Position numbers and translations under genes: made by a program | Origin: an uncultured Bacilli bacterium | GTDB taxonomy: Bacteria; Bacillota_I; Bacilli_A; RF39; UBA660 | DNA length: 61,015 nt | NCBI GenBank assembly: GCA_947628345.1 | Contig: CANQZM010000002.1 | Coordinates: 1-61,015, forward strand | Direction of reading: 5' to 3' | Notes under the pieces: model-generated | Database searches by the model: none | What the model was told of the DNA's origin: nothing | The model's input: the letters and a program-made list of their open reading frames with translations, nothing else | Part shown: positions 1-61,015 of the stretch, in pieces | Layout of the letters: the number at the start of each line of letters is the position of its first letter | Position numbering within the stretch: the first letter of the stretch is position 1

Positions 1-279
1 GAAATAGAAAGAGTAAATGAAAACCCGGAGTTTAGAGAATATATGAGTGCAGAAGAAGATAATAGAAAGATAGAAAACTCAATTAGAAGTGAAGGTTATG
101 AATTAGGTGTTAAACAAGGTTTAGAAAAAGGCTTAGAACAAGGAAAAAAAGAAGGCCATAAACAGGGGAAAAAAGAAGGCATTGAAGAAATAGTTAAAGA
201 AATGATGAAACAAAATTATCCAAAAGAAGAAATTAAAAATATTACTGGTATAGATATAAAAGATTTAGAAGAAATATGA
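1..279 (+). CDS. Rpn/YhgA-like putative transposase/nuclease, C-terminal fragment (5' end outside window)
   Basis: Frame 1 is open from base 1 (EIERVNENPEFREYMSAEED...). Charged repeats GLEKGLEQGKKEGHKQGKKEG followed by EEIKNITGIDIKDLEEI resemble Rpn-family tails. Recognised by eye only. Confidence 0.45.
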   Translation, partial: EIERVNENPEFREYMSAEEDNRKIENSIRSEGYELGVKQGLEKGLEQGKKEGHKQGKKEGIEEIVKEMMKQNYPKEEIKNITGIDIKDLEEI

Positions 280-359
280 AGAAATATTTCTTTTTTAGTA
301 TGACGTAAGAGATATTGTATAATGCAAATTCTTATCACTTAGAATACTTTCTATTTTTA

Positions 360-388
360 TTGAATCAAATAATAATTTATAGTATAAT
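360..388 (+). promoter_or_regulatory. Candidate sigma-A promoter for smc
   Basis: TTGAAT (360-365), 17-nt spacer, TATAAT (383-388), about 28 nt upstream of the smc start. Confidence 0.5.
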
Positions 389-415
389 AAGTGAAGTAGA
401 TAGGGTGATGATTAG

Positions 416-3367
416 ATGTATTTAAAGGAAATAGTCGCAAGTGGTTTTAAATCTTTTGCAGATAAAATTAATATAAAACTGGAAAATAAAATAACTTGTA
501 TTGTAGGACCTAATGGAAGTGGTAAAAGTAATGTTGTTGATGCAGTAAGATGGGTTTTAGGAGAACAATCAGTTAAATCACTACGTGGTGAAGGATCTAT
601 GAGTGAAGTTATTTTTTCTGGTAGTAAGAGTAGAAATCCCTTAAATGTAGCTTGGGTTGAATTAATTTTTGATAATACTGATCATTACTTAAATATTCCT
701 TATACAGAAATTTCTATTAAAAGAAGGGTATATCGTAGTGGAGAAAATGAATACTTTTTGAATAACGAAAAATGTCGATTAAAAGATATAACCAATCTAC
801 TTTTAGATAGTGGAGTTGGAAAAGAGTCTTTTAATATTATTTCACAAGGTGAAGTAGAAAGAATTCTTAGTAGTTCTCCGTTAGAACGACGTCTCATTTT
901 TGAAGAAGCTGCGGGTATTTTAAAATACAAAAAAAGAAAAGAAGAGGCACTTCATAAACTTGATCGTACTCATAATAATTTGGATAGAGTAAATGATATT
1001 ATTAGTGAACTAGAGATACAATTAACTCCTTTAAAGGAGCAAAGTGAAAAAGCCAAGGAATATCTAGAAAATAAGGAAGGTCTAGACAAATATGAAGTAG
1101 CCCTTTTAGCTTATGACATAGAACGATTATCTAATGAAGTTGAAAAAGCAAAAGAAAGAAAAGAACAACTAGAAAAGGAAATAATGGTGGTAACTAATGA
1201 ATTTTCAACTAGTGATGCAAAAGCTATTGAAGATAATAACAATTTAGAAAAATATGAACAAGAATTAGTAGCTATTAATACTCAATTAGTTTCTGTAGCT
1301 TCTTTGGTAGAGCGTATCAATGGTGAAAAGAATCTACTAAAAGAGCGAGCTAATACTAGTAGTACGGATATTACTCAAAAAATTCGTGATTTATTAGATA
1401 AAAAGGGTAATATAGAAAAAAGTAAAAAGTTAATTGATACTTCTTTAGAAACGGAAAGAAAAAACCTAGATACAATTAATAAAGATATAGATAATTCTAA
1501 AAATAGGCTAGATACTCTTAAAAAAGAAAAACTTATGGAACATAATGAATATTCTAGATTAGACAAAAATTTAATTAATCTTAATCATCGAATTGATTCT
1601 CTTATGTTAGAAATTGATCAAGGAGGTAACCTTCCTAGTAGTGTTAAAAATATCTTAAATAATTCTGAGTTGATAGGAATTCATAATACTCTTGGAAATA
1701 TTATTAATATTGAAGATAATTATATCAAAGCTTTAGAAGTAGCTATTGCTTCAAGTAAAAATTTTATTATCACTGAAAATGAAGATGCGGCTAAAGATGC
1801 GATTAATTATTTAAAAGATAATCATCTAGGTAGAGCTACTTTCTTTCCTTTAACTGTTATAAAACCTCGATATGTTGATAATGAGGCTTTAGCTAAAGTT
1901 AAAAATAGTACTGACTTTATAGCTGTTTTATCAGAACTAGTTGATTATGATAATAAATATAAAAATATTATTAGTAATCAATTAGGTACTACTTTAGTAG
2001 CAACAGATATTAATGCTGCGATTAGATTAAGCAAATTAATCTCTCATCGTTATAAGATAGTTACTTTAGCGGGTGATGTGATTCATGTTGGTGGCTCTAT
2101 GTCTGGAGGTAGTTCTTACCAAAGTAAAAGTATTGTATCTTTAAAACAAGAATTAATTACTACTCAGTCAAATAAAAAAGAAACTGAAATTAATTTACAA
2201 GCTATTACTAATAAAATTACACAAATTGATACAGAAATGAGTAGGTTAAATGAAACTTATTTACAATTAGCAAATCAACAGGTTATTATTAAAGATTTAA
2301 TTAATAGTAAGCAACAAGAATTAGATAATTTAGATAAAGAATTAGAAGATTTAAATAGAGAAATTTCTAGTTTTAAGGGATTAGAAGCTAACAATTTAAG
2401 CGAGATGGAGGAAAGTTTAATCAATCAATATCATGAACAAAATGCTTTAAAAGAAGAACTACTGTTGAGGCAAAAGAACCTATCTAATAAGATAGAAGAT
2501 TTAAAAGAAAAAATTGAGATGAGAATGGTTGATGATAAACAAAAAAACTTTAATTTAAAAAAATTAGAGAAAGAATCTAGACAATTAGAAATAGATATAA
2601 CACGTAATGATGTTAAATTAGATAATATGTTAACTACATTAAATGAAGATTATTCTCTTACTTATGAAAGAGCTAGAAAAGAGTACTTTTTAGATATCGA
2701 AGTCGAAGAAGCTCGTTTAAAAGTTAATACTTATAGGTCTAATATCAAAAGAATAGGTATGGTTAATTTAGCTGCCATTGATGAATTTGAAAGAGTTAAT
2801 ACTAGATATGACTTTCTTACTAAACAAAAGGAAGATTTACTTACTGCCGAAGATACTTTATTAGAAATAATGAATGAAATGGATGAAGTAATGATTGAGG
2901 AGTTTGAAACAACTTTTGAAAAAGTAAGGTGTGAGTTTAAGCAGGTTTTTAGAGAATTATTTAATGGTGGTAATGCAGATTTAAAATTAACTAATCCTGA
3001 TGATTTATTAACAACTGGAATTGAAATAGTCGCAAGTCCTCCTGGTAAAAAATTAACTACTATTAATTTATTATCTGGAGGAGAAAAAACTTTTACTGCC
3101 ATCAGTTTATTATTTTCTATTTTGAATGTTAAAACTGTACCATTTTGTTTATTTGATGAAGTAGAAGCTGCCTTAGATGAAGCCAACGTTGAATCTTTTG
3201 GTAAATATCTATATAATTATAAAGATAAAACTCAATTTTTAATTATAACCCATAAAAAGAAAACTATGGAATTTGCCGATGTTTTATATGGTATTACAAT
3301 GCAAGAATCTGGAGTTTCTAAATTGGTCAGTGTTAAATTAAATGATAAAGAATCAACTAATGGTTGA
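416..3367 (+). CDS. smc: Chromosome segregation protein SMC (short, 983 aa)
   Basis: Walker A GPNGSGKSN, long coiled-coil arms, a central hinge, signature LSGGEK and Walker B LFDEVEAALD. Confidence 0.95.
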   Translation: MYLKEIVASGFKSFADKINIKLENKITCIVGPNGSGKSNVVDAVRWVLGEQSVKSLRGEGSMSEVIFSGSKSRNPLNVAWVELIFDNTDHYLNIPYTEISIKRRVYRSGENEYFLNNEKCRLKDITNLLLDSGVGKESFNIISQGEVERILSSSPLERRLIFEEAAGILKYKKRKEEALHKLDRTHNNLDRVNDIISELEIQLTPLKEQSEKAKEYLENKEGLDKYEVALLAYDIERLSNEVEKAKERKEQLEKEIMVVTNEFSTSDAKAIEDNNNLEKYEQELVAINTQLVSVASLVERINGEKNLLKERANTSSTDITQKIRDLLDKKGNIEKSKKLIDTSLETERKNLDTINKDIDNSKNRLDTLKKEKLMEHNEYSRLDKNLINLNHRIDSLMLEIDQGGNLPSSVKNILNNSELIGIHNTLGNIINIEDNYIKALEVAIASSKNFIITENEDAAKDAINYLKDNHLGRATFFPLTVIKPRYVDNEALAKVKNSTDFIAVLSELVDYDNKYKNIISNQLGTTLVATDINAAIRLSKLISHRYKIVTLAGDVIHVGGSMSGGSSYQSKSIVSLKQELITTQSNKKETEINLQAITNKITQIDTEMSRLNETYLQLANQQVIIKDLINSKQQELDNLDKELEDLNREISSFKGLEANNLSEMEESLINQYHEQNALKEELLLRQKNLSNKIEDLKEKIEMRMVDDKQKNFNLKKLEKESRQLEIDITRNDVKLDNMLTTLNEDYSLTYERARKEYFLDIEVEEARLKVNTYRSNIKRIGMVNLAAIDEFERVNTRYDFLTKQKEDLLTAEDTLLEIMNEMDEVMIEEFETTFEKVRCEFKQVFRELFNGGNADLKLTNPDDLLTTGIEIVASPPGKKLTTINLLSGGEKTFTAISLLFSILNVKTVPFCLFDEVEAALDEANVESFGKYLYNYKDKTQFLIITHKKKTMEFADVLYGITMQESGVSKLVSVKLNDKESTNG

Positions 3368-3434
3368 TTTTTTAAATGGGATAGTTTATCATAAAAAGGT
3401 GTTTTAAAAGATTAAAATAATTAACAAATGATAG

Positions 3435-4943
3435 GTGATTAATGTGATAGATGAAAAAAAACTAGAAAAAATTTATGAGGCCGTATCTGATAATGTAGTA
3501 TTAACAAAACAAGAATTAATTAGTTATGGCTTTAAAGAGGAGGAATTAACTGAATTAGTTAAGAGAGGAATACTATTAGAAAATGATAATGATTATTCTT
3601 TAAAAAAAACTAAAGGTTTATTTTTGTATGGGAAAAAATATATAAATGATGATAAAGATAAAGCTGTTACTATTTTTGAAAAATGTGTGGAAATTAATCC
3701 TAAAGATTATTATGCTATTTTTCAATTATTTTTAATTAATATTCAGAATGAAAATTATGAAAGTGCTTTAAAATATTTTGATATTTTATATGAAAATAAT
3801 AATAATCGTTTTTATAGCTCAAATTACAATTTATATTTATATTTATTAAATTTTATTACTTCTTTACCAGATAAATATATTAATATTGTGAAAAATTTAA
3901 AAAGTGATGATTTACTAGTTTATCCATGGGATAAACGATATAATAATACACGTATCCATAATAATATGAGAATATCTATTTTTAATCAAAAGTTTACTCA
4001 AGCTAAAAGTCAATTATTAAACTGTGCAGATAAAAATCATTTTAATATATCTGAATATTTGATAAACTTATTGTTAACTCAAGCAATAGCTATTGATAGT
4101 GAGATGGAACAATTACTTAGTGCTAATTTAACTAGAGTTTATGATAAAGGTATATCAATTTTAAAACCACTAACAGTACCAGAAACTACAGCTATAGGTA
4201 AAATGGTAGAAAAAACACCTAATTTAACTTATTTTGAAATTGAATTTGAACAGGTTAAGAGAATAGTATTAAAAAATAAATTAGATCCAGTAGAAAAAAT
4301 TGATATGTCTAAGTTATTAAAATTAGCTTACCAATCATTTCAAAATAGAGATTATGATGATTGTATTAATAACTACCGAAAAATATTAAAAAATTGGGAG
4401 AAAAATCCTAAGGTATTTATATTTGCTAATCTTGGGTTAGCTTATCTAGAAAAAGAGGATTTTGCAACTGCACTTGATTATCTTACAGTAGCAACAGCTT
4501 TAAATAAGGGATTAGAAACTAAGTATGATTTTTCTAAACAAATTAGTTATATAAGTAAAGAATGTCTAGAAGAATATGAAATTTATGATAATTTTATGGA
4601 AGAATTTAATAAACCAGTTGATCAATATTATGGTATAAATAATATTTCTGATATTATTGAGTTAGTTTCTAATGGTATTAATTTAAATGAAGCTTGCGAA
4701 AGATTAAATTTAACTGAAGAACAGAAAAACATAGTGACACTAATTTTTGCTAGAGAATGGTATACATTAGGGAATTATCAGGTTGGAGATAGCTATTTAA
4801 AAATGGTAGAAAAGACTCCTAATAAGTCTAAATTTACTAATTCATTATTAACAGAGATACGTAAAAATAAGAATTTTTATAAAAATAGAATTGATGATAA
4901 TTATCAGTCAATTCTAGTTAAAACTAAGACGAAAATAAAATAA
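3435..4943 (+). CDS. TPR-like repeat protein, function unknown
   Basis: 502-aa ORF with repeated A/Y/L-spaced helical motifs (NYESALKYFDILYE, DFATALDYLTVATALN). The start is ambiguous: GTG 3435, or GTG 3444 which sits behind AGGTGA. Confidence 0.55.
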   Translation: MINVIDEKKLEKIYEAVSDNVVLTKQELISYGFKEEELTELVKRGILLENDNDYSLKKTKGLFLYGKKYINDDKDKAVTIFEKCVEINPKDYYAIFQLFLINIQNENYESALKYFDILYENNNNRFYSSNYNLYLYLLNFITSLPDKYINIVKNLKSDDLLVYPWDKRYNNTRIHNNMRISIFNQKFTQAKSQLLNCADKNHFNISEYLINLLLTQAIAIDSEMEQLLSANLTRVYDKGISILKPLTVPETTAIGKMVEKTPNLTYFEIEFEQVKRIVLKNKLDPVEKIDMSKLLKLAYQSFQNRDYDDCINNYRKILKNWEKNPKVFIFANLGLAYLEKEDFATALDYLTVATALNKGLETKYDFSKQISYISKECLEEYEIYDNFMEEFNKPVDQYYGINNISDIIELVSNGINLNEACERLNLTEEQKNIVTLIFAREWYTLGNYQVGDSYLKMVEKTPNKSKFTNSLLTEIRKNKNFYKNRIDDNYQSILVKTKTKIK

Positions 4944-5017
4944 TAAGTATACATAATTATTAACTCTATTTTCTTATAATAAATATTCTTAATTTTAATG
5001 TTAAAAATTAAAATGTA

Positions 5018-5026
5018 TGTTATAAT
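5018..5026 (+). promoter_or_regulatory. Extended -10 promoter element (TGtTATAAT)
   Basis: TG at 5018-5019 and TATAAT at 5021-5026, about 28 nt upstream of the ATG at 5054. Confidence 0.4.
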
Positions 5027-5053
5027 CTTTTTATAAGAATAGAGGTGGTTCTT

Positions 5054-6244
5054 ATGGTGTGCCCAAAGTGTGGTAATTTAGTAGATGCAAATTCAAAATT
5101 TTGCAACAAATGTGGTAATCCAATAAATGAACAACAAAGTCAAAATACTTTTAATTCTAATCAGGTTGTGCCTATAGAAAATTATAATCGTTCCATAAAT
5201 AATAAAAATAATAAAATGATTTTGATTGGTGTTGGGGTAGGATTATTATTGGTATTTTTAATAACTTTTGTTATTGTGAAAAATCAAGGAAAATATTATT
5301 TTGATACTAATCCAAATAAGTCAAATAATGAAATAGCAAAGACTTCTAACACATCTACAAAAAAGGGTAAGTATAGTACAGCAATAGTTTATGATAATAC
5401 TTATTCTGGTGTTAAAATTTCAAATGATAAAGATGCCTTTTCATTAATTGAAAAGGATTCAGTCTCTCAAAAAGATAATTGTCCTTCAGAAATAAGAAAA
5501 GTAGAAGATCAAATTATTAATAACTATGGTATTACAGCAGTTAATTTATGTGAAATGGATGTTGATTTTGCTAAAGAATTAGGTAATGTATTTAAAAAAA
5601 TTTACGAAGAATATCCTAGTGTTAGAGGATATATAACTAATTTGACTTTAGTCAATGTTTCTATGAGTGATAACTATATAGCAGCTTTTATGCCAGTGTT
5701 TAATTTTGCAACTGCGGATACTGCTTCTACTTATCCTTGGGTAATTAAAACTCAAGTATTATTAAATACATCGTACTTTTTAAATAAAGAAAGATTACAA
5801 TCATCTGTTAGTGAGGGATCTAACTCAGGACATTTTCCAAAAAATTCTACGATATACTCACCAGTTGCTCATGAATTAGGGCATTATTTATCGTTTCTTG
5901 CTATGATGAAACACTATGAATTAAATTCTATATTATTAGTTGATAATAGTAATATTAATACTTTTTATAAATTATATGATGATTTTGGAAAAGGAAATTA
6001 TTCACTAACAATGATTAATGAAGCGTTTGATAAGTATAAAAAAGATGTTAATACATCAATGAGTTTAGATGAGTGGCGACAAACGATATCTAATTATGCT
6101 CTTGCCAAAAATAATAGTGGTGAATATATTTATGATGAAACAATAGCCGAATCCTTTCATGATGTTTATTTAAATGGTGATAATGCTAGTGATGCAAGCA
6201 AATATATTGTATCGGTTTTAAAGGCAAAATTGGAAGGTAGGTGA
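5054..6244 (+). CDS. Membrane-anchored protein with an N-terminal zinc ribbon and an extracytoplasmic domain carrying HEXXH
   Basis: CPKCGNLVDANSKFCNKCGN zinc ribbon, one TM segment (MILIGVGVGLLLVFLITFVIV) and an HELGH motif (PVAHELGHYLSF). ATG 5054 follows the RBS AGAGGTGG; the track ORF starts at GTG 5045. Confidence 0.6.
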   Translation: MVCPKCGNLVDANSKFCNKCGNPINEQQSQNTFNSNQVVPIENYNRSINNKNNKMILIGVGVGLLLVFLITFVIVKNQGKYYFDTNPNKSNNEIAKTSNTSTKKGKYSTAIVYDNTYSGVKISNDKDAFSLIEKDSVSQKDNCPSEIRKVEDQIINNYGITAVNLCEMDVDFAKELGNVFKKIYEEYPSVRGYITNLTLVNVSMSDNYIAAFMPVFNFATADTASTYPWVIKTQVLLNTSYFLNKERLQSSVSEGSNSGHFPKNSTIYSPVAHELGHYLSFLAMMKHYELNSILLVDNSNINTFYKLYDDFGKGNYSLTMINEAFDKYKKDVNTSMSLDEWRQTISNYALAKNNSGEYIYDETIAESFHDVYLNGDNASDASKYIVSVLKAKLEGR

Positions 6245-6249
6245 TTGGT

Positions 6250-7986
6250 ATGAAAAAACAAATATTTATATTAATAATTTTAATATCTATAAGTACAGTC
6301 ACTGTATATGCTTTATCTAATAATTTTAATTTTGATACATCTAAATTATCATTTACCTCTAATAGTAAGAAAGCAAAAGTGGTTGATAACTTTAATAAAA
6401 ATTATAATTTAACTTATTCTATATCAAGTGAAAATAAAGAACTTGAAGAAGAAATAAAAAAACTTACAAAAAAGACAACTTATTTATTATTTGGTGGATT
6501 TAATAATACAGATGAAACAAGTGAAAATTATTATAAAAGACATAAAGATTGGTTCGATCTAAGATATAATCCAAAAGTTCCTGAAGTTCCAAAAGATGAC
6601 AAAAATCCTTTTGGATTAGATACTTCTAGTCAAGAATATAAAGATGATTTAGTATCAGGATTAGCTATACCACAAATATTTAATCAAGCAAATGAAATGG
6701 GATTACTTTACAATTCGTATGGTGATATTAGAGTAACATTTAATGATGACATTATAATAAGTTCTATTACCCTACCAAATGTAAAAATTAAAGAACAAAG
6801 TAAAGAAGATCCTATGAAATATGATTATATTGAGACAAATTATGTAATGTATTATTATTATAAAAAATTAAATGATGAATGGAAATTATATTATTTATAT
6901 GGCGAATCTACTGATGAAGTAAGTGATTATTTTAGTGAAATAGAATCAACCGAAACAAAAGAAACAATGGCAATCGCTCCATCTTATGAGTCAAAATTAG
7001 GTACGGTATATAGTTTTGAAAAATTAGAAAGTATGACTCAAGAAGAACTAAATAATGTTTATAATTCAAACATCAATAATATTGTATATTTAAATAGTTA
7101 TTACAATAATATGGTTGTTAGTTCTGCTAATGGGTTCTTTATTAATGATGGAATGATTGTAACTACATGGAATTTCATAGAAAAATCATTAATAGATGCT
7201 CAATATATAACAGTTAAGGATAGTAATTTAAATACGTATGAAGTTGATGGTATAGTAACGGCTAATCCAGAGACTGATGTAGTTGTTATTAAGCTCAAAA
7301 AATCAGATACACCTGTTGCAAAAATAGGTGATTCGAAATTGTTAAAAACAGAAGATCCTGTAATAACAATTAGTAGTAAATCTAGTGCAGGTGCAATGGT
7401 ACAAACAGGTATAGTAATTTCTAATGATGATTATATTCAAACTTCAATTCCATTATTAAATCAAGATGAAGGAAGCCCACTTTTAAATCAAAATGGAGAA
7501 GTAGTAGGGATAAATACATCTAAATCTACAAATGCTAGTGTATCTATTGCAATAAATTCAGAGGTTTTAAAGGAAATTCAAAATAAATTTTCAAATATTA
7601 ATTTTAAGGATATAAAATGTATTTCTTTTGATGAATTGAAAGAAAAATATTATTATACCAAATATAACGATGAAAGTATTATTAACAATATTCCTAAGAA
7701 TAAGTGGAAAGAATATTCAAAAATTGGTAATATTGAAAAAACAATTAATTTAGAACTAGTTAAAGCAAGTTATAAAGATGGTATTGTAAGTTTAAGATAT
7801 AAAAATGGTATAACAAAATATATAAATAGTATGCAATTGTCTATTAATTTTAAAGAACAGTTATTAAAAGATGGTTATAAGTTAATAATGGATAATACTT
7901 CAAAGGCAATATATCAAAATGATAAATACCAAGTAATTATAATGGATGAGTTTGATTATTTAATAGTAGTGATGGTGAAGTTATGA
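6250..7986 (+). CDS. Secreted or membrane-anchored protein with a C-terminal trypsin-like (S1C/HtrA-type) fold that appears catalytically degenerate
   Basis: Signal-like N-terminus MKKQIFILIILISISTVTVYA. The segment GFFINDGMIVTTWNF...DVVVIKL...DEGSPLLNQNGEVVGINT lines up with the trypsin-like peptidase pattern. The start overlaps the upstream stop. ATG 6250 follows AGGTGA. Confidence 0.6.
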   Translation: MKKQIFILIILISISTVTVYALSNNFNFDTSKLSFTSNSKKAKVVDNFNKNYNLTYSISSENKELEEEIKKLTKKTTYLLFGGFNNTDETSENYYKRHKDWFDLRYNPKVPEVPKDDKNPFGLDTSSQEYKDDLVSGLAIPQIFNQANEMGLLYNSYGDIRVTFNDDIIISSITLPNVKIKEQSKEDPMKYDYIETNYVMYYYYKKLNDEWKLYYLYGESTDEVSDYFSEIESTETKETMAIAPSYESKLGTVYSFEKLESMTQEELNNVYNSNINNIVYLNSYYNNMVVSSANGFFINDGMIVTTWNFIEKSLIDAQYITVKDSNLNTYEVDGIVTANPETDVVVIKLKKSDTPVAKIGDSKLLKTEDPVITISSKSSAGAMVQTGIVISNDDYIQTSIPLLNQDEGSPLLNQNGEVVGINTSKSTNASVSIAINSEVLKEIQNKFSNINFKDIKCISFDELKEKYYYTKYNDESIINNIPKNKWKEYSKIGNIEKTINLELVKASYKDGIVSLRYKNGITKYINSMQLSINFKEQLLKDGYKLIMDNTSKAIYQNDKYQVIIMDEFDYLIVVMVKL

Positions 7987-9656
7987 TGAAAAAAGTATTA
8001 GACATTATAAAAGTATATAAATTTGCAATAATAACAGCGTTAATAATTTTATTAATAGGAATGACTTTGTTTTGGTTACTTCCTATTAACAAAAGAAATT
8101 TAATAAAAGAAATAGATGAAACTAATTATTATTTAAGTTATGATAATACCTGGAAAGTTAATAAAAAATCAGATAATTTGATTATTTTAAAACATAATAG
8201 TGGTAGTAAATTAACGATACAAATAAGTAGCTTAATAGATGAATATAGTTATGCAACTATGGATGAATTAATTGATGAATTAATATATAACATGCAAAAA
8301 CAAAATCCTAATTATAAGTTATTATCAAAAACACAGGATAAGCTAACTAAAGATGAATTTGATGGATATAAAATTTTATATGAAAATCGCAAAGAACAAG
8401 TTATGGTAGATATTTATAAAAAAGGTGATAAACTTGTTTTGATTCAATACGAAGCTAAGAATGATTATTTTGATATTTTACTAGATAGTGTTCAGTCAAT
8501 CATCTATAATTTAGACATAAAAGATGAAAAATTTGATTTAAGCAATAGTTTAAAATTGAATATCACTGATCCTAATTATTCAAAAAGTAAGGAATTAGAT
8601 AAAGCTATTACTAAAAGTAAAACTTATGAAGTCGCTCATAATAATTATTATGTTAAATATTCTATTCCATCTAACTTTATACTTAGATCTCTTGATTCTT
8701 CTTTTGAAGATTTTGATTTAGCATTAGATTCAGGAAAAATTAACCTAACAGTTAATATATTTAATAAGAATATTTATGAATATTTAAATAAAGATGAAAC
8801 AAATGGAGTATATACTAACTATAAATATTATAAAACTAATAAAGATTACTCTGATTTTGAAGAAACATTAACAAAGTTAAAAAGTAATTATGATAGTTAT
8901 ATTTATAAAAACAGCTATTATTATAATAAAGCATTTAAATATGATGAAAAATTTGGTAAAACTAAATATAAGAGAAAAGATGAAAATGCTGAATTAATTT
9001 ATGCTTTAAATAATAGTCATATATTGGTTATTTCTATAAAGACAACAGGTGTACCTATTACAGAAAGATTGATAAATAATATTAAAATTAAGAAATCTAA
9101 AAATTATGCAAGTTATGTTAAGACTAAAAAAGAAAATAACCTACTTATTGGAACATTACAAAGATATAGTGATAATAGTCATAAAAAGATAGATTATATT
9201 ACATTGAAAGTACCAGATAAATATCAAGAGCTAGATAAAAATACCAATATTTATTTAGAAAGAAAATATGCACTTAATTATAATGAGGATATGTTAATAT
9301 ATGATTATGAAGTGCATTATGAATTAACAACTTTCAAAGAAGACTTTATTATAAATAATATTAATACAACATATATATCATCTAATTATGGAGAGTCTCA
9401 TCAACTAACATATTCTGGTGATTTGACGTTAAATGATAAAGTTTTTAGAGTTTATGATGGTGGATATACTGATTTGAGTGGTATAATGTTTACTGATATA
9501 AATAGACAAAAATATTATGTTACTAAAAAAGTTTTAGTATATAAAATCTCAGATGAAGAAATTTTATATATAGAAATTGATGGAAATGGTAAAGGATTGG
9601 GTGATGATGTTTTAAAAGAATTAACAAATTTTATTGTCGAAATAAAAGAAAATTAA
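7983..9656 (+). CDS. Hypothetical membrane-anchored protein (557 aa)
   Basis: ATGA start/stop overlap with the upstream gene. One N-terminal TM segment (FAIITALIILLIGMTLFWLL). No recognisable catalytic motifs. Confidence 0.5.
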   Translation: MMKKVLDIIKVYKFAIITALIILLIGMTLFWLLPINKRNLIKEIDETNYYLSYDNTWKVNKKSDNLIILKHNSGSKLTIQISSLIDEYSYATMDELIDELIYNMQKQNPNYKLLSKTQDKLTKDEFDGYKILYENRKEQVMVDIYKKGDKLVLIQYEAKNDYFDILLDSVQSIIYNLDIKDEKFDLSNSLKLNITDPNYSKSKELDKAITKSKTYEVAHNNYYVKYSIPSNFILRSLDSSFEDFDLALDSGKINLTVNIFNKNIYEYLNKDETNGVYTNYKYYKTNKDYSDFEETLTKLKSNYDSYIYKNSYYYNKAFKYDEKFGKTKYKRKDENAELIYALNNSHILVISIKTTGVPITERLINNIKIKKSKNYASYVKTKKENNLLIGTLQRYSDNSHKKIDYITLKVPDKYQELDKNTNIYLERKYALNYNEDMLIYDYEVHYELTTFKEDFIINNINTTYISSNYGESHQLTYSGDLTLNDKVFRVYDGGYTDLSGIMFTDINRQKYYVTKKVLVYKISDEEILYIEIDGNGKGLGDDVLKELTNFIVEIKEN

Positions 9657-9680
9657 AGTAGAAAAAGAGAGGTAATTAAA

Positions 9681-10523
9681 ATGAATTGTAAAAAATGTGG
9701 ATTTCCATTAACAGGGGATGACCAATTTTGTAAAAACTGTGGGGCAGCAGTATCTGCTCAAAATGAACAAAATAATATGCAACAACCAATTAATAATCAG
9801 ATGAATCAACAACAGTATCAAGCACCTCAACAAAATTATAATCAATCTTCATTTGAAAATGGATATAATCAAAACCCAAATCAACAACAAAATCCAAATG
9901 GAAGTTTTAAATATGTTATTATTGGTGTAATAATGTTAGTTGCAATAGTTGCATCAGTTATGATAACTAATATGATTAATAATAAAAATAATAATAAATA
10001 TGGTGATGGCTCAACTGATAATTCAGGACTTACAAAGACATCATCTAGCAAATCTTATAAAGTAAACTTTGAGGGATTTACATTTACTATTCCGGATAAT
10101 TTAGTTTATTCAGAACAAAATGGTGTATTACTTATTGGTAATGAAGAGGGTACTTGGGTTACCCAATTAGAGATAGCACAAGGAAGCTTTACACAATTGA
10201 AAAATAATAAAAGTCAACTATCTGTAATAATGCAACAAAATGGATATACGTGTAGCGCAGCAGAAGAAAAAACAATTGGAGGAGTAGAATTTATAACAAT
10301 GGAACTTGCCTATGGTGGACAAAAGGCAATTGAAGCTTTAGCAAGAGCAAATTCAATGTATTTCATAGGTGTTACAGCATATAATCAAGATAATGATATA
10401 GATTACAAATTGTTAGAAACAGTAGCACCTATTATTAATTCTGCTGAACAAATATCAGCTTCAAATAGTATTGCTCCAGAAACTTCATTTGATGTTAGTA
10501 AATTTTCTGAATTGGCTAAATAA
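9681..10523 (+). CDS. Zinc-ribbon protein with a Q/N-rich linker, one TM segment and an extracytoplasmic domain
   Basis: NCKKCGFPLTGDDQFCKNCGA, then a Q/N-rich stretch, then TM YVIIGVIMLVAIVASVMITNMI. RBS GAGAGGTAA lies upstream. Confidence 0.6.
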   Translation: MNCKKCGFPLTGDDQFCKNCGAAVSAQNEQNNMQQPINNQMNQQQYQAPQQNYNQSSFENGYNQNPNQQQNPNGSFKYVIIGVIMLVAIVASVMITNMINNKNNNKYGDGSTDNSGLTKTSSSKSYKVNFEGFTFTIPDNLVYSEQNGVLLIGNEEGTWVTQLEIAQGSFTQLKNNKSQLSVIMQQNGYTCSAAEEKTIGGVEFITMELAYGGQKAIEALARANSMYFIGVTAYNQDNDIDYKLLETVAPIINSAEQISASNSIAPETSFDVSKFSELAK

Positions 10524-10549
10524 AAATGTAGCTGGATTAATAACTAAGA

Positions 10550-10570
10550 AAGGGATTTTATATCCCTTTT
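10550..10570 (+). terminator. Intrinsic terminator candidate
   Basis: AAGGGAT-tttat-ATCCCTT hairpin running into a T tract. Confidence 0.5.
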
Positions 10571-10593
10571 AAATATAATAAAGGAGAATTTAG

Positions 10594-11154
10594 ATGAATT
10601 ATATTTTATGGATTGTTATTGCAATAGTTATACTACTTATATTATATGTTGTAATAAGTTATAATCAATTGGTCAAATTAAATAATGAAACAAAAGAAGG
10701 ATTTGCTACTATGGATGTATATTTGAAAAAAAGATGGGATTTAATTCCTAACATAGTTGAAGTAGTTAAGGGTTATGCTAAACACGAAAAAGATACATTA
10801 AAAGAAGTAGTAGAAATCAGAAATAGTGTTAAATCTTATGATAAATTATCTGATGAACAAAAAATTAAAACTAATGAGGAAATTGCTGGTGGTATTACAA
10901 AATTAATGGCATTAGCTGAGGCTTATCCTGATTTAAAAGCTAATGAAAATTTTCTAAGCTTACAACAATCATTAAGTGGAATTGAAGATGAAATAGCTCA
11001 ATCAAGAAAATATTATAATGCAGTAGTTAGAAATTATAATAATAAAGTCGAAATGATACCAAGTAATATTGTTGCTAAAATGCTAGGATATAAAACAAAA
11101 GCCATGTTTGAAGCAACTGAAGCAGAGCGAGCAAATGTCAAGGTGAAGATGTAA
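10594..11154 (+). CDS. lemA: LemA family protein
   Basis: N-terminal TM segment followed by the typical LemA pattern (YNQLVKLNNE..., QSRKYYNAVVRNYNNKVEMIPSNIVA). Confidence 0.85.
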   Translation: MNYILWIVIAIVILLILYVVISYNQLVKLNNETKEGFATMDVYLKKRWDLIPNIVEVVKGYAKHEKDTLKEVVEIRNSVKSYDKLSDEQKIKTNEEIAGGITKLMALAEAYPDLKANENFLSLQQSLSGIEDEIAQSRKYYNAVVRNYNNKVEMIPSNIVAKMLGYKTKAMFEATEAERANVKVKM

Positions 11155-13301
11155 TGGCAAAAATATCCAAAATTGGAAATTTTATTGGGTACATTTGGGC
11201 ATTTATTATGTTCTTTGGTGTCCTTATAATGGGACTTGAAGAATTATTTGGTGATGATGTTAGTACCCAACAAACTGCTGATGGTTTTACAATTTCTTCT
11301 TATAATGTTGTGTTAGATGTAGGAGAAGATAATAAAATAGATGTTACCGAAAATATCACTGTTGATTGGTATGATGCACATCATCATGGCATCTATAAAT
11401 TTACCCCTTTATGGTTACAATATACTGATAAAAAAGGAGATACTATAAAAAGAAAAGCAAATATATCTAATTATCGTGCAGTTGGAGAAGTATATACCTT
11501 AGATACAGTAAAAAAGAAAGCAAGAATTAAAATTGGTGATGCTAACCAGTATGTAGAAGAAGGAGAAAAAACATATGTAATTAAGTATACATATGATATG
11601 GGTAAAGATCCTTATAAGGGATTTGATGAATTGATATTCCATGCCTATGGTGATTATTGGGGAACTGCAATAAAAAATGCTTCAGTTCAGGTAAATATGC
11701 CTAAAAATATTGAAGGATATAAAGTAAATTTCTTTACTGATAAATTTAGGAAAGAAGATGCTACAGATGTTGTTGATTATTCTATAAGTGGGAATACTTT
11801 GTATGCTTATTTTAATGAAGAGAAAAATTATCAAAAACAATTAAAAGACTATTGTAGTGATGAATGGAATCAAAATGAAGGTGGAACTTGTAATAAAGAA
11901 GACTTTGATTTATACTATAAACCATTAAAGGAATCTTTAACGTTAGATATAGAATTACCAGAAGGATATTTTGTGGGTGGTAGTTGGAATTATGGCTGGG
12001 GTTCTTTCATTATTTCAATGATCATATTTTTATTAACTGGATGGACCATTTATAAATGGATTAAGTATGGTAAAGATTACCCCAAAAAAGCTCAAACAGT
12101 TGAATTTTATCCACCGGATAATTTAAATGCTGCTGAAATTGGTTATGTATTTAACAAAAGACAAGCAAGCAAAAAATTTACAATTGCTTTAATTATTCAA
12201 TTAGCAAGTAAAGGATATATAAAAATAGATAATTTAAAAGATAAGGGTAATAATATTCAAATAACTAATTTAATTATAAAACCAAAAAAATTAGAAGATT
12301 TTGAAAAAACATTACCAAAACGACAAATAGAAGTAAAAAAATTAAAAGATGCTGATAATAATTTAAATCAAGCAGAAAATACTATGATGAGTTATCTATT
12401 TAAGAAAAGTAATACGAAATTATTAGAAACTAATATAGATAAATTCTTAGTTGTTAGAGATAAACTAGTAAGCGAAGGTTATATAGAAATTATTAATGAT
12501 AATGAGGAAGCAAGACTAAAAGATATAGAAGAGAAAAAATTAGCTTACGATAAGCAAGTTGAACAATATAATAAAAATATGGAAAAATACGCAGGAGAAT
12601 CAGCTAAATTACCAGAACTATCAAGTATGGAAGAAATTGTATATAATAGATTGTTTAATGATAATGACGTAATAATTTTAAGTGAGCATCATACTTTTTA
12701 TAGAGCTTTTGATGAAGTGTCTTCAAAATTAGATAGTAGCTTTAAAAATAAGGTTCATGATAGCAAAGCATCAAAACAAATTTATGGAGCTATTTTTAGA
12801 AGTATACTTATTTTAGTATTGAGCATAATTTCTTATAGATATGTAGAAGACTTAGATCCAAACTGGAGTATGTTATACTATTTAGCATTTATATGTAATT
12901 TTATAAATTTATTCTTTATGATATTTATGAAAAGAAAGACTGAATATGGTGAATATATTACAGCCAAAGTTAAAGGTTTTAGACATTTCTTAGTTACAGC
13001 TGAAAAGCCAAAATTAGAGGCATTGGTTGCTGAAAATCCACAATATTTTTATAATATTCTTCCATATACGTATGCTATGAATATCTCTAAAAAGTGGATA
13101 AAAAAATTTGAAAATATACCAATTCCTGAAATGGATATGGGAACATTTAACTATAATAGTAGTTATGCTTATTATACTTTATATGATAATGTATATTATC
13201 CTGAACCTGTTCATTCTTCAAGTAGTTGTTCTTCTTGTGGAGGAGGTTGTTCTTCTTGTGGAGGAGGTTGCTCTTCTTGTGGTGGTGGCGGTTCTTGGTA
13301 A
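11154..13301 (+). CDS. DUF2207-family polytopic membrane protein with a Cys/Ser/Gly-rich C-terminal tail
   Basis: ATG overlaps the lemA stop (TAATG). DUF2207-like N-domain (FTISSYNVVLDVGEDNKIDVTENITVDWYDAHHHGIYKF), about 4 TM segments, and the tail SSSCSSCGGGCSSCGGGCSSCGGGGSW. Confidence 0.8.
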   Translation: MAKISKIGNFIGYIWAFIMFFGVLIMGLEELFGDDVSTQQTADGFTISSYNVVLDVGEDNKIDVTENITVDWYDAHHHGIYKFTPLWLQYTDKKGDTIKRKANISNYRAVGEVYTLDTVKKKARIKIGDANQYVEEGEKTYVIKYTYDMGKDPYKGFDELIFHAYGDYWGTAIKNASVQVNMPKNIEGYKVNFFTDKFRKEDATDVVDYSISGNTLYAYFNEEKNYQKQLKDYCSDEWNQNEGGTCNKEDFDLYYKPLKESLTLDIELPEGYFVGGSWNYGWGSFIISMIIFLLTGWTIYKWIKYGKDYPKKAQTVEFYPPDNLNAAEIGYVFNKRQASKKFTIALIIQLASKGYIKIDNLKDKGNNIQITNLIIKPKKLEDFEKTLPKRQIEVKKLKDADNNLNQAENTMMSYLFKKSNTKLLETNIDKFLVVRDKLVSEGYIEIINDNEEARLKDIEEKKLAYDKQVEQYNKNMEKYAGESAKLPELSSMEEIVYNRLFNDNDVIILSEHHTFYRAFDEVSSKLDSSFKNKVHDSKASKQIYGAIFRSILILVLSIISYRYVEDLDPNWSMLYYLAFICNFINLFFMIFMKRKTEYGEYITAKVKGFRHFLVTAEKPKLEALVAENPQYFYNILPYTYAMNISKKWIKKFENIPIPEMDMGTFNYNSSYAYYTLYDNVYYPEPVHSSSSCSSCGGGCSSCGGGCSSCGGGGSW
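13227..13289 (+). repeat. 3 x 21-bp in-frame tandem repeat encoding CSSCGGG
   Basis: tgttcttcttgtggaggaggt occurs twice exactly (13227-13247 and 13248-13268). A diverged third copy, tgctcttcttgtggtggtggc, lies at 13269-13289. Confidence 0.9.
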
Positions 13302-14293
13302 AAAGATTTGTTTTACAATGGCATCTTAGTGAAAACTGTAATTTAAAATGTTTGCATTGCTACCAAGAATCTCATAAACCGATTCAATTAAAATATGAAG
13401 AGTTAGTTGAGATATATAATCAATTTAAAGAATTGTTAAATAAATTAAAGATGAAAGGCCATATAAATATAACGGGTGGAGAGCCATTATGTAATCCGCA
13501 TTTATTTAAAATTTTAGATCTTATAAAAAAAGATCAAGACTTAATTACTTTTTCAATACTTACAAATGGTACTTTAGTTACTGAAGATATGGCTAAAAAA
13601 ATAAAAGGTTATAATCCTTATTATGTTCAGGTAAGTTTGGAAGGTGGCAAAAAAACAAATAATTATATTAGAGGTAAAGGTACTTATGAAAAAATTGCAA
13701 AGGGAATTGTAAATTTAAGAAATCAAGATATTTTTACCTCTATCTCCTTTACTGCTACTAAATTAAATTATAAAGAATTTCCTAAAGTTATTAAATATGC
13801 AAGAAAATATAATGTTAATAATGTTTGGTCAGATAGATATATTCCACTAGGTGATTCTGAGGATAAAAATCTTACTTTAAATTATGAAGAAACTAGAGAG
13901 TATTTATCTATAATGAATAAAGAAAGAAACAAATTAAAAAAAATAAAAAATAATATTACTACAATATCAATGTATAGAGCCTTGCAGTTTCAAATGACTA
14001 ATGATTTTGCTTATGGTTGTACAGCTGGAGATACTTTATTAACAGTTATGGAAAATGGTAATTTAGTTCCTTGTAGAAGAATGCCAATAGTAGTAGGTAA
14101 CTTATTTGAAAACAGTATGTATAATTTATATAAAAATAATAAATTGTTAAAAGAATTAAGAAAAAAGAAGATTCCAACTGACTGTTTGGATTGTGAACAT
14201 GCTGAAATGTGTCATGGAGGATTAAAGTGCCTAACTTATGCAATATATAAAGATTTAAATCATAAAGATGTTGGCTGTAATATAAATAATTAA
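13295..14293 (+). CDS. Radical SAM enzyme with a SPASM/twitch-type C-terminal Cys cluster
   Basis: CNLKCLHC (CxxxCxxC) in VLQWHLSENCNLKCLHCY. C-terminal CTAGDTLLTVMENGNLVPC (G-x4-C) plus CLDCEHAEMCHGGLKC. The likely start is TTG 13295, behind GGTGGTGG and overlapping the DUF2207 stop. The 13226 track start is only the Cys/Gly repeat read in another frame. Confidence 0.85.
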   Translation: MVKRFVLQWHLSENCNLKCLHCYQESHKPIQLKYEELVEIYNQFKELLNKLKMKGHINITGGEPLCNPHLFKILDLIKKDQDLITFSILTNGTLVTEDMAKKIKGYNPYYVQVSLEGGKKTNNYIRGKGTYEKIAKGIVNLRNQDIFTSISFTATKLNYKEFPKVIKYARKYNVNNVWSDRYIPLGDSEDKNLTLNYEETREYLSIMNKERNKLKKIKNNITTISMYRALQFQMTNDFAYGCTAGDTLLTVMENGNLVPCRRMPIVVGNLFENSMYNLYKNNKLLKELRKKKIPTDCLDCEHAEMCHGGLKCLTYAIYKDLNHKDVGCNINN

Positions 14294-14404
14294 TTACTAG
14301 TAATTGTAAAAATATGTAAATTTATGTTAAAAATAGTAAAGATAGTTGATTAATAGTAATGATAATGGTATAGTGTTTTATATAGTAAAGGATAAGGTGA
14401 TAAG

Positions 14405-15277
14405 ATGAAAAAAATAGGTTTATCTATAGTTTTATTGGTGTTAAGTTTTATGCTTATACCTAATGTAAATGCTGCAGATATGGTTCAAAATCCGAATGTT
14501 ACTGTAAAAAATTGTGCTAAAGGTGAAAGTGTTTGCTCATATGGAGATTATAATGAACCACGAATAAGATTAGCAGCAGGAACAACAGTTTCATTGAAAG
14601 TACATTCTACTGATAATAATCAACAAGAGTTGTTTGTATTACTTGATGATAATGAAACTTTGACGTTAGTAATAAATGATGCTGCAAATGCATCAAGTTC
14701 ATCAAATGTTGATAGTACGTTGTCGTATTATGCATCAAATTGGGATAATGTAAATAATTTAAAAACAAAATATGCAGATTATAGTGTAGGAATAACAACT
14801 AGAGCAAGGGCACTATTCTCAACAGAATATGATGATTTTTATAACATGATTACTACAAAAGCAAATAACGTTGATGAAATTGTAAAATTTAGTGGAGGCA
14901 AACAATATTGGGTTATAGCAAATAAGAGTGCTTTACAATTAACAGAAGGAGGTACAGGACAATCAGGAGTAGTTTTGGGTATTGTTGAAGTACCAAAATA
15001 TGTTGATAAAGATACTATTTCAGGGTCTGGTAGTACTACAACACCCGGAGGAAGTACGGAAATATCTCCAGGTGGTTCTGGAAATAATCCAAATGGATCA
15101 ACAAGCACAAATCCTAACAATTCAGGAAAAGGAAAAACAGGGGATCAAGTTGTAAATGTTGATGATACATCTAAAGGAGTATATTTATTATATATTGTTG
15201 GTAGTGTTGTTTTGATTTGTGGTATTATGTTTATAGTTCAAGCATATAAAAAGGTAGAAAATGAAGTTAATTTGTAA
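14405..15277 (+). CDS. Secreted surface protein with a G/S/T/P/N-rich stalk and a C-terminal TM anchor
   Basis: Signal peptide MKKIGLSIVLLVLSFMLIPNVNA, low-complexity stalk SGSGSTTTPGGSTEISPGGSGNNPNGS, and C-terminal TM VYLLYIVGSVVLICGIMFIV. No LPXTG motif. Confidence 0.6.
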   Translation: MKKIGLSIVLLVLSFMLIPNVNAADMVQNPNVTVKNCAKGESVCSYGDYNEPRIRLAAGTTVSLKVHSTDNNQQELFVLLDDNETLTLVINDAANASSSSNVDSTLSYYASNWDNVNNLKTKYADYSVGITTRARALFSTEYDDFYNMITTKANNVDEIVKFSGGKQYWVIANKSALQLTEGGTGQSGVVLGIVEVPKYVDKDTISGSGSTTTPGGSTEISPGGSGNNPNGSTSTNPNNSGKGKTGDQVVNVDDTSKGVYLLYIVGSVVLICGIMFIVQAYKKVENEVNL

Positions 15278-15285
15278 TATTTTAG

Positions 15286-15312
15286 TTGCTAAAATACAAA
15301 AATTGTTATAAT
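15286..15312 (+). promoter_or_regulatory. Candidate promoter of the ABC-F leader
   Basis: TTGCTA (15286-15291), then the extended -10 TGtTATAAT (TG 15304-15305, TATAAT 15307-15312). Confidence 0.45.
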
Positions 15313-15334
15313 ATAGTCAGGAGGAGTGATTACT

Positions 15335-15388
15335 ATGTTTAGTATAAATCATGTTATCATGTATACAGTAGTAGTCACACCTGTCTAA
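15335..15388 (+). CDS. 17-aa leader peptide MFSINHVIMYTVVVTPV upstream of the ABC-F gene
   Basis: AGGAGG RBS 7 nt upstream. Its last codons form the left arm of the first terminator hairpin. Confidence 0.55.
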   Translation: MFSINHVIMYTVVVTPV

Positions 15389-15469
15389 ACTAAAATCGAA
15401 AATAGTAAGCAGGTGTGAGTTTTTGTCGTGCCTGCATCCTGACCATATGGGATGCTCTATATGGTTTTT
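15376..15469 (+). promoter_or_regulatory. Ribosome-dependent transcription attenuator (two terminators plus competing hairpins)
   Basis: TCACACCTG (15376-15384) pairs with CAGGTGTGA (15410-15418) and is followed by a T run. GCATCC (15434-15439) pairs with GGATGC (15450-15455), which excludes CCATAT (15443-15448) / ATATGG (15459-15464) + TTTTT. Confidence 0.6.
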
Positions 15470-15496
15470 ATTTGTAATAAAAAAGGAGAAATTACT

Positions 15497-17125
15497 ATGA
15501 TAGATATAAGTTTAAATAATATAACTAAAAATTATGGATCAGAAGAGGTGTTAAAAAATATATCTCTTGATATTCATAGAGGCGAAATTGTTTCTTTAAT
15601 AGGTGCTAATGGTACTGGTAAATCTACTATATTAAAATTAATTATGAAAATTGAAACTCCTACTTTTGGAACAATTTCTATTAGAAAAAATGCCACTATT
15701 GGGTATTTAAGTCAATTAACTTCAATTGAAAACGAAAATATTAAAGTAAAAGACATTTTATATGAAAGTGCTACTAATATAGTTGATATGGCTAAACAAT
15801 TAAAAAAATATGAAGAAAAAATGAATGATTTAAGCAATAAAAATTTGGAAAAAATAATTACAAAATATACTAATTTACAAGAACAATTTATAAGTTTAGG
15901 TGGATATGAACTTAATGAAAAAATTAATAAAATAGTTAAAGGATTTAAAATAGAACATTTATTAGATTTATATTATAATACTTTATCTGGTGGTGAAAAA
16001 AGAATTGTTGAAATGGCATCTCTAATAATCAAAAATCCTGATATCTTACTTTTAGATGAACCTACTAACTATTTAGATATTGATACCTTAGAATGGTTGG
16101 AAAAGTTTCTAAAAAATTATCAAGGAACAATTCTTTTAGTGTCACATGATCGCTATTTTCTTGATAAAATATCTAATAAAATAGTTTTGATTGATAATGG
16201 TAAATTAGATATTTATTATGGAAATTATACTTATTTTTTAGAAGAAAACGAAAAAAGGATAATGTTAGAGTTTAAAAATTATAAAGATCAACAGCATCAA
16301 ATCCAAGCTATGAAACAAAGTATCAAGAAGTTAAGAGAATTTGGTAATATTTCTAATAATGAAATCTTTTATAAAAGAGCTAAGTCTATTGAAAAAAGAT
16401 TAGAAAAACTGGAAAAATTTGATAAACCTAAAGAAAAAATACCAATACCTTTACAACTTAATTTAGGTAATAGATCAGGAAAAGATGTTTTAACAATAAA
16501 TCATTTAAATATCAATTTTTTGGATAATATTATTTATGATGATGCTAGTTTAACTATAAAGTATCAAGAACATGTATGTTTATTAGGAAAAAATGGTAGT
16601 GGTAAAAGTACATTAATAAAAGAAATATTAAAGTTATCAGATAATATTAAATTAGGAACTAATGTAAATATAGGTTATATTCCTCAAGAAATTACTTTTG
16701 ATAATAATAAAACAATTTATGAAATTGCTAGGGCTAGTTTTGATGGAGACGAATCTCATCTTAGAAGTGCTTTAGCAAAATTTATGTTTACAAAAAATAT
16801 GATTTATAAAAAGATATCGCAATTATCAGGAGGGGAAAAGGTTAGACTTAAGCTATTTTGCTTAATGCAACAAAATATTAATTTTTTAATATTAGATGAA
16901 CCTACTAATCATATAGATATAACAACACGTGAAATCTTAGAAGATACTTTAACTAATTATGAGGGAACTATTCTATTTGTATCACATGATAGAAGTTTTA
17001 TTAATAAGATTGCTACTAAAATTATCAATATTCAAAATAAAAAACTAGTTGAGTATATTGGAAATTATGATGACTATAAAAATTTAAAAAATAGAGAAAT
17101 TAGTAATAAAAAAACATCAATTTAA
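15497..17125 (+). CDS. ABC-F family ATPase, probably of the ARE (ribosome-protection) type
   Basis: Two ABC cassettes (GANGTGKST/LSGGEK/LLLDEPTN and GKNGSGKST/LSGGEK/LILDEPTN), no TM segments, and a long charged interdomain linker. ATG 15497 follows AAAGGAG; the track start at 15452 lies inside the attenuator. Confidence 0.85.
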   Translation: MIDISLNNITKNYGSEEVLKNISLDIHRGEIVSLIGANGTGKSTILKLIMKIETPTFGTISIRKNATIGYLSQLTSIENENIKVKDILYESATNIVDMAKQLKKYEEKMNDLSNKNLEKIITKYTNLQEQFISLGGYELNEKINKIVKGFKIEHLLDLYYNTLSGGEKRIVEMASLIIKNPDILLLDEPTNYLDIDTLEWLEKFLKNYQGTILLVSHDRYFLDKISNKIVLIDNGKLDIYYGNYTYFLEENEKRIMLEFKNYKDQQHQIQAMKQSIKKLREFGNISNNEIFYKRAKSIEKRLEKLEKFDKPKEKIPIPLQLNLGNRSGKDVLTINHLNINFLDNIIYDDASLTIKYQEHVCLLGKNGSGKSTLIKEILKLSDNIKLGTNVNIGYIPQEITFDNNKTIYEIARASFDGDESHLRSALAKFMFTKNMIYKKISQLSGGEKVRLKLFCLMQQNINFLILDEPTNHIDITTREILEDTLTNYEGTILFVSHDRSFINKIATKIINIQNKKLVEYIGNYDDYKNLKNREISNKKTSI

Positions 17126-17141
17126 ATTATAATTGATGTTT

Positions 17142-17699
17142 TTAAATAGGTCTATATTTATCACTATCTTTAAAAGGGTTTTGTTTATCAATATGATCAT
17201 AAAATAGTATTCCATTTAAATGATCAATTTCATGTTGAAAGGCAATGGCTAATTCTTCACGAGCTCTTACTCTTATTTTATTACCTTTTTCATTATATCC
17301 TTCAACAGTTACTCTAGCATATCTTGGGACAATTCCTTCTACATCACGATTGACACTTAAACAACCTTCGCCCATTTCTACGTAAATTTTTTCTTCAGAT
17401 GTACTAATGATTTTAGGATTAATTAATACATAATTTTCAAATTTACCTTCTTCATATTCATTAACAACTACAAAATATCGTTTAGCAATTCCCAATTGAA
17501 TCGCAGACATTCCCATACCTGGACGTAGGTTATATTCTTCAGCTAATTCCTCAATTTGACTATTAGTTAGGTATTCTAGCATATCTTTAATATTTTGTTG
17601 ATCTTCTTTAGTAAGTGGGAAAACAACATCTTTACTGATATTACGTAGTCTTTTATCTTTCTCATCTAGTATATCTTTCATTTTTAACACAACAATCAC
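17142..17699 (-). CDS. def: Peptide deformylase
   Basis: Motifs GMSAIQLG, EGCLSV and QHEIDHLNG. The start is uncertain (GTG 17699, or the ATG six codons downstream). Confidence 0.9.
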   Translation of the reverse strand: MIVVLKMKDILDEKDKRLRNISKDVVFPLTKEDQQNIKDMLEYLTNSQIEELAEEYNLRPGMGMSAIQLGIAKRYFVVVNEYEEGKFENYVLINPKIISTSEEKIYVEMGEGCLSVNRDVEGIVPRYARVTVEGYNEKGNKIRVRAREELAIAFQHEIDHLNGILFYDHIDKQNPFKDSDKYRPI

Positions 17700-17756
17700 C
17701 CCAATTGCCCATATTATACTAAAAAAAAAGAAAAAAGAAAAGTCTTTTTTCTAAGT

Positions 17757-17918
17757 TTATTGTGCCCAACGTGTTCCAATCACGATAACTAATAAAATAA
17801 ATAATACTAAAATAATTGCATAAATAGAGCTATTATTGTTATTACCACAACAACTATTTTGGTAATACATTTGTGGATATGAGTTTTGACAACATGATCC
17901 ACCACCATAGTAATACAT
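17757..17918 (-). CDS. Unlisted 53-aa Cys-rich tiny TM protein, YjcZ-like
   Basis: GGAGG lies 8 nt before the ATG. Product: MYYYGGGSCCQNSYPQMYYQNSCCGNNNNSSIYAIILVLFILLVIVIGTRWAQ. The AIILVLFILLVIVIG core matches the tiny-TM YjcZ-type pattern. It falls below the ORF-track size cutoff. Confidence 0.6.
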   Translation of the reverse strand: MYYYGGGSCCQNSYPQMYYQNSCCGNNNNSSIYAIILVLFILLVIVIGTRWAQ

Positions 17919-18054
17919 ATGATTAGCCTCCTTTACTTAATCTATTATAGGTTATGTAAAATGTTAAATAATGTTAATTAAATTTACCTAAAAGAAATTT
18001 TCTATAAAGTTAGAGCAATTTTATGATATTATAAGAATAGAAAGGATAGGTTCT

Positions 18055-19206
18055 ATGAGCACAAGGAAAAATAAAAAGGTTTTAAAATATTTAGATAAAC
18101 CCCTTTTAATAGCTACACTCTTGTTATTTATAATAGGTCTTATTATGGTGTTTTCATCATCTAACGTAGTTGCTTATATGTCTAGAGCTGTTAGTCCTTA
18201 TAACTACTTTGTAAAACAAGCTATATTTTTAATCATGGGAGCTATTATTTTTTTCATTATGATTAGGTTTAATTCTAAGGCCTATGGTATTTTTTCTTGG
18301 ATTTTATTATTAATTATAATCGCAAGTTTGATTATTTTATTAATATATGGAAAAGCAACTAATAATGCAGTTAGTTGGTTTGATTTTGGTCCCTTTAGTT
18401 TTCAACCTAGTGAATTTATTAAGGTTATATTTATTGTTTGGATGGCTAGGTTTTATGAGACTAAAGAAAAGAAGTTAAAAAGCTATACAAATAGTTTATT
18501 TCCGTTAGGTGTAGCTTTTGCAATAGCTCTTTTGATTATGCTTCAACCAGATTTAGGAACTACTATCATTTTTTTGGTAATTGTTTTTTCTATATTTTTA
18601 TCATCTCCTGTTTCAAAAGCTATTAAAGCTAAAACAATATTTGGTTTATTTGGATTAGTAGGAGTTATGGGCTTAGTTGTAGTTTCAACAGGAAATAATG
18701 TTTTACTAGAACGTCAAGCTTCTCGTTTTGATTTTAAAGATCCTTGTTCAAAACTATTAACTAGTGGATCACAAGTTTGTAATGGTTATATCGCAATTAA
18801 TAATGGAGGATTAACTGGTGTTGGACTAGGCAATTCTACTCAAAAATATTTATATTTACCAGAACCATATACAGACTTTATCTTTGCAATTATAGTAGAG
18901 GAGATGGGTGCACTTTTTGGTGCAGGTATAATTTTATTATATATGTTTGTTTTATATCGAATATTGATAATAGGTAGAAGAAGTTATACCAATCGAGGAG
19001 CAATGATATGTTATGGTGTAGCTGTCTATATTTTCTGTCATATATCAATTAATTTATTAGGATTATTTGGACTTATTCCTTTAACTGGAGTACCATTACC
19101 TTTTATGAGTTATGGAGGATCATTTACAATTTGTTTAATCGCTGCTTTAACTTTTGTTCAAAGAATAGCTGTTGAAAATAAAGTAAGAGATAATTTAAGA
19201 AAATAA
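18055..19206 (+). CDS. SEDS family protein (FtsW/RodA/SpoVE)
   Basis: About 10 TM segments, with FQPSEFIKV, LQPDLGT, LPEPYTDFIFA and PLPFMSYGGS. Confidence 0.85.
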   Translation: MSTRKNKKVLKYLDKPLLIATLLLFIIGLIMVFSSSNVVAYMSRAVSPYNYFVKQAIFLIMGAIIFFIMIRFNSKAYGIFSWILLLIIIASLIILLIYGKATNNAVSWFDFGPFSFQPSEFIKVIFIVWMARFYETKEKKLKSYTNSLFPLGVAFAIALLIMLQPDLGTTIIFLVIVFSIFLSSPVSKAIKAKTIFGLFGLVGVMGLVVVSTGNNVLLERQASRFDFKDPCSKLLTSGSQVCNGYIAINNGGLTGVGLGNSTQKYLYLPEPYTDFIFAIIVEEMGALFGAGIILLYMFVLYRILIIGRRSYTNRGAMICYGVAVYIFCHISINLLGLFGLIPLTGVPLPFMSYGGSFTICLIAALTFVQRIAVENKVRDNLRK

Positions 19207-19261
19207 TTTAAAAACTAAGAAATTACCTTCTTTTTGTCTAATAATAAATTAGGAGGTAATT

Positions 19262-19954
19262 ATGACTTTTAAATATCGATATCGTAAACAAATTGCACTT
19301 GTTATTTTGATTATTATATTAATTGGTGGGGGTATTACAACATTTTGTCTTTCCAATAAAAAAACTAAAACTAGCACTAACCAAAAAATATTAGTAGAAA
19401 AGAAAGTAATTAAGAAAAAAGAATCAACAAAGATAGAAGAAGAATCTCAAACTACGGAAATTATGGTTGATGTTAAAGGTGAAGTGAATACTCCTGGAAT
19501 TTATAAATTAAGTTTAGGTAGTAGAGTAATTGATGCGATTAATATGGCTGGTGGTCTTACTACTAATGCTGATACTAGTGTTTTAAATTTAAGTAAAAAG
19601 TTAACTGATGAGATGGTAATTTTAGTTTACAGTTATTATGAAGTTAAAAATTTAAAGCAAGTAAAGGAAACAGAAACACTAACAAGAGAAAATTGTAAAA
19701 AGGGAAATGGCGAATTTACCAATGATGCCTGTATTGATAATCAAAACTCTTCAACTATTAATCAAAAAATATCACTTAATAATGCAACCATAGAAGAATT
19801 AATGACTTTATCAGGTATAGGAGAAGCTAAAGCCCAAAATATTATTAAATATCGTGAGGATAATGGTGGTTTTAAAACGATTGATGAATTAAAAGAAGTT
19901 GAAGGAATAGGAGAAGCCTTATTTGCTAAAATTAAGGAAAATATTACTGTCTAA
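19262..19954 (+). CDS. comEA: Competence protein ComEA (SLBB domain plus tandem helix-hairpin-helix)
   Basis: VDVKGEVNTPGIYKL (SLBB) and the C-terminal INNATIEELMTLSGIGEAKAQNIIKYREDNGGFKTIDELKEVEGIGEALFAKI. Confidence 0.85.
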   Translation: MTFKYRYRKQIALVILIIILIGGGITTFCLSNKKTKTSTNQKILVEKKVIKKKESTKIEEESQTTEIMVDVKGEVNTPGIYKLSLGSRVIDAINMAGGLTTNADTSVLNLSKKLTDEMVILVYSYYEVKNLKQVKETETLTRENCKKGNGEFTNDACIDNQNSSTINQKISLNNATIEELMTLSGIGEAKAQNIIKYREDNGGFKTIDELKEVEGIGEALFAKIKENITV

Positions 19955-21971
19955 TTATTTTTATTTAGGACTTATTATAATTCTTTTAATTTATTTAATA
20001 ATCTTTTTTTTAAGCCCTCACCATAGTCATTATGATATAAAACAAAAAGTAGTAGTAGGTATTATTACTAATTATAATATTGATGGGAATAAATTAACTA
20101 TAAATTTAAAAGCTAAAGAAAAATTAATTGGGACTTATTATTTTAAATCACAAAAAGAAAAAGCTATTTTTATTAAAAATATTAGTATTGGTGATAAATT
20201 AAAATTAGCTGGAACTTTTACTAAACCTACTATTAATACAACTGAATATTTATTTAATTATAATAAATATTTAAAAAGACAAGGAATATACTTTATTATT
20301 AATATTAAAGAATTAACACTTCTAAATAAAAATACTAATTTATTTTATTTAATAAAAGATTTTAGTTTTAAAAGAACCAATAATCCTTATTTAAGAACTT
20401 TTATTTTAGGAGATAATTCTTTACTTGCTAAAAACATTCTAAAAAATTATCAAGAATTAGGAATTAGTCATTTATTTGCAATTAGTGGAATGCATATTAG
20501 TCTATTATCAACTATTTTATTAAAATTATTAACTAAAATAGATGAAAAAGCAAAATATTTGATAGTAAGTATTATTTTATTAGGATATTTATTATTAGTT
20601 GGGTTTTTACCTTCTGTTTTAAGGGCTGTTTTATTTTTTATCTTATTTTCAATTAATAAAATATATTATTTTTATATAAAACCAGTACAAATTTATATTA
20701 TAGTTTTAGTAATTTCCTTATTTATAAATCCTAATTATTTATTTGCAGTTGGTTTTTTATATTCTTTTAGTATTTCCCTAGCTTTAATTATATTTGGGGC
20801 TTATATAAATAGTTATAAACATTATTTTACAAAGTTACTAATAACTTCTTTAATTTCTTTTTTAGTAAGTATTCCAATTACTATTTATAATTACAATCAG
20901 TTAAATATTTTAAGTATATTTTATAATTTATTTTATGTTCCTTTAATAAGTATTATAATATTTCCACTTGCTTTAATATCTTTCTTTATAAAACCAGTAA
21001 CTTATTTATTAAATATTTTTATTTATATTTTAGAAAAGAGTAGTAATATTTTAGCTCATATTTCATATTTTAAATTTATATTTTGTCAAAGCCTTTTAGT
21101 TATTTATATTTTATATATTTGTTTAATTGTAATAGCGTTATTAGGTTTAAGTAAGAAAAAATATTATTATACTATACCTGTTATTATTACATTAATAATT
21201 CATACTAACTATAATTTATTTAATACAAAAGATTATTTAATTATGTTTGATATAGGTCAAGGGGATTCTATTTTACTTCATTCCAATAATAAAAATGTTT
21301 TAGTAGATACTGGTGGAAAAATGACTTATAATACTTCCAAATGGCAAGTAACTAAAAATAAATATTCTTTAGTAGAAAATATAACTATACCTTATTTAAA
21401 AAAAAGAGGTATTAAAAAGCTAGATTATTTGATATTAACTCATGGTGATTTTGATCATTTAGGGGAAGCTTTAACTTTAATTCAAAAATTTAAAGTAAAA
21501 AAAATTTTAATTAATGAAGGGAGTCTAAATAATTTAGAAAAACAAATAAAAAAGGAATCTAAAAATGTTATCGTGGCTAAGCAAAATTATTACTTTGAAG
21601 CAGGAGAATTTTCTTTTTTTTCTCTAAATAATGATTTAGGAGAGGAAAACGATAGTAGTTTAGTTTTTTATGTTACTATTAAAAATAAAAAAATATTATT
21701 GATGGGAGATGCTTCTTACAAAAGTGAAGAGAATATTATGAATAATTTTAATTTAGATAAAGTGGATATTTTAAAAGTTGGGCATCACGGTAGTAGAACT
21801 AGTAGTAGTGAAAAATTTTTAAAAACAATTAAACCAAAATTAGCTTTAATATCAGCTGGTAAGGATAATAAGTTTGGACATCCCAATCAAGAAATAATTG
21901 ATCGTTTTCAAAGTTTAGATATTAATTATTTAGTTACTAATAAAGTAGGTAGTATTAAAATTTCTTTCTAA
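19923..21971 (+). CDS. comEC: DNA internalisation competence protein ComEC/Rec2
   Basis: Polytopic competence domain (GISHLFAISGMHIS) plus a C-terminal MBL fold (DIGQGDS, HGDFDHLGE, GHHGS). The TTG start at 19923 overlaps comEA, so the start is uncertain. Confidence 0.85.
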   Translation: MLKLRKILLSNYFYLGLIIILLIYLIIFFLSPHHSHYDIKQKVVVGIITNYNIDGNKLTINLKAKEKLIGTYYFKSQKEKAIFIKNISIGDKLKLAGTFTKPTINTTEYLFNYNKYLKRQGIYFIINIKELTLLNKNTNLFYLIKDFSFKRTNNPYLRTFILGDNSLLAKNILKNYQELGISHLFAISGMHISLLSTILLKLLTKIDEKAKYLIVSIILLGYLLLVGFLPSVLRAVLFFILFSINKIYYFYIKPVQIYIIVLVISLFINPNYLFAVGFLYSFSISLALIIFGAYINSYKHYFTKLLITSLISFLVSIPITIYNYNQLNILSIFYNLFYVPLISIIIFPLALISFFIKPVTYLLNIFIYILEKSSNILAHISYFKFIFCQSLLVIYILYICLIVIALLGLSKKKYYYTIPVIITLIIHTNYNLFNTKDYLIMFDIGQGDSILLHSNNKNVLVDTGGKMTYNTSKWQVTKNKYSLVENITIPYLKKRGIKKLDYLILTHGDFDHLGEALTLIQKFKVKKILINEGSLNNLEKQIKKESKNVIVAKQNYYFEAGEFSFFSLNNDLGEENDSSLVFYVTIKNKKILLMGDASYKSEENIMNNFNLDKVDILKVGHHGSRTSSSEKFLKTIKPKLALISAGKDNKFGHPNQEIIDRFQSLDINYLVTNKVGSIKISF

Positions 21972-22025
21972 AAATTATTGCATATTTTTGACTATTTTAT
22001 TACAATTAAATTAATAAAAGTGGTG

Positions 22026-22937
22026 ATGCAGATGATTGATTTAAAAGAAAAAATAGATAATACTAATACTACTAAATTGAAACAATCTTATATGGATGCA
22101 TGTAGTGATAAAAAATTTTATAATTATGTTCAAACTATACCAACTACAGAAGATGTTTTAATGAAATATACTTCACTTTTACAAGAAAGTTATCTGGAAA
22201 ATGATAATTGTAAAAAATGTAAGAGTTTAACTGATTGTAAAAATAAAATAGAAGGGTATATTTTAACTCCTGAAGTTAGAGAAAAAAGCATTAATTTTTC
22301 TTATAATTGTTGTTCTAAAAAAATGAAACAAGATGAAGAAGAAAAATATTTAAAAAATGTTGATTATTTTGATATTCCTAAAGAAATAAGAAAAGCTTCT
22401 TTTAAAGATTTATATAGTGATGATACTTCTAGGGTACCAGTTATGAAATATATTAAAGACTTTGTTAAAAATTATCCAAAAGATGATAAGATTAAAGGAC
22501 TTTATTTACATGGATCATTTGGTTCTGGAAAAACTTACATTATTGCTGCTTTATTAAATGATATGGCTAAAAAAAATATTAAAAGTGCCTGTTTATATTA
22601 CCCAGAATTTTTAAGAGATTTAAAAGCTTCTTTCAAAACAGATTATGAAGAAAAATTCCGTTATATAAAAAAAGTACCATTGTTATTACTAGATGATATT
22701 GGTGCTGAAAATGTTAGTAATTTTAGTCGTGATGAAATTTTAGGACCGATATTACAGTACCGTATGGAAGAAAATTTACCTACTTTTTTTACTTCTAATT
22801 TAACTTTAGATGAATTAGAAAAAAATTTAGCAATAACTTCTAGTGGTATAGATAAATTAAAAGCTAAACGTATAATTGAGAGAATTAAACAATTAACTGT
22901 TTCTATTGAATTAGTAAGTAAAAATAGAAGAAGTTAG
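22026..22937 (+). CDS. dnaI: Primosomal helicase loader DnaI-like AAA+ protein
   Basis: N-terminal Cys cluster (CKKCKSLTDCKN), Walker A GSFGSGKTY and Walker B LLLDDIGAE. Sits upstream of thrS, as in Bacillus. Start is ATG 22026 or 22032. Confidence 0.75.
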   Translation: MQMIDLKEKIDNTNTTKLKQSYMDACSDKKFYNYVQTIPTTEDVLMKYTSLLQESYLENDNCKKCKSLTDCKNKIEGYILTPEVREKSINFSYNCCSKKMKQDEEEKYLKNVDYFDIPKEIRKASFKDLYSDDTSRVPVMKYIKDFVKNYPKDDKIKGLYLHGSFGSGKTYIIAALLNDMAKKNIKSACLYYPEFLRDLKASFKTDYEEKFRYIKKVPLLLLDDIGAENVSNFSRDEILGPILQYRMEENLPTFFTSNLTLDELEKNLAITSSGIDKLKAKRIIERIKQLTVSIELVSKNRRS

Positions 22938-22957
22938 TATGATCTAAAAAAGAAAAG

Positions 22958-22986
22958 CTTGCATATATTATAAAAGTATGTTACAA
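22958..22986 (+). promoter_or_regulatory. Candidate promoter of the thrS leader
   Basis: TTGCAT (22958-22963), 17-nt spacer, TACAAT (22981-22986). Confidence 0.55.
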
Positions 22987-22989
22987 TAT

Positions 22990-23204
22990 TTGCGAAATAA
23001 AAACAGTGACTGAGGACACGATTATTTTAAACATTTCATTAAAGAGAGTTCGTGGTTGGTGTAAACGAATTGAAATTAAAATAATTACTACCTTACGAGT
23101 TGAATTATGAAAAGTAATTCCGGTAATACCGTTATCCAAATAAAGTAAAATACCTGGATGGTACCGTGTTTTAAGCACTCCAATATTAATATTGGAGTTT
23201 TTTT
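22990..23204 (+). promoter_or_regulatory. T-box riboswitch leader, threonine specifier
   Basis: AGAGAG bulge (from 23043). Thr codons ACU/ACC at 23087-23092 in the specifier region. T-box sequence AAATACCTGGATGGTACCGTG (about 23147-23168). Terminator CTCCAATATTAATATTGGAG (23178-23197) plus T7. Confidence 0.85.
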
Positions 23205-23225
23205 ATTAGGAAGGAGAAGATAGAT

Positions 23226-24953
23226 ATGATAAATATTAAAGAAGATGAAAGATTAAATCCTCTAAACCATAGTTGTGCTCACCTTTTAGCTCAGGCTGTA
23301 AGACATTTATATCCAAATGCTAAATTTTGGGTAGGACCTGTTATTGACAATGGGTTTTACTATGATATGGATTTAGATGGTGTGGTTATCAAAGAAGAAG
23401 ATTTAAATAAAATCGAAAAGGAAATGAAAAAAATTCAAAAAGATGGTAAAAAAATTATTCGTCAAGTTATAACCAAAGAAGAGGCACTTTCTTTATTTAA
23501 AGAAGATCCATATAAAATTGATTTGATTGAAAATATGAATGAAGATGAAGAAATTACTTGTTATACACAAGGTGATTTCACGGATTTATGTCGAGGGCCA
23601 CATGTAGATTCTGTAAAAGAATTAAAATATTTTAAGCTTTTAAAAGTAAGTGGTGCATATTATAAAGGGGATTCTCATAATAAAATGTTACAACGTGTCT
23701 ATGGTATTTGTTTTGATACTGAAGAAGATTTAAAAGAATATTTAAACTTTTTAGAAGAAGCTAAAAAAAGAGATCACAAAAAACTTGGTAAAGATTTGGA
23801 ACTTTTTATGATTAGTGAATATGGTCCTGGATTTCCGTTCTTTTTACCAAAGGGTATGATTTTAAGAAACATACTTGAAAACTTTTGGTATACGGAACAT
23901 ACAAAAGAAGGGTATGATTTTGTTAAAACTCCAATGATGTTGTCACGTGAACTTTGGGAAACATCAGGACATTGGGATAACTATCGTGATAATATGTATA
24001 CATCTGAAATTGATGAAAAAACATTTGCGATTAAACCAATGAATTGTCCAGGTGGTATGCTTGTTTACAAGAATAAGTTACATTCTTATAAAGATTTACC
24101 ATTAAGAATTGGAGAACTTGGTCAAGTTCATCGTCATGAAGCTAGTGGAGCTTTAAATGGACTTTTTAGAGTACGTACTTTTACCCAAGATGATGCCCAT
24201 ATCTTTATGAGAGAAGATCAGATTGAAGAAGAAATTGTTAGATTGATCGCTTTTATTGATAGAGTGTACAAAATTTTTGGTCTTTCATATGAAATTGAAT
24301 TATCAACAAGACCAGAAGATAAATTTATTGGAACCATTGAATCTTGGGATAGAGCAGAAAGTATTTTAAAGAAAGCTTGTCATCAAGCTGGACATGATTG
24401 CAAAATTAATGAAGGTGATGGAGCCTTTTACGGACCAAAACTAGATTTTCATATTAAAGATTCTTTAGGTAGAGTATGGCAATGTGGAACTATTCAATTA
24501 GATAATAATTTGCCAGAGCGATTTGACTTAACCTATGTTGATAGTGATGGAGAAAAAAAGCGACCTGTTATGTTACATCGTGTTATCTTTGGTTCAATCG
24601 AAAGATTTATTGGTATTTTGATAGAACACTATGCTGGTGCCTTTCCGGTTTTCCTAGCACCTGTTCAAATAAAAGTAATTCCAGTAGCAAGTGAACATCA
24701 TAGTGACTATGCTAAACTAGTGACAGAAAAGTTAAAAGAAGCTAATCTTCGAGTAGAACTAGATGATCGAAATGAAAAACTAGGTTATCGCTTGCGAGAA
24801 GCACAAACAAGTAAAGTTCCATATACTTTAATATTAGGTGATAAAGAAAAAGAAAGTAAGACAGTTAGTTACCGTAAATATGGCACTACTGAAACAACAA
24901 CTTTAAAAATAGATGAATTTATCGAACATATTAATAGTGAAATTATAATTTAA
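23226..24953 (+). CDS. thrS: Threonine--tRNA ligase (short form without the N-terminal TGS domain)
   Basis: Starts at the editing/SAD region (HSCAHLLAQAV). Class II core (FRVRTFTQDDAHIF, GAFYGPK) and a C-terminal anticodon-binding domain. Confidence 0.95.
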   Translation: MINIKEDERLNPLNHSCAHLLAQAVRHLYPNAKFWVGPVIDNGFYYDMDLDGVVIKEEDLNKIEKEMKKIQKDGKKIIRQVITKEEALSLFKEDPYKIDLIENMNEDEEITCYTQGDFTDLCRGPHVDSVKELKYFKLLKVSGAYYKGDSHNKMLQRVYGICFDTEEDLKEYLNFLEEAKKRDHKKLGKDLELFMISEYGPGFPFFLPKGMILRNILENFWYTEHTKEGYDFVKTPMMLSRELWETSGHWDNYRDNMYTSEIDEKTFAIKPMNCPGGMLVYKNKLHSYKDLPLRIGELGQVHRHEASGALNGLFRVRTFTQDDAHIFMREDQIEEEIVRLIAFIDRVYKIFGLSYEIELSTRPEDKFIGTIESWDRAESILKKACHQAGHDCKINEGDGAFYGPKLDFHIKDSLGRVWQCGTIQLDNNLPERFDLTYVDSDGEKKRPVMLHRVIFGSIERFIGILIEHYAGAFPVFLAPVQIKVIPVASEHHSDYAKLVTEKLKEANLRVELDDRNEKLGYRLREAQTSKVPYTLILGDKEKESKTVSYRKYGTTETTTLKIDEFIEHINSEIII

Positions 24954-24976
24954 TTATGAATATATTATGAAAAAAA

Positions 24977-25005
24977 TTGACATTTGTCAGTTTTTTTGAT
25001 ATAAT
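24977..25005 (+). promoter_or_regulatory. Consensus sigma-A promoter
   Basis: TTGACA (24977-24982), 17-nt spacer, TATAAT (25000-25005). Confidence 0.6.
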
Positions 25006-25034
25006 CATACCACTAAAAAGGGGGGATTAATGTT

Positions 25035-26267
25035 ATGATAAATAAGAGCCGAAAGGACTTTGAAAAGATTTATAAAATAATTATTCCAAAACTACAAAAC
25101 AATGAGACAATTGACTATGAATTAGAAAAATTTGATTTTAATACTTTGGCAGTACTATATGCTACTGAAGACGAATTTAACTTATATCATGAGCTTAGAA
25201 AGAAGACTATAAATAGTTCATATCTTCAACAATTGGAACAAGATTTTGAGAAGTTCATAGAAGGCGATAAACAATATCAAGATAAAGCTTATGAATACTA
25301 TCTTAACTATGCCACTTATCATCAAAAAAGATCCTACGAAATTAGTACCAAAATTGATGGACCATATAAAAATGGAATGTCAATAGATATGATGAAGAAA
25401 ATTCTTTTTACGGATGATGCAGATATTGATATAGCTGATATTGCCAAAGATTACACAGTTACACAGTGTGATATTACTATAGCTAAAGTTTATATGTATG
25501 TAATTAAATATAATTTAACTGAACAAGAAGAACAAAAATTAAGAAATGTTATCAAAGCATGTAGAGTATATTTAGCCAATTGTAAAAAACAAGAAATTAA
25601 ATTGATTCAAGATCAGGCTAAAAAACAAGAAGAACAAGCTAAGCAAAAAAGATATAAGGAAATATTTACTCAAGCACAATACTATTTGCAACATTTTATG
25701 GAATTAGATTTAAGTAAAGAAAGTTTTTGCCGTGAAATGAAAATTAGTCTTGAACAATTAGAAGAATATGCAGAAGCTATAGAATTACAAGATCCTAATT
25801 TGTATAATAAATATAAAAATATACTTGAACAGCATAAAAATAGAAAATATATTGATATGCTAAAAACAGCTTATCAAATTGTTGATGGAATAAGATATGG
25901 TATTACTAATAAAAATAACGAGACTAGACCCTTTGAAATACTTGATTATTATTTGATTACTACTTTATCTTTTGATGATGTATCATCGTTATTAAAGGAT
26001 GAGCCAATTAAGCTTAAAACTTTTAAAATATTTTTAAATAAAAATAAAAATTGTGGGTTCATAAATATTAAAGATGAATTAAATAATAAATATATTATAG
26101 GTAATCATACTATTAGTGATACTGAAAAATTAGAAGTTATTGATTATCTGAAAAATCATAAAATTCCATTAACTACTAAAATTTATAATCAAGCTTTAAG
26201 ACGTCACATAAAAGGTGAACTTTATGAACAAAAAAAAGAAGTAGATAAAATAAAAAATAAATATTAG
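25035..26267 (+). CDS. Hypothetical cytoplasmic protein (410 aa)
   Basis: Long ORF behind the RBS GGGGGG. Charged and helical, with no TM segment and no recognisable motif. Confidence 0.45.
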   Translation: MINKSRKDFEKIYKIIIPKLQNNETIDYELEKFDFNTLAVLYATEDEFNLYHELRKKTINSSYLQQLEQDFEKFIEGDKQYQDKAYEYYLNYATYHQKRSYEISTKIDGPYKNGMSIDMMKKILFTDDADIDIADIAKDYTVTQCDITIAKVYMYVIKYNLTEQEEQKLRNVIKACRVYLANCKKQEIKLIQDQAKKQEEQAKQKRYKEIFTQAQYYLQHFMELDLSKESFCREMKISLEQLEEYAEAIELQDPNLYNKYKNILEQHKNRKYIDMLKTAYQIVDGIRYGITNKNNETRPFEILDYYLITTLSFDDVSSLLKDEPIKLKTFKIFLNKNKNCGFINIKDELNNKYIIGNHTISDTEKLEVIDYLKNHKIPLTTKIYNQALRRHIKGELYEQKKEVDKIKNKY

Positions 26268-26294
26268 AACCAGCTACATTAAGGGGGATATGTT

Positions 26295-27788
26295 ATGGTT
26301 GATTTAAAACAGGAAAGTAAAAAAATTAAAAAATTAATTGATAATAAAGAATATGAAAAAGCATTAGAAGTTGCTGAATTTTATATTAAAAAATATCCTG
26401 ATGACATTTACTTTAAGTTTTATAGAGGAAAGGCCTTATTTCTTTTAAAGAATTATAAAAGTTCTAGAAAACAATTATTAAAAGTGGTAGAAAGTTCTGA
26501 ATTTAATTCAGATGATAATCAAATATATGCTAGTTCATATTTCTATTTAGGTGCAATGGCTCATTTATCAAATTATAAAAATATTGAATTAGCTATTAAA
26601 TATTATGAAACTGCGATTGAGTTTAATCCAAAACAAGCAGATAAGTGTTATATTTCTATTGCTGAATTAGAAATTGATCGAGGTAATTATGCTAAAGCTT
26701 ATAATCTACTTAATAAGTGTAATAATCAAGTGAATTTAAGAGTGTCATTACATAAGGCTAGGGCCTTAAAAGGGATGCATAGATTTGAGGAAGCCCAAGC
26801 TATTCTTGATAATGTTGATGTTAAAGAAAATGATTCTTATCTATATCGCAGAATTAATATTGAGAAAGCTCATTTGGCCTCCCCAACTGATTATAAAAAA
26901 GCAGAAAAGTATTATCAAATGGCTTTACGTGGCCCTAAGGATTATAATTATTGGCTTACTATTTGTAGTTTAGGTAATTTGTATACTAGATATCAACAAT
27001 ATGATAAAGCCTTGGAGTGTTATAAGGATTTGTTGGGAAATGAATCTCGTTTTGAAGATGTGGCTTTATGTGAAATTGCTCACATTTATCAAATGAATTT
27101 TATATACCAAAAAGCCTTAGATTTATATAAAAAAATACCAAAAAACTCTAAACATTATTTTAAAGCTGTTTATAGATCAGGACTTATTTATATGAATACT
27201 GGAAATTATGAAGAGGCAAAAAACTGTTTATCAAAAGTTAAATTCTATAATAAACAATTTCAAGCTAAAATTATATTTTCTTATATAATTGCATTATTTA
27301 GAAATAAAGAATATAAAGAAGCAAGACAGCTCTTAAGTACTATTAATATAGATGATTTAACAAAAAATCGTTATTCCGAATATTTATTTTTAGAAGAAGT
27401 TTTGAATAATAAAATTATAGAAGATAGAAAATCTTATCCTGGTAGGCAGATGGCTAATTATTCTATGGAAAATTTCATTAAATATACTATGGCATCAAAT
27501 AAAGATATGAATGATTCTATGCAACATAACTATGGAAAGGTTATAGAATTTTCAGATGATGTAGATATCATATCATTATGTAAAAATGCATCTAGTATGG
27601 TTCAAGATCAAGAGCCTAATTTACGCGCAGTGTTTGATTATTATGATGTGTATTATGATGGTATTACAGATAGAAATAAAGCTAAAGCTAATAGTATTAG
27701 AATTATTACTTTACCAGATACTAAGCAAGTTATAAGAATTTATCCCAATACCATTCCTGATACTTCTAAGCAAAAAGTTAAGAAATAA
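26295..27788 (+). CDS. TPR repeat protein (497 aa)
   Basis: Multiple TPR-like units (YEKALEVAEFYIKKYPDD, AIKYYETAIEFNPKQ, YDKALECYKDLL, YEEAKNCLSKV). Confidence 0.6.
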   Translation: MVDLKQESKKIKKLIDNKEYEKALEVAEFYIKKYPDDIYFKFYRGKALFLLKNYKSSRKQLLKVVESSEFNSDDNQIYASSYFYLGAMAHLSNYKNIELAIKYYETAIEFNPKQADKCYISIAELEIDRGNYAKAYNLLNKCNNQVNLRVSLHKARALKGMHRFEEAQAILDNVDVKENDSYLYRRINIEKAHLASPTDYKKAEKYYQMALRGPKDYNYWLTICSLGNLYTRYQQYDKALECYKDLLGNESRFEDVALCEIAHIYQMNFIYQKALDLYKKIPKNSKHYFKAVYRSGLIYMNTGNYEEAKNCLSKVKFYNKQFQAKIIFSYIIALFRNKEYKEARQLLSTINIDDLTKNRYSEYLFLEEVLNNKIIEDRKSYPGRQMANYSMENFIKYTMASNKDMNDSMQHNYGKVIEFSDDVDIISLCKNASSMVQDQEPNLRAVFDYYDVYYDGITDRNKAKANSIRIITLPDTKQVIRIYPNTIPDTSKQKVKK

Positions 27789-27810
27789 TAATAGTTGTAA
27801 AAAAGTGTAA

Positions 27811-27856
27811 AAAACAAAAAAAAGTGAAAAAAATCACTTTTTTTTTGTTTTTTTTC
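27811..27856. terminator. Long A/T-flanked hairpin, bidirectional terminator candidate
   Basis: AAAACAAAAAAAAGTGA-aaaaaa-TCACTTTTTTTTTGTTTT, with a one-T bulge. Confidence 0.6.
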
Positions 27857-27857
27857 A

Positions 27858-27886
27858 TTTACAAATTATTAGCCTTATAGTAGTAT
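27858..27886 (+). promoter_or_regulatory. Candidate dcw (mraZ) promoter
   Basis: TTTACA (27858-27863), 17-nt spacer, TAGTAT (27881-27886). Confidence 0.4.
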
Positions 27887-27897
27887 ATAACTAAGCA

Positions 27898-27922
27898 GTG
27901 GTTGATTGTGGTAGAAAGTGGG
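27898..27922 (+). promoter_or_regulatory. Putative MraZ operator: three GTGG(T/G) direct repeats at 10-bp phasing
   Basis: GTGGT at 27898, GTGGT at 27908 and GTGGG at 27918, between the candidate -10 and the mraZ start. Confidence 0.55.
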
Positions 27923-27930
27923 GGATTTCT

Positions 27931-28368
27931 ATGTTCATGGGTGAATATCATCATAATATTGATGATAAAGGACGTTTAATTATTCCTTCAAAGTTTAGGG
28001 AAGCTTTAGGAAATGAATTCATTGTAACTCGTGGAATTGAAAATTGTCTTTTTGCATATTCAAAAAGCGATTGGGAAAAAATTGTTAACAAATTAGAAAC
28101 CTTACCATTTACTAAAAAAGATGCGAGAAGTTTTGTTCGTTTCTTTCTATCAGGCGCTACTTGTGCAGAATTTGATAAACAAGGACGTATTAATATTACC
28201 TCCCCATTAATTTCTTATGCCAATATTAAAAAAGAATGTGTAGTAATTGGTGCTGGAAATAGAATAGAGATATGGTCTTTACAAGATTGGGATAACTTCT
28301 TTAATTCTGCGAAGGACAACATGTCTGATATAGCCGAAAACTTATTTGATGAAAGCGTGACATTATAA
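27931..28368 (+). CDS. mraZ: Transcriptional regulator MraZ
   Basis: [23 protein letters not shown] and a second DKQGRINI repeat. The track start at 27898 is probably too far upstream. Confidence 0.9.
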
Positions 28369-29291
28369 TGCATATTAGTGTTTTATTAGAAGAAGCTATA
28401 GAGGCTTTAAATATACAAGAAGATAGCATTATAGTAGATGCAACGCTAGGTTATGGGGGACATAGCAGTAATATCTTGAAAAGAATAAAAAGAGGGCACT
28501 TATTCGCCTTTGACCAAGATAGTGAAGCTATTAACTTTAGTACCAATCGATTAAAAAAGATTGGTACTAACTTCACTATCATCAAAAGTAACTTTAGTGA
28601 TATGAAAAAGCAACTTCAAAAGTTAGGGGTTGAAAAAGTTGATGGTATATTATTTGATTTAGGAGTCTCATCACCCCAGTTAGATAATAAAGAAAGAGGA
28701 TTTAGCTACCATCAAGATGCTAAGCTTGATATGAGAATGGATCAAGATAGCGAATTTTCGGCTTATGAACTAATTAATACATATTCTAAAAGTGAACTAG
28801 CTAATATCTTTTATAAATATGGGGAAAGTAAATTTGCTAATAATATTGCTAAAAAAATAGTTGAATATCGAGAAACTAAAAAAATAGAAACAACTTTAGA
28901 ACTAGTTGAAATTATAAAGTCAGCGGTACCGATGAAATTCCGTAAGGATAAACACCCTGCAAGGCAAATATTTCAAGCTATTCGAATCGAAGTTAATCAG
29001 GAGTTAGAGGTCTTAAAAACAGCATTAGCTGGGGCCTTAGATTTAATAGATGTTTCTGGAAGAGTAGGTGTTATTACCTTTCATTCATTAGAAGATAAAA
29101 TAGTTAAAAGGTATTTTAAAGAAAAATGTGAAATAGATCCAAAACTAAAAGGTTTACCTAATATTCCAATAGAATATTTACCAGATTTTAAACTGGTTTC
29201 TAATAAACCAATCACTCCTAGTTCAGAAGAATTAGAAAAAAATCCTCGATCTAGAAGTGCTAAATTACGAATTATTGAAAGAATAAAATAA
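28368..29291 (+). CDS. rsmH: 16S rRNA (cytosine1402-N4)-methyltransferase RsmH
   Basis: H(I/V)SVLL, DATLGYGGHS, FDLGVSSPQLD, HSLEDK and RSRSAKLR. Confidence 0.95.
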   Translation: MHISVLLEEAIEALNIQEDSIIVDATLGYGGHSSNILKRIKRGHLFAFDQDSEAINFSTNRLKKIGTNFTIIKSNFSDMKKQLQKLGVEKVDGILFDLGVSSPQLDNKERGFSYHQDAKLDMRMDQDSEFSAYELINTYSKSELANIFYKYGESKFANNIAKKIVEYRETKKIETTLELVEIIKSAVPMKFRKDKHPARQIFQAIRIEVNQELEVLKTALAGALDLIDVSGRVGVITFHSLEDKIVKRYFKEKCEIDPKLKGLPNIPIEYLPDFKLVSNKPITPSSEELEKNPRSRSAKLRIIERIK

Positions 29292-29304
29292 GGAGATGGT
29301 CAAA

Positions 29305-29613
29305 ATGGCTAAAAGAAAAACTAAGAAAAGACTTAAGATGACAAAATTTGAAAGATTTTTGTATACAGTCGCAGTCTTTTTGTTATTGGCATCACCAATT
29401 TCTATTGTTTTTTCTAAAGCAACTTTAGCCAAAGTTAATTTTGAAGTAGAACAAACTAAGAAAAAAATTGAACTTCAAGAAAAAACTAATGAAGGTATTT
29501 CTATGACTATTGATGAATTGGCCTCCTTAACTAAAATTCAAGAAGTTGCAGAAAGTCAAGGATTGAGTTATAATAATGATAACATTAAAACAATAATCCA
29601 AGATAATGAATAA
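29305..29613 (+). CDS. ftsL: Cell division protein FtsL (assigned by position and architecture)
   Basis: Small bitopic protein (basic N-terminus, one TM segment, coiled coil) directly after rsmH. ATG 29305 is better spaced from GGAG than ATG 29296. Confidence 0.6.
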   Translation: MAKRKTKKRLKMTKFERFLYTVAVFLLLASPISIVFSKATLAKVNFEVEQTKKKIELQEKTNEGISMTIDELASLTKIQEVAESQGLSYNNDNIKTIIQDNE

Positions 29614-29626
29614 GGTGTGAACTTTT

Positions 29627-31771
29627 ATGAAGAGAAAGAAGAAATTACGTAATAATATAAAATATAGCAAGTTGATTATTATTTTTTCTCTTTTTTTGTT
29701 TGGAATAATGATAGTAAGATTGATGCAACTTTCATTGTCAAAGACAGTTGATGGTGTTAATCTACAGAAGCTAGCTAGTCAAAGAACTACTAAAACTACA
29801 GTAATTAAAGCCAAAAGGGGAACAATTTATTCTAAAGATGGAGAGGCCCTAGCCTTAAATGTATCCTCTTACAAATTAATTGCTTATTTATCAGAAAGCC
29901 GTACTCAAGATAAAGATAATCCACAACATGTTGTAGATAAAGAAGCGACAGCAAAAGCTTTAGCTCCTATTTTAGAAATGGATGAGGCAGAAATTTTAAA
30001 ATATTTAAGTAAAGAAAATGTTTATCAAACTGAATTTGGTAGTAAAGGAAGAAATTTATCAGAGTTAACAAAACAAAAAATAGAGGCTTTAAATTTACCG
30101 GGAATAGATTTTATAGAAGGTTATAAAAGATATTATCCTAAAGGACAATTTTTATCATACACATTAGGATATGCTAAAGCAGAAAATGATGAAAGCGATA
30201 CTATTTCTGGAGAAATGGGTATAGAACTTTATTATGATAAAATTTTAAAAGGAAAAGATGGGTATATTACTTATCAAAAAGACTTAAGGGGTTATAAAAT
30301 TGCTGATTCTAACGAAGTTAGAGAAGATGCGGTGGAAGGAAAAGATATTTATCTAACCATTAATAGTAATGTGCAATTCTTTATTGAACAAGCTTTAAAT
30401 AATGCCGCTAGTAATTATAGTTTTGATTGGTTTAGTATGTTGATTGCTGATGCTAAAACAGGAGCAATATTAGGTATGGCAACATCTCCTTCGTTTGATC
30501 CTAATTTACGTAATATAGATAATTATATTGATAATATAGTATCTTCACCTTATGAACCAGGTAGTACTATGAAAACGTTTACTTATATGGCCGCTTTAGA
30601 AAATGGTGTTTATAATGGAAGTGAAACTTATCTTTCAGGTGTTTATGTAACCTCAGATAAAACAGAAATAGGAGATTGGAATCGTAATGGTTGGGGTGTA
30701 ATTACCTTTGATCGAGGTTATGCCCTTTCTAGTAATGTTGGTGTTATTAATTTAATTAATAGACATATGAATGCAGCTATGTTGAGACAATATTTTAAGA
30801 AGTTGGGATTTGGTAAGAAAACAGGTATTGCTTTACCTAATGAATTAGCAGGTAACTTAGATTTTAAATATGAAACAGAAATTTATAATGCCGGATTTGG
30901 ACAAGGAATTACTACTACACCAATTCAAAATATTCAAGCTTTAACTCCACTAACTAATGATGGTATGTTATTAAAACCTTATATCGTTGATAAAATTATT
31001 GATCCAGATACAAAAGAAGTAGTTTTTCAAGGGAAAAGGAAAGAAGTAGAAAGAGTGGCTTCTACTACTACTGTTAATAAAATGTTGCAACTTATGGATG
31101 ATACTGTTAATGGTGTTGGTAATACTGGACTTAATTATAAGCTTGATAATCAACAATTAATTGGTAAAACAGGAACAGCTCAAATTGCCGATGATAGCGG
31201 TGGAGGATATTTGACAGGAAAAGCTGATATTATTTCTTCATTTGCTGGTGTTTATCCAAAAAGTAATCCGCAAATAATTATTTATGCATCTGTTAAAAGA
31301 CCTACTATGGGTTTACAAAAACCTATCTCTGATGCAGTAAAAGAAGTTGTTAATAATATGTCTAAATTCTTTGGCACAGCACAAATCGAAGAAGTAGATA
31401 AAGTTATTGAATATAAAATGCCTTCTTATATAAATCAAAATATTGATAAGGTTAAAACTACCCTAACTACAGCGCAAATGAATTATAAAGTTATTGGTAA
31501 TGGTTCAAAAGTAGTTAAACAATATCCTAATAAAAATGATCAAATAACTAATCAAGATACAGTCTATTTAATTACTAATGATACTGTCTATACAATTCCT
31601 AATGTAGTGGGTTTATCAAGTAAAGAAGCCAGTGATTTATTAAAACTTCTAGGGATTAAGGTAAAATTAGAAGGTAGTGGTTATGTTGTTAATCAATCTA
31701 TTGCAGAAGGTACTACTATAACTGATGGTATGGAAATAACCCTAGCTTTAAATAAAAAGTTTGAGGGATGA
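29627..31771 (+). CDS. Class B penicillin-binding protein with two PASTA domains (PBP2B/FtsI-like)
   Basis: SxxK (STMK), SxN (SSN), KTG (GKTGTAQ) and a C-terminal pair of PASTA repeats. Confidence 0.9.
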   Translation: MKRKKKLRNNIKYSKLIIIFSLFLFGIMIVRLMQLSLSKTVDGVNLQKLASQRTTKTTVIKAKRGTIYSKDGEALALNVSSYKLIAYLSESRTQDKDNPQHVVDKEATAKALAPILEMDEAEILKYLSKENVYQTEFGSKGRNLSELTKQKIEALNLPGIDFIEGYKRYYPKGQFLSYTLGYAKAENDESDTISGEMGIELYYDKILKGKDGYITYQKDLRGYKIADSNEVREDAVEGKDIYLTINSNVQFFIEQALNNAASNYSFDWFSMLIADAKTGAILGMATSPSFDPNLRNIDNYIDNIVSSPYEPGSTMKTFTYMAALENGVYNGSETYLSGVYVTSDKTEIGDWNRNGWGVITFDRGYALSSNVGVINLINRHMNAAMLRQYFKKLGFGKKTGIALPNELAGNLDFKYETEIYNAGFGQGITTTPIQNIQALTPLTNDGMLLKPYIVDKIIDPDTKEVVFQGKRKEVERVASTTTVNKMLQLMDDTVNGVGNTGLNYKLDNQQLIGKTGTAQIADDSGGGYLTGKADIISSFAGVYPKSNPQIIIYASVKRPTMGLQKPISDAVKEVVNNMSKFFGTAQIEEVDKVIEYKMPSYINQNIDKVKTTLTTAQMNYKVIGNGSKVVKQYPNKNDQITNQDTVYLITNDTVYTIPNVVGLSSKEASDLLKLLGIKVKLEGSGYVVNQSIAEGTTITDGMEITLALNKKFEG

Positions 31772-31775
31772 TAAA

Positions 31776-32642
31776 ATGAACAAAAAGAAGTTATTTCTAA
31801 TTTTAATAAGTATAGTATGCTTTATCGGAATATTAATCGCAGTAGGTATAAATTTGATAAAATCAGTAATGATTGAATTAAGTGATAATAAATTATTAGA
31901 TACAGCTAACTATTTAACCGCAGTAGAAGTAGATAGTGAAGCTAAATTTATTATGTTTTTTAATAAACAAGAACAAATATCTAATATCATTTACTTAAAT
32001 AATAAAAGTGTTGATAGCTTGTATCAAAAAGATATTGAAAATAAGGATATAGCTACAAGTATTAATTTAATAATTGATAATTTAAATAAAAATGGTGTAT
32101 TTACAAGTGTTAAAAATGTTATTTTAATTGATTATGGTAATGATAAATTATTTTCTAAAGTAAAAGCCGAATTTAATAAACAATTTATAAATTATGGTAT
32201 AAGTAAAGATATATCATATGAGGTTAAAACGTTAAAAGAAGAAATATTAAGTTTAAATTTAAAATATAAGAATAGTCAAAGTAAAAATTTAAAACAATTA
32301 TATAATTATTCTCTAGATTTGATAAATAATGTCAAGAATGATGATTTTAAACAAGAAGAACAAAATATTTATGAAAATATTGATCAATATGCCCTAAATT
32401 TATATCATAAAATAGAAAAATATGCTGAAAAAATTGAAAATCAACCTAAAGATAGTCAAACAGGAATTGATATTACAACGATAAATGCAACAAGTGATTA
32501 TAATAATGCACTTTATGCTTTAAGTGATAGTTGGTATTATATAGAAAATTATCAAGTATATGCCTACATTCATTTTGAAATAGACAATATAAATTATGAT
32601 TATTGTTTTAAAAATGGAGATTATCAAAAAAATAAGTGTTAA
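31776..32642 (+). CDS. Hypothetical membrane-anchored protein
   Basis: MNKKKLFLILISIVCFIGILIAVGI anchor. RBS GAGGGA precedes ATG 31776. Confidence 0.45.
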   Translation: MNKKKLFLILISIVCFIGILIAVGINLIKSVMIELSDNKLLDTANYLTAVEVDSEAKFIMFFNKQEQISNIIYLNNKSVDSLYQKDIENKDIATSINLIIDNLNKNGVFTSVKNVILIDYGNDKLFSKVKAEFNKQFINYGISKDISYEVKTLKEEILSLNLKYKNSQSKNLKQLYNYSLDLINNVKNDDFKQEEQNIYENIDQYALNLYHKIEKYAEKIENQPKDSQTGIDITTINATSDYNNALYALSDSWYYIENYQVYAYIHFEIDNINYDYCFKNGDYQKNKC

Positions 32643-32673
32643 TTATAAAAATGATAAATATGAGGTGAAATTT

Positions 32674-34074
32674 ATGAAGTTTATTTCCAAAGTAATTGCT
32701 TTAATTTTAATAGGTAGTTTTTTACTCTTAATGTTTAAAATATATGAATTAAATATAATACCTGCTAATTATTTTTTAATAGTATCAGGAGTTATATTAT
32801 TCTTTGTATTAATCTTAATCTTTAAATTAGTTAGAAAAAAAACAACCTTATTTAGTAGAATTTTCTTTGATGTTGTTGCACTACTTTTTATTACTTTATT
32901 TGTTTATGGTTACACATATATGAATACTATTTATAATTTTATGAATGGGATTTTATCCAAAGAATATGAAATTAAAAATTATGTAGTAGTAGTTAATCAG
33001 AATAGTAAAGCTAAAAAAATAAATGATTTAAATAATCAAGAAATAGCCTATTTAGCTAGTGATAATAATTATAATAGTGTTAAAAAAAGAATAGAAAAGA
33101 CTATTAAGTATAAGGAAAAATCTTATACCAGTGTTGATTTGTTTACAAAGACTATAGAAAATAATTATAATAATGCTTTATTAATAGAAGAAGAATATTA
33201 TAATTTGTTAAAAGAAGAAAATACTTTAACTAATACTAGAGTTATTAAAACCTATAAAATTATTATTCAAAAAGAAATTAAAAAAACAAATAAAGATGAA
33301 GAAACACCATTTATATTATATATAAGTGGAATTGATACTTATGGAAAAATTACTAGTGTATCTAGAAGTGATGTTAATATATTAGCTTTTATAAATCCTA
33401 AAAAAGAAAAAATACTATTAGTTTCAATTCCTAGAGATTATTATGTAAAACTTCATAATACAACAGGTAATCAAGATAAATTAACTCATGCAGGTATTTA
33501 TGGTATTGATATGAGTATGTCAACAATTAATGATTTAATGGATATAGATATAGATTATTATTTAAGAATTAATTTTTCTACTCTAACTAAAAGTATTGAT
33601 TTAATTGGAGGAATTGATGTTTATTCAGATAAGACATTTACACCTGAATCTAATAAGAATATTGTGATTAAAGAAGGAATTAATCATATGGATGGACAAA
33701 TGGCATTAGCTTTTGCTAGAGAACGTTATGCTTATGCATCTGGTGATAGACATCGTGGTCAAAATCAACAAGCTATTATTGAAGCAATGATTAATAAGAT
33801 GACTGATATTGAAAACATTAATAAATATAAAGCAGTTTTAACCTCATTAGATGGTACCTTTGAAACAAGTATGTCTTATGAAGAATTAACAGATTTGTTT
33901 AAGATGCAAATTGCTAAAAGAATAAAGTGGGATATAGAATCTATTAGTTTAGATGGTAGTGGTGCGATGAGACCTACTTATAGTATGGGTTCTAAAAATT
34001 TATATGTAATGATACCTAATATAGATAGTATCAATAGTGCAAAATTAAAAATTGATGAATGTATGAGTAATTAA
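32674..34074 (+). CDS. LCP (LytR-CpsA-Psr) family cell-wall polymer transferase
   Basis: N-terminal TM segments, then SIPRDYYV and MDGQMALAFARERYAYASGDRHRGQNQQAII. ATG 32674 follows GAGGTGA. Confidence 0.85.
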   Translation: MKFISKVIALILIGSFLLLMFKIYELNIIPANYFLIVSGVILFFVLILIFKLVRKKTTLFSRIFFDVVALLFITLFVYGYTYMNTIYNFMNGILSKEYEIKNYVVVVNQNSKAKKINDLNNQEIAYLASDNNYNSVKKRIEKTIKYKEKSYTSVDLFTKTIENNYNNALLIEEEYYNLLKEENTLTNTRVIKTYKIIIQKEIKKTNKDEETPFILYISGIDTYGKITSVSRSDVNILAFINPKKEKILLVSIPRDYYVKLHNTTGNQDKLTHAGIYGIDMSMSTINDLMDIDIDYYLRINFSTLTKSIDLIGGIDVYSDKTFTPESNKNIVIKEGINHMDGQMALAFARERYAYASGDRHRGQNQQAIIEAMINKMTDIENINKYKAVLTSLDGTFETSMSYEELTDLFKMQIAKRIKWDIESISLDGSGAMRPTYSMGSKNLYVMIPNIDSINSAKLKIDECMSN

Positions 34075-34095
34075 TTTAGAAGAAGAGGAAAATTT

Positions 34096-34617
34096 ATGAA
34101 ATATGTAAGACTTAATAATGAAAGACTGAAACAACAAGATATTAATTCTGAAGTAATTAGAGTTAAAGCTATAATAATAAATAGTAAAGGACAACTTTTA
34201 ATTGGTAAAAGTTTTGGGTGTTATCAGTTAATAGGAGGTCACTTAGAACAAGATGAAACATTAGTTAACTGTTTAATTAGAGAAGTTAAAGAAGAGTCAG
34301 GAATTATTTTACAACCAAAAGATGTAGTACCATTTTTACTAATTGATGACTATTATAAAGATTATCCAAGTAAAGATAAAAATTTTAATTCTAGAATCTA
34401 TTATTTTATAATTAATACTGATCAAACTCCTAATATATCAAATACTAGTTATACTGTAGAAGAAAATATTGGTAAGTTTTCCCTAGAATATTTAGATTTA
34501 GATGGTATTGAGGCAGTAATTAAGCAAAATGTTAAAGAACATATTGATGCTACAGGAATTGCTAAGACATTATTAATAGCTATTAGGGAATATAAAAAGA
34601 TGACTAGTAGAAAATAA
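34096..34617 (+). CDS. NUDIX hydrolase
   Basis: Nudix box GGHLEQDETLVNCLIREVKEESGI. Confidence 0.8.
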   Translation: MKYVRLNNERLKQQDINSEVIRVKAIIINSKGQLLIGKSFGCYQLIGGHLEQDETLVNCLIREVKEESGIILQPKDVVPFLLIDDYYKDYPSKDKNFNSRIYYFIINTDQTPNISNTSYTVEENIGKFSLEYLDLDGIEAVIKQNVKEHIDATGIAKTLLIAIREYKKMTSRK

Positions 34618-34742
34618 TTTATTAAATAATATTGATTTTGGATTTAAAAATTATTATAATTAATTTCAGATAATAGTTAAAGTTATAAGGTATGAAACTC
34701 AACTATATATATTTAACATATTTTAAATAAGGGTGTTGTATT

Positions 34743-36251
34743 ATGAAGAAGTATATCTATGATAACAGAGAAAAAATTTTTAATTGGGTAGTTTTAATAA
34801 TATATTTAGCTATTACTGGAATAGCAGTAATGTCTCATGAAGCATATGAAAATGAGGCTCAATCTTTTTTAATAGTTAGAGATTTGAGTATTCCCCAAAT
34901 TTTATCTCAATTAAGATATGAAGGGCATTCATTCCTTTGGTATATGGTTTTAGTTCCTTTTATAAAGTTAGGTTTGCCAATAGCTTATCAAAATTTTATT
35001 TCGTGGGCTTTTGGAATTGCAACAGTAATATTAATTTTGAAAAAATTTAATGTAAGTAAATTATTGAAAATAATTATAATATTTAGTTCTGGATTATTGT
35101 ATTTTTATACAGCTATTGCTAGAACATATGCGATGATTCCACTTTTATTGGTATTAATTGCTTTAATTTATGAAAAACGTGATCAACATCCATATATTTA
35201 TGCTATTTTGTTAGCACTATTAGCTAATACCCATCTCATTATGGTTCCTACAGCTACCATGTTGGCTATTTTTTACTGGGGCAAGAAACTTGTAACTAGA
35301 AATATTAATATGAAAAAACGTGATTTCTGTTTAAGTCTTTTAATTTTTATAATTGGTTTAACTTTATTTGGAATAATAATAGGACTATCCATGAGTAATA
35401 TGGAATTAGTCAATGATAATATGAATATAGAAGGAATTTCTAATTATCAGGGATTTTATAAAAAAATTGATACAACCCTTCATACATATGCTGATTTCTT
35501 ATGGGGAAAAGTATCTTCACCAGATTATATATTTACATTATTAATATTAGCATTGATATTTTGTTTAATAGGAATTATAGATGATGTTGAACAAGGGTTG
35601 ATATTTTGGGCTCAATTACTATTTTGTATTATAATTCATTCCTTCTTTTGGATTATTATTTCTGAAAGAGTTATGGTTATAATATATACATTAATGTTTT
35701 GGATATTGAATTCAACTAATAAAGAAAATAAAGGCTTGTTTTCTTCAGCTAATTCTAAGGTAACTTTACCAACATTAGCTTTGATAATTATAGTAGGTCT
35801 TTCAACATTGCCTACATATAAGATTATTAAGGAAGATGTAATTGGTAATTTTTCTACAGGTAAAAGTTTTGCTTCTTATATTGAAAAAAATATTGATGAA
35901 GGAGCAACAATACTTTGTACTTTTAATACTCAACACCAACCTATAATTGGATATTTACCTAAGGATAAATATAAATTTTACCTAGTAGGACCTGAACGTG
36001 AAGGAACTTATGTAACTTGGAATAAAAATTGGAATGCAACAGTAACTGATCAACAATTACTAAAAGCTATAAATAAACAATTGGAGAAACATAAAGAAAC
36101 ATATGTCTTATCAACTAAATCCTTTGAATATTATAAATATGATGGACTCGTTACTAAAAGATTGTTAAGTGTAGAGGATGTAGGATTATTATATTCAAGA
36201 TATAATTTTGTAGAAGCATTTAATTTATATAAAGTAGAAAAGACTACTTAA
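34743..36251 (+). CDS. Polytopic membrane protein, possibly a GT-C (ArnT/PMT-like) glycosyltransferase
   Basis: More than 10 TM segments. The first-loop acidic motif (YENEAQSFLIVRDL) resembles GT-C enzymes. The assignment is weak. Confidence 0.4.
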   Translation: MKKYIYDNREKIFNWVVLIIYLAITGIAVMSHEAYENEAQSFLIVRDLSIPQILSQLRYEGHSFLWYMVLVPFIKLGLPIAYQNFISWAFGIATVILILKKFNVSKLLKIIIIFSSGLLYFYTAIARTYAMIPLLLVLIALIYEKRDQHPYIYAILLALLANTHLIMVPTATMLAIFYWGKKLVTRNINMKKRDFCLSLLIFIIGLTLFGIIIGLSMSNMELVNDNMNIEGISNYQGFYKKIDTTLHTYADFLWGKVSSPDYIFTLLILALIFCLIGIIDDVEQGLIFWAQLLFCIIIHSFFWIIISERVMVIIYTLMFWILNSTNKENKGLFSSANSKVTLPTLALIIIVGLSTLPTYKIIKEDVIGNFSTGKSFASYIEKNIDEGATILCTFNTQHQPIIGYLPKDKYKFYLVGPEREGTYVTWNKNWNATVTDQQLLKAINKQLEKHKETYVLSTKSFEYYKYDGLVTKRLLSVEDVGLLYSRYNFVEAFNLYKVEKTT

Positions 36252-36294
36252 ATTGAAATTAGGAAATATTAACCTAAAATAAGGCGGGTGATTT

Positions 36295-37212
36295 ATGAAT
36301 TATTTAGAAGAATTACAAAAATTAAGAAAGAAAATTATAACAAAAACAATAATTACATATTTGTTTATTGTTATATTGTTTATTGCTATAGTTATTATTA
36401 TTTCATCTGAATCATCAACTGAACTTAATTATTTTATCATATATTTAATATTTCTAATTGCATTTGGTACTTTTATAGTAAAATTTGTTACCAGTAAAAA
36501 TGTAAAAGAATATAAAAAAATATATAAGAAAAATATCATCTTAGAGACTTTTAAAACTGTATTTACTGATATTAAGTATAATCCAGAATCTGGATTATCA
36601 GAATCAGTTATCATTAATACAAGAATGATGAGTGTTGGTGATAGGTATTATTCTAATGATCATATATCGGCAAAATATAAAAATGTAAATTTTGAATATG
36701 CTGATGTTGAAATTCAAGACGAAATAACCGATAGTGATGGTGATAGTCATATAGTAACGATTTTTAAAGGACAATGGTTTATTTTTGATTTTAATAAAAA
36801 ATTTAAAGCTAATGTCCAAGTTTGTGAAAAATCTTTCGATGGGGCTAGAAGAGGTGTAACCACCTATAGTAATGGTATTTATAAAAAAGTTAACATGGAG
36901 AATGTAGATTTTAATAAAAATTTTAAGATATATGCAGAAAATGAGGAAGATGCATTCTATATATTAACTCCAAATATGATGGAAAAAATAAAAAAAATTA
37001 ATGAAGAATTATCAGGTAATTTACTATTTTGTTTTATAAATAGTAAGTTGCATATTGGTTTACATAGTGGAAAAGATTTGTTTGAACCTAATGTTTATAA
37101 AAAAATAAATTTAGAAGCGGATAAGGAAAAGATTTTAAATGAAATAAAAATAATAACTGAATTTATTGATATATTAGATTTAGATAATGATTTATTTAAA
37201 AGGAGAGATTAA
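36295..37212 (+). CDS. Two-TM protein, DUF3137-like LemA partner
   Basis: N-terminal TM pair followed by a soluble domain. Lies immediately (2 nt) upstream of a LemA gene. The family name comes from memory of this gene pairing. Confidence 0.4.
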   Translation: MNYLEELQKLRKKIITKTIITYLFIVILFIAIVIIISSESSTELNYFIIYLIFLIAFGTFIVKFVTSKNVKEYKKIYKKNIILETFKTVFTDIKYNPESGLSESVIINTRMMSVGDRYYSNDHISAKYKNVNFEYADVEIQDEITDSDGDSHIVTIFKGQWFIFDFNKKFKANVQVCEKSFDGARRGVTTYSNGIYKKVNMENVDFNKNFKIYAENEEDAFYILTPNMMEKIKKINEELSGNLLFCFINSKLHIGLHSGKDLFEPNVYKKINLEADKEKILNEIKIITEFIDILDLDNDLFKRRD

Positions 37213-37214
37213 AA

Positions 37215-37757
37215 ATGGATATTTTAATAGTAGTAATTTTATTGATAATTCTAGTAGTAGTAATTGGCTATATAGTAATTTCTAATAAACTTAATGTTTT
37301 ACAGGTGAAAATTGATGAAGCAGATTCTGGTATTGATGTTGCTTTAACTAAAAGGTATGATGTATTGACTAAGATGATAGAGGTTGTTAAAAGTTATGCT
37401 AAACATGAAAAAGAAACATTATTTGAAATTGTTAAACTTAGAAAAGGAATGAGTTTAGAAGATAAGAGTAAAGTTAATGAAAAAATGGATAAAGCTATGG
37501 AAAAAATAACAGTACTAGCAGAATCTTATCCAAAATTAAAATCAAATGAAAATTATAAAACTTTACAACAATCAATTGTTGAAGTTGAAGAACATTTACA
37601 AGCTGCGAGAAGATTATACAATTCTAACGTTTCTATGTTCAATCAAATGATTGTTACATTTCCTTCTAATATAGTCGCTAGTTCTAAATCATTAAAGGCT
37701 AAACCTTTTTTTGAAGCAGATGAAACTAAAAAAGCAGACATTGATATAGACTTATAA
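37215..37757 (+). CDS. lemA: LemA family protein (second copy)
   Basis: N-terminal TM segment, YAKHEKETL and AARRLYNSNVSMFNQMIVTFPSNIVA. Confidence 0.85.
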   Translation: MDILIVVILLIILVVVIGYIVISNKLNVLQVKIDEADSGIDVALTKRYDVLTKMIEVVKSYAKHEKETLFEIVKLRKGMSLEDKSKVNEKMDKAMEKITVLAESYPKLKSNENYKTLQQSIVEVEEHLQAARRLYNSNVSMFNQMIVTFPSNIVASSKSLKAKPFFEADETKKADIDIDL

Positions 37758-37787
37758 TTAATATATTTCTAATAAAATAAAATTCAA

Positions 37788-37826
37788 AGATCATGTCTTG
37801 GTTCAGAAGACTTGTTCTTTTTTTTT
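37788..37826 (+). terminator. Intrinsic terminator
   Basis: AGATCATGTCTT-ggttcag-AAGACTTGTTCT (10 of 12 positions paired) followed by T8. Confidence 0.65.
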
Positions 37827-37859
37827 CTCTTTCAACATAATTACTATTAGAGGTGAATT

Positions 37860-38918
37860 ATGTTTTTTAAAAAAATAGATAAGAGAATTAGGATAGTTTT
37901 AATTATTATTTTAATTTTATTTATATCTATAGTTTTACGTGTATTTAAGATACAAGTATTTGATTATAATAAATTAAAAAAGTTGGCAGATAATTTATGG
38001 AGTAGGGACTTAGAAGTAGCTGCGGATAGGGGTAAAATCCTAGATCGAAATGGAAATGTTTTAGCTGATAATGTAACAACAACTAGTTTGGTTTTAGTTC
38101 CTAATCAAATTAAGGACAAAAAAACTACATCAGAAAAATTAGCTAAAATATTAGGAATTAGTGTAAAACAAATGGACAAACATGTTTATAAAAAAACATC
38201 TATCGAGAAAGTACATCCAGAAGGTAGAAGACTTTCTTTTGAAATTGCCGATAAAATTAATTCATTAGAATTAGATGGAGTGTATTTAGTTAAGGAATCT
38301 AAAAGATATTATCCTTATGGTAATTTGCTTTCTAATTCATTAGGTTATGTTGGAATAGATAATCAAGGATTATCGGGATTAGAATTACAATATGATGATG
38401 TTTTAACTGGTACTAGTGGAGCTATTAAATATTTTTCAGATGCTAAAGGTAATCAACTTAATTTATCTGATGTTTATGTTGAACCTGTAAATGGTATGAA
38501 TATTCAATTAACAATAGATTTGAAAATTCAACAGTCAGTTGAACGTGAATTAAGTAATATTGTTGATATGTTTCAACCTGATATGGCATTAGCTTTAGTA
38601 ATGAATCCAAAAACTGGAGAAATTTTAGCAATGGGAAGTAGACCGGATTATGATCCCAATAATTATCAAAATTATTCTGTAGAAAGCCTAAATAGGAATT
38701 TACCAATTTTTGCATCATATGAACCAGGAAGTACTTTTAAAATTATTACAACATCGGCAGCAGTTGAGGAAAAAGTAGTAGATTTAGAAAAGGATCATTT
38801 CTATGATTCTGGTTCAGTTAATGTTGAAGGTTCTGTTTTAAAATGTTGGAAAGCTGGTGGTCATGGTGAACAAACATTTTTACAGGTATTACAAAACTCT
38901 TGTAACCAAGAGTTTTAA
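37860..38918 (+). pseudogene. spoVD: 5' segment of the split spoVD-like class B PBP gene. Native sequence ends at the Asn codon 38904-38906; as integrated, the ORF reads QEF-stop from element DNA.
   Basis: TM anchor, PBP dimerisation region, SxxK (GSTFK) and SxN (NSCN) just before the junction. The KTG motif is missing. Confidence 0.85.
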
Positions 38919-38968
38919 CAAGAGATACTAATTGGATAAATTTTCTATTATAAAACCAAAATTAAAAT

Positions 38969-38996
38969 ATTGACAAAATTTAATATAAAAGTATAA
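38969..38996 (+). promoter_or_regulatory. Near-consensus promoter inside the element's left end
   Basis: TTGACA (38969-38974), 16-nt spacer, TATAAT (38991-38996). A second TTGATT-18-TATAAT lies at about 39100-39130. Confidence 0.55.
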
Positions 38997-39213
38997 TATA
39001 AGGAAAAAAACACAAAGCAGATCAATTATACTTTTAATGACAAATTATACACAAATTTACAAGTAATTTACAAACGATAAATAAAATTAAAATAAAAACT
39101 TGATTAAGCTGTATACGGTATTATATAATAAAAGTACATATTGATTGTGTTTTTAGGAAAGAGGTGGATAAAATAAAATACCAAAACCTAAAAAGAAAGG
39201 AAGGAGTAAAAGG

Positions 39214-40125
39214 ATGAAAGATAAAAAAACTATAATAGGAATAATAGTAGGATTAATTATATTAATTATAATAATTCTATTATTAAGAGGTTGTACTAGA
39301 AAAGAGTATACAATTAAATTTGATACAGATGGTGGAAGTGTTATTGAATCTATAAAAGTAAAGGAAAATGAAAAAATAGAAAAGCCATCTGATCCAACAA
39401 AAGAAGGTTATGATTTTGCAGGATGGTATTATAATGATAAAAAATTTGATTTTAATACTAAAGTTAAAAAGAATATGACTTTAAAAGCAAAATGGAAATC
39501 AGATGGTACTGGAATAGTACTAAAAGATACAGACTTAGAAGTTACTGTAGATGATGAATTAACATTAGAGATAGAATCATTACTAAAAGGTCTAAAGAAA
39601 GAAGACTTAATTTGGGAATCAAGTGATGGCAGTATAGTTACAGTAGATAAAGATGGTAAAATAAAAGCTTTAAAAGCGGGTAAAGTAACAATTACTGTAA
39701 AAACAAAAGATGGAAAAAGAAAGACAACAGTAACAGTTACAGTAAAAGAAAAAGAACAACCAGTAGAAGAACAACAAAATACAGCTGCAAATTCAGGTTC
39801 AAGTGGTAGAAGACAAACTGGTGGAGGATATACTCCATCAACTCCAAGCAATCCGCAACCAAGCAATCCACAACCAGTAGCGCCATCATATGTACTCATT
39901 ATGAAAAGAGTACCTAATGAACTTAACTCAGGTTCATTTCAATGGAATTTATCTTGCTCAGGTGTAAATCTTAGTGATGTTTCTCGTATAGATTATAATG
40001 GTACTAACTTTAATCCTAAGGATGGTAGACTTGCTGATCCTTTGGTTAATACTGGTGCAGGTCAAGCAATACTTCACTTGAGTGATGGTAGTACAGTAAC
40101 AGCAACAGTACAATATGTATATTAA
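39214..40125 (+). CDS. Membrane-anchored surface protein with a Listeria-Bacteroides-type repeat and a Big_2-like Ig domain
   Basis: TM IIGIIVGLIILIIIILLL. EGYDFAGWYYNDKKFDFNTKVKKNMTLKAKW. WESSDGSIVTVDKDGKIKALKAGKVTITVKT. A P/S/N-rich linker. Confidence 0.65.
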   Translation: MKDKKTIIGIIVGLIILIIIILLLRGCTRKEYTIKFDTDGGSVIESIKVKENEKIEKPSDPTKEGYDFAGWYYNDKKFDFNTKVKKNMTLKAKWKSDGTGIVLKDTDLEVTVDDELTLEIESLLKGLKKEDLIWESSDGSIVTVDKDGKIKALKAGKVTITVKTKDGKRKTTVTVTVKEKEQPVEEQQNTAANSGSSGRRQTGGGYTPSTPSNPQPSNPQPVAPSYVLIMKRVPNELNSGSFQWNLSCSGVNLSDVSRIDYNGTNFNPKDGRLADPLVNTGAGQAILHLSDGSTVTATVQYVY

Positions 40126-40145
40126 AAAAGGAAAGGAATGATAAT

Positions 40146-42677
40146 ATGAAAAATAAATATATAAAATTATTTATAATAGCTATTATAACAATGTTCATTT
40201 CGATTGTTCCTACTTATGCTAAAGAAGTAACTTTAGAAAGTAAAGGAAATGAAAGAGATACATTTGATTTTATAATAAATAGAGAAAATCCTGATGCAGC
40301 GTATGTATATTTAATAGGAAAATATGCATTTACATCAGCACATGAAATGGGATTACAAGATATGATGTTAGCCGCAAGGAGTATACAATTAACTGAAGGA
40401 AAATTAAAAGATAAAGAAATACCTGAAAAACTTGATAATATGACAATTTACTTATTTAAACATGCAAGTGGTTCAACAGAATGGAAATCACAGATAGTAG
40501 TTGGTAAAACACAATTACCAGAAAAATTTAATGTTAAATATATTGATTATCATTATGTTAAAAAAGACAAAAAAGTAGATACGGATGAAATGGTAAAAAC
40601 AGCAATGGAAAAGATATCTACAGAGATGTTTAATGTTAAAAATGAAAAAATTTCTGAAAATGAAGTTACAATAGATATTGAAACAGAAAAATTAAAAGAA
40701 AAAATCGTAAAAGGTATGGGTTCAGGTGTATTTACTGCTTTAACTAGTTTAGTAGAAAATACAAAAGTAGAATCAATTACATTTGAATATAATGGTGTAG
40801 CACCATTAACTATTGATAGTAATAATTTAGATAGTAGTAAAATGGTAGAATGGCTTAACAATAATAGTCAAGCAATATTTGGAAAAAATGTAAGTGATTT
40901 AATATTAGCAGATTTACTAGATAGAGAATTTAAAGCTACTATTAATTTAGGAGAAAGTGAGAAAAATTCTTATGTTTCTAAAAAAAGTGCAACACCAAAT
41001 GAATCTTATACAATTAAATTTACAGGAAAAAGACAAAAAGTAGATACTGATGAAATAGCAAATGGAGCTTTTAAAGACCTAAAAAGTAGTATCTTTGATT
41101 TTGATAGTGTGACTTTTGAAAAAGGTACTGCAACAGTAAAAATACAAGACGGAAAATTACAAGAAAATATCGTAAAAGGTATGAATTCAGGGGTAACTAA
41201 GTTATTGAAAACACTAATAAGTAATGAAAATGTAGAATCAATAGATTTTATATATAATACAGGCAGTGAAGAAATTAAATATACTCTTAAGGAAAATTTT
41301 GATGAAGCAGAATTAATAAACTGGTTCAATGATAATTGCAAAAAAATATTTAATTATGAAGTTGGAGAGGCTAAAATAGTAGATTTAATAAATAAATCAT
41401 TTAAAGCAAAAATAAATTTAAAAAATTATGCGGAAAAGAAAGAAGAAAATCCAACCGAATATACAATAAAATTTGATGGTCAATTACCAGTGGTTGATTC
41501 AGAAGCAATATTAAATGATGCAATGAGTAGAGTAAATAAAAAATTTTTTGAAAAAGATGATAGTAGATCTTCAGGTCAAACCATTGTAATAAAGGTAAAA
41601 GAAATAGAGACAACAATTGAAAAAGGAATGAATTCAGGAATATATCCAATTTTAGAAAAATTATCTAAAACTCAGGGAATACAATCAGTTGATTTTTCAT
41701 ACAATGACAATGTTAAATTTACTTTAGATCATGATACGGATTTTTCAAAGATGCTTGAGTGGTTTAATCAAAATAAAAAGCAAATTTTTGAAAAAGATAC
41801 TGAAATAACATTAGCAGATTTACATAATAAAACATTTACTGTAACACTAAATGTAGGAAGAGTAGGAAAATTAAAAGATACTGATAAAAAAACATATGAA
41901 ATTAAATTATTAAAAACACATGAGGTTACATTCCATGATGATAAAGCAAAAGCACCTTTAAAAGAAAAAGAAGTAGTATCCGTTTATGATAATGAACCAA
42001 TTCCAGAGGAAGAAGTTACAAAAAGATCTAAAAGGAGTACTGATGTTGTAACTGATGTATTCTTAGGATGGTATGAGGAAATTGAAGAAGGAGAAGATAA
42101 AGAAGACAAATTCAACTTCGAAACACCAATAACTGAAGATATGGAATTAGATGCTCATTGGGGAACTAAATTTACACCAGAAGAACAACAAAAAGTAACT
42201 AAAGCTACTCAAAGTGCTTTAGATATTATTAATAGTCATAGTCATGAAGGAAAATTGAAGGTAGATGTTAGTAACGGAAAAATTATCATAACTAATATGG
42301 GAGATGATAATCCTAGTTTAGTCAGTATGCTAACTGGTTCAGGTGTTTTGACAGCTATGACGAATTTATTAGATACAAACAAAACAAATATTGTTTCGTT
42401 AACAATGAAATTTGAAAGTGATGATGTTAAGGAATCTGCTGATATAGATACAGAAGTACTTGATGACCCTTATAAATTTGTAGCTTCATTTGATGATATA
42501 TATAAAAAAGTAATGGGCAGATCAGAAGTAGAAGGAATGTTAATAACTAGTGCAACTTGGAAAGATTTATCATCATTTATTAATAATTTAAAAGTTAAAG
42601 TAAATCTTAAAGATGGAAAAGTATTTGATGATGAAAACAACGGTGAATATACATTTGAACTAAAGAATAAACAATAG
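40146..42677 (+). CDS. Secreted 843-aa protein built from four copies of an uncharacterised ~140-aa module
   Basis: Signal peptide MKNKYIKLFIIAIITMFISIVPTYA. Repeated VDTDE...KGM(G/N)SG...ES(I/V)xF...W(L/F)N...INL...YTIKF units. One Listeria-Bacteroides-like repeat (FLGWYEE...DAHW). Confidence 0.6.
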   Translation: MKNKYIKLFIIAIITMFISIVPTYAKEVTLESKGNERDTFDFIINRENPDAAYVYLIGKYAFTSAHEMGLQDMMLAARSIQLTEGKLKDKEIPEKLDNMTIYLFKHASGSTEWKSQIVVGKTQLPEKFNVKYIDYHYVKKDKKVDTDEMVKTAMEKISTEMFNVKNEKISENEVTIDIETEKLKEKIVKGMGSGVFTALTSLVENTKVESITFEYNGVAPLTIDSNNLDSSKMVEWLNNNSQAIFGKNVSDLILADLLDREFKATINLGESEKNSYVSKKSATPNESYTIKFTGKRQKVDTDEIANGAFKDLKSSIFDFDSVTFEKGTATVKIQDGKLQENIVKGMNSGVTKLLKTLISNENVESIDFIYNTGSEEIKYTLKENFDEAELINWFNDNCKKIFNYEVGEAKIVDLINKSFKAKINLKNYAEKKEENPTEYTIKFDGQLPVVDSEAILNDAMSRVNKKFFEKDDSRSSGQTIVIKVKEIETTIEKGMNSGIYPILEKLSKTQGIQSVDFSYNDNVKFTLDHDTDFSKMLEWFNQNKKQIFEKDTEITLADLHNKTFTVTLNVGRVGKLKDTDKKTYEIKLLKTHEVTFHDDKAKAPLKEKEVVSVYDNEPIPEEEVTKRSKRSTDVVTDVFLGWYEEIEEGEDKEDKFNFETPITEDMELDAHWGTKFTPEEQQKVTKATQSALDIINSHSHEGKLKVDVSNGKIIITNMGDDNPSLVSMLTGSGVLTAMTNLLDTNKTNIVSLTMKFESDDVKESADIDTEVLDDPYKFVASFDDIYKKVMGRSEVEGMLITSATWKDLSSFINNLKVKVNLKDGKVFDDENNGEYTFELKNKQ

Positions 42678-42716
42678 CGTTAATGATAGTTTAAATTAGT
42701 TATAATTGAAATATTT

Positions 42717-42739
42717 AGGATGATTTTAATCATCCTTTT
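42717..42739 (+). terminator. Intrinsic terminator
   Basis: AGGATGAT-ttta-ATCATCCT followed by TTT. Confidence 0.65.
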
Positions 42740-42773
42740 ATAGTGCTTTAATGTAAATAAATAATAGATAAAT

Positions 42774-42797
42774 AAAAAAGGTAGTATTACCTTTTTT
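42774..42797 (+). terminator. Second intrinsic terminator
   Basis: AAAAAGGTA-gtat-TACCTTTTTT. Confidence 0.6.
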
Positions 42798-43031
42798 ATT
42801 TATACAATACATAGTACGATAGGTTATTATGTATTTTTTGTGATAGAAGTATAATAATAGGTCAAAAAAAGGCGAGAAAATATTGATAGAATTAAAGAAG
42901 TTATTAAAAGAAAAGAAAAATATGAAATCTACTTTTCTGCAACAGGAAGGAATGTTAAATGAAAAAATATATTCAATTTAAGTTCTTTTTTATAACTTAA
43001 CTTAATATTTTTAAATGAGAGGAGGTAAATT

Positions 43032-43223
43032 TTGTTAACAACACAATTATATACTAATGTGATGGAGTTACCGAAAGAGTACCAAATTTTGAATTTAAGA
43101 ATGTTGCTTAATAAAGAACTTTATGAAAAAAAAATTATAACATTTGATATCTTCGATAAAATGGAAAAATTACTTATAAAAAAGATGAATAAAATTATCC
43201 TAGAAAATACTAAAGAATACTAA
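43032..43223 (+). CDS. 63-aa protein directly upstream of the recombinase; candidate accessory or directionality factor
   Basis: TTG start behind GAGAGGAGG. Its end lies 17 nt before the recombinase ATG. The helical K/E-rich C-terminus (ELYEKKIITFDIFDKMEKLLIKKM) looks SHOCT-like by eye. Confidence 0.5.
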   Translation: MLTTQLYTNVMELPKEYQILNLRMLLNKELYEKKIITFDIFDKMEKLLIKKMNKIILENTKEY

Positions 43224-43240
43224 TATTAGGAGGACTACAT

Positions 43241-44923
43241 ATGGATATTATACAAGCAAGACAACAATTATTATTGGGAACAACGATTTATGATATGAAC
43301 TTAAGAGTGGCTGATTATGGTAGGGTTTCAACAGATAAAGATGATCAATTAAATTCATTAGAAAACCAAATTAATTATTTCAGTGATATGATTTCTGGTG
43401 TAAAAAAGTGGACACATGTAAAAAGTTATAGTGATGAGGGTCTTTCTGGTACTCAAGTTACTAAAAGAGAACAATTTCTGAAAATGATTGAAGATGCAAG
43501 ACTAGGTAAAATTGATTTAATTCTTACCAAGGAAGTTTCACGTTTTGCCCGTAATACAGTAGATAGTATAAAATATACTCAACTTCTCTTAAAGTATGGT
43601 GTAATTGTATTTTTTATTTCTGATAATATAAATACAATTTATCCAGATAGTGAATTTAGATTAACTTTAATGGCTTCAATGGCCCAAGATGAGGTAAGAA
43701 AATTATCTGAAAGAGTTAAATTTGGTATAAAAAGAAGTATTAAAGATGGAAAATTAGGTGGTGGTGCACTTACTGGATATAATAAAAAAGATGGGAAATT
43801 GGTTATCAATGAAAAAGAAGCTCCTATAATTAAAATGCTTTTTTCCCTATATGCGACTGGAAATTATGGATTTACTAAAATAGGAGAAGAATTAGCTAAA
43901 CATGGTTATTATACAAAAAAAGGTAAAATATTTAGTAATACTACTTTAAAGAAAATGTTAAAAAATTATAGATATAAAGGATATTATACAGCTAATTTAA
44001 GTACAGTAGAAGATTATAAAACGCACAAGAAAAGGTTTAATCCAAAAGAAGAGTGGATTATCTATAAAGATAAAACTGGTAACATTCCAGCTATTGTATC
44101 AGAGGAATTATGGGATAAGGCAAATATTATATTGGAAGAGAGGAGCAAAGTTTGGAATAAAAACGTATTAAACCAGGAATTTTATTTAAAAAATAGAACT
44201 TATACATCGAAATTATTTTGTAGTGAACATAATACTACGTTTATTAGATCTGCAACTGGAAAAAGAAAAAATAATCCTGTATGGCAATGTAATGAATATT
44301 TAAGACACGGGATTAAAGGTTGTAAAACTCCAATATTATCTGAAAAATATTTAGATCAAATTTTTACAGCAATTATAGAAAAAATTATAGATGATAAGGA
44401 TCAACTATTAGATATAATTTTGAATGATTATATTAATTTAATAAAAGAAAAAAATAAAAAAATTGATAATGAGGATCTTAATCATAAAATAAAAGAAAAG
44501 GAAATAATTAAGGAAAGATTACTTGATATGTCTTTGAAAAACATTATAAGTTATGAAGAATTTATTAATAAAGATCAAAAAATAAATTCTGAATTACTTA
44601 ACTTAAAAACAAAATTAATTAAATCAAGAGACAAAGAAAATAATTTAACTTATAAAAAAAATATAAGGGATATATTAAAAAAAGAACTAAAAAAACAAAT
44701 GAATATAAAAACTAATATAGGTAAATATTTTAATTTATTTGTAAGTAAAGTAATTGTAAGTAAAATAAATGATAATAGAAAACATTTAAAATTACAAATT
44801 ATTTTTAATTTTAAGAAGAATTATGAAGAAATAGAAATTAATTTAAATCAGAACAATATTTACTATACTAATAAAAAAGTATCTCTTGTTGACAATCAAG
44901 GAACCCAGGGTTTGTTAAATTAG
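43241..44923 (+). CDS. Large serine recombinase (SpoIVCA/SprA/TnpX class)
   Basis: Resolvase catalytic domain with YGRVSTDKDDQLNSLENQ, a recombinase domain, a zinc-ribbon Cys cluster (CSEHN...WQCNEY...GCKT) and a coiled-coil tail. The stop at 44921-44923 lies beyond the attR core. Confidence 0.9.
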   Translation: MDIIQARQQLLLGTTIYDMNLRVADYGRVSTDKDDQLNSLENQINYFSDMISGVKKWTHVKSYSDEGLSGTQVTKREQFLKMIEDARLGKIDLILTKEVSRFARNTVDSIKYTQLLLKYGVIVFFISDNINTIYPDSEFRLTLMASMAQDEVRKLSERVKFGIKRSIKDGKLGGGALTGYNKKDGKLVINEKEAPIIKMLFSLYATGNYGFTKIGEELAKHGYYTKKGKIFSNTTLKKMLKNYRYKGYYTANLSTVEDYKTHKKRFNPKEEWIIYKDKTGNIPAIVSEELWDKANIILEERSKVWNKNVLNQEFYLKNRTYTSKLFCSEHNTTFIRSATGKRKNNPVWQCNEYLRHGIKGCKTPILSEKYLDQIFTAIIEKIIDDKDQLLDIILNDYINLIKEKNKKIDNEDLNHKIKEKEIIKERLLDMSLKNIISYEEFINKDQKINSELLNLKTKLIKSRDKENNLTYKKNIRDILKKELKKQMNIKTNIGKYFNLFVSKVIVSKINDNRKHLKLQIIFNFKKNYEEIEINLNQNNIYYTNKKVSLVDNQGTQGLLN

Positions 44924-45762
44924 GTCAATTGTTGGGTAAAGAAAAATTATTTTCATATATTGATAAATTTGGGTTTGGTAAAAAAACTAATATTGATTTA
45001 ACCGGAGAAGCAAATGGTATTATCTTTTCATTAGATCGAGTAGGAAATGTGGAACTTTCAACAACTGCATTTGGTCAAGGAGTAAGTGTAACACCAATTC
45101 AACAAGTGACAGCTATTTCATCAGTAGTTAATGGAGGATATTTATATCAACCTTATATTTTGAAATCAATTAATGAAAATATTTCTAATAATATAATAGA
45201 AGAAAAATATAAACATTTAGTAAGGCGAACTATTAGTAAAGAAACTTCAGCCATCATGAGAAAAGCTTTAGAAAGTGTTGTTGCCGTAGGTGGAGGTAAA
45301 GCTGCTTATATTGATGGTTATAGAATTGGTGGTAAAACTGGAACAGCCCAAAAAGTAAAAGATGGTAAATATTTAGTCAATAATTATATTATGTCATTTG
45401 TAGCTATTGTCCCATCTAATAATCCTGAAGCAGTTTTATATTTAGCTATTGATAATCCTAAAAATACAGCTCTTTTATCTAGTTATACTACTACTCCGAT
45501 AGCTAGAAGAATTTTATTAGATATTATTGATATTTTGGGAATTGAAAAACAAGAAGGAGGTTTAGCAAAAGACTTAGATTATACTGATAAAATTATGTAT
45601 GAAGTTCCCAATGTAGTAGGCATGAAAGTAAAAGATGCCAAAAAAATGTTAGTAAATTTTCAATTGGAATATTCAGGTAGTGGAGATTATATTGCTTCTC
45701 AATCACCAGAAGCTTTTGAAAAATTAGAAGATCAGGGAACTGTTAGATTATTACTAAAATAG
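44905..45762 (+). pseudogene. spoVD: 3' segment of the split spoVD-like PBP gene
   Basis: The frame is open from 44902 (N PGFVKLGQLLGKEKLFSYIDKFGFG). KTG (GGKTGTAQ) and a single C-terminal PASTA domain (YEVPNVVGMKVKDAKKML...). Confidence 0.85.
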
Positions 45763-45939
45763 GGCTAGATTGGACAGATTAAAGTTAAGATAAAATAAAT
45801 TTTTATTGACATAATGTGGCTTAAAAATTTATACTAATAATGTGTTTAGAATATTAATAATTAAGTTTTTAATAAATAAAGGAATAAGATAGTTTGTTGT
45901 TTTAAACTAATTTATTAGAACAAAAAGAGGTAATACTAT

Positions 45940-46392
45940 ATGAAAAAAGATAAAGCCACGATTTTTATTAAAAAAATATTAAAAATGCTACATATTAAAG
46001 TTAATAAAAATATTGAGAATCTAATTATCCAAATATTTAAATTTGGTATTGTAGGTGGGACTGCATTTATAATTGATTTTGTATGTTTATATATATTTAA
46101 AGAAATTGTACACCTACCACTGTTAGTTGCTAATACATTATCATTTACTGTATCAGTAATATATAACTATATTGCAAGTGTTAAATGGGTCTTTGATGTT
46201 AATAATGAAAAAAGTAAGAAAAAGCAATTTATAATTTTTATAATATTTAGTGTTATAGGTCTTATTATAAACGATATTATTATGTTAATAGGGGAAGATT
46301 TTCTTCATATATATTATTTAATTGTTAAGATTATTGCGACTGCTATAGTTATGGTATTTAATTTTATAACTAGAAAAATGTTTTTAGAATGA
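45940..46392 (+). CDS. GtrA family membrane protein
   Basis: Four TM segments with the FKFGIVGGTAFIIDF opening typical of GtrA-like proteins. Confidence 0.75.
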   Translation: MKKDKATIFIKKILKMLHIKVNKNIENLIIQIFKFGIVGGTAFIIDFVCLYIFKEIVHLPLLVANTLSFTVSVIYNYIASVKWVFDVNNEKSKKKQFIIFIIFSVIGLIINDIIMLIGEDFLHIYYLIVKIIATAIVMVFNFITRKMFLE

Positions 46393-46506
46393 TATAAGTT
46401 TATTAATTAGTTTTATTTTATTGTAAAATTTTGTCTAAGTTTTGGTTTTTTGGACTATTATTTAAGTAATTATGATATACTATTGCAAGAGAATGGAGTG
46501 AAAAAA

Positions 46507-47487
46507 ATGTTATTACTAACAAAAGCGATTTTTGCTATTATGATAGGTTTTTTATTCTCAGTAGTATTAGGTCTTTTTCTAGTACCTTTATTTAAAAAAT
46601 TAAATGTTGGGCAAAATATTAGTATTTTTGTAGGAGAAGCTCATCGAAAAAAAGCAGGAACTCCTACTTTTGGTGGATTAATTTTTATTATTCCAACCGT
46701 TGTGATAACTTTAGGTCTTTTAATTACTCATAAGATACCATATACCTCTAATTTGGGTATTGTCTTATTAGTATTTGTTGGTTATGGATTGATAGGTTTT
46801 TTAGATGATTATTTATCAATTAAACATCATGATAATGAGGGATTATCTACTTATCAAAAATTATTTTTACAAGTTTTAATCGCAGTGGGCTTTTTCTATA
46901 TTTATATGAAAAATGGTGGACAAACATCATGGGTTGTTGGAACTTTACATATCGATATGGAAATGGGTTGGCTCTATGGGTTATTTATCTTATTGATACT
47001 AGTTGGTTCTTCAAATGCGGTTAACTTAACAGATGGCTTAGATGGATTAGCCGGAGGACTTTCAGCAATTGCTTTTGTAGCTTTTAGTTTGGTTTCACTA
47101 ATGGTTGGTTTTGAAGACATTGGAATATTCACTTTAATTTTGGTAGGTAGTATTGTTGGATTCTTAGTTTTTAACACACATCCAGCCAAGATATTTATGG
47201 GTGATACTGGTAGCTTGGCTTTAGGTGGTTTAATGGGAACAATTGCTATTTTAGCTCATCGTGAGTTAACACTATTAGTAGTTGCTGGAGTATTTGTTAT
47301 TGAAACTTTAAGTGTTATTATTCAAGTTTTTTGGGTACAAATATTTCATAAAAAGTTATTTCTAATGACACCATTACATCATCATTTTGAAAAGTTGGGT
47401 TGGGTTGAAACAGATATTGTTAAATTATTTTGGGTTTTTGGACTTGTTTTAGCAATGGCTGGCATAATTTTTGGAGTTTGGTTATAA
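46507..47487 (+). CDS. mraY: Phospho-N-acetylmuramoyl-pentapeptide transferase
   Basis: NAVNLTDGLDGLA, MGDTGSLALGG and PLHHHFE. ATG 46507 follows GGAGTG. Confidence 0.95.
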   Translation: MLLLTKAIFAIMIGFLFSVVLGLFLVPLFKKLNVGQNISIFVGEAHRKKAGTPTFGGLIFIIPTVVITLGLLITHKIPYTSNLGIVLLVFVGYGLIGFLDDYLSIKHHDNEGLSTYQKLFLQVLIAVGFFYIYMKNGGQTSWVVGTLHIDMEMGWLYGLFILLILVGSSNAVNLTDGLDGLAGGLSAIAFVAFSLVSLMVGFEDIGIFTLILVGSIVGFLVFNTHPAKIFMGDTGSLALGGLMGTIAILAHRELTLLVVAGVFVIETLSVIIQVFWVQIFHKKLFLMTPLHHHFEKLGWVETDIVKLFWVFGLVLAMAGIIFGVWL

Positions 47488-47538
47488 TAAAAGTAATTTC
47501 ATAATTACTTTTTATATTTAAAAGAAATGGAGAAATAT

Positions 47539-49122
47539 ATGGAAAAAAGACAAGTTGTGTTAGTAATAATGGATGGAGTAGGATATAGTAAAAATAGTTA
47601 TGGGAATGCTGTTATGAATGCCAATACTCCTAATTTAGATATGCTTATGAAAAATTATCCTAATACTTTAATTAAAGCTCATGGCTCAGCTGTAGGCTTA
47701 CCAACAGACGATGATATGGGAAATAGTGAAGTAGGGCATAATGCTATGGGATGTGGTCAAATTTATGCTCAAGGAGCAAAATTAGTAGATGAAGCACTTA
47801 AAACCAAAAAATTATTTGAAGGTAAAACTTGGAATGAATTAGTTAATTATTGTAAAGATAATAATACTATGCACTTTATTGGAGTGCTTTCAGATGGCAA
47901 TGTTCATTCACATATTAATCATTTATTAACGCTTTTAGAACAAAGTAAAAAAGAAGGAATAAAAAGAGTACGTGTTCATATTTTACTTGATGGAAGAGAT
48001 GTTGATAAATTAAGTGCATTAAAATATGTTGATATTTTAGAACAAAAATTAACCCTATTAAATGATGATAATTTTGATGGAATGATCGCAAGTGGTGGAG
48101 GAAGAATGAAAATTACCATGGACCGTTATGAAGCTAACTGGGATATGGTAAGATTAGGTTGGCAAACTCATGTTTTAGGAGAAGGTAGACAATTTGGTAA
48201 TGCCAAAGAAGCCATTGAAATATTACGTAAAGAAACAAACGCTATTGATCAAGATTTAGATCCATTTGTAATTGCTAAAAATAATATACCTGTAGGTACA
48301 ATTGAAGATGGTGATAGTGTTATTTTATTTAATTTTAGAGGAGATCGTGCTTTAGAATTATCTCGTTGTTTTGATGAAGAAAATTTTGATAAATTTGATC
48401 GAATCAGATATCCAAAAGTTATGTATGCAGGAATACTTGAATATGATGCTGATTTAAAAATTCCGAAAAGATATTTAACTGACCCACCTCAAATTACTAA
48501 TACTTTAACCGAGCAATTATGTAAGTATAATATTAAGGAGTATGCCGTTAGTGAAACTCAAAAATTTGGACATGTTACTTATTTTTGGAATGGTAATAGA
48601 ATTGAAAAATTTAATGAGGAATTAGAAACTTATGAAGAAGTAGATAGTGATGATGTATCATTATTTGAAAAAAAACCAGAAATGAAATCTTATGAAATTA
48701 CGCAAAAATTGATAGATGCAATTTTATCTAAAAAATATGATTTTTTAAGACTTAATTTTCCAAATGGTGATATGGTTGGTCATACTGGGAATTATCTTCA
48801 AACTATAAAGGGTATTGAAGCAGTTGACAATAATTTAGGAAAAATAATGGCTACAGTTGACGAAGTCGGTGGTATTTTAATAGTATTGGCCGATCACGGT
48901 AATGCTGAAGAAATGTATAATTTAAATAATGATCAGAAAGAGGCAAAGACATCTCACACTACTAATCCAGTTCCATTTATTATTTATGGACAAAATATTG
49001 ATAATATTAAATTAAAAGAGGGATCATTTGGTCTTGCTAATGTGGCATCCACTGTTACCACATTATTAGATGTTCCTCAAAATGAGAAATGGCTTGAATC
49101 AATAGTTATTAAAACAAAATAA
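47539..49122 (+). CDS. gpmI: 2,3-bisphosphoglycerate-independent phosphoglycerate mutase
   Basis: VLVIMDGVG, MGNSEVGHNAMG and DMVGHTG...LADHGNAE. ATG 47539 follows GGAG. Confidence 0.9.
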   Translation: MEKRQVVLVIMDGVGYSKNSYGNAVMNANTPNLDMLMKNYPNTLIKAHGSAVGLPTDDDMGNSEVGHNAMGCGQIYAQGAKLVDEALKTKKLFEGKTWNELVNYCKDNNTMHFIGVLSDGNVHSHINHLLTLLEQSKKEGIKRVRVHILLDGRDVDKLSALKYVDILEQKLTLLNDDNFDGMIASGGGRMKITMDRYEANWDMVRLGWQTHVLGEGRQFGNAKEAIEILRKETNAIDQDLDPFVIAKNNIPVGTIEDGDSVILFNFRGDRALELSRCFDEENFDKFDRIRYPKVMYAGILEYDADLKIPKRYLTDPPQITNTLTEQLCKYNIKEYAVSETQKFGHVTYFWNGNRIEKFNEELETYEEVDSDDVSLFEKKPEMKSYEITQKLIDAILSKKYDFLRLNFPNGDMVGHTGNYLQTIKGIEAVDNNLGKIMATVDEVGGILIVLADHGNAEEMYNLNNDQKEAKTSHTTNPVPFIIYGQNIDNIKLKEGSFGLANVASTVTTLLDVPQNEKWLESIVIKTK

Positions 49123-49150
49123 AATTTTAGATATACTCTAAAATTTTTTT
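49121..49150. terminator. Bidirectional terminator between convergent genes
   Basis: AAAATTTTAGA-tatac-TCTAAAATTTT followed by TTT. Confidence 0.6.
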
Positions 49151-49949
49151 AACCTAAAGCTACATCCATAATCATCATAATAGTAAAACCAATTAAGGTG
49201 AAAAAAGCCATTAAATCTTTCTTTTTATTAGTTTGACTTTCGGGTATTAATTCTTCTACTACAACATAAATCATAGCTCCTGCTGCAAAAGCTAATAAAT
49301 AAGGTAGTAAGAATCTAGCTTTAATTACTAAAATAGCTCCAATTACACCGGCAATAGGTTCAACTATACCACTAAGTTGACCGAAGAAAAATGCTTTTTT
49401 TCTAGAAAGTCCTTCACGTCTTAATGGCAAGCTAACTGCAATACCCTCCGGAAAATTTTGTAAGCCAATACCTAAAGCTAACATACAGGCTGAAGAAATA
49501 GTAGCTCCATCAATTCCATAATAAAGAGAACCAAAAGCAACACCAACAGCTAAACCTTCTGGAATATTGTGTAGTGTAATAGAAATTATTAACATTAAGC
49601 AACGTTTAAAACTGGCATTAGTTTTAAACTGTTTTTTTTCTTCCAAAATATCAAAAACTTTATCACCAGCAAATAGCAAGATAGCACCTAAAAGCATACC
49701 AATACTAGTTACAATCCAAGGGGTTAAATTAAGTTTTTCTGACATAGTAATAGCTGGAGAAAGCAAAGAAAAGAATGATGCTGCTATCATAACACCTGCA
49801 GCAAAACCAAGCATAGCATCCATAATACTTTTATTAACTTTTTTAAAGCAAAATACAATCATAGCTCCAAGAGCAGTTACTGCCCAAGTAAAAATAGTGG
49901 CAATCAAAGCTTGAATAGGATAATTCAAGTTACAGAACCAATTAATCAT
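49149..49949 (-). CDS. ZIP family metal (zinc) transporter
   Basis: Eight TM segments and HNIPEGLAVG / QNFPEGIAVS motifs, as in ZupT/GufA-like proteins. Confidence 0.85.
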   Translation of the reverse strand: MINWFCNLNYPIQALIATIFTWAVTALGAMIVFCFKKVNKSIMDAMLGFAAGVMIAASFFSLLSPAITMSEKLNLTPWIVTSIGMLLGAILLFAGDKVFDILEEKKQFKTNASFKRCLMLIISITLHNIPEGLAVGVAFGSLYYGIDGATISSACMLALGIGLQNFPEGIAVSLPLRREGLSRKKAFFFGQLSGIVEPIAGVIGAILVIKARFLLPYLLAFAAGAMIYVVVEELIPESQTNKKKDLMAFFTLIGFTIMMIMDVALG

Positions 49950-50065
49950 TAAAATACCTCCAAATTCTAACGTATTTTATGTATTTGTTATATTTGTGTA
50001 TAGACTAAATAATTAGATTCGTTCTTTTTCTTTTATTTTCATAATAAAATATGATAGGTGATTGA

Positions 50066-51169
50066 ATGAAAAAAAACTTTGATTTAATACTATGTATTGC
50101 CGTAATAATGCTGATATTCTTTGGAGTTATTATGATTTATTCAGCATCATCTATATGGGCTAATTATAAATTTGATGATAGTTTTTATTATGTAAAGCGT
50201 CAATTAGTTTTTGTAATAATTGGGATTGTTATTATGTTTTTAGTAGCTAAAATTAACTATAAGCTCTATTTTAAATATGCAAATAAAATTTTATTAATTT
50301 GTTTTATTTTATTGATTTTAGTTGTTATTCCAGGAATAGGTAGTATTAGAAATGGAAGTCGTAGTTGGTTTGGGATTGGTTCTTTTGGAATTCAACCTAG
50401 TGAAGCAGCTAAATTAGGAATGATTATATTTACCAGTAAATACTTAAATAATAGTACCAAGTTTTTGAAAAGTTATAAAGAGGGTGTTTTCCCAATTTTA
50501 GGTATTTTATTTACTTTCTTTTTCCTAATTATGTTGCAACCTGATTTAGGAACTGGTGTGATTTTAATTATGTCTATTATTGCTTTACTATTTATTGCAG
50601 GTGTTAATATGAAATTCTTTATTGGTGGGGGAGTATTAGGAGTAATTGGAATTGTGATTTTAATTTTAATAGCGCCGTATCGAATGGATAGAATTACCTC
50701 ATTCTTAAATCCCTGGAAAGATCCATTAGGTACAGGGTTTCAAATAATTCAAAGTTTATATGCCATTGGACCTGGAGGATTATTGGGTACAGGTTTTGGT
50801 AATTCAATTCAAAAACATTTTTATTTACCTGAACCCCAAACTGACTTTATTTTTTCTATTATTTCAGAAGAATTTGGAATTATGGGAGTATTGATTGTAG
50901 TTTCTTTGTTTTCTGTTATAATTTATCGAGGATTAAAAATTGCTTTGGGATGTAAGGATGGATTTTCTAAATATTTAGCCTTTGGTATGACTTTCCAATT
51001 AGCTTTTCAAACAATCATGAATTTAATGGTAGTAATCGGTATGATACCAGTAACAGGGGTAACTTTGCCTTTCTTATCTTATGGAGGATCAAGTTTATTA
51101 ATTACTTTAGTAAGTATAGGGATTTTATTAAATATTTCTAAGTATCAAAATAATAATATAGAACTTTAG
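50066..51169 (+). CDS. SEDS family protein (FtsW/RodA/SpoVE), second copy
   Basis: IQPSEAAKL, LQPDLGT, LPEPQTDFIFS and TLPFLSYGGSS. Confidence 0.85.
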   Translation: MKKNFDLILCIAVIMLIFFGVIMIYSASSIWANYKFDDSFYYVKRQLVFVIIGIVIMFLVAKINYKLYFKYANKILLICFILLILVVIPGIGSIRNGSRSWFGIGSFGIQPSEAAKLGMIIFTSKYLNNSTKFLKSYKEGVFPILGILFTFFFLIMLQPDLGTGVILIMSIIALLFIAGVNMKFFIGGGVLGVIGIVILILIAPYRMDRITSFLNPWKDPLGTGFQIIQSLYAIGPGGLLGTGFGNSIQKHFYLPEPQTDFIFSIISEEFGIMGVLIVVSLFSVIIYRGLKIALGCKDGFSKYLAFGMTFQLAFQTIMNLMVVIGMIPVTGVTLPFLSYGGSSLLITLVSIGILLNISKYQNNNIEL

Positions 51170-51352
51170 TCAGGATAAACGCATGAAAATTTTTTAGTTA
51201 AGTATATGCTTTCTTAATCAATATTTAATTTATTTGCCATTATTTTTATTTCCTCGAGTTTCTTTGATTTTTTTGACATTTTTACACCAATTTTATTCTT
51301 TTACATATATAATAACACAAAAAATGCACAAATTCTCATGCGTTTATCCTGA
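51170..51352. repeat. 22-bp inverted repeat (1 mismatch) bracketing 139 bp
   Basis: TCAGGATAAACGCATGAAAATT at 51170-51191 versus AATTCTCATGCGTTTATCCTGA at 51331-51352. Confidence 0.85.
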
Positions 51353-51357
51353 AGGTA

Positions 51358-51379
51358 GCAAATAAATTGCAAATAAATT
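51358..51379 (+). repeat. 2 x 11-bp tandem direct repeat abutting a -35 box
   Basis: GCAAATAAATT at 51358-51368 and again at 51369-51379. Confidence 0.85.
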
Positions 51380-51380
51380 G

Positions 51381-51409
51381 TTGACAAAAAATTTATTATC
51401 GTATAGAAT
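51381..51409 (+). promoter_or_regulatory. Candidate promoter of the 1080-aa surface protein gene
   Basis: TTGACA (51381-51386), 17-nt spacer, TAGAAT (51404-51409). Confidence 0.55.
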
Positions 51410-51454
51410 ATAGGCAGATTGGAAGAGACCAATCATTAGTAAGGGGAAATGTTT

Positions 51455-54400
51455 ATGAAAAACAAAGAAAAGCTATATTATTCATTAGGAATAGGAATAA
51501 TCATAGTGGCAATCATCTTTTTATGCGTAGTATTTTTCAATAAAAAATATACAATAACTATGTATAATGATGGAGAAGAGTATAAGGTAATTAAAATAGA
51601 AAAAGGGGAAAAATTAAAATTACCAGATGCTCCAGAAAAAGAAGGATATACTTTTAGTGGATGGTATGTCGATGGAAAAGAATTTGACAGTGATACAAAG
51701 ATAACAAAAGATTTAGAGTTAGAAGCAAAGTGGGTAAAGAATACTTATACTGTAGTCTTTAAAACTGGAACAGGTAGTGACATAACAAAAAAAGTAAAAT
51801 ATAAAGATAAAGTAGCAAAACCAAGCAATCCAACAAAAGAAGGCTATGAATTTGTCGGATGGTTTATAGGTAATAAAAAGTATAACTTTGCTAGTAAAGT
51901 AACCAAAGATTTAGAAATAACTGCTAAGTGGACAAAGGTAAGTACTACAAGTAAAACAAATAGTACAAGTAATGTCAAAAGAACAGAAAGAAATGCTGAA
52001 CAATCAGTAGCATACCAAGTAGAACATTATTTAATGGATACAAAAGGTAAATATAGTGATAAACCTAATTATATAGATTCATATACTACTGTTGTTGGTG
52101 CAAAAGTAAACCCAATTGTTCATAGTTATAAAGGATTTACCTCACCAATTGTTCAAACAGTAACAGCTGGAAATAATACTGTAGTTAAATATTATTATGA
52201 AAGAAATAAGTATCAATTAACTTTAAATAATTCAGAAGGAATTACTGCAGTTAAAGGTAATGGAACATATTATTATGATCAGGAAGTAGTTATTGAAGCA
52301 ACTTTACATGAAGGTTATTCATTTGCTGACTGGTTAAATGGTAGTATGAATGTAGCAGATACATTGAAAACAACAGTTAAAATGAGTGATAGCAACTTAA
52401 GTTTAACAGCAACTGCAAAGATAAATGATACAACTATTATCTACTATGATGAAAAAGGAAATGAAATAGCAACAGATATTGATGCAGAACCTGGTAAAAC
52501 AGTAAAAGAAAACACTAATGCAAAAGCTTATGAAATAAAAGAAGGTTACACATTTGCTGGTTGGTATACTGCCGATGGAACAAAATTTGATTTTGATAAT
52601 AATACAATGCCAATAAAAGGTGGATTAAAATTAACTGCTAAATTTGAAGCAAATGAATACACAGTACATTTTGATTCAAATGGTGGAACTGAATCAATGA
52701 ACGACCAAACATTTAAGTATGATGATGGTCAAGCATTAAATTCTAATGAATTTACTCGCGAAGGATATACATTCCAAGGTTGGAGTAAAGAGGCAGCTGG
52801 AACAACAGTTGACTATAAAGATGGAGCAGTAGCTAATTTTGCAACAAGTGATGAAATAACATTATATGCCGTATGGAAAGCTAATACTTATACTGTAAAA
52901 TTTGATGCTAATAACGGAACAGGTCAGATATCAAATCAAAAATTTACTTATGATGAACAACAAGAATTAACTGCTAATGAATTTACTCGTGAAGGATATA
53001 CATTCCAAGGATGGAGTAAAACTCAAAGTGGAGAAGTTGAATTTGGAGATAAATATAAAGTTGGAAATTTAGTAACTGAAAATAATGGCACATTAACTTT
53101 ATATGCAGTATGGAAAGCCAATGAATATACGGTTAAGTTTGAAGCTAATTTTGAAGGTTACAATGAAGATACCAATGGTACAATGGAAGACCAAAAATTT
53201 ACTTACGATGATGGTCAAAAATTAACTGATAATAAATTTACTCGTGAAGGATATACATTCCAAGGATGGAGTACAACTAAGAAAGGTCCAAAAGAATATA
53301 ATGATGGAGAAGCTAAGAATTTTACAACTAAAAATACAACAGTTACTCTATATGCAGTATGGAAAGCCAATGAAGTAACTATTCATTATCATGGCAATAA
53401 TAAAAATCATGATGAAAATACTCAAACATTTACTGTTGAGTCAACAGAATCAAAAGATAATGGCTTTACAAATAGTTTTAGAGTAACTTATCAAGATAAG
53501 GATGGTAAAAATCCAACAAAAACAGAAGATATAGTAGCTGAATTTGAATGCTGGTCTGAAACTGAAGATGGAGAATGTATAGATACAACTGAATTTAAAA
53601 ACGAAGTAATAGAAGCTCTTAATAAAAAAGACGGAGAAGAATTTGATTTATATGCTGAATGGACTGCAGATATTGAAATAAAGAATCCTGAAGAAGACTC
53701 ACAACGTGAATTTGTTGGTTGGTATTTAAATGATAAACCAATTGACGAAATGCTTGATAGTTCTGAACATGGTAAGTATACAATTGATACAGATATTGTA
53801 ATTGTAGCAAAATACCTAAAAATCCTTGATTTAGATAATATAATTAAAGATTTTGTAAAAGATGATACTGATATTTATACATTAAACTTAGATAGCAATA
53901 TAATTACAATTGATATTAAAAAACCAAATATTAAAATTTCTGATTTACAAGCAATAAAAGATCTTAATGAGTTTTTAGTACAAAATGCTGATATTATTAC
54001 GTCAAATAAAGTTGCTGAAAGTAATAGTTCAAAGGACCTTGAAGAATATTTAAAAGAAATTGGTAAACATCAATTAAGTTATTTATATGGCAAAAATTTA
54101 AGCCTTACAATTAAATTAGATGAAAAATTAGCTAAATTTGAAAAAAATAGCGAAATCAAAGAAAAAACTTATACGATTAAATTTACTAATAACTCTAAAA
54201 ATATAATTACAGTAAAAGAATATAATGAATTTGCTGAAAAAATGTTGCCATTAATAAATACTCATCAAAGTACAAGATATAATGTAAGTGTTAATGACAG
54301 TAATATAAAAGTTTTATATGCTGATTCAACTAGTACTTTAACTTTAGCAAGTAGTTTACAAGGTTCTGGAATTTTAACAGTTTTTCAACAATATTTAGCT

Positions 54401-54691
54401 AAAGATTATATTAAATCAATGGAATTAACTTTACCTAAAAAAGAAGGATTTGATGGAACTGATATGCATGTAACAGTATATCCTGATAATGTTACAGATG
54501 ATAATTATATTATTTTTGGTTTAAGTTTAGTAGAATATTTTGAAAATGCAGGCTATGAAAAAACCATTAAAAATCAAGAATTGGATAATATAATAATAAA
54601 GGTTAAAATAAATCCTCAAGATGGTAAATATTTTCAAGAAGGGATTTTTGATGAGTTTAATATAACATTTGGACCTCAAAATCAAGCTTAG
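51455..54691 (+). CDS. Large membrane-anchored surface protein: about 9 Listeria-Bacteroides-type repeats plus a C-terminal pair of the GSG/YTIKF module
   Basis: N-terminal anchor YYSLGIGIIIVAIIFLCVVFF. Repeated EGY(T/E)F.GW...(L/I).A.W units, including three near-identical FTREGYTFQGWS...LYAVWKAN copies (about 52650-53380). The C-terminus carries QGSGILTVF and KTYTIKFT. Confidence 0.7.
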   Translation: MKNKEKLYYSLGIGIIIVAIIFLCVVFFNKKYTITMYNDGEEYKVIKIEKGEKLKLPDAPEKEGYTFSGWYVDGKEFDSDTKITKDLELEAKWVKNTYTVVFKTGTGSDITKKVKYKDKVAKPSNPTKEGYEFVGWFIGNKKYNFASKVTKDLEITAKWTKVSTTSKTNSTSNVKRTERNAEQSVAYQVEHYLMDTKGKYSDKPNYIDSYTTVVGAKVNPIVHSYKGFTSPIVQTVTAGNNTVVKYYYERNKYQLTLNNSEGITAVKGNGTYYYDQEVVIEATLHEGYSFADWLNGSMNVADTLKTTVKMSDSNLSLTATAKINDTTIIYYDEKGNEIATDIDAEPGKTVKENTNAKAYEIKEGYTFAGWYTADGTKFDFDNNTMPIKGGLKLTAKFEANEYTVHFDSNGGTESMNDQTFKYDDGQALNSNEFTREGYTFQGWSKEAAGTTVDYKDGAVANFATSDEITLYAVWKANTYTVKFDANNGTGQISNQKFTYDEQQELTANEFTREGYTFQGWSKTQSGEVEFGDKYKVGNLVTENNGTLTLYAVWKANEYTVKFEANFEGYNEDTNGTMEDQKFTYDDGQKLTDNKFTREGYTFQGWSTTKKGPKEYNDGEAKNFTTKNTTVTLYAVWKANEVTIHYHGNNKNHDENTQTFTVESTESKDNGFTNSFRVTYQDKDGKNPTKTEDIVAEFECWSETEDGECIDTTEFKNEVIEALNKKDGEEFDLYAEWTADIEIKNPEEDSQREFVGWYLNDKPIDEMLDSSEHGKYTIDTDIVIVAKYLKILDLDNIIKDFVKDDTDIYTLNLDSNIITIDIKKPNIKISDLQAIKDLNEFLVQNADIITSNKVAESNSSKDLEEYLKEIGKHQLSYLYGKNLSLTIKLDEKLAKFEKNSEIKEKTYTIKFTNNSKNIITVKEYNEFAEKMLPLINTHQSTRYNVSVNDSNIKVLYADSTSTLTLASSLQGSGILTVFQQYLAKDYIKSMELTLPKKEGFDGTDMHVTVYPDNVTDDNYIIFGLSLVEYFENAGYEKTIKNQELDNIIIKVKINPQDGKYFQEGIFDEFNITFGPQNQA

Positions 54692-54705
54692 GCTTGATTT
54701 TTTTG
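54679..54705 (+). terminator. Intrinsic terminator
   Basis: AAATCAAGC-ttag-GCTTGATTT followed by a T run. The stop codon lies in the loop. Confidence 0.65.
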
Positions 54706-54827
54706 TAACAATATCACGGAACAAAAATGAGAAAAAAACTAATTTTGTATCATGTGTAAGACAAAATTGGCTTTTGTGAAATATAAGTTATAATTTTAAA
54801 GAAAGGAATAAGGTTGAAAATAAATAA

Positions 54828-55187
54828 TTAAAATTTAGGCATACAAAATGAGTTCAAAAATATCAATTTTTTTTGAACTTGTAATAGTAAATGAAGACTA
54901 TAAAATAAGTGTTCTTTCAATAAATTTTTATTAAAAGGCCTTAACTGAAAATCTATACCAAAAAACTGAATTGCTTTTGCAAAGATAAGGTTACGTTCTC
55001 TTTGGACACACTCATTTGTACTCAAAGAATAATCGACAGGTATTCTATTTCTTCTACTTCTCTTGAAATATTTCTAGGATCAAGGAATAGTCTTTCACTA
55101 ATTTCAATTAGTTTGTCATTATGGGCAATACCAAATGAGATAACCTTTCTTTGTTTTGGATTTATATGTTTTCATGTTTTCATTTAA
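54828..55187 (-). pseudogene. Frame-disrupted remnant of an unidentified gene
   Basis: RBS GGAGA plus ATG, then three consecutive reading-frame pieces (MKTYKSKTKK / VISFGIAHNDKLIEISERLFLDPRNISREVEE / STNECVQRERNLIFAKAIQFFGIDFQL...). Carries an 8-bp tandem duplication at 55168-55183. Confidence 0.3.
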
Positions 55188-55452
55188 AATTTCTCCTATA
55201 CCTGCATAGAACATAATATATTATACTATAATCAGACTTAATTCCGTTATTTAGTTAAAGAGGTACTAAAATTAAAAAAAATTAGTGAGTTTTTAGGTAG
55301 GAGTGATGATGAAATTAAAAATAATTCATATAAATATAATAGATTGGTTATTAAAAGAAGTTTAGTGGTGGAAAATTTGAATAAATCTTTAGTATCATCT
55401 TGTTTCAAAAAGGTTTGTGATATGCTATAATGATTTATGGTGATAATATATT

Positions 55453-56175
55453 ATGAATGGAAAAATTGGAATTTTTGATTCAGGTATAGGTGGTTTAACT
55501 ATTTTGGAAGAATTAAAACAAATTCTTCCTCATGAGCAATTTATTTATTATCAAGATAGTAAGAATAATCCTTATGGGGAAAAAGATGAAGAAAGTTTAT
55601 TTAAGATTGTTACTAGTATTGTTGAATTTTTAATAGCAAAAGACTGTAAACTTATTGTTATTGCTTGTAACACAGCAACTGTAAAGTGTATGAAAAAACT
55701 GAAAAAAATATATTCTGATATCATTTTTGTTGGAACAGTACCTGCTATAAAACCGGCATGTGAGGCAAACTATAAAAATATTTTAGTGATGGCTACTCCG
55801 GTCACTATTAAATCAACTAGAACTAAAGAACTAATAGATAGTAATAAAAAAGATTATCAAAATATTTATTTGGTATCATGTGAAGGTTTAGCTAATGCGA
55901 TTGAAACTAAAAATAATGATTTAATTAACAAGTTACTTCATAAATTTCTTGACTCTTACCAAACTATGAAAATTGATGCTATTGTTTTAGGTTGTACTCA
56001 TTATCCTCTTATAAAACATGAAATCCTAGAAGTGATTCCTACTGCACAATTAATTGATAGTTCTAGAGGTGTAGCTAAAGAAGTAAAACATCAATTGGAG
56101 TTAAATAAGATATTTGGTAATTATCATCAAACAATTACTTTTTACACATCAGTTGATATTTCAATAAATAATTGA
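55453..56175 (+). CDS. murI: Glutamate racemase
   Basis: GIFDSGIGGLTI, IACNTAT and LGCTHYP. Confidence 0.9.
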   Translation: MNGKIGIFDSGIGGLTILEELKQILPHEQFIYYQDSKNNPYGEKDEESLFKIVTSIVEFLIAKDCKLIVIACNTATVKCMKKLKKIYSDIIFVGTVPAIKPACEANYKNILVMATPVTIKSTRTKELIDSNKKDYQNIYLVSCEGLANAIETKNNDLINKLLHKFLDSYQTMKIDAIVLGCTHYPLIKHEILEVIPTAQLIDSSRGVAKEVKHQLELNKIFGNYHQTITFYTSVDISINN

Positions 56176-56231
56176 CAAAATCATGAAAAAATGGTATAAT
56201 CTAAAGCATCGTGATTAGAGGGGTGTCTGGT

Positions 56232-57413
56232 ATGAAAATAATGGACAAGCAAAATAAGATAGATTATGATTTTTTAATGATGGATTATCTTAAATCTTAT
56301 TTATTTTATCATAGTAAAGAACAAACTTTAGAATTAATGGAAAAAATTATTAGAAAAAAGAAAGTTGCTATTTTAACTAAAGACTTAGAAACTATAGGTT
56401 CAGATAACTTAAGTACAATTTTATCTAATCTTGTTTTAAAAATAATTAGAAATGATAAAACAACTAGTGAAATTAGAGATGATTTAACTACTCTTTTACC
56501 TGCTATTATTGAAACTAATATGGTTATTAATAATTTAGATAATACTAAGAAAAAATCTCATATTAAACATTTTGTTTATACTACAGCTTTAATTACTACC
56601 TTAGCTAGTAGCTTTGTTTTACTTAATAATAAAGGTAGTGCTAATAATCATAGTTTAACAGAAAAAACTATTCAAAATATTAATAATATGGATGATATTG
56701 CTTCTGGTATCATTGATGTTAATAATGTAATTAGTAATCAAATAAGTAATCAAGGTGTTCATATTACCCAAGAAGTAGTAGAAACATTACCTAATGAAAA
56801 AGAAAATGGTTCTAGTATTGACAAACAAAGTATTTTAGATAATTTTACTAAGTGTAAATGTTTAAAAGATATTTTGAAAAGACAAACAGAATTGGAGTCA
56901 CTAAACTTAACTAAAGAGGATAAAATATATCCAGGTTGTAAGTTATCAGCACCACTTCAACGATTCATTTATGAACAATCAATTTCTAACAATATTCCAG
57001 TAGATTTTACTTTTGCTATTATCCATACTGAAACTAGAGGTAACTTTAAATCCAGTGGGGCAGCATCTTATAACTCATGGAATGATAGTTATGACTTAGG
57101 ACTTACTCAACAAAATACAAAAAGTTCAGTTAAAAACTTTTGTAATGTATATAAAGTAGGTTATGATAAGGCTTGCGAACAAATTCAATATAATGATTAC
57201 GTAAACATAGTATCAGCCTTTTTAGAATATCAAGAAATAGCTTCTCACTTTGAAGAATTTGATGCATATGAGTATGCTGGCTGCTACAATGGTTGGCTTA
57301 ATTGGAAAAATAAATCACAGTCTCGTGAATATGTTAAAATCTTTAATAAAGCATATGAAAATATTTACACAAAACATCATGGTATTGAAAAAACAAAAAC
57401 TAAAAATAAATAA
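56232..57413 (+). CDS. Membrane-anchored protein with a C-terminal lytic-transglycosylase-like (SLT/GH23-type) segment
   Basis: Central TM segment (FVYTTALITTLASSFVLL). FAIIHTETRGNF...YDLGLTQQN resembles the E-S/T...GLMQ pattern. Weak, by-eye call. ATG 56232 follows AGAGGGGTG. Confidence 0.4.
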   Translation: MKIMDKQNKIDYDFLMMDYLKSYLFYHSKEQTLELMEKIIRKKKVAILTKDLETIGSDNLSTILSNLVLKIIRNDKTTSEIRDDLTTLLPAIIETNMVINNLDNTKKKSHIKHFVYTTALITTLASSFVLLNNKGSANNHSLTEKTIQNINNMDDIASGIIDVNNVISNQISNQGVHITQEVVETLPNEKENGSSIDKQSILDNFTKCKCLKDILKRQTELESLNLTKEDKIYPGCKLSAPLQRFIYEQSISNNIPVDFTFAIIHTETRGNFKSSGAASYNSWNDSYDLGLTQQNTKSSVKNFCNVYKVGYDKACEQIQYNDYVNIVSAFLEYQEIASHFEEFDAYEYAGCYNGWLNWKNKSQSREYVKIFNKAYENIYTKHHGIEKTKTKNK

Positions 57414-57443
57414 AAGTATAATGCAAAGACATTGTACTTTTTT
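57412..57443 (+). terminator. Intrinsic terminator
   Basis: AAAAGTATAATG-caaaga-CATTGTACTTTT (1 mismatch) followed by TT. Confidence 0.55.
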
Positions 57444-57493
57444 AAATTTACATAAAAATATATAGATGATATAATCAAAGCGAGGTGTAAAAG

Positions 57494-58726
57494 ATGAGTA
57501 ATATTGTAATTGTTGGTGGAGGTGCCAGTGGTTTAATTGCTGCAATATATGCCAAAACTAGTAATAATAAAGTAACTATTTTAGAAAGAAATAAAGAAGT
57601 AGGTAAAAAAATATTAGTAACAGGAAATGGTCGTTGTAATTACTGGAATGAAAATATTACTACTAAAAATTATCATTCTAATAATCTTGAGGAAGTAAAA
57701 AATATTATTACTGATAAAAATAAAGTAGAAATTATGGACTTTTTTAATAAAATAGGAATTATTCCTAAAGTTAAAGATGGTTATTATTATCCTAGATCAA
57801 ATCAAGCAACTAGTATTCGTAATGCTTTAAAAACAGAAGTTAATAATTTAGCTATAGATATTCAATATGATACTTTTGTTAAAGATATAAAAAAACAAAA
57901 TAATCAATTTTTATTAGAAACTTCTAAGGGAGTAATAAAAGCAGATAAAGTTATTATTGCAACTGGTTCTAAGGCTATGCCCAAAACTGGATCAGATGGA
58001 AATGGTTATCTTCTTTTAAAAAACTTAGGACATTCTTTAACTGAACTTTTCCCTGTTTTAGTTCAATTAGAAGGGAAAGGTAATTTCTTTAAATTATGGG
58101 AAGGAGTACGAAGTGAAGCAAAATTAACATTATTAGAACAAGGCAAAAAACTAGCTACTGAAATAGGTGAAATTCAATTAACTAATTATGGTATTAGTGG
58201 TATCTGTACTTTTAATTTAAGTCATTTAGTAGCTAAAGGATTAAAAAGAGGAAAACAAGAAGAAGTAATGATAGACTTTTTACCATTTTTAAACATAAAT
58301 ACGGCAGAAGATTTTATTACTTATTTTGACCAAAGAAATAAATTAGTAGCTAATAGATCAATAGAACAATTATTAGAGGGTATTTTAAATTATAAATTAA
58401 TTAATACTATGTTATATCTAACTAATATTTCTAAGGATAGATCATGGAACAAATTAACTGCTTTAGAAAAAACTAATTTATATAATAATTTAAAAAACTT
58501 TAAGTTAGAAATAATTAAAACTAAGTCTTATGATACTGCTCAAAGTTGTGGTGGAGGTATACCTTTACTTGAAATTAATACTAAAACTATGCAATCAAAA
58601 TTGGTTGATAACTTATATATTGTAGGTGAAATATTAGATGTTGATGGTGTTTGTGGTGGCTATAATTTAGCTTTTGCTTGGCTTAGTGGTATGCTTGCAG
58701 GAAAGGATGCTTCTAAAAATGATTAG
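57494..58726 (+). CDS. HI0933/BaiN-like FAD-dependent oxidoreductase
   Basis: IVIVGGGASGLIAA dinucleotide fold, GNGRCN, and the C-terminal GEILDVDGVCGGYNLAFAWLSG. Confidence 0.8.
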   Translation: MSNIVIVGGGASGLIAAIYAKTSNNKVTILERNKEVGKKILVTGNGRCNYWNENITTKNYHSNNLEEVKNIITDKNKVEIMDFFNKIGIIPKVKDGYYYPRSNQATSIRNALKTEVNNLAIDIQYDTFVKDIKKQNNQFLLETSKGVIKADKVIIATGSKAMPKTGSDGNGYLLLKNLGHSLTELFPVLVQLEGKGNFFKLWEGVRSEAKLTLLEQGKKLATEIGEIQLTNYGISGICTFNLSHLVAKGLKRGKQEEVMIDFLPFLNINTAEDFITYFDQRNKLVANRSIEQLLEGILNYKLINTMLYLTNISKDRSWNKLTALEKTNLYNNLKNFKLEIIKTKSYDTAQSCGGGIPLLEINTKTMQSKLVDNLYIVGEILDVDGVCGGYNLAFAWLSGMLAGKDASKND

Positions 58727-60302
58727 AATTAGACAAATAAAAATTAAGGTAGAAGAAGATTGTACTGAAAAGTTAAAAGAAAAAGTAGCTACTAAATTAA
58801 AAATTAAAAAAAGTGATATTTGTACACTAAAAATAAATAAGAGGTCAATTGATGCTAGAAGAAAAACAGAAATTTATTTTGTTTATGAAGTTGATGTTAG
58901 AGTTATAAACGAAAAAAGTATTTTGAAAAAACAAAATAATAAAGATATATTTTTAACTCCTGATGAAGAGTATTATTTTCCAAAAAGAGGTACTAAATTA
59001 TTAAATACTAGACCAATAATAGTAGGTAGTGGACCAGCAGGACTATTTTGTGCTTACTTTTTAGCTTTATATGGTTATAAACCATTAATTATTGAACGTG
59101 GAGAGCCAATCGAATTAAGAGTTAAAACTGTAGAAAATTTTTTTAAAACAAATCAACTGAATTTAGAATCAAACGTTCAATTTGGAGAAGGTGGGGCTGG
59201 AACTTTCTCAGATGGTAAGTTAAACACTTTAGTTAAAGATAATGGCTTTCGACAGAAAAAATTATTTGAAATTTTAGTTGAAGCTGGTGCACCTAGGGAT
59301 ATTACATATTTAAATAAACCTCATATTGGAACTGATTTATTACGTAAGGTTATTATTAATCTTAGAAATAAAATTATCCAAATGGGTGGTGAATTTTTAT
59401 ATAATAGTTGCTTAACAGATTTTACTATTAAAAATAATCAAGTTGTGGAAATAGAACTTAATAAAAAGCAAAAATTACCATGTGAAATACTAGTATTAGC
59501 AATAGGTAATAGTGCTAGAGATACTTTTGAATTATTACACCATAAAAATATTAAAATTAAAGCTAAACCTTTTGCAGTAGGTTTAAGAATTGAACATCCA
59601 CAAAAATTAATTGATCAAGCCCAGTACGGAGCAAACAAAATATTGAATAGAGCAAGTTATAAATTAGTTTATCAATCTACGGAAAAAAGAGGTGTGTATT
59701 CTTTTTGTATGTGTCCAGGAGGCTACGTTATTAATGCTTCTTCAGAAAAAAATAGATTGGCAGTTAATGGTATGAGTAATTATGACCGAGCTAGTTTGAA
59801 TGCTAATAGTGCTATTGTAGTTACTATTTCGGATAAAGATTTTGGTTCATACCCTCTAGCTGGTATTAATTATCAACGTCAATTAGAAGAACGTGCCTAT
59901 AAACTAGGTCAAGGAAAAATTCCTATTCAATTATATAAAGATTATAAAAATAATAAAATTAGTAACAGTTTTGGTCAAATAAAACCAGTGTTTAAAGGTA
60001 AGTATACCTTTGCTAATTTAAATGAAATATTTCCTGATTATATCAATAAATCCTTAAAAGAAGCAATTGAGTATTTTGCTACTAGGATAGAGGGGTTTAA
60101 TAAAGATGATGTTATTTTAGCTGGTGTTGAAAGTAGAACTTCTAGTCCTATTAGGATAGAAAGAGATGCAAACTTTATGTCTAATATCAGAGGAATTTAT
60201 CCTTGTGGAGAAGGTTCAGGTTATGCAGGTGGAATTACTACATCAGCAATTGATGGAATGAAAATATCAGAAGCAATTGCTAAAATCTATAGTCCTAAAT
60301 AA
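58719..60302 (+). CDS. FAD-dependent protein (COG2509-like NAD(P)/FAD oxidoreductase)
   Basis: IIVGSGPAGLFCA, GGAGTFSDGKL and CGEGSGYAGGITTSAIDG. ATG 58719 overlaps the upstream stop. Confidence 0.75.
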   Translation: MIRIRQIKIKVEEDCTEKLKEKVATKLKIKKSDICTLKINKRSIDARRKTEIYFVYEVDVRVINEKSILKKQNNKDIFLTPDEEYYFPKRGTKLLNTRPIIVGSGPAGLFCAYFLALYGYKPLIIERGEPIELRVKTVENFFKTNQLNLESNVQFGEGGAGTFSDGKLNTLVKDNGFRQKKLFEILVEAGAPRDITYLNKPHIGTDLLRKVIINLRNKIIQMGGEFLYNSCLTDFTIKNNQVVEIELNKKQKLPCEILVLAIGNSARDTFELLHHKNIKIKAKPFAVGLRIEHPQKLIDQAQYGANKILNRASYKLVYQSTEKRGVYSFCMCPGGYVINASSEKNRLAVNGMSNYDRASLNANSAIVVTISDKDFGSYPLAGINYQRQLEERAYKLGQGKIPIQLYKDYKNNKISNSFGQIKPVFKGKYTFANLNEIFPDYINKSLKEAIEYFATRIEGFNKDDVILAGVESRTSSPIRIERDANFMSNIRGIYPCGEGSGYAGGITTSAIDGMKISEAIAKIYSPK

Positions 60303-60367
60303 TATATATTTTTAAGAAAAAATATGATATACTAAACATGTATTAATTTAGAATAGAGGTGTCAAAA

Positions 60368-60934
60368 ATGAGGGATATATTAAAATATAGAAAAAAAGAA
60401 TTAATAATTATTACTATAATATTGTTGTTTGCAATATTTGGTACTAGATATATATATTATAAGTTTGAAGATAAAAGAAACATTGATTATAATACTAAAG
60501 ATTTAGATATTACTTTTCATAGTAGTGATGGAGATTTAGTTAATATATTAAAAGTTACTCCAGTTACTGATTCAGTAGGGGTTTCTTCAAAGGCTTATAA
60601 GTTCACTATTAAAAATAACACTCAAAGTAGTATTCGTTATTCTGTTCATATTAATAATAATATTGATTTAGTTGAAAAAGATGATTGTGGGGAATATCAA
60701 ATACCACCAAATATTATTAAATTTTCTATTCACGAAAATGATGAAAAAAATCAAATTTATACTTTAGCTGATTTAATTGATGGTAAAGTTTTGTCTCGAA
60801 TTATAAAAGCTAATGAAAAAAAAGAGTATACTATGCGTTTTTGGATTAGTAATAATAGTACTGTACCAACTGGTGCTTTCTTACACTATCATGGATTGAT
60901 TGATGTTGTAGATGAGGGTGTAAATATAGCTTAG
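60368..60934 (+). CDS. Hypothetical membrane-anchored protein
   Basis: TM LIIITIILLFAIFG followed by a beta-rich domain. ATG 60368 follows AGAGGTG. Confidence 0.45.
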   Translation: MRDILKYRKKELIIITIILLFAIFGTRYIYYKFEDKRNIDYNTKDLDITFHSSDGDLVNILKVTPVTDSVGVSSKAYKFTIKNNTQSSIRYSVHINNNIDLVEKDDCGEYQIPPNIIKFSIHENDEKNQIYTLADLIDGKVLSRIIKANEKKEYTMRFWISNNSTVPTGAFLHYHGLIDVVDEGVNIA

Positions 60935-61015
60935 GTTATTTGAGTTCCGGTAAAATTTAGAGGAAAAAGAAAAAAATGAATTTGTTTTATCCACAGATTC
61001 ATTTTTTTGTGCAAA

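Follow-up and report, generated by a model that had tools for sequence, protein, structure and literature searches.

Three overlapping genes lie on the plus strand of the window, a 61,015-nucleotide stretch of DNA from an uncultured Bacilli bacterium, in the order lemA (10594-11154), DUF2207 gene (11154-13301) and radical SAM/SPASM enzyme gene (13295-14293). They encode a 186-aa protein with one N-terminal transmembrane (TM) segment and a LemA Pfam score of 182 bits (above cut-off), a 715-aa membrane protein, and an enzyme of 332 aa when read from TTG 13295. The flanking genes are unrelated. This structure is directly observed, and the chain of overlaps with TAATG at its first junction, pointed out in a preliminary description of the locus, is borne out by the coordinates: the junction reads ...ATG TAATG GCA, with the TAA stop at 11152-11154 and the ATG start at 11154-11156. 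The second overlap, TTGGTAA (13295-13301, plus strand), places the enzyme's start within the final codons and stop of the DUF2207 gene and leaves no intergenic space between the two. The TTG itself (13295-13297) falls within the terminal TCT TGG TAA and is preceded at a distance of 6-13 nt by GGTGGTGG (13281-13288). Judging from these features, the overlap is one of translational coupling. The same description had favored this TTG start, which is now supported by the length of close homologues (mostly 329-331 aa), by the homologue P0091 (locus L001, read directly), whose start lies 7 nt ahead of the DUF2207 stop, and by 16 of 18 related genome loci, in which the tblastn match to the enzyme begins at the same 7-nt overlap. 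The overlap is likewise present in loci L300-L306.

The DUF2207 protein and its tail

Both domains of the DUF2207 protein score above their Pfam cut-offs (N-domain, 72 bits; DUF2207_C, 94 bits). Crude hydropathy and positive-inside analysis predicts four TM segments at about residues 6-34, 281-303, 541-564 and 572-593, with 12 Lys/Arg residues in the predicted inner loops and none in the outer loops. Together, the four segments and this charge bias place the last ~120 residues in the cytoplasm, a prediction in line with the location first deduced from TM order alone. The Cys-rich C-terminus is confirmed by translation: the last 28 residues (688-715; 13215-13298, plus strand) are SSSSCSSCGGGCSSCGGGCSSCGGGGSW, or (CSSCGGG)x3-GSW, and constitute the proposed protein-borne substrate. 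At the DNA level, the 7-residue unit CSSCGGG corresponds to a 21-nt tandem repeat of 3.4 copies (13225-13296, plus strand; score of 109 and 88% matches in Tandem Repeats Finder). The same tail is present in all 18 genome loci from the window's clade and was also found in 65 database proteins.

The radical SAM/SPASM enzyme and its nearest relatives

Membership of the enzyme in the radical SAM/SPASM group is an observation rather than an inference, with Pfam matches to Radical_SAM (92 bits) and SPASM (33 bits, residues 242-301) that both exceed their cut-offs. Its CNLKCLHC sequence (residues 15-22; 13337-13360, plus strand) supplies the CxxxCxxC ligands of the SAM-binding [4Fe-4S] cluster, and an alignment of 41 family sequences shows no variation at C15, C19 or C22. 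The SPASM region (14018-14278, plus strand) contributes seven conserved Cys (242, 260, 297, 300, 306, 312 and 328) for two auxiliary Fe-S clusters, arranged as C242-x12-G-x4-C260, C297xxC300x5C306x5C312 and C328; all are invariant in the same alignment except C297, which is conserved in at least 90% of sequences. The motifs originally recognized, CxxxCxxC and a SPASM-type G-x4-C...CxxCx5C, are confirmed. Since only 14 residues precede the first cluster motif, the enzyme has no RRE (leader-recognition) domain, as in anSME. The family comprises 437 clusters at 50% identity (E<1e-30). The stored gene call for the window enzyme, P0001, is 338 aa long, six codons longer, and fits an in-frame TTG at 13277.

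A clean match to a family with an unrelated known substrate would have refuted the idea that the enzyme matures the tail, and an NCBIfam search found no family whose cut-off is met. The best-scoring named family is SbtM (145 bits), followed by ACGX (143 bits), and the nearest solved structures are SkfB, CteB and anSME; all of these act on Cys in a peptide or protein. As similarity to SbtM does not exceed that to ACGX, and that to the sactisynthases is of the same order, the reaction type is left unconstrained.

Each of these relatives resembles the window enzyme only in part. SbtM (TIGR04082) is a SPASM enzyme acting on Cys or Sec after Gly, where it forms a thio(seleno)oxazole at Gly-Cys (PMC9204691), the heterocycle type that MNIO enzymes form in bufferins. 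However, the match lies far under the 350-bit cut-off, and only the C-terminal 300 of 516 model positions align, so that the N-terminal domain of SbtM (~190 aa) is absent from the window enzyme. Furthermore, SbtM acts on a short peptide that is confined to Geobacter and Desulfobacteria (PMC9204691). In the Cys-repeat systems of Haft, namely ACGX-repeat (TIGR04340), CXXX-repeat target (TIGR04117), SCIFF/ranthipeptide PapB and Cys-every-fifth CefB, a radical SAM/SPASM enzyme adjoins a low-complexity repeat with regularly spaced Cys, and one Syntrophobacteraceae-type partner of the present family weakly matches TIGR04117. Yet the window enzyme stays under every cut-off (ACGX 143/400, PapB 106/340, CefB 68/600), and most targets of those systems are short peptides, whereas here the tails belong to membrane proteins of 300-730 aa.

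anSME (PDB 4K36-4K39; profile match 93 bits, from chain residue 14) is likewise a SPASM enzyme without an RRE, with CxxxCxxC ~15 residues from its N-terminus, and it oxidises a Cys or Ser in a full-length protein substrate. In contrast, the window enzyme has neither a sulfatase nor a C/S-x-P-x-R motif nearby and would have multiple target Cys in a repeat; no anSME model is among the best 25 NCBIfam matches listed for the enzyme. The closest solved structures, the sactisynthases SkfB (6EFN, 111 bits) and CteB (5WGG, 104 bits), link Cys-S to C-alpha in thioethers; a substrate Cys of CteB binds an auxiliary cluster. Unlike the window enzyme, both work with leader peptides and have an RRE of ~100 residues at the N-terminus, and the alignment begins only at chain residue 113 of SkfB and 98 of CteB.

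Distribution of the enzyme and of Cys tails

A scan of species-representative genomes yielded a sample of 80 enzyme-family loci, 66 of which encode a Cys/Gly/Ser-tailed protein within about 1.1 kb of the enzyme gene. No such tail occurs among 889 distant ORFs of the same loci (at least 100 aa long and over 2.5 kb away from that gene). The Cys tail does not stand beside the enzyme by chance, and this conserved and specific co-occurrence is a direct observation. Nor is it peculiar to one strain, as would have spoken against a functional link: the sample spans gut Bacilli, Ruminococcus, Lachnospiraceae, Syntrophobacteraceae, Anaerolineales, Planctomycetota, Thiomargarita, Bacteroidales and archaea, and adjacency is kept across these phyla at 33-46% enzyme identity. 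The tail gene is upstream of the enzyme gene in 50 loci and downstream of it in 14; in the remaining two it is convergent. An outgroup lacking it consists of the six most divergent loci; in eight ingroup loci, some of them short contigs, no tail gene adjoins the enzyme, and for one of the eight, L071 from a complete genome, the 17 kb read around the enzyme contained none. No third conserved gene able to supply another substrate was found across the loci.

What the partners share is essentially the tail. Domain matches among 61 partner proteins are to DUF2207-N (29), DUF2207_C (26), TIGR04222 (20), TPM (9) and a zinc ribbon (1); mean column identity is 16%, with conservation limited to tail residues, and apart from the start Met the only invariant or near-invariant columns are C702, C706, C709 and G710. 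Enzyme clades follow tail classes (...GGGGSW, ...GGGGAD, ...GGSSSF and ...CGGCGG). LemA, which had been regarded as part of the module, does not hold that place: its gene occurs in only six of the 80 loci and is missing from at least six loci of the window's own clade, and it lies upstream of all four Cys-free DUF2207 relatives that were looked up. LemA is an optional upstream partner outside the conserved enzyme-tail module.

Relatives that end in ...GGGGSW and have the C-terminal DUF2207_C region in common fall into Cys-tailed and Cys-free proteins. Behind the former the enzyme follows immediately in four of four cases (7-nt overlap, 379-453 bits); behind the latter, which end in ...GGGSGGGGGGSW, LemA and DUF2207 are present and the enzyme is found in none of four. 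Similarly, of 30 Gly-rich tails adjoining LemA on IMG/VR contigs, not one has as many as two Cys or a family enzyme nearby. Tails of LemA neighbors are free of Cys in Enterococcus, Parabacteroides, Priestia and Acetoanaerobium, where no same-strand ORF of at least 150 aa near LemA has a CxxxCxxC motif. Cys-free versions of the tail are generally retained in DUF2207 and TPM proteins, an argument for a function of the tail in its attached state. The expectation that a Cys tail would predict the enzyme holds within the window's DUF2207 lineage but not universally. Cys/Gly tails also occur beside MNIO genes or beside neither enzyme, so a Cys tail alone does not imply the radical SAM enzyme; on one metagenomic contig (L134) the same tail type is followed by an unrelated 205-aa ORF, though the genome in question may carry the enzyme gene at another site. 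At locus L157, an Mrp/NUBPL-type Fe-S-delivery ATPase adjoins Cys/Gly-tailed protein.

The MNIO loci provide a parallel. Five ORFs directly downstream of high-GC Cys tails are MNIO enzymes (PF05114, 218-294 bits), and an HMM built from them matched three more (L105, L164 and L201) and nothing in any radical SAM locus. MNIO is adjacent to a tail that passed the filter in seven of these eight loci; at L164 the match lies ~1.5 kb upstream of a tail borne by a 58-aa ORF. On aerobic soil contigs, MNIO occupies the position beside Cys tails that the radical SAM enzyme holds elsewhere, which makes the latter look like its oxygen-independent counterpart, as the family by analogy appears to be. A protein-borne Cys-tail substrate has precedent in the independent 2025 proposal (Microb Genom) that the Cys-rich tails of TIGR04222 membrane proteins are MNIO substrates; those MNIO enzymes that have been characterised act on RiPP precursors, in most cases at Cys, and radical SAM enzymes are not mentioned there in this context, nor are DUF2207, TPM or LemA (PMC12452194). 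In both systems, a Cys-modifying RiPP-type enzyme (for MNIO, of the DUF692, MbnB/TglH/ChrH type) is encoded immediately alongside a full-length multi-TM protein with a disordered Ser/Gly tail interspersed with Cys, a pairing reproduced in the eight metagenome loci, and 20 radical SAM partners are themselves TIGR04222 proteins. They differ in that the window enzyme is an unrelated, oxygen-sensitive radical SAM/SPASM protein rather than an iron-dependent oxidase, its hosts are mostly anaerobes by name, and its partners include DUF2207 and TPM proteins; the MNIO reaction on TIGR04222 proteins is itself still unproven. For 4-TM TIGR04222 partners, crude topology puts the tail outside the cytoplasm, in agreement with PMC12452194, and modification would be needed before membrane insertion.

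The tail as a putative substrate

The best explanation, and one we consider probable, is a two-gene module in which an RRE-free enzyme acts on the tail of a Cys-tailed membrane protein. Independent samplings centered on the enzyme, on DUF2207 and on LemA all support the original inference that the substrate is borne by the membrane protein and is not a free peptide. The enzyme very probably modifies the Cys tail, although this role is inferred from sequence, without biochemical data, and modification has not been demonstrated. The conserved unit would pair a leaderless enzyme with a membrane protein whose C-terminal tail is disordered and has Cys at intervals of two or three Gly/Ser. The enzyme would bind directly to this tail, with a Cys thiolate at an auxiliary Fe-S cluster as the probable point of contact. 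Cleavage of SAM to the 5'-deoxyadenosyl radical would allow hydrogen abstraction from tail residues, and several tail Cys, each following Gly or Ser, would become the modified residues. This site of reaction, like the chemistry, is an inference. Our leading guess, by analogy to SbtM at Gly-Cys and MNIOs on bufferins, is a Cys-derived 5-thiooxazole; Cys-to-C-alpha thioether (sactionine-type) crosslinks come a close second. The product, whose function is also inferred, may remain part of the membrane protein, to which it would add metal binding or redox activity.

It is possible, if unlikely, that the tail is no substrate and serves the enzyme as a metal or Fe-S module (electron conduit, cluster donor or membrane anchor), while the enzyme has a different target, for example a lipid, a precursor of the cell envelope or some other protein. 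The CxxC/CxxxC spacing with small residues recalls metal-binding motifs, an Fe-S-delivery ATPase adjoins Cys/Gly-tailed protein at L157, and tail modification remains undemonstrated. However, the MNIO in the same position requires no Fe-S donor and belongs to a family modifying RiPP precursors mostly at Cys (PMC12452194), the nearest named or solved relatives of the enzyme are all Cys-directed maturases, and no third conserved gene offers another substrate.

Less probable still, the membrane protein could be a very large leader from which the modified tail is cleaved and released as a free Cys-rich RiPP. The tail does form a distinct module of repeats, underlain by a tandem repeat in the DNA, and large protein-like RiPP leaders are known (NHLP, Nif11). 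Yet no peptidase or exporter gene recurs by the pair in loci whose neighboring genes were read, the window's own neighbors are unrelated, and the retention of Cys-free tails speaks for an attached function.

That adjacency reflects only shared regulation or inheritance, with an unrelated substrate of an anSME-like or cofactor-biosynthetic enzyme, is very doubtful. Haem d1 and haem b radical SAM models in NCBIfam match at 104-118 bits, and no tail gene adjoins the enzyme in eight ingroup loci, but no named family's cut-off is met, and adjacency withstands 33-46% enzyme identity, varied partner architectures and different gene orders, only to vanish in all four close relatives with Cys-free tails that were looked up. 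Hardly any weight can be given to the earlier suggestion of the 53-aa protein at 17757-17918 (minus strand), or to an uncalled small peptide: the protein has two CC pairs within its Gly/Asn/Ser/Tyr-rich N-terminal part but lies 3.5 kb off on the opposite strand beyond three genes, the gene lists of L001-L003 and L300-L306 hold no small Cys-rich gene near the enzyme, the DUF2207-enzyme junction has no room for one, and the 53-aa protein itself bears a weak likeness, under cut-offs, to YjcZ-type tiny sporulation proteins.

The gene chain and the tail in the window

To our knowledge, no biochemical function has been assigned to DUF2207, TPM and LemA proteins, which are very common in bacterial membranes, and the Gly-rich tails at their C-termini have received no attention. 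In the low-GC DNA of the window (about 25% GC), three forward-strand genes are chained by overlaps, as the preliminary description had proposed. The lemA gene (10594-11154; gene call, Pfam LemA) meets the gene of a 715-aa DUF2207 protein (11154-13301; gene call, both Pfam DUF2207 domains) in a TAATG junction with a 1-nt overlap. The radical SAM/SPASM gene (Pfam Radical_SAM and SPASM) follows, ending at 14293 and starting at a TTG at 13295 that lies within TCT-TGG-TAA, the final codons of DUF2207, with GGTGGTGG 6-13 nt upstream. This choice of start is sound because enzyme lengths are mostly 329-331 aa among close homologues and the 7-nt overlap recurs in related loci: the enzyme starts 7 nt before the DUF2207 stop in a homologue whose locus was read, and in 16 of 18 related genome loci this overlap is also where the tblastn match begins. 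The window's enzyme has a stored gene call of 338 aa, six codons longer, which fits an in-frame TTG at 13277.

The DUF2207 protein exceeds the cut-offs of both its families (PF09972 for the N-terminal extracytoplasmic domain, 72 bits against 24.4; PF20990 for the C-terminal membrane domain, 93.9 bits against 33) and is without any NCBIfam match, the TIGR04222 domain (cut-off 43 bits) included. With a LemA gene directly upstream of a Gly-tailed partner, the locus also qualifies as a LemA-DUF2207/TPM pair. The protein terminates in SSSSCSSCGGGCSSCGGGCSSCGGGGSW, a tail encoded by a 21-nt tandem repeat (13225-13296). Hydropathy and the positive-inside rule give four TM segments with 12 Lys/Arg on one side and 0 on the other, and therefore place the final ~120 residues in the cytoplasm, where the tail had been expected to lie. 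The home-made script behind this topology is crude; it is clear-cut for the window protein and unreliable for two-TM and TIGR04222 partners. For four-TM TIGR04222 partners it predicts an external tail, in agreement with PMC12452194.

The gene just upstream of lemA (9681-10523, +) encodes 280 aa that begin with a zinc ribbon and also include a stretch rich in Q/N and a TM segment. A radical SAM partner elsewhere (locus L070) also starts with a zinc ribbon and bears a Cys tail, which the 280-aa protein lacks.

Neighbours of the enzyme and of its Cys-free relatives

A1, an alignment of 41 members of the enzyme family, was scanned against 185,579 species-representative genomes and yielded 80 loci at 31-88% identity. 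In 66 of these a gene within ~1.1 kb of the enzyme encodes a C-terminal low-complexity tail of Cys, Gly and Ser; it lies immediately upstream in 50 loci, downstream in 14 and convergent in 2. None of the 889 ORFs of at least 100 aa situated more than 2.5 kb from the enzyme carries such a tail. Locus counts are not phylogenetically independent. The six most divergent of the 80 loci form an outgroup whose surroundings differ, with, for instance, a small downstream gene of PqqD size, and eight ingroup enzyme loci have no adjacent tail gene.

The tail-bearing partners are otherwise diverse. Among 61 partners, the DUF2207 N-domain was found in 29, DUF2207_C in 26, TIGR04222 in 20 (E<=0.001), TPM in 9 and a zinc ribbon in 1. 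Seven of ten partners scanned singly score 70-118 bits against TIGR04222; they also match DUF2207_C weakly, and the two families are therefore related. Mean identity in a joint alignment of the 61 is 16%, and the only invariant or nearly invariant columns, apart from the start Met, are three Cys and one Gly, all in the tail. In a neighbour-joining tree, enzyme clades correspond to tail classes. The window's clade, from uncultured gut Bacilli, accompanies DUF2207 proteins ending in ...CSSCGGGGSW; ...CSSCGGGGAD ends mostly 2-TM DUF2207-N proteins of Clostridia; ...GSGGSSSF marks mainly TPM proteins of Ruminococcus; and ...CGGGCGGCGG marks TIGR04222 proteins from Anaerolineales, Planctomycetota, Syntrophobacteraceae, Desulfobacterales, Thiomargarita, Beggiatoa, Bacteroidales, Armatimonadota and archaea.

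Converse searches were anchored on LemA and on DUF2207. In Enterococcus, Parabacteroides, Priestia and Acetoanaerobium, the partners encoded next to LemA have Gly/Ser-rich tails with Phe or Trp (e.g., ...GGSFGGGSFGGGGASGSW); these tails contain no Cys, and in the LemA loci examined the same strand has no nearby ORF of 150 aa or more that contains CxxxCxxC. Eighty IMG/VR LemA loci provided 30 distinct Gly-rich tails, all with fewer than two Cys, and the enzyme family was not represented there. A protein collection queried with the C-terminal 125 residues of the window's DUF2207 protein gave 65 Cys-tailed proteins and 54 Cys-free ones with the same ending (...GGGSSGGGSGGGGGGSW). The family enzyme (379-453 bits) follows directly downstream with the 7-nt overlap in all four Cys-tailed relatives looked up (7 places), while the four Cys-free relatives (9 places) have LemA and DUF2207 and no radical SAM gene beside them. 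This sample, four against four, is small; within this DUF2207 lineage, Cys tails go together with the enzyme.

In the Cys-free relatives (L292-L299), DUF2207 is called as two ORFs of 404-483 aa and 165-188 aa (e.g., L292:2590-4038 and 4001-4561), which overlap by ~38 nt in two cases (L292, L298) and have a gap between them in two others (L293, L295). The whole split pair is tandemly duplicated in L292, and a Cys-tailed gene (L300) is split into three. The splits may be assembly frameshifts or an artefact of a short query picking fragments.

LemA itself, initially grouped with the pair, was rejected as a component of the module. It is present in only 6 of the 80 enzyme loci, is missing from several window-clade loci with enough upstream sequence, and is best regarded as an optional neighbour. 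The DUF2207 and radical SAM genes of a close relative (L001:10681-13380) are flanked upstream by a UbiB/ABC1 kinase and downstream by an abhydrolase-like gene and IS91 and IS110 transposases; these different flanks indicate that the pair moves as a unit without lemA.

Several loci from Desulfobacterales, Thermodesulfovibrio, Spirochaetota and Betaproteobacteria have a protein of ~250 aa between the radical SAM and TIGR04222 tail genes (L038:4969-5730, L049:1240-2001, L047:9040-9798 and L044:10232-10963 on the minus strand). Three of these four proteins give weak matches to nucleotidyltransferase folds (PF01909, PF18765), and the protein may be an accessory component of TIGR04222-type modules. 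Upstream of another family enzyme, a 586-aa ORF that starts with CxxxC, and on this motif alone is probably a further radical SAM enzyme, precedes an ORF (L073:6833-7255) that ends in ...GGCGCGCSS followed by a long poly-Asn run.

The enzyme among radical SAM/SPASM proteins

The assignment to radical SAM/SPASM enzymes made earlier from motifs holds. The enzyme exceeds the cut-offs for the Radical SAM superfamily (PF04055, 92.2 bits against 29.5) and the SPASM subgroup (PF13186, 33.2 bits against 21.5). CNLKCLHC occupies residues 15-22, and the CxxxCxxC motif is invariant across the 41 members of A1. The SPASM cysteines are also conserved there (C242-x12-G-x4-C260, C297xxC300x5C306x5C312 and C328), although the last spacing of the 7-Cys motif (C-x9-15-G-x4-C...CxxCx5Cx3C...C) is x5 instead of x3 in the window enzyme. 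Motifs specific to the family are LQWH, W-DR-IP-G, RALQF, PCRRMP, GGLKC and KDPGC. Only 14 residues precede the first cluster motif, and the enzyme therefore has no RRE domain.

Clean membership of a family with an unrelated known substrate had been raised as a potential refutation. None of its 69 NCBIfam matches reaches cut-off, nor does any for ten divergent family representatives. The best model is SbtM (TIGR04082; 145.1 bits against 350), of which only positions 199-497 of 516 align, leaving uncovered the N-terminal domain of ~190 aa that the SbtM definition includes. Next is the ACGX-system enzyme (TIGR04340; 143.2 bits against 400). That system demands an adjacent ACGX-repeat peptide, whereas the neighbouring repeat in the window is CSSCGGG on a 715-aa protein. 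The ranthipeptide maturase PapB (106 bits against 340), the sactipeptide maturases StsB (70 against 625) and AlbA (63 against 850) and the maturase CefB (68 against 600) are further off, and involve an RRE domain or leader peptide, unlike the window enzyme, which has no N-terminal extension. The nearest solved structures are SkfB, CteB and anSME; the first two align only from chain residues 113 and 98, past their RRE domains, whereas anSME aligns from residue 14.

The unnamed family is sizeable. An exhaustive HMMER search of 1.84 billion representatives gave 437 clusters at 50% identity (E<1e-30). At E<=1e-10 the enzyme has matches in more than 2,300 protein clusters (90% identity), and the closest 120 share at least 80% identity with it. 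Among genomes, MAGs from rabbit, Hadza human gut and ruminant samples match most closely. A fusion (Rosetta stone) approach gave no DUF2207 fusion: of ten long members (434-851 aa), all have only radical SAM and SPASM domains except one, which is likely a chimera with a GH95 fragment.

The window does not conform to a classical RiPP cluster, which would combine a short leader-bearing precursor with an RRE, as a PqqD-like domain or protein, and with a protease, an exporter or both. In the window the pair has no peptidase, ABC exporter or small precursor ORF at its side, and none recurs next to it in related loci whose genes were read. The more distant 53-aa protein (17757-17918, -), once considered as a substrate, was rejected; it does not accompany the enzyme in related loci with gene lists read. 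It has two CC pairs, a C-terminal TM helix and a weak likeness to YjcZ-type tiny sporulation proteins (19.8 bits, just below cut-offs).

The tail as probable substrate and the MNIO parallel

The TIGR04222 partners connect the family to MNIOs (DUF692/PF05114 iron-dependent oxidases). TIGR04222 membrane proteins make up around 40% of the Cys proteins that lack a signal peptide and are encoded upstream of MNIO genes, and their Ser/Gly tails interspersed with Cys were proposed to be MNIO protein substrates; one third of TIGR04222-bearing genomes lack an MNIO (Microbial Genomics 2025, PMC12452194). That study does not mention DUF2207, TPM or LemA, and radical SAM enzymes appear only in a table footnote and reference titles. 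Literature on DUF2207, TIGR04222 or LemA/TPM with radical SAM enzymes, or on SPASM enzymes with membrane Cys-rich tails, did not describe the pairing; coverage was incomplete and its absence is unproven.

A DNA pattern for C-G-G-G-C-x-x-C-G-G matched metagenome contigs 120 times. In about three quarters of cases the match arose by chance in high-GC DNA, being off-frame or non-terminal, and ~32 were usable C-terminal tails, many on short contigs, so the search gives existence proofs of each arrangement rather than frequencies. The radical SAM enzyme follows the tail in three (L093, L116, L167) and an MNIO follows seven high-GC tails, five confirmed by Pfam (PF05114, 218-294 bits) and the rest by an HMM that was made from the five. 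In an eighth locus (L164) the tail is on a 58-aa ORF and the MNIO match lies ~1.5 kb upstream of it. The remaining usable tails have neither enzyme within the contig. The five-MNIO HMM matches neither the window nor any of the 80 radical SAM loci, and viral contigs had no match to the window-type tail pattern. One tail locus, together with the eight ingroup enzyme loci, breaks the adjacency: in metagenome contig JAEEGF011186687.1 (L134, reverse-complemented locus coordinates 23-1803), a DUF2207 relative of 45% identity bears the window-type tail ...CSSCGGGCSSCGGGCSSCGGGSSW and the enzyme's place after it is taken, again with the 7-nt overlap, by an unrelated ORF of 205 aa, lipoprotein-like with a WCRS motif and no Pfam match.

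The simplest reading is that the tail is the enzyme's substrate, because the tail is the sole feature common to all partners, the enzyme is absent in every Cys-free relative looked up, and a non-homologous Cys-modifying enzyme, MNIO, holds the same position in aerobic lineages. The original inference of a protein-borne target rather than a free RiPP thus gains support from comparative genomics and is probably correct, though it remains a prediction: no enzyme-dependent covalent change has been shown. Judged by organism names only, radical SAM loci are largely from anaerobes and MNIO loci from soil bacteria, which fits an inferred pair of oxygen-independent and oxygen-dependent enzymes. The window system is a variant of two kinds already described: Cys-repeat targets served by a radical SAM maturase, and protein-borne Cys tails proposed as substrates of an MNIO.

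As for the chemistry, SbtM is a radical SAM/SPASM enzyme that converts Gly-Cys or Gly-Sec to a thio(seleno)oxazole (PMC9204691), and the heterocycle that MNIOs form in bufferins and related metallophores is the same (PMC12668002). This parallel, and the Gly or Ser that precedes every tail Cys, favour a thiooxazole; the closest solved structures favour thioether crosslinking. Only tentatively, and with the odds against so specific a proposal, this widespread family might install thiooxazole-type or thioether modifications without oxygen on the C-terminal tails of full-length DUF2207, TPM and TIGR04222 membrane proteins, as the anaerobic counterpart of the MNIO route. Were this true, the Gly-rich tails of LemA-partner proteins would be functional appendages that some lineages made into membrane-tethered modules for metal binding or redox activity, with Ruminococcus and abundant uncultured gut Bacilli among the carriers. 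The 2025 idea of MNIO-modified, protein-borne Cys tails would extend to anaerobes via a non-homologous enzyme.

FGE and anSME are an oxygen-dependent and an oxygen-independent enzyme for sulfatases, and another such pair would be added. A dedicated enzyme present only where the tail has Cys would also provide a handle on DUF2207, TPM and LemA, pointing to function in the tail, a part amenable to purification and analysis. For annotation, a sizeable radical SAM/SPASM family would gain a predicted substrate class without a leader or RRE requirement. RiPP genome mining typically looks for short precursors and would miss such protein-borne targets.

Seven loci (L099, L137, L140, L157, L179, L182 and L207) carry ORFs of ~145-240 aa with Cys/Gly tails of another style (e.g., ...GGCGGGCGGCGGGSCGGGSCGDDGCCGGCK), and neither an MNIO nor the radical SAM enzyme is found on the same contig. 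In L157, the gene upstream of the tailed ORF encodes an Mrp/NUBPL-type Fe-S-delivery ATPase (296 bits).

Follow-up and report, generated by a model that had tools for sequence, protein, structure and literature searches.

A large serine recombinase element that splits spoVD in uncultured gut Bacilli and is predicted to be excised during sporulation

Introduction

In an uncultured Bacilli bacterium, the reading frame of a sporulation gene is cut in two by an insert that carries a recombinase gene. The question raised by this locus is whether the gene has been destroyed, or whether its parts are joined again when its product is needed.

Sporulation genes split by mobile DNA are known from other bacteria. 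The skin, SPβ, vfbin, vrin, gin and yin elements all use a large serine recombinase (LSR) and, where this has been studied, also a small recombination directionality factor (RDF) (PMC4191935, PMC5595907, PMC5025042, PMC10747680). Among skin elements, only the recombinase is shared (bioRxiv 10.1101/2022.02.25.481979).

A preliminary description of the locus interpreted it as an intervening element of this kind in spoVD, and noted that spoVD is not known as a described host gene; a literature search likewise found no published spoVD-intervening element. In this study, we analyzed the window (the whole stretch of 61,015 nt) and compared the insert and its host gene with related loci. Overall, these data suggest that the element belongs to a large family of sporulation intervening elements, of a kind already known, for which spoVD is a newly reported host gene.

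Results

The interrupted gene is spoVD

The preliminary description placed the N-terminal part of a PBP at 37860-38918 and its exact continuation in the frame open from 44902 to 45762, and domain profiles agree with both assignments. The first ORF (+ strand, 352 aa) includes PBP_dimer and the first third of Transpeptidase (profile positions 2-104 of 299), contains STFK and ends in ...QNSCN-QEF-stop. The second frame resumes the protein at N-PGFVKLGQ..., covers Transpeptidase profile positions 104-298, and contains KTGT and one PASTA domain. In the integrated state, the frame of the 5' segment thus runs on to the QEF-stop at 38918.

A deletion of about 5,998 bp between two AACC cores, which end at 38907 and 44905, had been proposed to restore an ORF of about 634 aa. 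It does so in silico: removal of 38906-44903 fuses 37860-38905 to 44904-45762 and yields 634 codons. Comparison with relatives that carry an uninterrupted gene showed the joined protein to be colinear over its full length with intact orthologues of 634-640 aa (75-89% identity, no internal gaps), and the rejoined junction QVLQNSCNPGFVKLGQ is invariant among the aligned intact orthologues. Neither half has additional lesions relative to these orthologues, and the motifs are retained.

The interrupted gene is spoVD, which encodes the sporulation-specific class B PBP for the spore cortex, as had been claimed. The joined protein, with its single PASTA domain, scores 696.7 against the NCBI SpoVD equivalog model TIGR02214 (cut-off 688), whereas the upstream 714-aa PBP, which has two PASTA domains, scores only 366.7. 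Gene order in the window (pbpB...spoVD...mraY...spoVE) is that of the B. subtilis dcw cluster, and the neighboring SEDS gene passes the SpoVE model. Profile searches found no sporulation genes in the window besides spoVD and spoVE.

The insert is a site-specific integrative element

The insert is a precise, non-phage, site-specific integrative element of 5,998 bp, inserted by the LSR. It consists of a σ70-driven cargo operon, two terminators, a conserved 63-aa ORF (ORF63) and the LSR gene, in the order given by the preliminary description for the last two; the ORF63-LSR module adjoins the 3' gene fragment (Table 1). The last 6 codons and the stop codon of the LSR gene lie past the crossover, within host DNA. 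The LSR has the three domains of its class and a symmetric attP of ~50 bp with a 2-bp crossover. It matches the phrog_95 integrase at 1e-104; its best NCBIfam matches are CcrB, CcrC and XisF, all far below the cut-offs.

Table 1. Features of the split spoVD gene and its element (positions in the window)
Feature	Position	Strand	Description
CATAATTA box	37836..37843	+	24 nt upstream of the spoVD start codon; candidate -10 of a mother-cell (σE/σK-type) promoter
spoVD 5' segment	37860..38905	+	codons 1-349, to AA of Asn349; TM anchor, PBP_dimer, S291TFK, S347CN
attL	38880..38929	+	host B arm, crossover AA 38904-38905, 13-nt spacer, conserved P' arm CAAGAGATACT 38919-38929
σ70-type promoter of cargo operon	38970..38997	+	TTGACA-16-TATAAT, 12/12; consensus match only
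Cargo gene 1	39214..40125	+	303-aa membrane-anchored or secreted protein; Listeria-Bacteroides repeat and Big_2 domain
Cargo gene 2	40146..42677	+	843-aa signal-peptide protein, internal repeats
Two terminator-like hairpins with T-runs	42717..42800	+	42717-42736 and ~42779-42800; second hairpin read from sequence
Family-conserved control region	42980..43025	+	AAGTTCTTTTTT, AACTTAATATTTTTAAAT, RBS GAGAGGAGG
ORF63, candidate RDF	43032..43223	+	conserved directly upstream of the LSR in 32 loci
Large serine recombinase	43241..44923	+	560 aa; Resolvase PF00239, Recombinase PF07508, Zn_ribbon_recom PF13408
attR	44878..44927	+	conserved P arm AGTATCTCTTG 44878-44888, 13-nt spacer, crossover AA 44902-44903, host B' arm
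spoVD 3' segment	44906..45762	+	codons 350-634 and stop; remaining transpeptidase domain with K493TGT, one PASTA

Searches for phage structural, lysis or replication genes in the element returned only Ig-domain PHROG matches, and no relatives of the element were found in IMG/VR. Profile searches of the element and its relatives found no replication or transfer genes. The product of cargo gene 2 matched no known family in profile searches; both cargo genes have homologues in the element of another locus (L010). Related elements carry ABC transporters, rSAM enzymes, two-component systems and surface proteins. Cargo is variable, whereas every element has a conserved, insulated excision module; here, the terminator-like hairpins stand between this module and the cargo operon. 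Most relatives have an intact hairpin in the control region, of which AAGTTCTTTTTT is the 3' arm with its T-run, and in a subset of the elements the leader combines a terminator with an anti-Shine-Dalgarno sequence.

ORF63 is a candidate RDF for the LSR. It matched no family in Pfam, NCBIfam or PHROG; because RDFs share neither sequence nor fold (PMC12286644), homology cannot decide this assignment. Members of the ORF63 family accompany LSRs down to 40% identity, and homologous small ORFs precede both 41%-identity LSRs and the LSRs at a further spoVD insertion site, site A.

The ends of the element form a 50-bp attP-type inverted repeat, AGTATCTCTTG-N13-AA-N13-CAAGAGATACT, whose center coincides with the first two bases of the Asn349 codon in the SxN motif; attL and attR each consist of a host half-site and one arm of this symmetric attP. 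The AACC cores of the preliminary description do flank the 5,998-bp deletion, but the crossover itself almost certainly takes place at the AA dinucleotide (38904-38905 / 44902-44903), because AA is the sole dinucleotide common to attL and attR in 15/15 loci and its spacing from the arms is constant. The distance from AA to the P arm on the attR side is exactly 13 nt in all 15 loci, and that to the P' arm on the attL side is exactly 13 nt in the 12 of 15 loci with a recognized arm pattern. The predicted junctions after excision are CAAAACTCTTGTAACCCAGGGTTTGTT (attB) and CAATCAAGGAACCAAGAGTTTTAAC (attP, circle).

Related elements occupy the same codon in many species

Among 34 species-representative loci with an LSR of at least 60% identity, 30 adjoin spoVD codon 350 and two adjoin codon 349 in the opposite orientation; the remaining two contigs were too short to place. 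All 32 informative loci of other species have the ORF63-LSR module at the same spoVD codon, and module, att arms and insertion codon are conserved across them. These elements measure 3-11 kb, with one LSR each. SpoVD C-fragments that start at about codon 350 form at least 66 protein clusters (90% identity level), and split spoVD alleles amount to at least 100 fragment clusters.

Divergence of the LSR and of host SpoVD is nearly uncoupled (Mantel r = 0.19), which indicates that the elements move between hosts; in one pair of loci, the LSRs are 96% identical and the host SpoVD proteins 86%. The wider LSR clade also adjoins a non-sporulation gene, for an ABC substrate-binding protein, in 18 loci, so that a link to sporulation genes is not an intrinsic property of these modules.

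The (near-)full-length spoVD fragments of ~30 species are free of stop codons and nearly free of indels, and the catalytic motifs STFK, SCN and KTGT are retained in every fragment. The sole stop, at locus L025, lies within one short boundary alignment. If insertions are recent and repeated, the intactness of the fragments could partly reflect recency and not selection. At another locus (L024), a remnant middle piece lies beside an intact spoVD.

Other elements cut spoVD and spoVE at conserved motifs

LSRs of other lineages cut spoVD at a further three to four conserved motifs, giving four or five sites in total; at least four LSR lineages converge on this gene. The targeted catalytic-motif codons are those of STFK, SxN, FGQG and TPIQ in spoVD, and of GPGG in spoVE. 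There are up to three elements per spoVD gene, which is in three pieces in L004, L019, L018 and L106, and in a sister genome spoVE is split alongside spoVD, with both of its parts intact. At site A, occupied and empty alleles of a sister species differ by a clean 5,281-bp insertion, with flanks that are 99% identical.

Candidate promoters

Of 16 distinct spoVD upstream regions, 14 have CATA at -22 to -25 (in one case at -30), compared with 16.6% of background genes (p ~1e-9). On the established consensus sequences of B. subtilis and clostridia, such a box can be read as a σE/σK element, and the one upstream of spoVD is a candidate mother-cell σE/σK-type -10 element. In B. subtilis, spoVD is under σE control (PMC517825), and by analogy we infer mother-cell expression of the gene here. 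Upstream of ORF63 or the LSR, no CATA-type σE/σK box is recognizable (CATA in 2 of 33 loci).

Searches for excision products

The excision and circle junctions, whose search the preliminary description had suggested, were found in none of the collections searched (IMG/VR, JGI metagenomes, the LSR cluster). IMG/VR contains no instance of the attP pattern, and the occurrences of this pattern in JGI metagenomes are chance matches, all lacking an LSR. The protein cluster of the LSR contains no variant with the C-terminus of the excised form. No reconstituted spoVD allele of the same species was found; the best-matching intact orthologue has 89-91% identity.

Discussion

We consider it probable that the insert is a developmental spoVD-intervening element, which the LSR and ORF63 would excise in the mother cell to rejoin the gene, with the forespore keeping the element. 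During sporulation, ORF63, acting as RDF, would switch the LSR to the excisive direction. The LSR would recombine attL with attR in the terminally differentiating mother cell, releasing a 5,998-bp circle and restoring the 634-aa spoVD, whose own σE/σK-type promoter would drive its transcription for cortex synthesis. In the forespore, the chromosome would retain the element. The element would then be one of a large mobile family for which conserved codons in catalytic motifs of spoVD, and in one genome also of spoVE, are harmless landing sites. The initial reading as an intervening element is partly supported, by the identity of spoVD, the precise LSR element, its conserved partner ORF, the intact halves and the CATA box, whereas mother-cell-specific, developmentally timed excision is a prediction.

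An insertional knockout is an unlikely but serious alternative. The insert would be an ordinary integrative island whose attB lies in conserved spoVD sequence, in gut lineages for which sporulation is dispensable or being lost, and its excision would be rare, non-developmental and for horizontal transfer. The failure to detect an excision product in the collections searched is in line with this, as are the lack of a recognizable sporulation-type promoter on the excision module, related LSR modules beside a non-sporulation gene, and empty and occupied alleles within one species. Horizontal transfer means that some insertions may be young, and sporulation has been lost repeatedly in these Bacilli lineages (PMC10868615). 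The comparative data weaken the knockout, however. Apart from the L025 boundary, fragments from ~30 AT-rich, fast-evolving species are free of stops, have almost no indels and keep all catalytic motifs, and frames are intact even in the three-piece genes and in the genome where spoVE is cut as well as spoVD. Split alleles are very frequent, several LSR lineages converged on one gene, and the excision module is preserved while cargo changes. Rejoining of spoVD by excision during sporulation is the most likely outcome suggested by these sequences.

Excision might also be real but extend beyond the mother cell, as a stochastic or condition-triggered switch that turns sporulation competence on or off in part of the population, in the style of active lysogeny or phase variation, after which the element would re-integrate or be lost. 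A precedent is yin in C. botulinum, for which excision was seen at every time point and the population was heterogeneous (PMC10747680); presence/absence polymorphism within a sister species and the missing σE/σK box before ORF63 would fit, and the leader in a subset of elements suggests signal-dependent control. We regard such a switch as improbable, since germ-line excision would lose an element without replication or transfer genes, yet the family is widespread and stable, and all five assemblies of the host species are in the integrated state. Hardly credible is an artefact of chimeric assembly, or a functional split protein whose halves are expressed separately and assemble in trans. Such readings have nothing in their favor beyond the window being an assembled contig. 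The junction is not an assembly artefact, because the identical recombinase occupies the same integrated position on four further independent metagenome contigs and the spoVD/element junction recurs in ~30 other species. Assembly in trans is opposed by the position of the cut, which parts SxN from KTG inside one catalytic domain, and by the C fragment, which has neither start codon nor RBS at the junction, lacks a signal or TM segment and so could not reach the exterior of the membrane.

The developmental element that we favor resembles known ones: it interrupts a sporulation gene, has its own LSR, att core and inverted repeats, and leaves a restored frame in silico. Closest in kind is gin of Bacillus cereus ATCC 10987 (GirC LSR, GirX RDF), also a non-phage island in a mother-cell sporulation gene, with a small accessory factor, a short core with flanking inverted repeats and variable non-viral cargo. 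It is 28.6 kb long, has three recombinase genes and was described in B. cereus-group strains (PMC5595907), whereas the spoVD family consists of 3-11-kb, single-LSR elements at one codon across many species; excision from the gin host gene, gerE, was shown experimentally, and that from spoVD is predicted. The skin elements in sigK (SpoIVCA in B. subtilis; CD1231 with the RDF CD1234 in C. difficile; PMC5025042) likewise involve a small RDF, the counterpart here being the candidate ORF63. However, skin is prophage-like and interrupts a regulator, whereas the spoVD element lacks phage genes and interrupts the active-site motif of an enzyme; its RDF candidate has no recognizable σE-type promoter, and the best NCBIfam matches of its LSR, all far below the cut-offs, are CcrB, CcrC and XisF. 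SPβ in spsM (SprA/SprB), vfbin in spoVFB, vrin in spoVR and yin in yabG are also precise LSR-made splits of late mother-cell genes, with excision demonstrated for those and predicted here (PMC4191935, PMC10747680). These four are active or defective prophages, known from one or a few taxa each, whereas in uncultured gut Bacilli the spoVD elements are widespread small cargo islands, of which a single gene can contain up to three.

Multiple cuts per gene are also found in the heterocyst excision elements of Anabaena/Nostoc, several independent elements that interrupt nif, fdxN and hupL, genes needed only in the terminally differentiated cell, and that use XisA, XisF and XisC, of which XisF is an LSR. 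XisF is among the best NCBIfam matches of the spoVD LSR, although phylum and developmental programme differ. A broad clade of uncultured, small-genome gut Bacilli may, we tentatively suggest, routinely carry germ-line spoVD and spoVE as two to four pieces, which the mother cell would join through several independent, mutually orthogonal LSR/ORF63 modules, each specific for one catalytic-motif codon, in a multi-element rearrangement programme like that of heterocyst nif. If so, surveys that list spoVD as reduced or absent in RF39 (PMC10868615) would have an explanation, as would the under-calling of these lineages as spore formers; in gene-content surveys generally, split genes can be scored absent.

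SpoVD, and probably spoVE, join sigK, spsM, spoVFB, spoVR, gerE and yabG among sporulation genes split by mobile DNA, and the split is widespread in uncultured gut Bacilli (at least 100 clusters, four or five sites), not a strain oddity. The related but distinct sets of LSR, small partner and att sites, with the 50-bp attP, attB and crossover mapped, are raw material for orthogonal genome-engineering tools. Accessory genes on the elements, including resistance-like ones, may ride the spore germ line at little cost. Related uncultured orders have been predicted to be partly sporulating (PMC10868615), and the intact frames of the cut genes suggest that these never-cultured, reduced-genome Bacilli still sporulate, which bears on their transmission between hosts.

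A spoVD gene in two fragments

The window is AT-rich (26% G+C), and its dcw genes follow the order mraZ-rsmH-(ftsL)-pbpB ... spoVD-gtrA-mraY ... spoVE. This is the arrangement of the B. subtilis cluster, to which the window adds an island between pbpB and spoVD. The spoVD gene is split by an element of 5,998 bp (25.5% G+C) inserted precisely, by a large serine recombinase (LSR), in the codon for the Asn of the SxN motif. The 5' fragment terminates ...LQNSCN-QEF-stop, and the 3' fragment resumes the Transpeptidase match at profile position 104. Deletion of the 5,998 bp, with the AACC cores that end at 38907 and 44905 as the join, gives a 634-aa ORF. In a search of 5.8 billion proteins, this ORF aligned over 100% of its length with intact proteins of 634-640 aa (75-89% identity), with zero internal gaps and an invariant junction peptide, QVLQNSCNPGFVKLGQ. 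The joined protein scores above the cut-off of TIGR02214, the equivalog model for stage V sporulation protein D (696.7 bits vs 688); the upstream 714-aa PBP with two PASTA domains (29627-31771) reaches 366.7 only. A SEDS gene at 50066-51169 is above the SpoVE model (459.3 vs 448.8).

These data bear out the preliminary description on several points: the 5' PBP fragment ending NSCN-QEF-stop, its exact continuation with one PASTA domain, the ORF of about 634 aa restored by excision, and the identity of the gene as spoVD, which has the single PASTA domain and lies between pbpB and mraY. The comparison that it proposed with relatives having an uninterrupted gene is the ungapped alignment given here. 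Four further, independent metagenome contigs carry the identical recombinase integrated at this position, so the split arrangement is not an assembly artefact; one of these contigs (L084, same species) is 99.3% identical to the window across 8.4 kb. Samples containing the species are ERZ27249059, ERR10663733, ERZ27249050 and ERZ27249546.

Relative to L084, about 30 SNPs are crowded into 120 bp of the PASTA-coding part of spoVD (45537-45655), which looks like a recombination patch, and orf843, the larger cargo gene, has a 24-bp indel (42508-42531). The island between pbpB and spoVD (31761-37757) encodes a 293-aa ORF without Pfam match, LCP and NUDIX proteins, a 502-aa membrane protein and a DUF3137-LemA pair. 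Its genes are unlike those at the same position in a sister species (L001, one of the loci fetched from other genomes and numbered L), which makes this stretch of the dcw cluster variable.

Anatomy of the element

Starting at its left end, the element consists of the host junction attL, a σ70 promoter, two cargo genes, two hairpins, a conserved control region, a 63-aa ORF (ORF63), the LSR gene and the second host junction, attR; the claim that it ends with a large serine recombinase gene preceded by a 63-aa ORF thus holds.

Features of the split gene and its element, and insertion sites in spoVD of other genomes
Feature	Position	Strand	Description
spoVD 5' fragment	ORF 37860-38918	+	352 aa: TM anchor, PBP_dimer, first third of Transpeptidase (Pfam profile positions 2-104)
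σ70 promoter	38970-38997	+	perfect match to consensus
Cargo gene 1		co-directional with cargo gene 2	303 aa; Listeria-Bacteroides repeat and Big_2 domain
Cargo gene 2 (orf843)	40146-42677	+	843-aa repeat protein, matches no known family
Terminator-like hairpins, two	42717-42800	+	
ORF63	43032-43223	+	
LSR	starts 17 nt after ORF63		560 aa; Resolvase, Recombinase and Zn-ribbon domains; phrog_95 integrase, 1e-104
spoVD 3' fragment	frame open from 44902	+	N-PGFVKLGQ..., Transpeptidase positions 104-298, one PASTA domain
Site A	within STFK codons		loci L004, L019, L040
Site C1	at F405-G406		locus L037
Site C2	at T411-P-I-Q		loci L018, L038, L013, L015, L016, L024
Other-site loci	L004:40-3838; L019:202-5549; L037:5259-12332; L018:11686-16483; L102:10001-17214		

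The LSR frame spans the crossover, and its final six codons are host DNA. As read from the junction sequences, the integrated C-terminus is ...GTQGLLN and would become ...GTKSFNKRY once excised. The element contains no phage structural, replication or conjugation genes. A prophage origin is unsupported, because there were no LSR relatives in viral contigs and phage GenBank matches were at most 44% identical.

The 843-aa cargo protein has about four internal repeats of roughly 150 aa each (KGMxSGV...L...VESIxFxYN), and the host region 51449-54691 encodes a 1,080-aa protein with Listeria-Bacteroides repeats. The window also contains comEA and comEC (19262-21971), which makes natural transformation a conceivable route for elements without transfer genes of their own. 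An Rfam search of the window gave no matches.

Attachment sites

An inverted repeat, AGTATCTCTTG ... CAAGAGATACT, terminates every element. In each of the 15 loci for which both junctions are available, exactly 13 nt separate the P-side arm, on the attR side, from an AA dinucleotide; the P'-side arm has the same spacing in the 12 loci where its pattern was recognised. AA is the sole dinucleotide identical between attL and attR in 15/15 loci. The circle junction reconstructed from these sequences, attP, would be 50 bp long (11 + 13 + AA + 13 + 11), and the crossover is predicted to fall on bases 1 and 2 of codon Asn349 in the SxN motif. A 50-bp attP with a central dinucleotide agrees with what is expected for large serine integrases. 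The AACC cores named in the preliminary description, when joined, do restore the ORF, but AACC is a coincidental extension of AA in the window's element; AA alone is common to the 15 loci. The predicted junctions are CAAAACTCTTGTAACCCAGGGTTTGTT for attB (rejoined host) and TTGACAATCAAGGAACCAAGAGTTTTAACAAGAG for attP.

A mobile family at one codon

A scan of one genome per GTDB species gave 80 loci with LSR relatives, 34 of which carry an LSR 60-71% identical to that of the window. The LSR gene lies directly upstream of a spoVD 3' fragment starting at exactly the same codon, P350, in 30 of the 34; in two (L026 and L040) the module adjoins the 5' fragment ending at N349 in the opposite orientation, and in the last two the contigs stop too early to place it. 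The hosts are MAGs labelled uncultured Bacilli, Mollicutes, Tenericutes, Erysipelotrichaceae or Ca. Onthousia, the last placed by NCBI taxonomy in Bacilli incertae sedis. Their sources are the guts of rabbits, humans (Hadza), chickens and ruminants, and their SpoVD proteins are only 47-88% identical to that of the window. Carriers with long contigs include CAKOUW010000001.1. Divergence of LSR and host SpoVD is almost uncoupled (Mantel r = 0.19), which rules out strict co-speciation: some host pairs are 80-90% identical yet have LSRs about 60% identical, and one pair has LSRs 96% and SpoVD 86% identical. This implies horizontal movement of the elements, and some of the insertions may be recent.

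The related elements are 3.0-11.4 kb long and have only ORF63 and the LSR in common. Their cargo includes ABC transporters, radical-SAM/SPASM maturases, an M29 peptidase, large surface proteins, a Tet-like ribosomal-protection GTPase below cut-off (512 bits vs 775) and FemAB with a VanR/VanS-like two-component pair. Three radical-SAM/SPASM maturase paralogues, the Tet-like GTPase and the FemAB set occur in L008:1535-8903 and L032:6931-9769. These genes may represent resistance or RiPP functions borne inside spoVD.

At L026:4073-12706 and L040:7162-14044, unlike all other loci, the ORF63-LSR module adjoins attL, antisense to spoVD. The att arms of both retain the usual polarity. In L040, mraY is divergent and upstream of spoVD, which suggests an inversion.

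Other insertion sites in spoVD and spoVE

Other LSR lineages (39-52% identical) cut spoVD at further conserved motifs, designated sites A, C1 and C2 (table), the window's own being site B. In L004, L019, L018 and L106 the gene is in three pieces. In the L001/L102 sister species, which has more than 100 contigs, occupied (L102-L107) and empty site-A alleles coexist, differing by a clean 5,281-bp insertion, with flanks 99% identical and a 9-bp overlap at the junction; this element likewise terminates in a small ORF and an LSR gene. The occupied allele is indexed in 116 blocks of the collection, and the cluster member accounts for 68 contigs.

Within the cluster (90% identity) to which the window's N fragment belongs are truncations of 298, 352 and 418 aa and an intact protein of 640 aa. 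With the C fragment as query, 120 clusters were found, all N-terminally truncated; at least 66 have their start near codon 350 and about 41 near codon 292, and in many an element-derived leader precedes NPGFV. Split spoVD is thus common in public metagenomes.

A split spoVE was found at L035:13597-18070, where a 3.4-kb insert separates residues 2-237 from 232-366 (common core CCAGGTG). The insert carries genes for an XRE-family regulator and for a 413-aa LSR, the latter abutting the 3' fragment; the same genome bears a site-B element in spoVD.

At L024:11745-17459, a site-B attR and a site-C2 attL enclose 207 nt from the middle of spoVD (codons 350-418). An intact 634-aa spoVD follows 3.6 kb downstream, and the piece matches the corresponding part of this gene at 96% identity. 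The piece is either left over from a composite arrangement or the product of a duplication.

ORF63 and its control region

ORF63 is conserved in 32 loci, always directly 5' of the LSR gene, with the motif LPKEYxILxLRxxxNKELYExKIISxDIYxKMQKLLxKKM. Small ORFs homologous to it (blastp down to 4e-6) precede the site-A LSRs and the 41%-identity LSR of L044, which indicates that the two genes form a co-evolving module. ORF63 had no match in Pfam, NCBIfam or PHROGs, and a large protein database gave near-identical copies only. Known recombination directionality factors (RDFs) have neither sequence nor fold in common (PMC12286644), so the missing matches are uninformative. From its position, its conservation and the precedent of CD1234, SprB, GirX and the yin candidate, we infer that ORF63 is an RDF.

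In most elements, a hairpin (GAACTCA-N4-TGAGTTC) followed by a T-run lies upstream of ORF63, and compensatory changes in L032, L034 and L018 support its pairing. It is followed by AACTTAATAnTCTTAAT, a strong RBS and a TTG start. Of the hairpin, the window's copy has kept the 3' arm alone, and its leader folds no better than shuffled sequence does (z = -0.09). In a subset of elements, the window's not among them, the leader contains CTCTTTCTCATTAAG, which pairs with the ORF63 Shine-Dalgarno region. At L007:225-400 and the same region of L011-L016, L021, L024, L029 and L030, a conserved leader has a distal CTCTTTCTCATTAAG, an embedded terminator hairpin and a second AACTTAATATTTTTAAAT copy; by sequence it looks like a cis-regulatory RNA. 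The hairpin and leader features look like insulation against read-through from cargo or spoVD.

CATA-type -10 elements are a hallmark of σE and σK promoters. Of 16 distinct upstream regions of spoVD orthologues, 14 have such a box 22-25 nt before the start codon (background among other genes in those loci 16.6%; binomial p about 1e-9), so that spoVD itself carries a mother-cell-type promoter box. The B. subtilis gene depends on σE, and SpoIIID represses it (PMC517825). Upstream of ORF63, a CATA-type box was present in only 2/33 loci and absent in the window. Inspected by eye, the conserved GTTCTTTTTT...AACTTAATAnTCTTAAT region fitted none of the σA, σH, σF/σG and ECF-type readings. The promoter of the ORF63/LSR module is the weakest link of the developmental model.

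Intervening element or insertional knockout

The main rival to developmental excision is a neutral knockout in lineages losing sporulation, which we disfavour. In about 30 species, those N and C fragments that are full or near-full length are without stop codons and essentially without indels; STFK, SCN and KTGT are kept in every fragment, and the single stop occurs in one short boundary alignment (L025). At 26% G+C, an unselected 634-codon frame would not be expected to remain open, although intactness as a sign of selection is qualified by the mobility of the elements and the possible youth of some insertions. The further inactivating mutations that would have spoken for a knockout were absent from the window's halves, whose motifs are kept and whose joined frame is colinear with its orthologues. 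Fragments are likewise intact in three-piece genes and in the genome in which spoVE is also cut, and that several LSR lineages have converged on a single gene also argues against a knockout. On the other side, related modules also adjoin a non-sporulation gene: at L044:9763-12355 and in 17 loci like it (L045-L082), LSRs of 40-43% identity, each accompanied by a small ORF resembling ORF63, are convergent with what appears from its translation to be a truncated gene like that of an ABC-transporter substrate-binding protein. Sporulation genes are therefore not the only ones with which the wider recombinase clade is associated.

Sequence collections were searched for the junctions proposed in the preliminary description. 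The circle-junction pattern GTATCTCTTG-N26-30-CAAGAGATAC had 0 matches in IMG/VR and 0 in the fetched loci; 14 JGI metagenome matches were unrelated palindromes with neither LSR nor ORF63 nearby. There was no excised-form variant in the LSR's cluster, and no intact same-species spoVD allele was found. This negative is weak because such collections offer little chance of catching rare mother-cell DNA. Except for spoVE, neither the remainder of the window nor the region downstream of the cluster in L035/L036 yielded further sporulation genes.

Implications

The likeness to skin and SPβ holds for the precise split, the att sites and the intact halves, and from these we infer excision in the mother cell. 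LSR-mediated excision there, with ORF63 serving as the RDF, would rejoin spoVD in a host that presumably sporulates. A survey of uncultured Bacilli orders reported spoVD as reduced or absent in RF39, and predicted sporulation for RF39 and parts of RFN20 and ML615J-28 (PMC10868615). Split genes might contribute to this low spoVD score, which we regard as a lead.

Interrupted sporulation genes described so far include sigK (skin), spsM (SPβ), spoVFB (vfbin) and spoVR (vrin) (PMC4191935), gerE (gin; PMC5595907) and yabG (yin; PMC10747680), and spoVK is an integration site of an SPβ-like phage (bioRxiv 10.1101/2021.11.22.469490). No published work joining spoVD with such an element was found in the literature searched, in agreement with the preliminary description. 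We class the spoVD element as a new member of the known sporulation intervening elements, among which it and its relatives make up a large new family.
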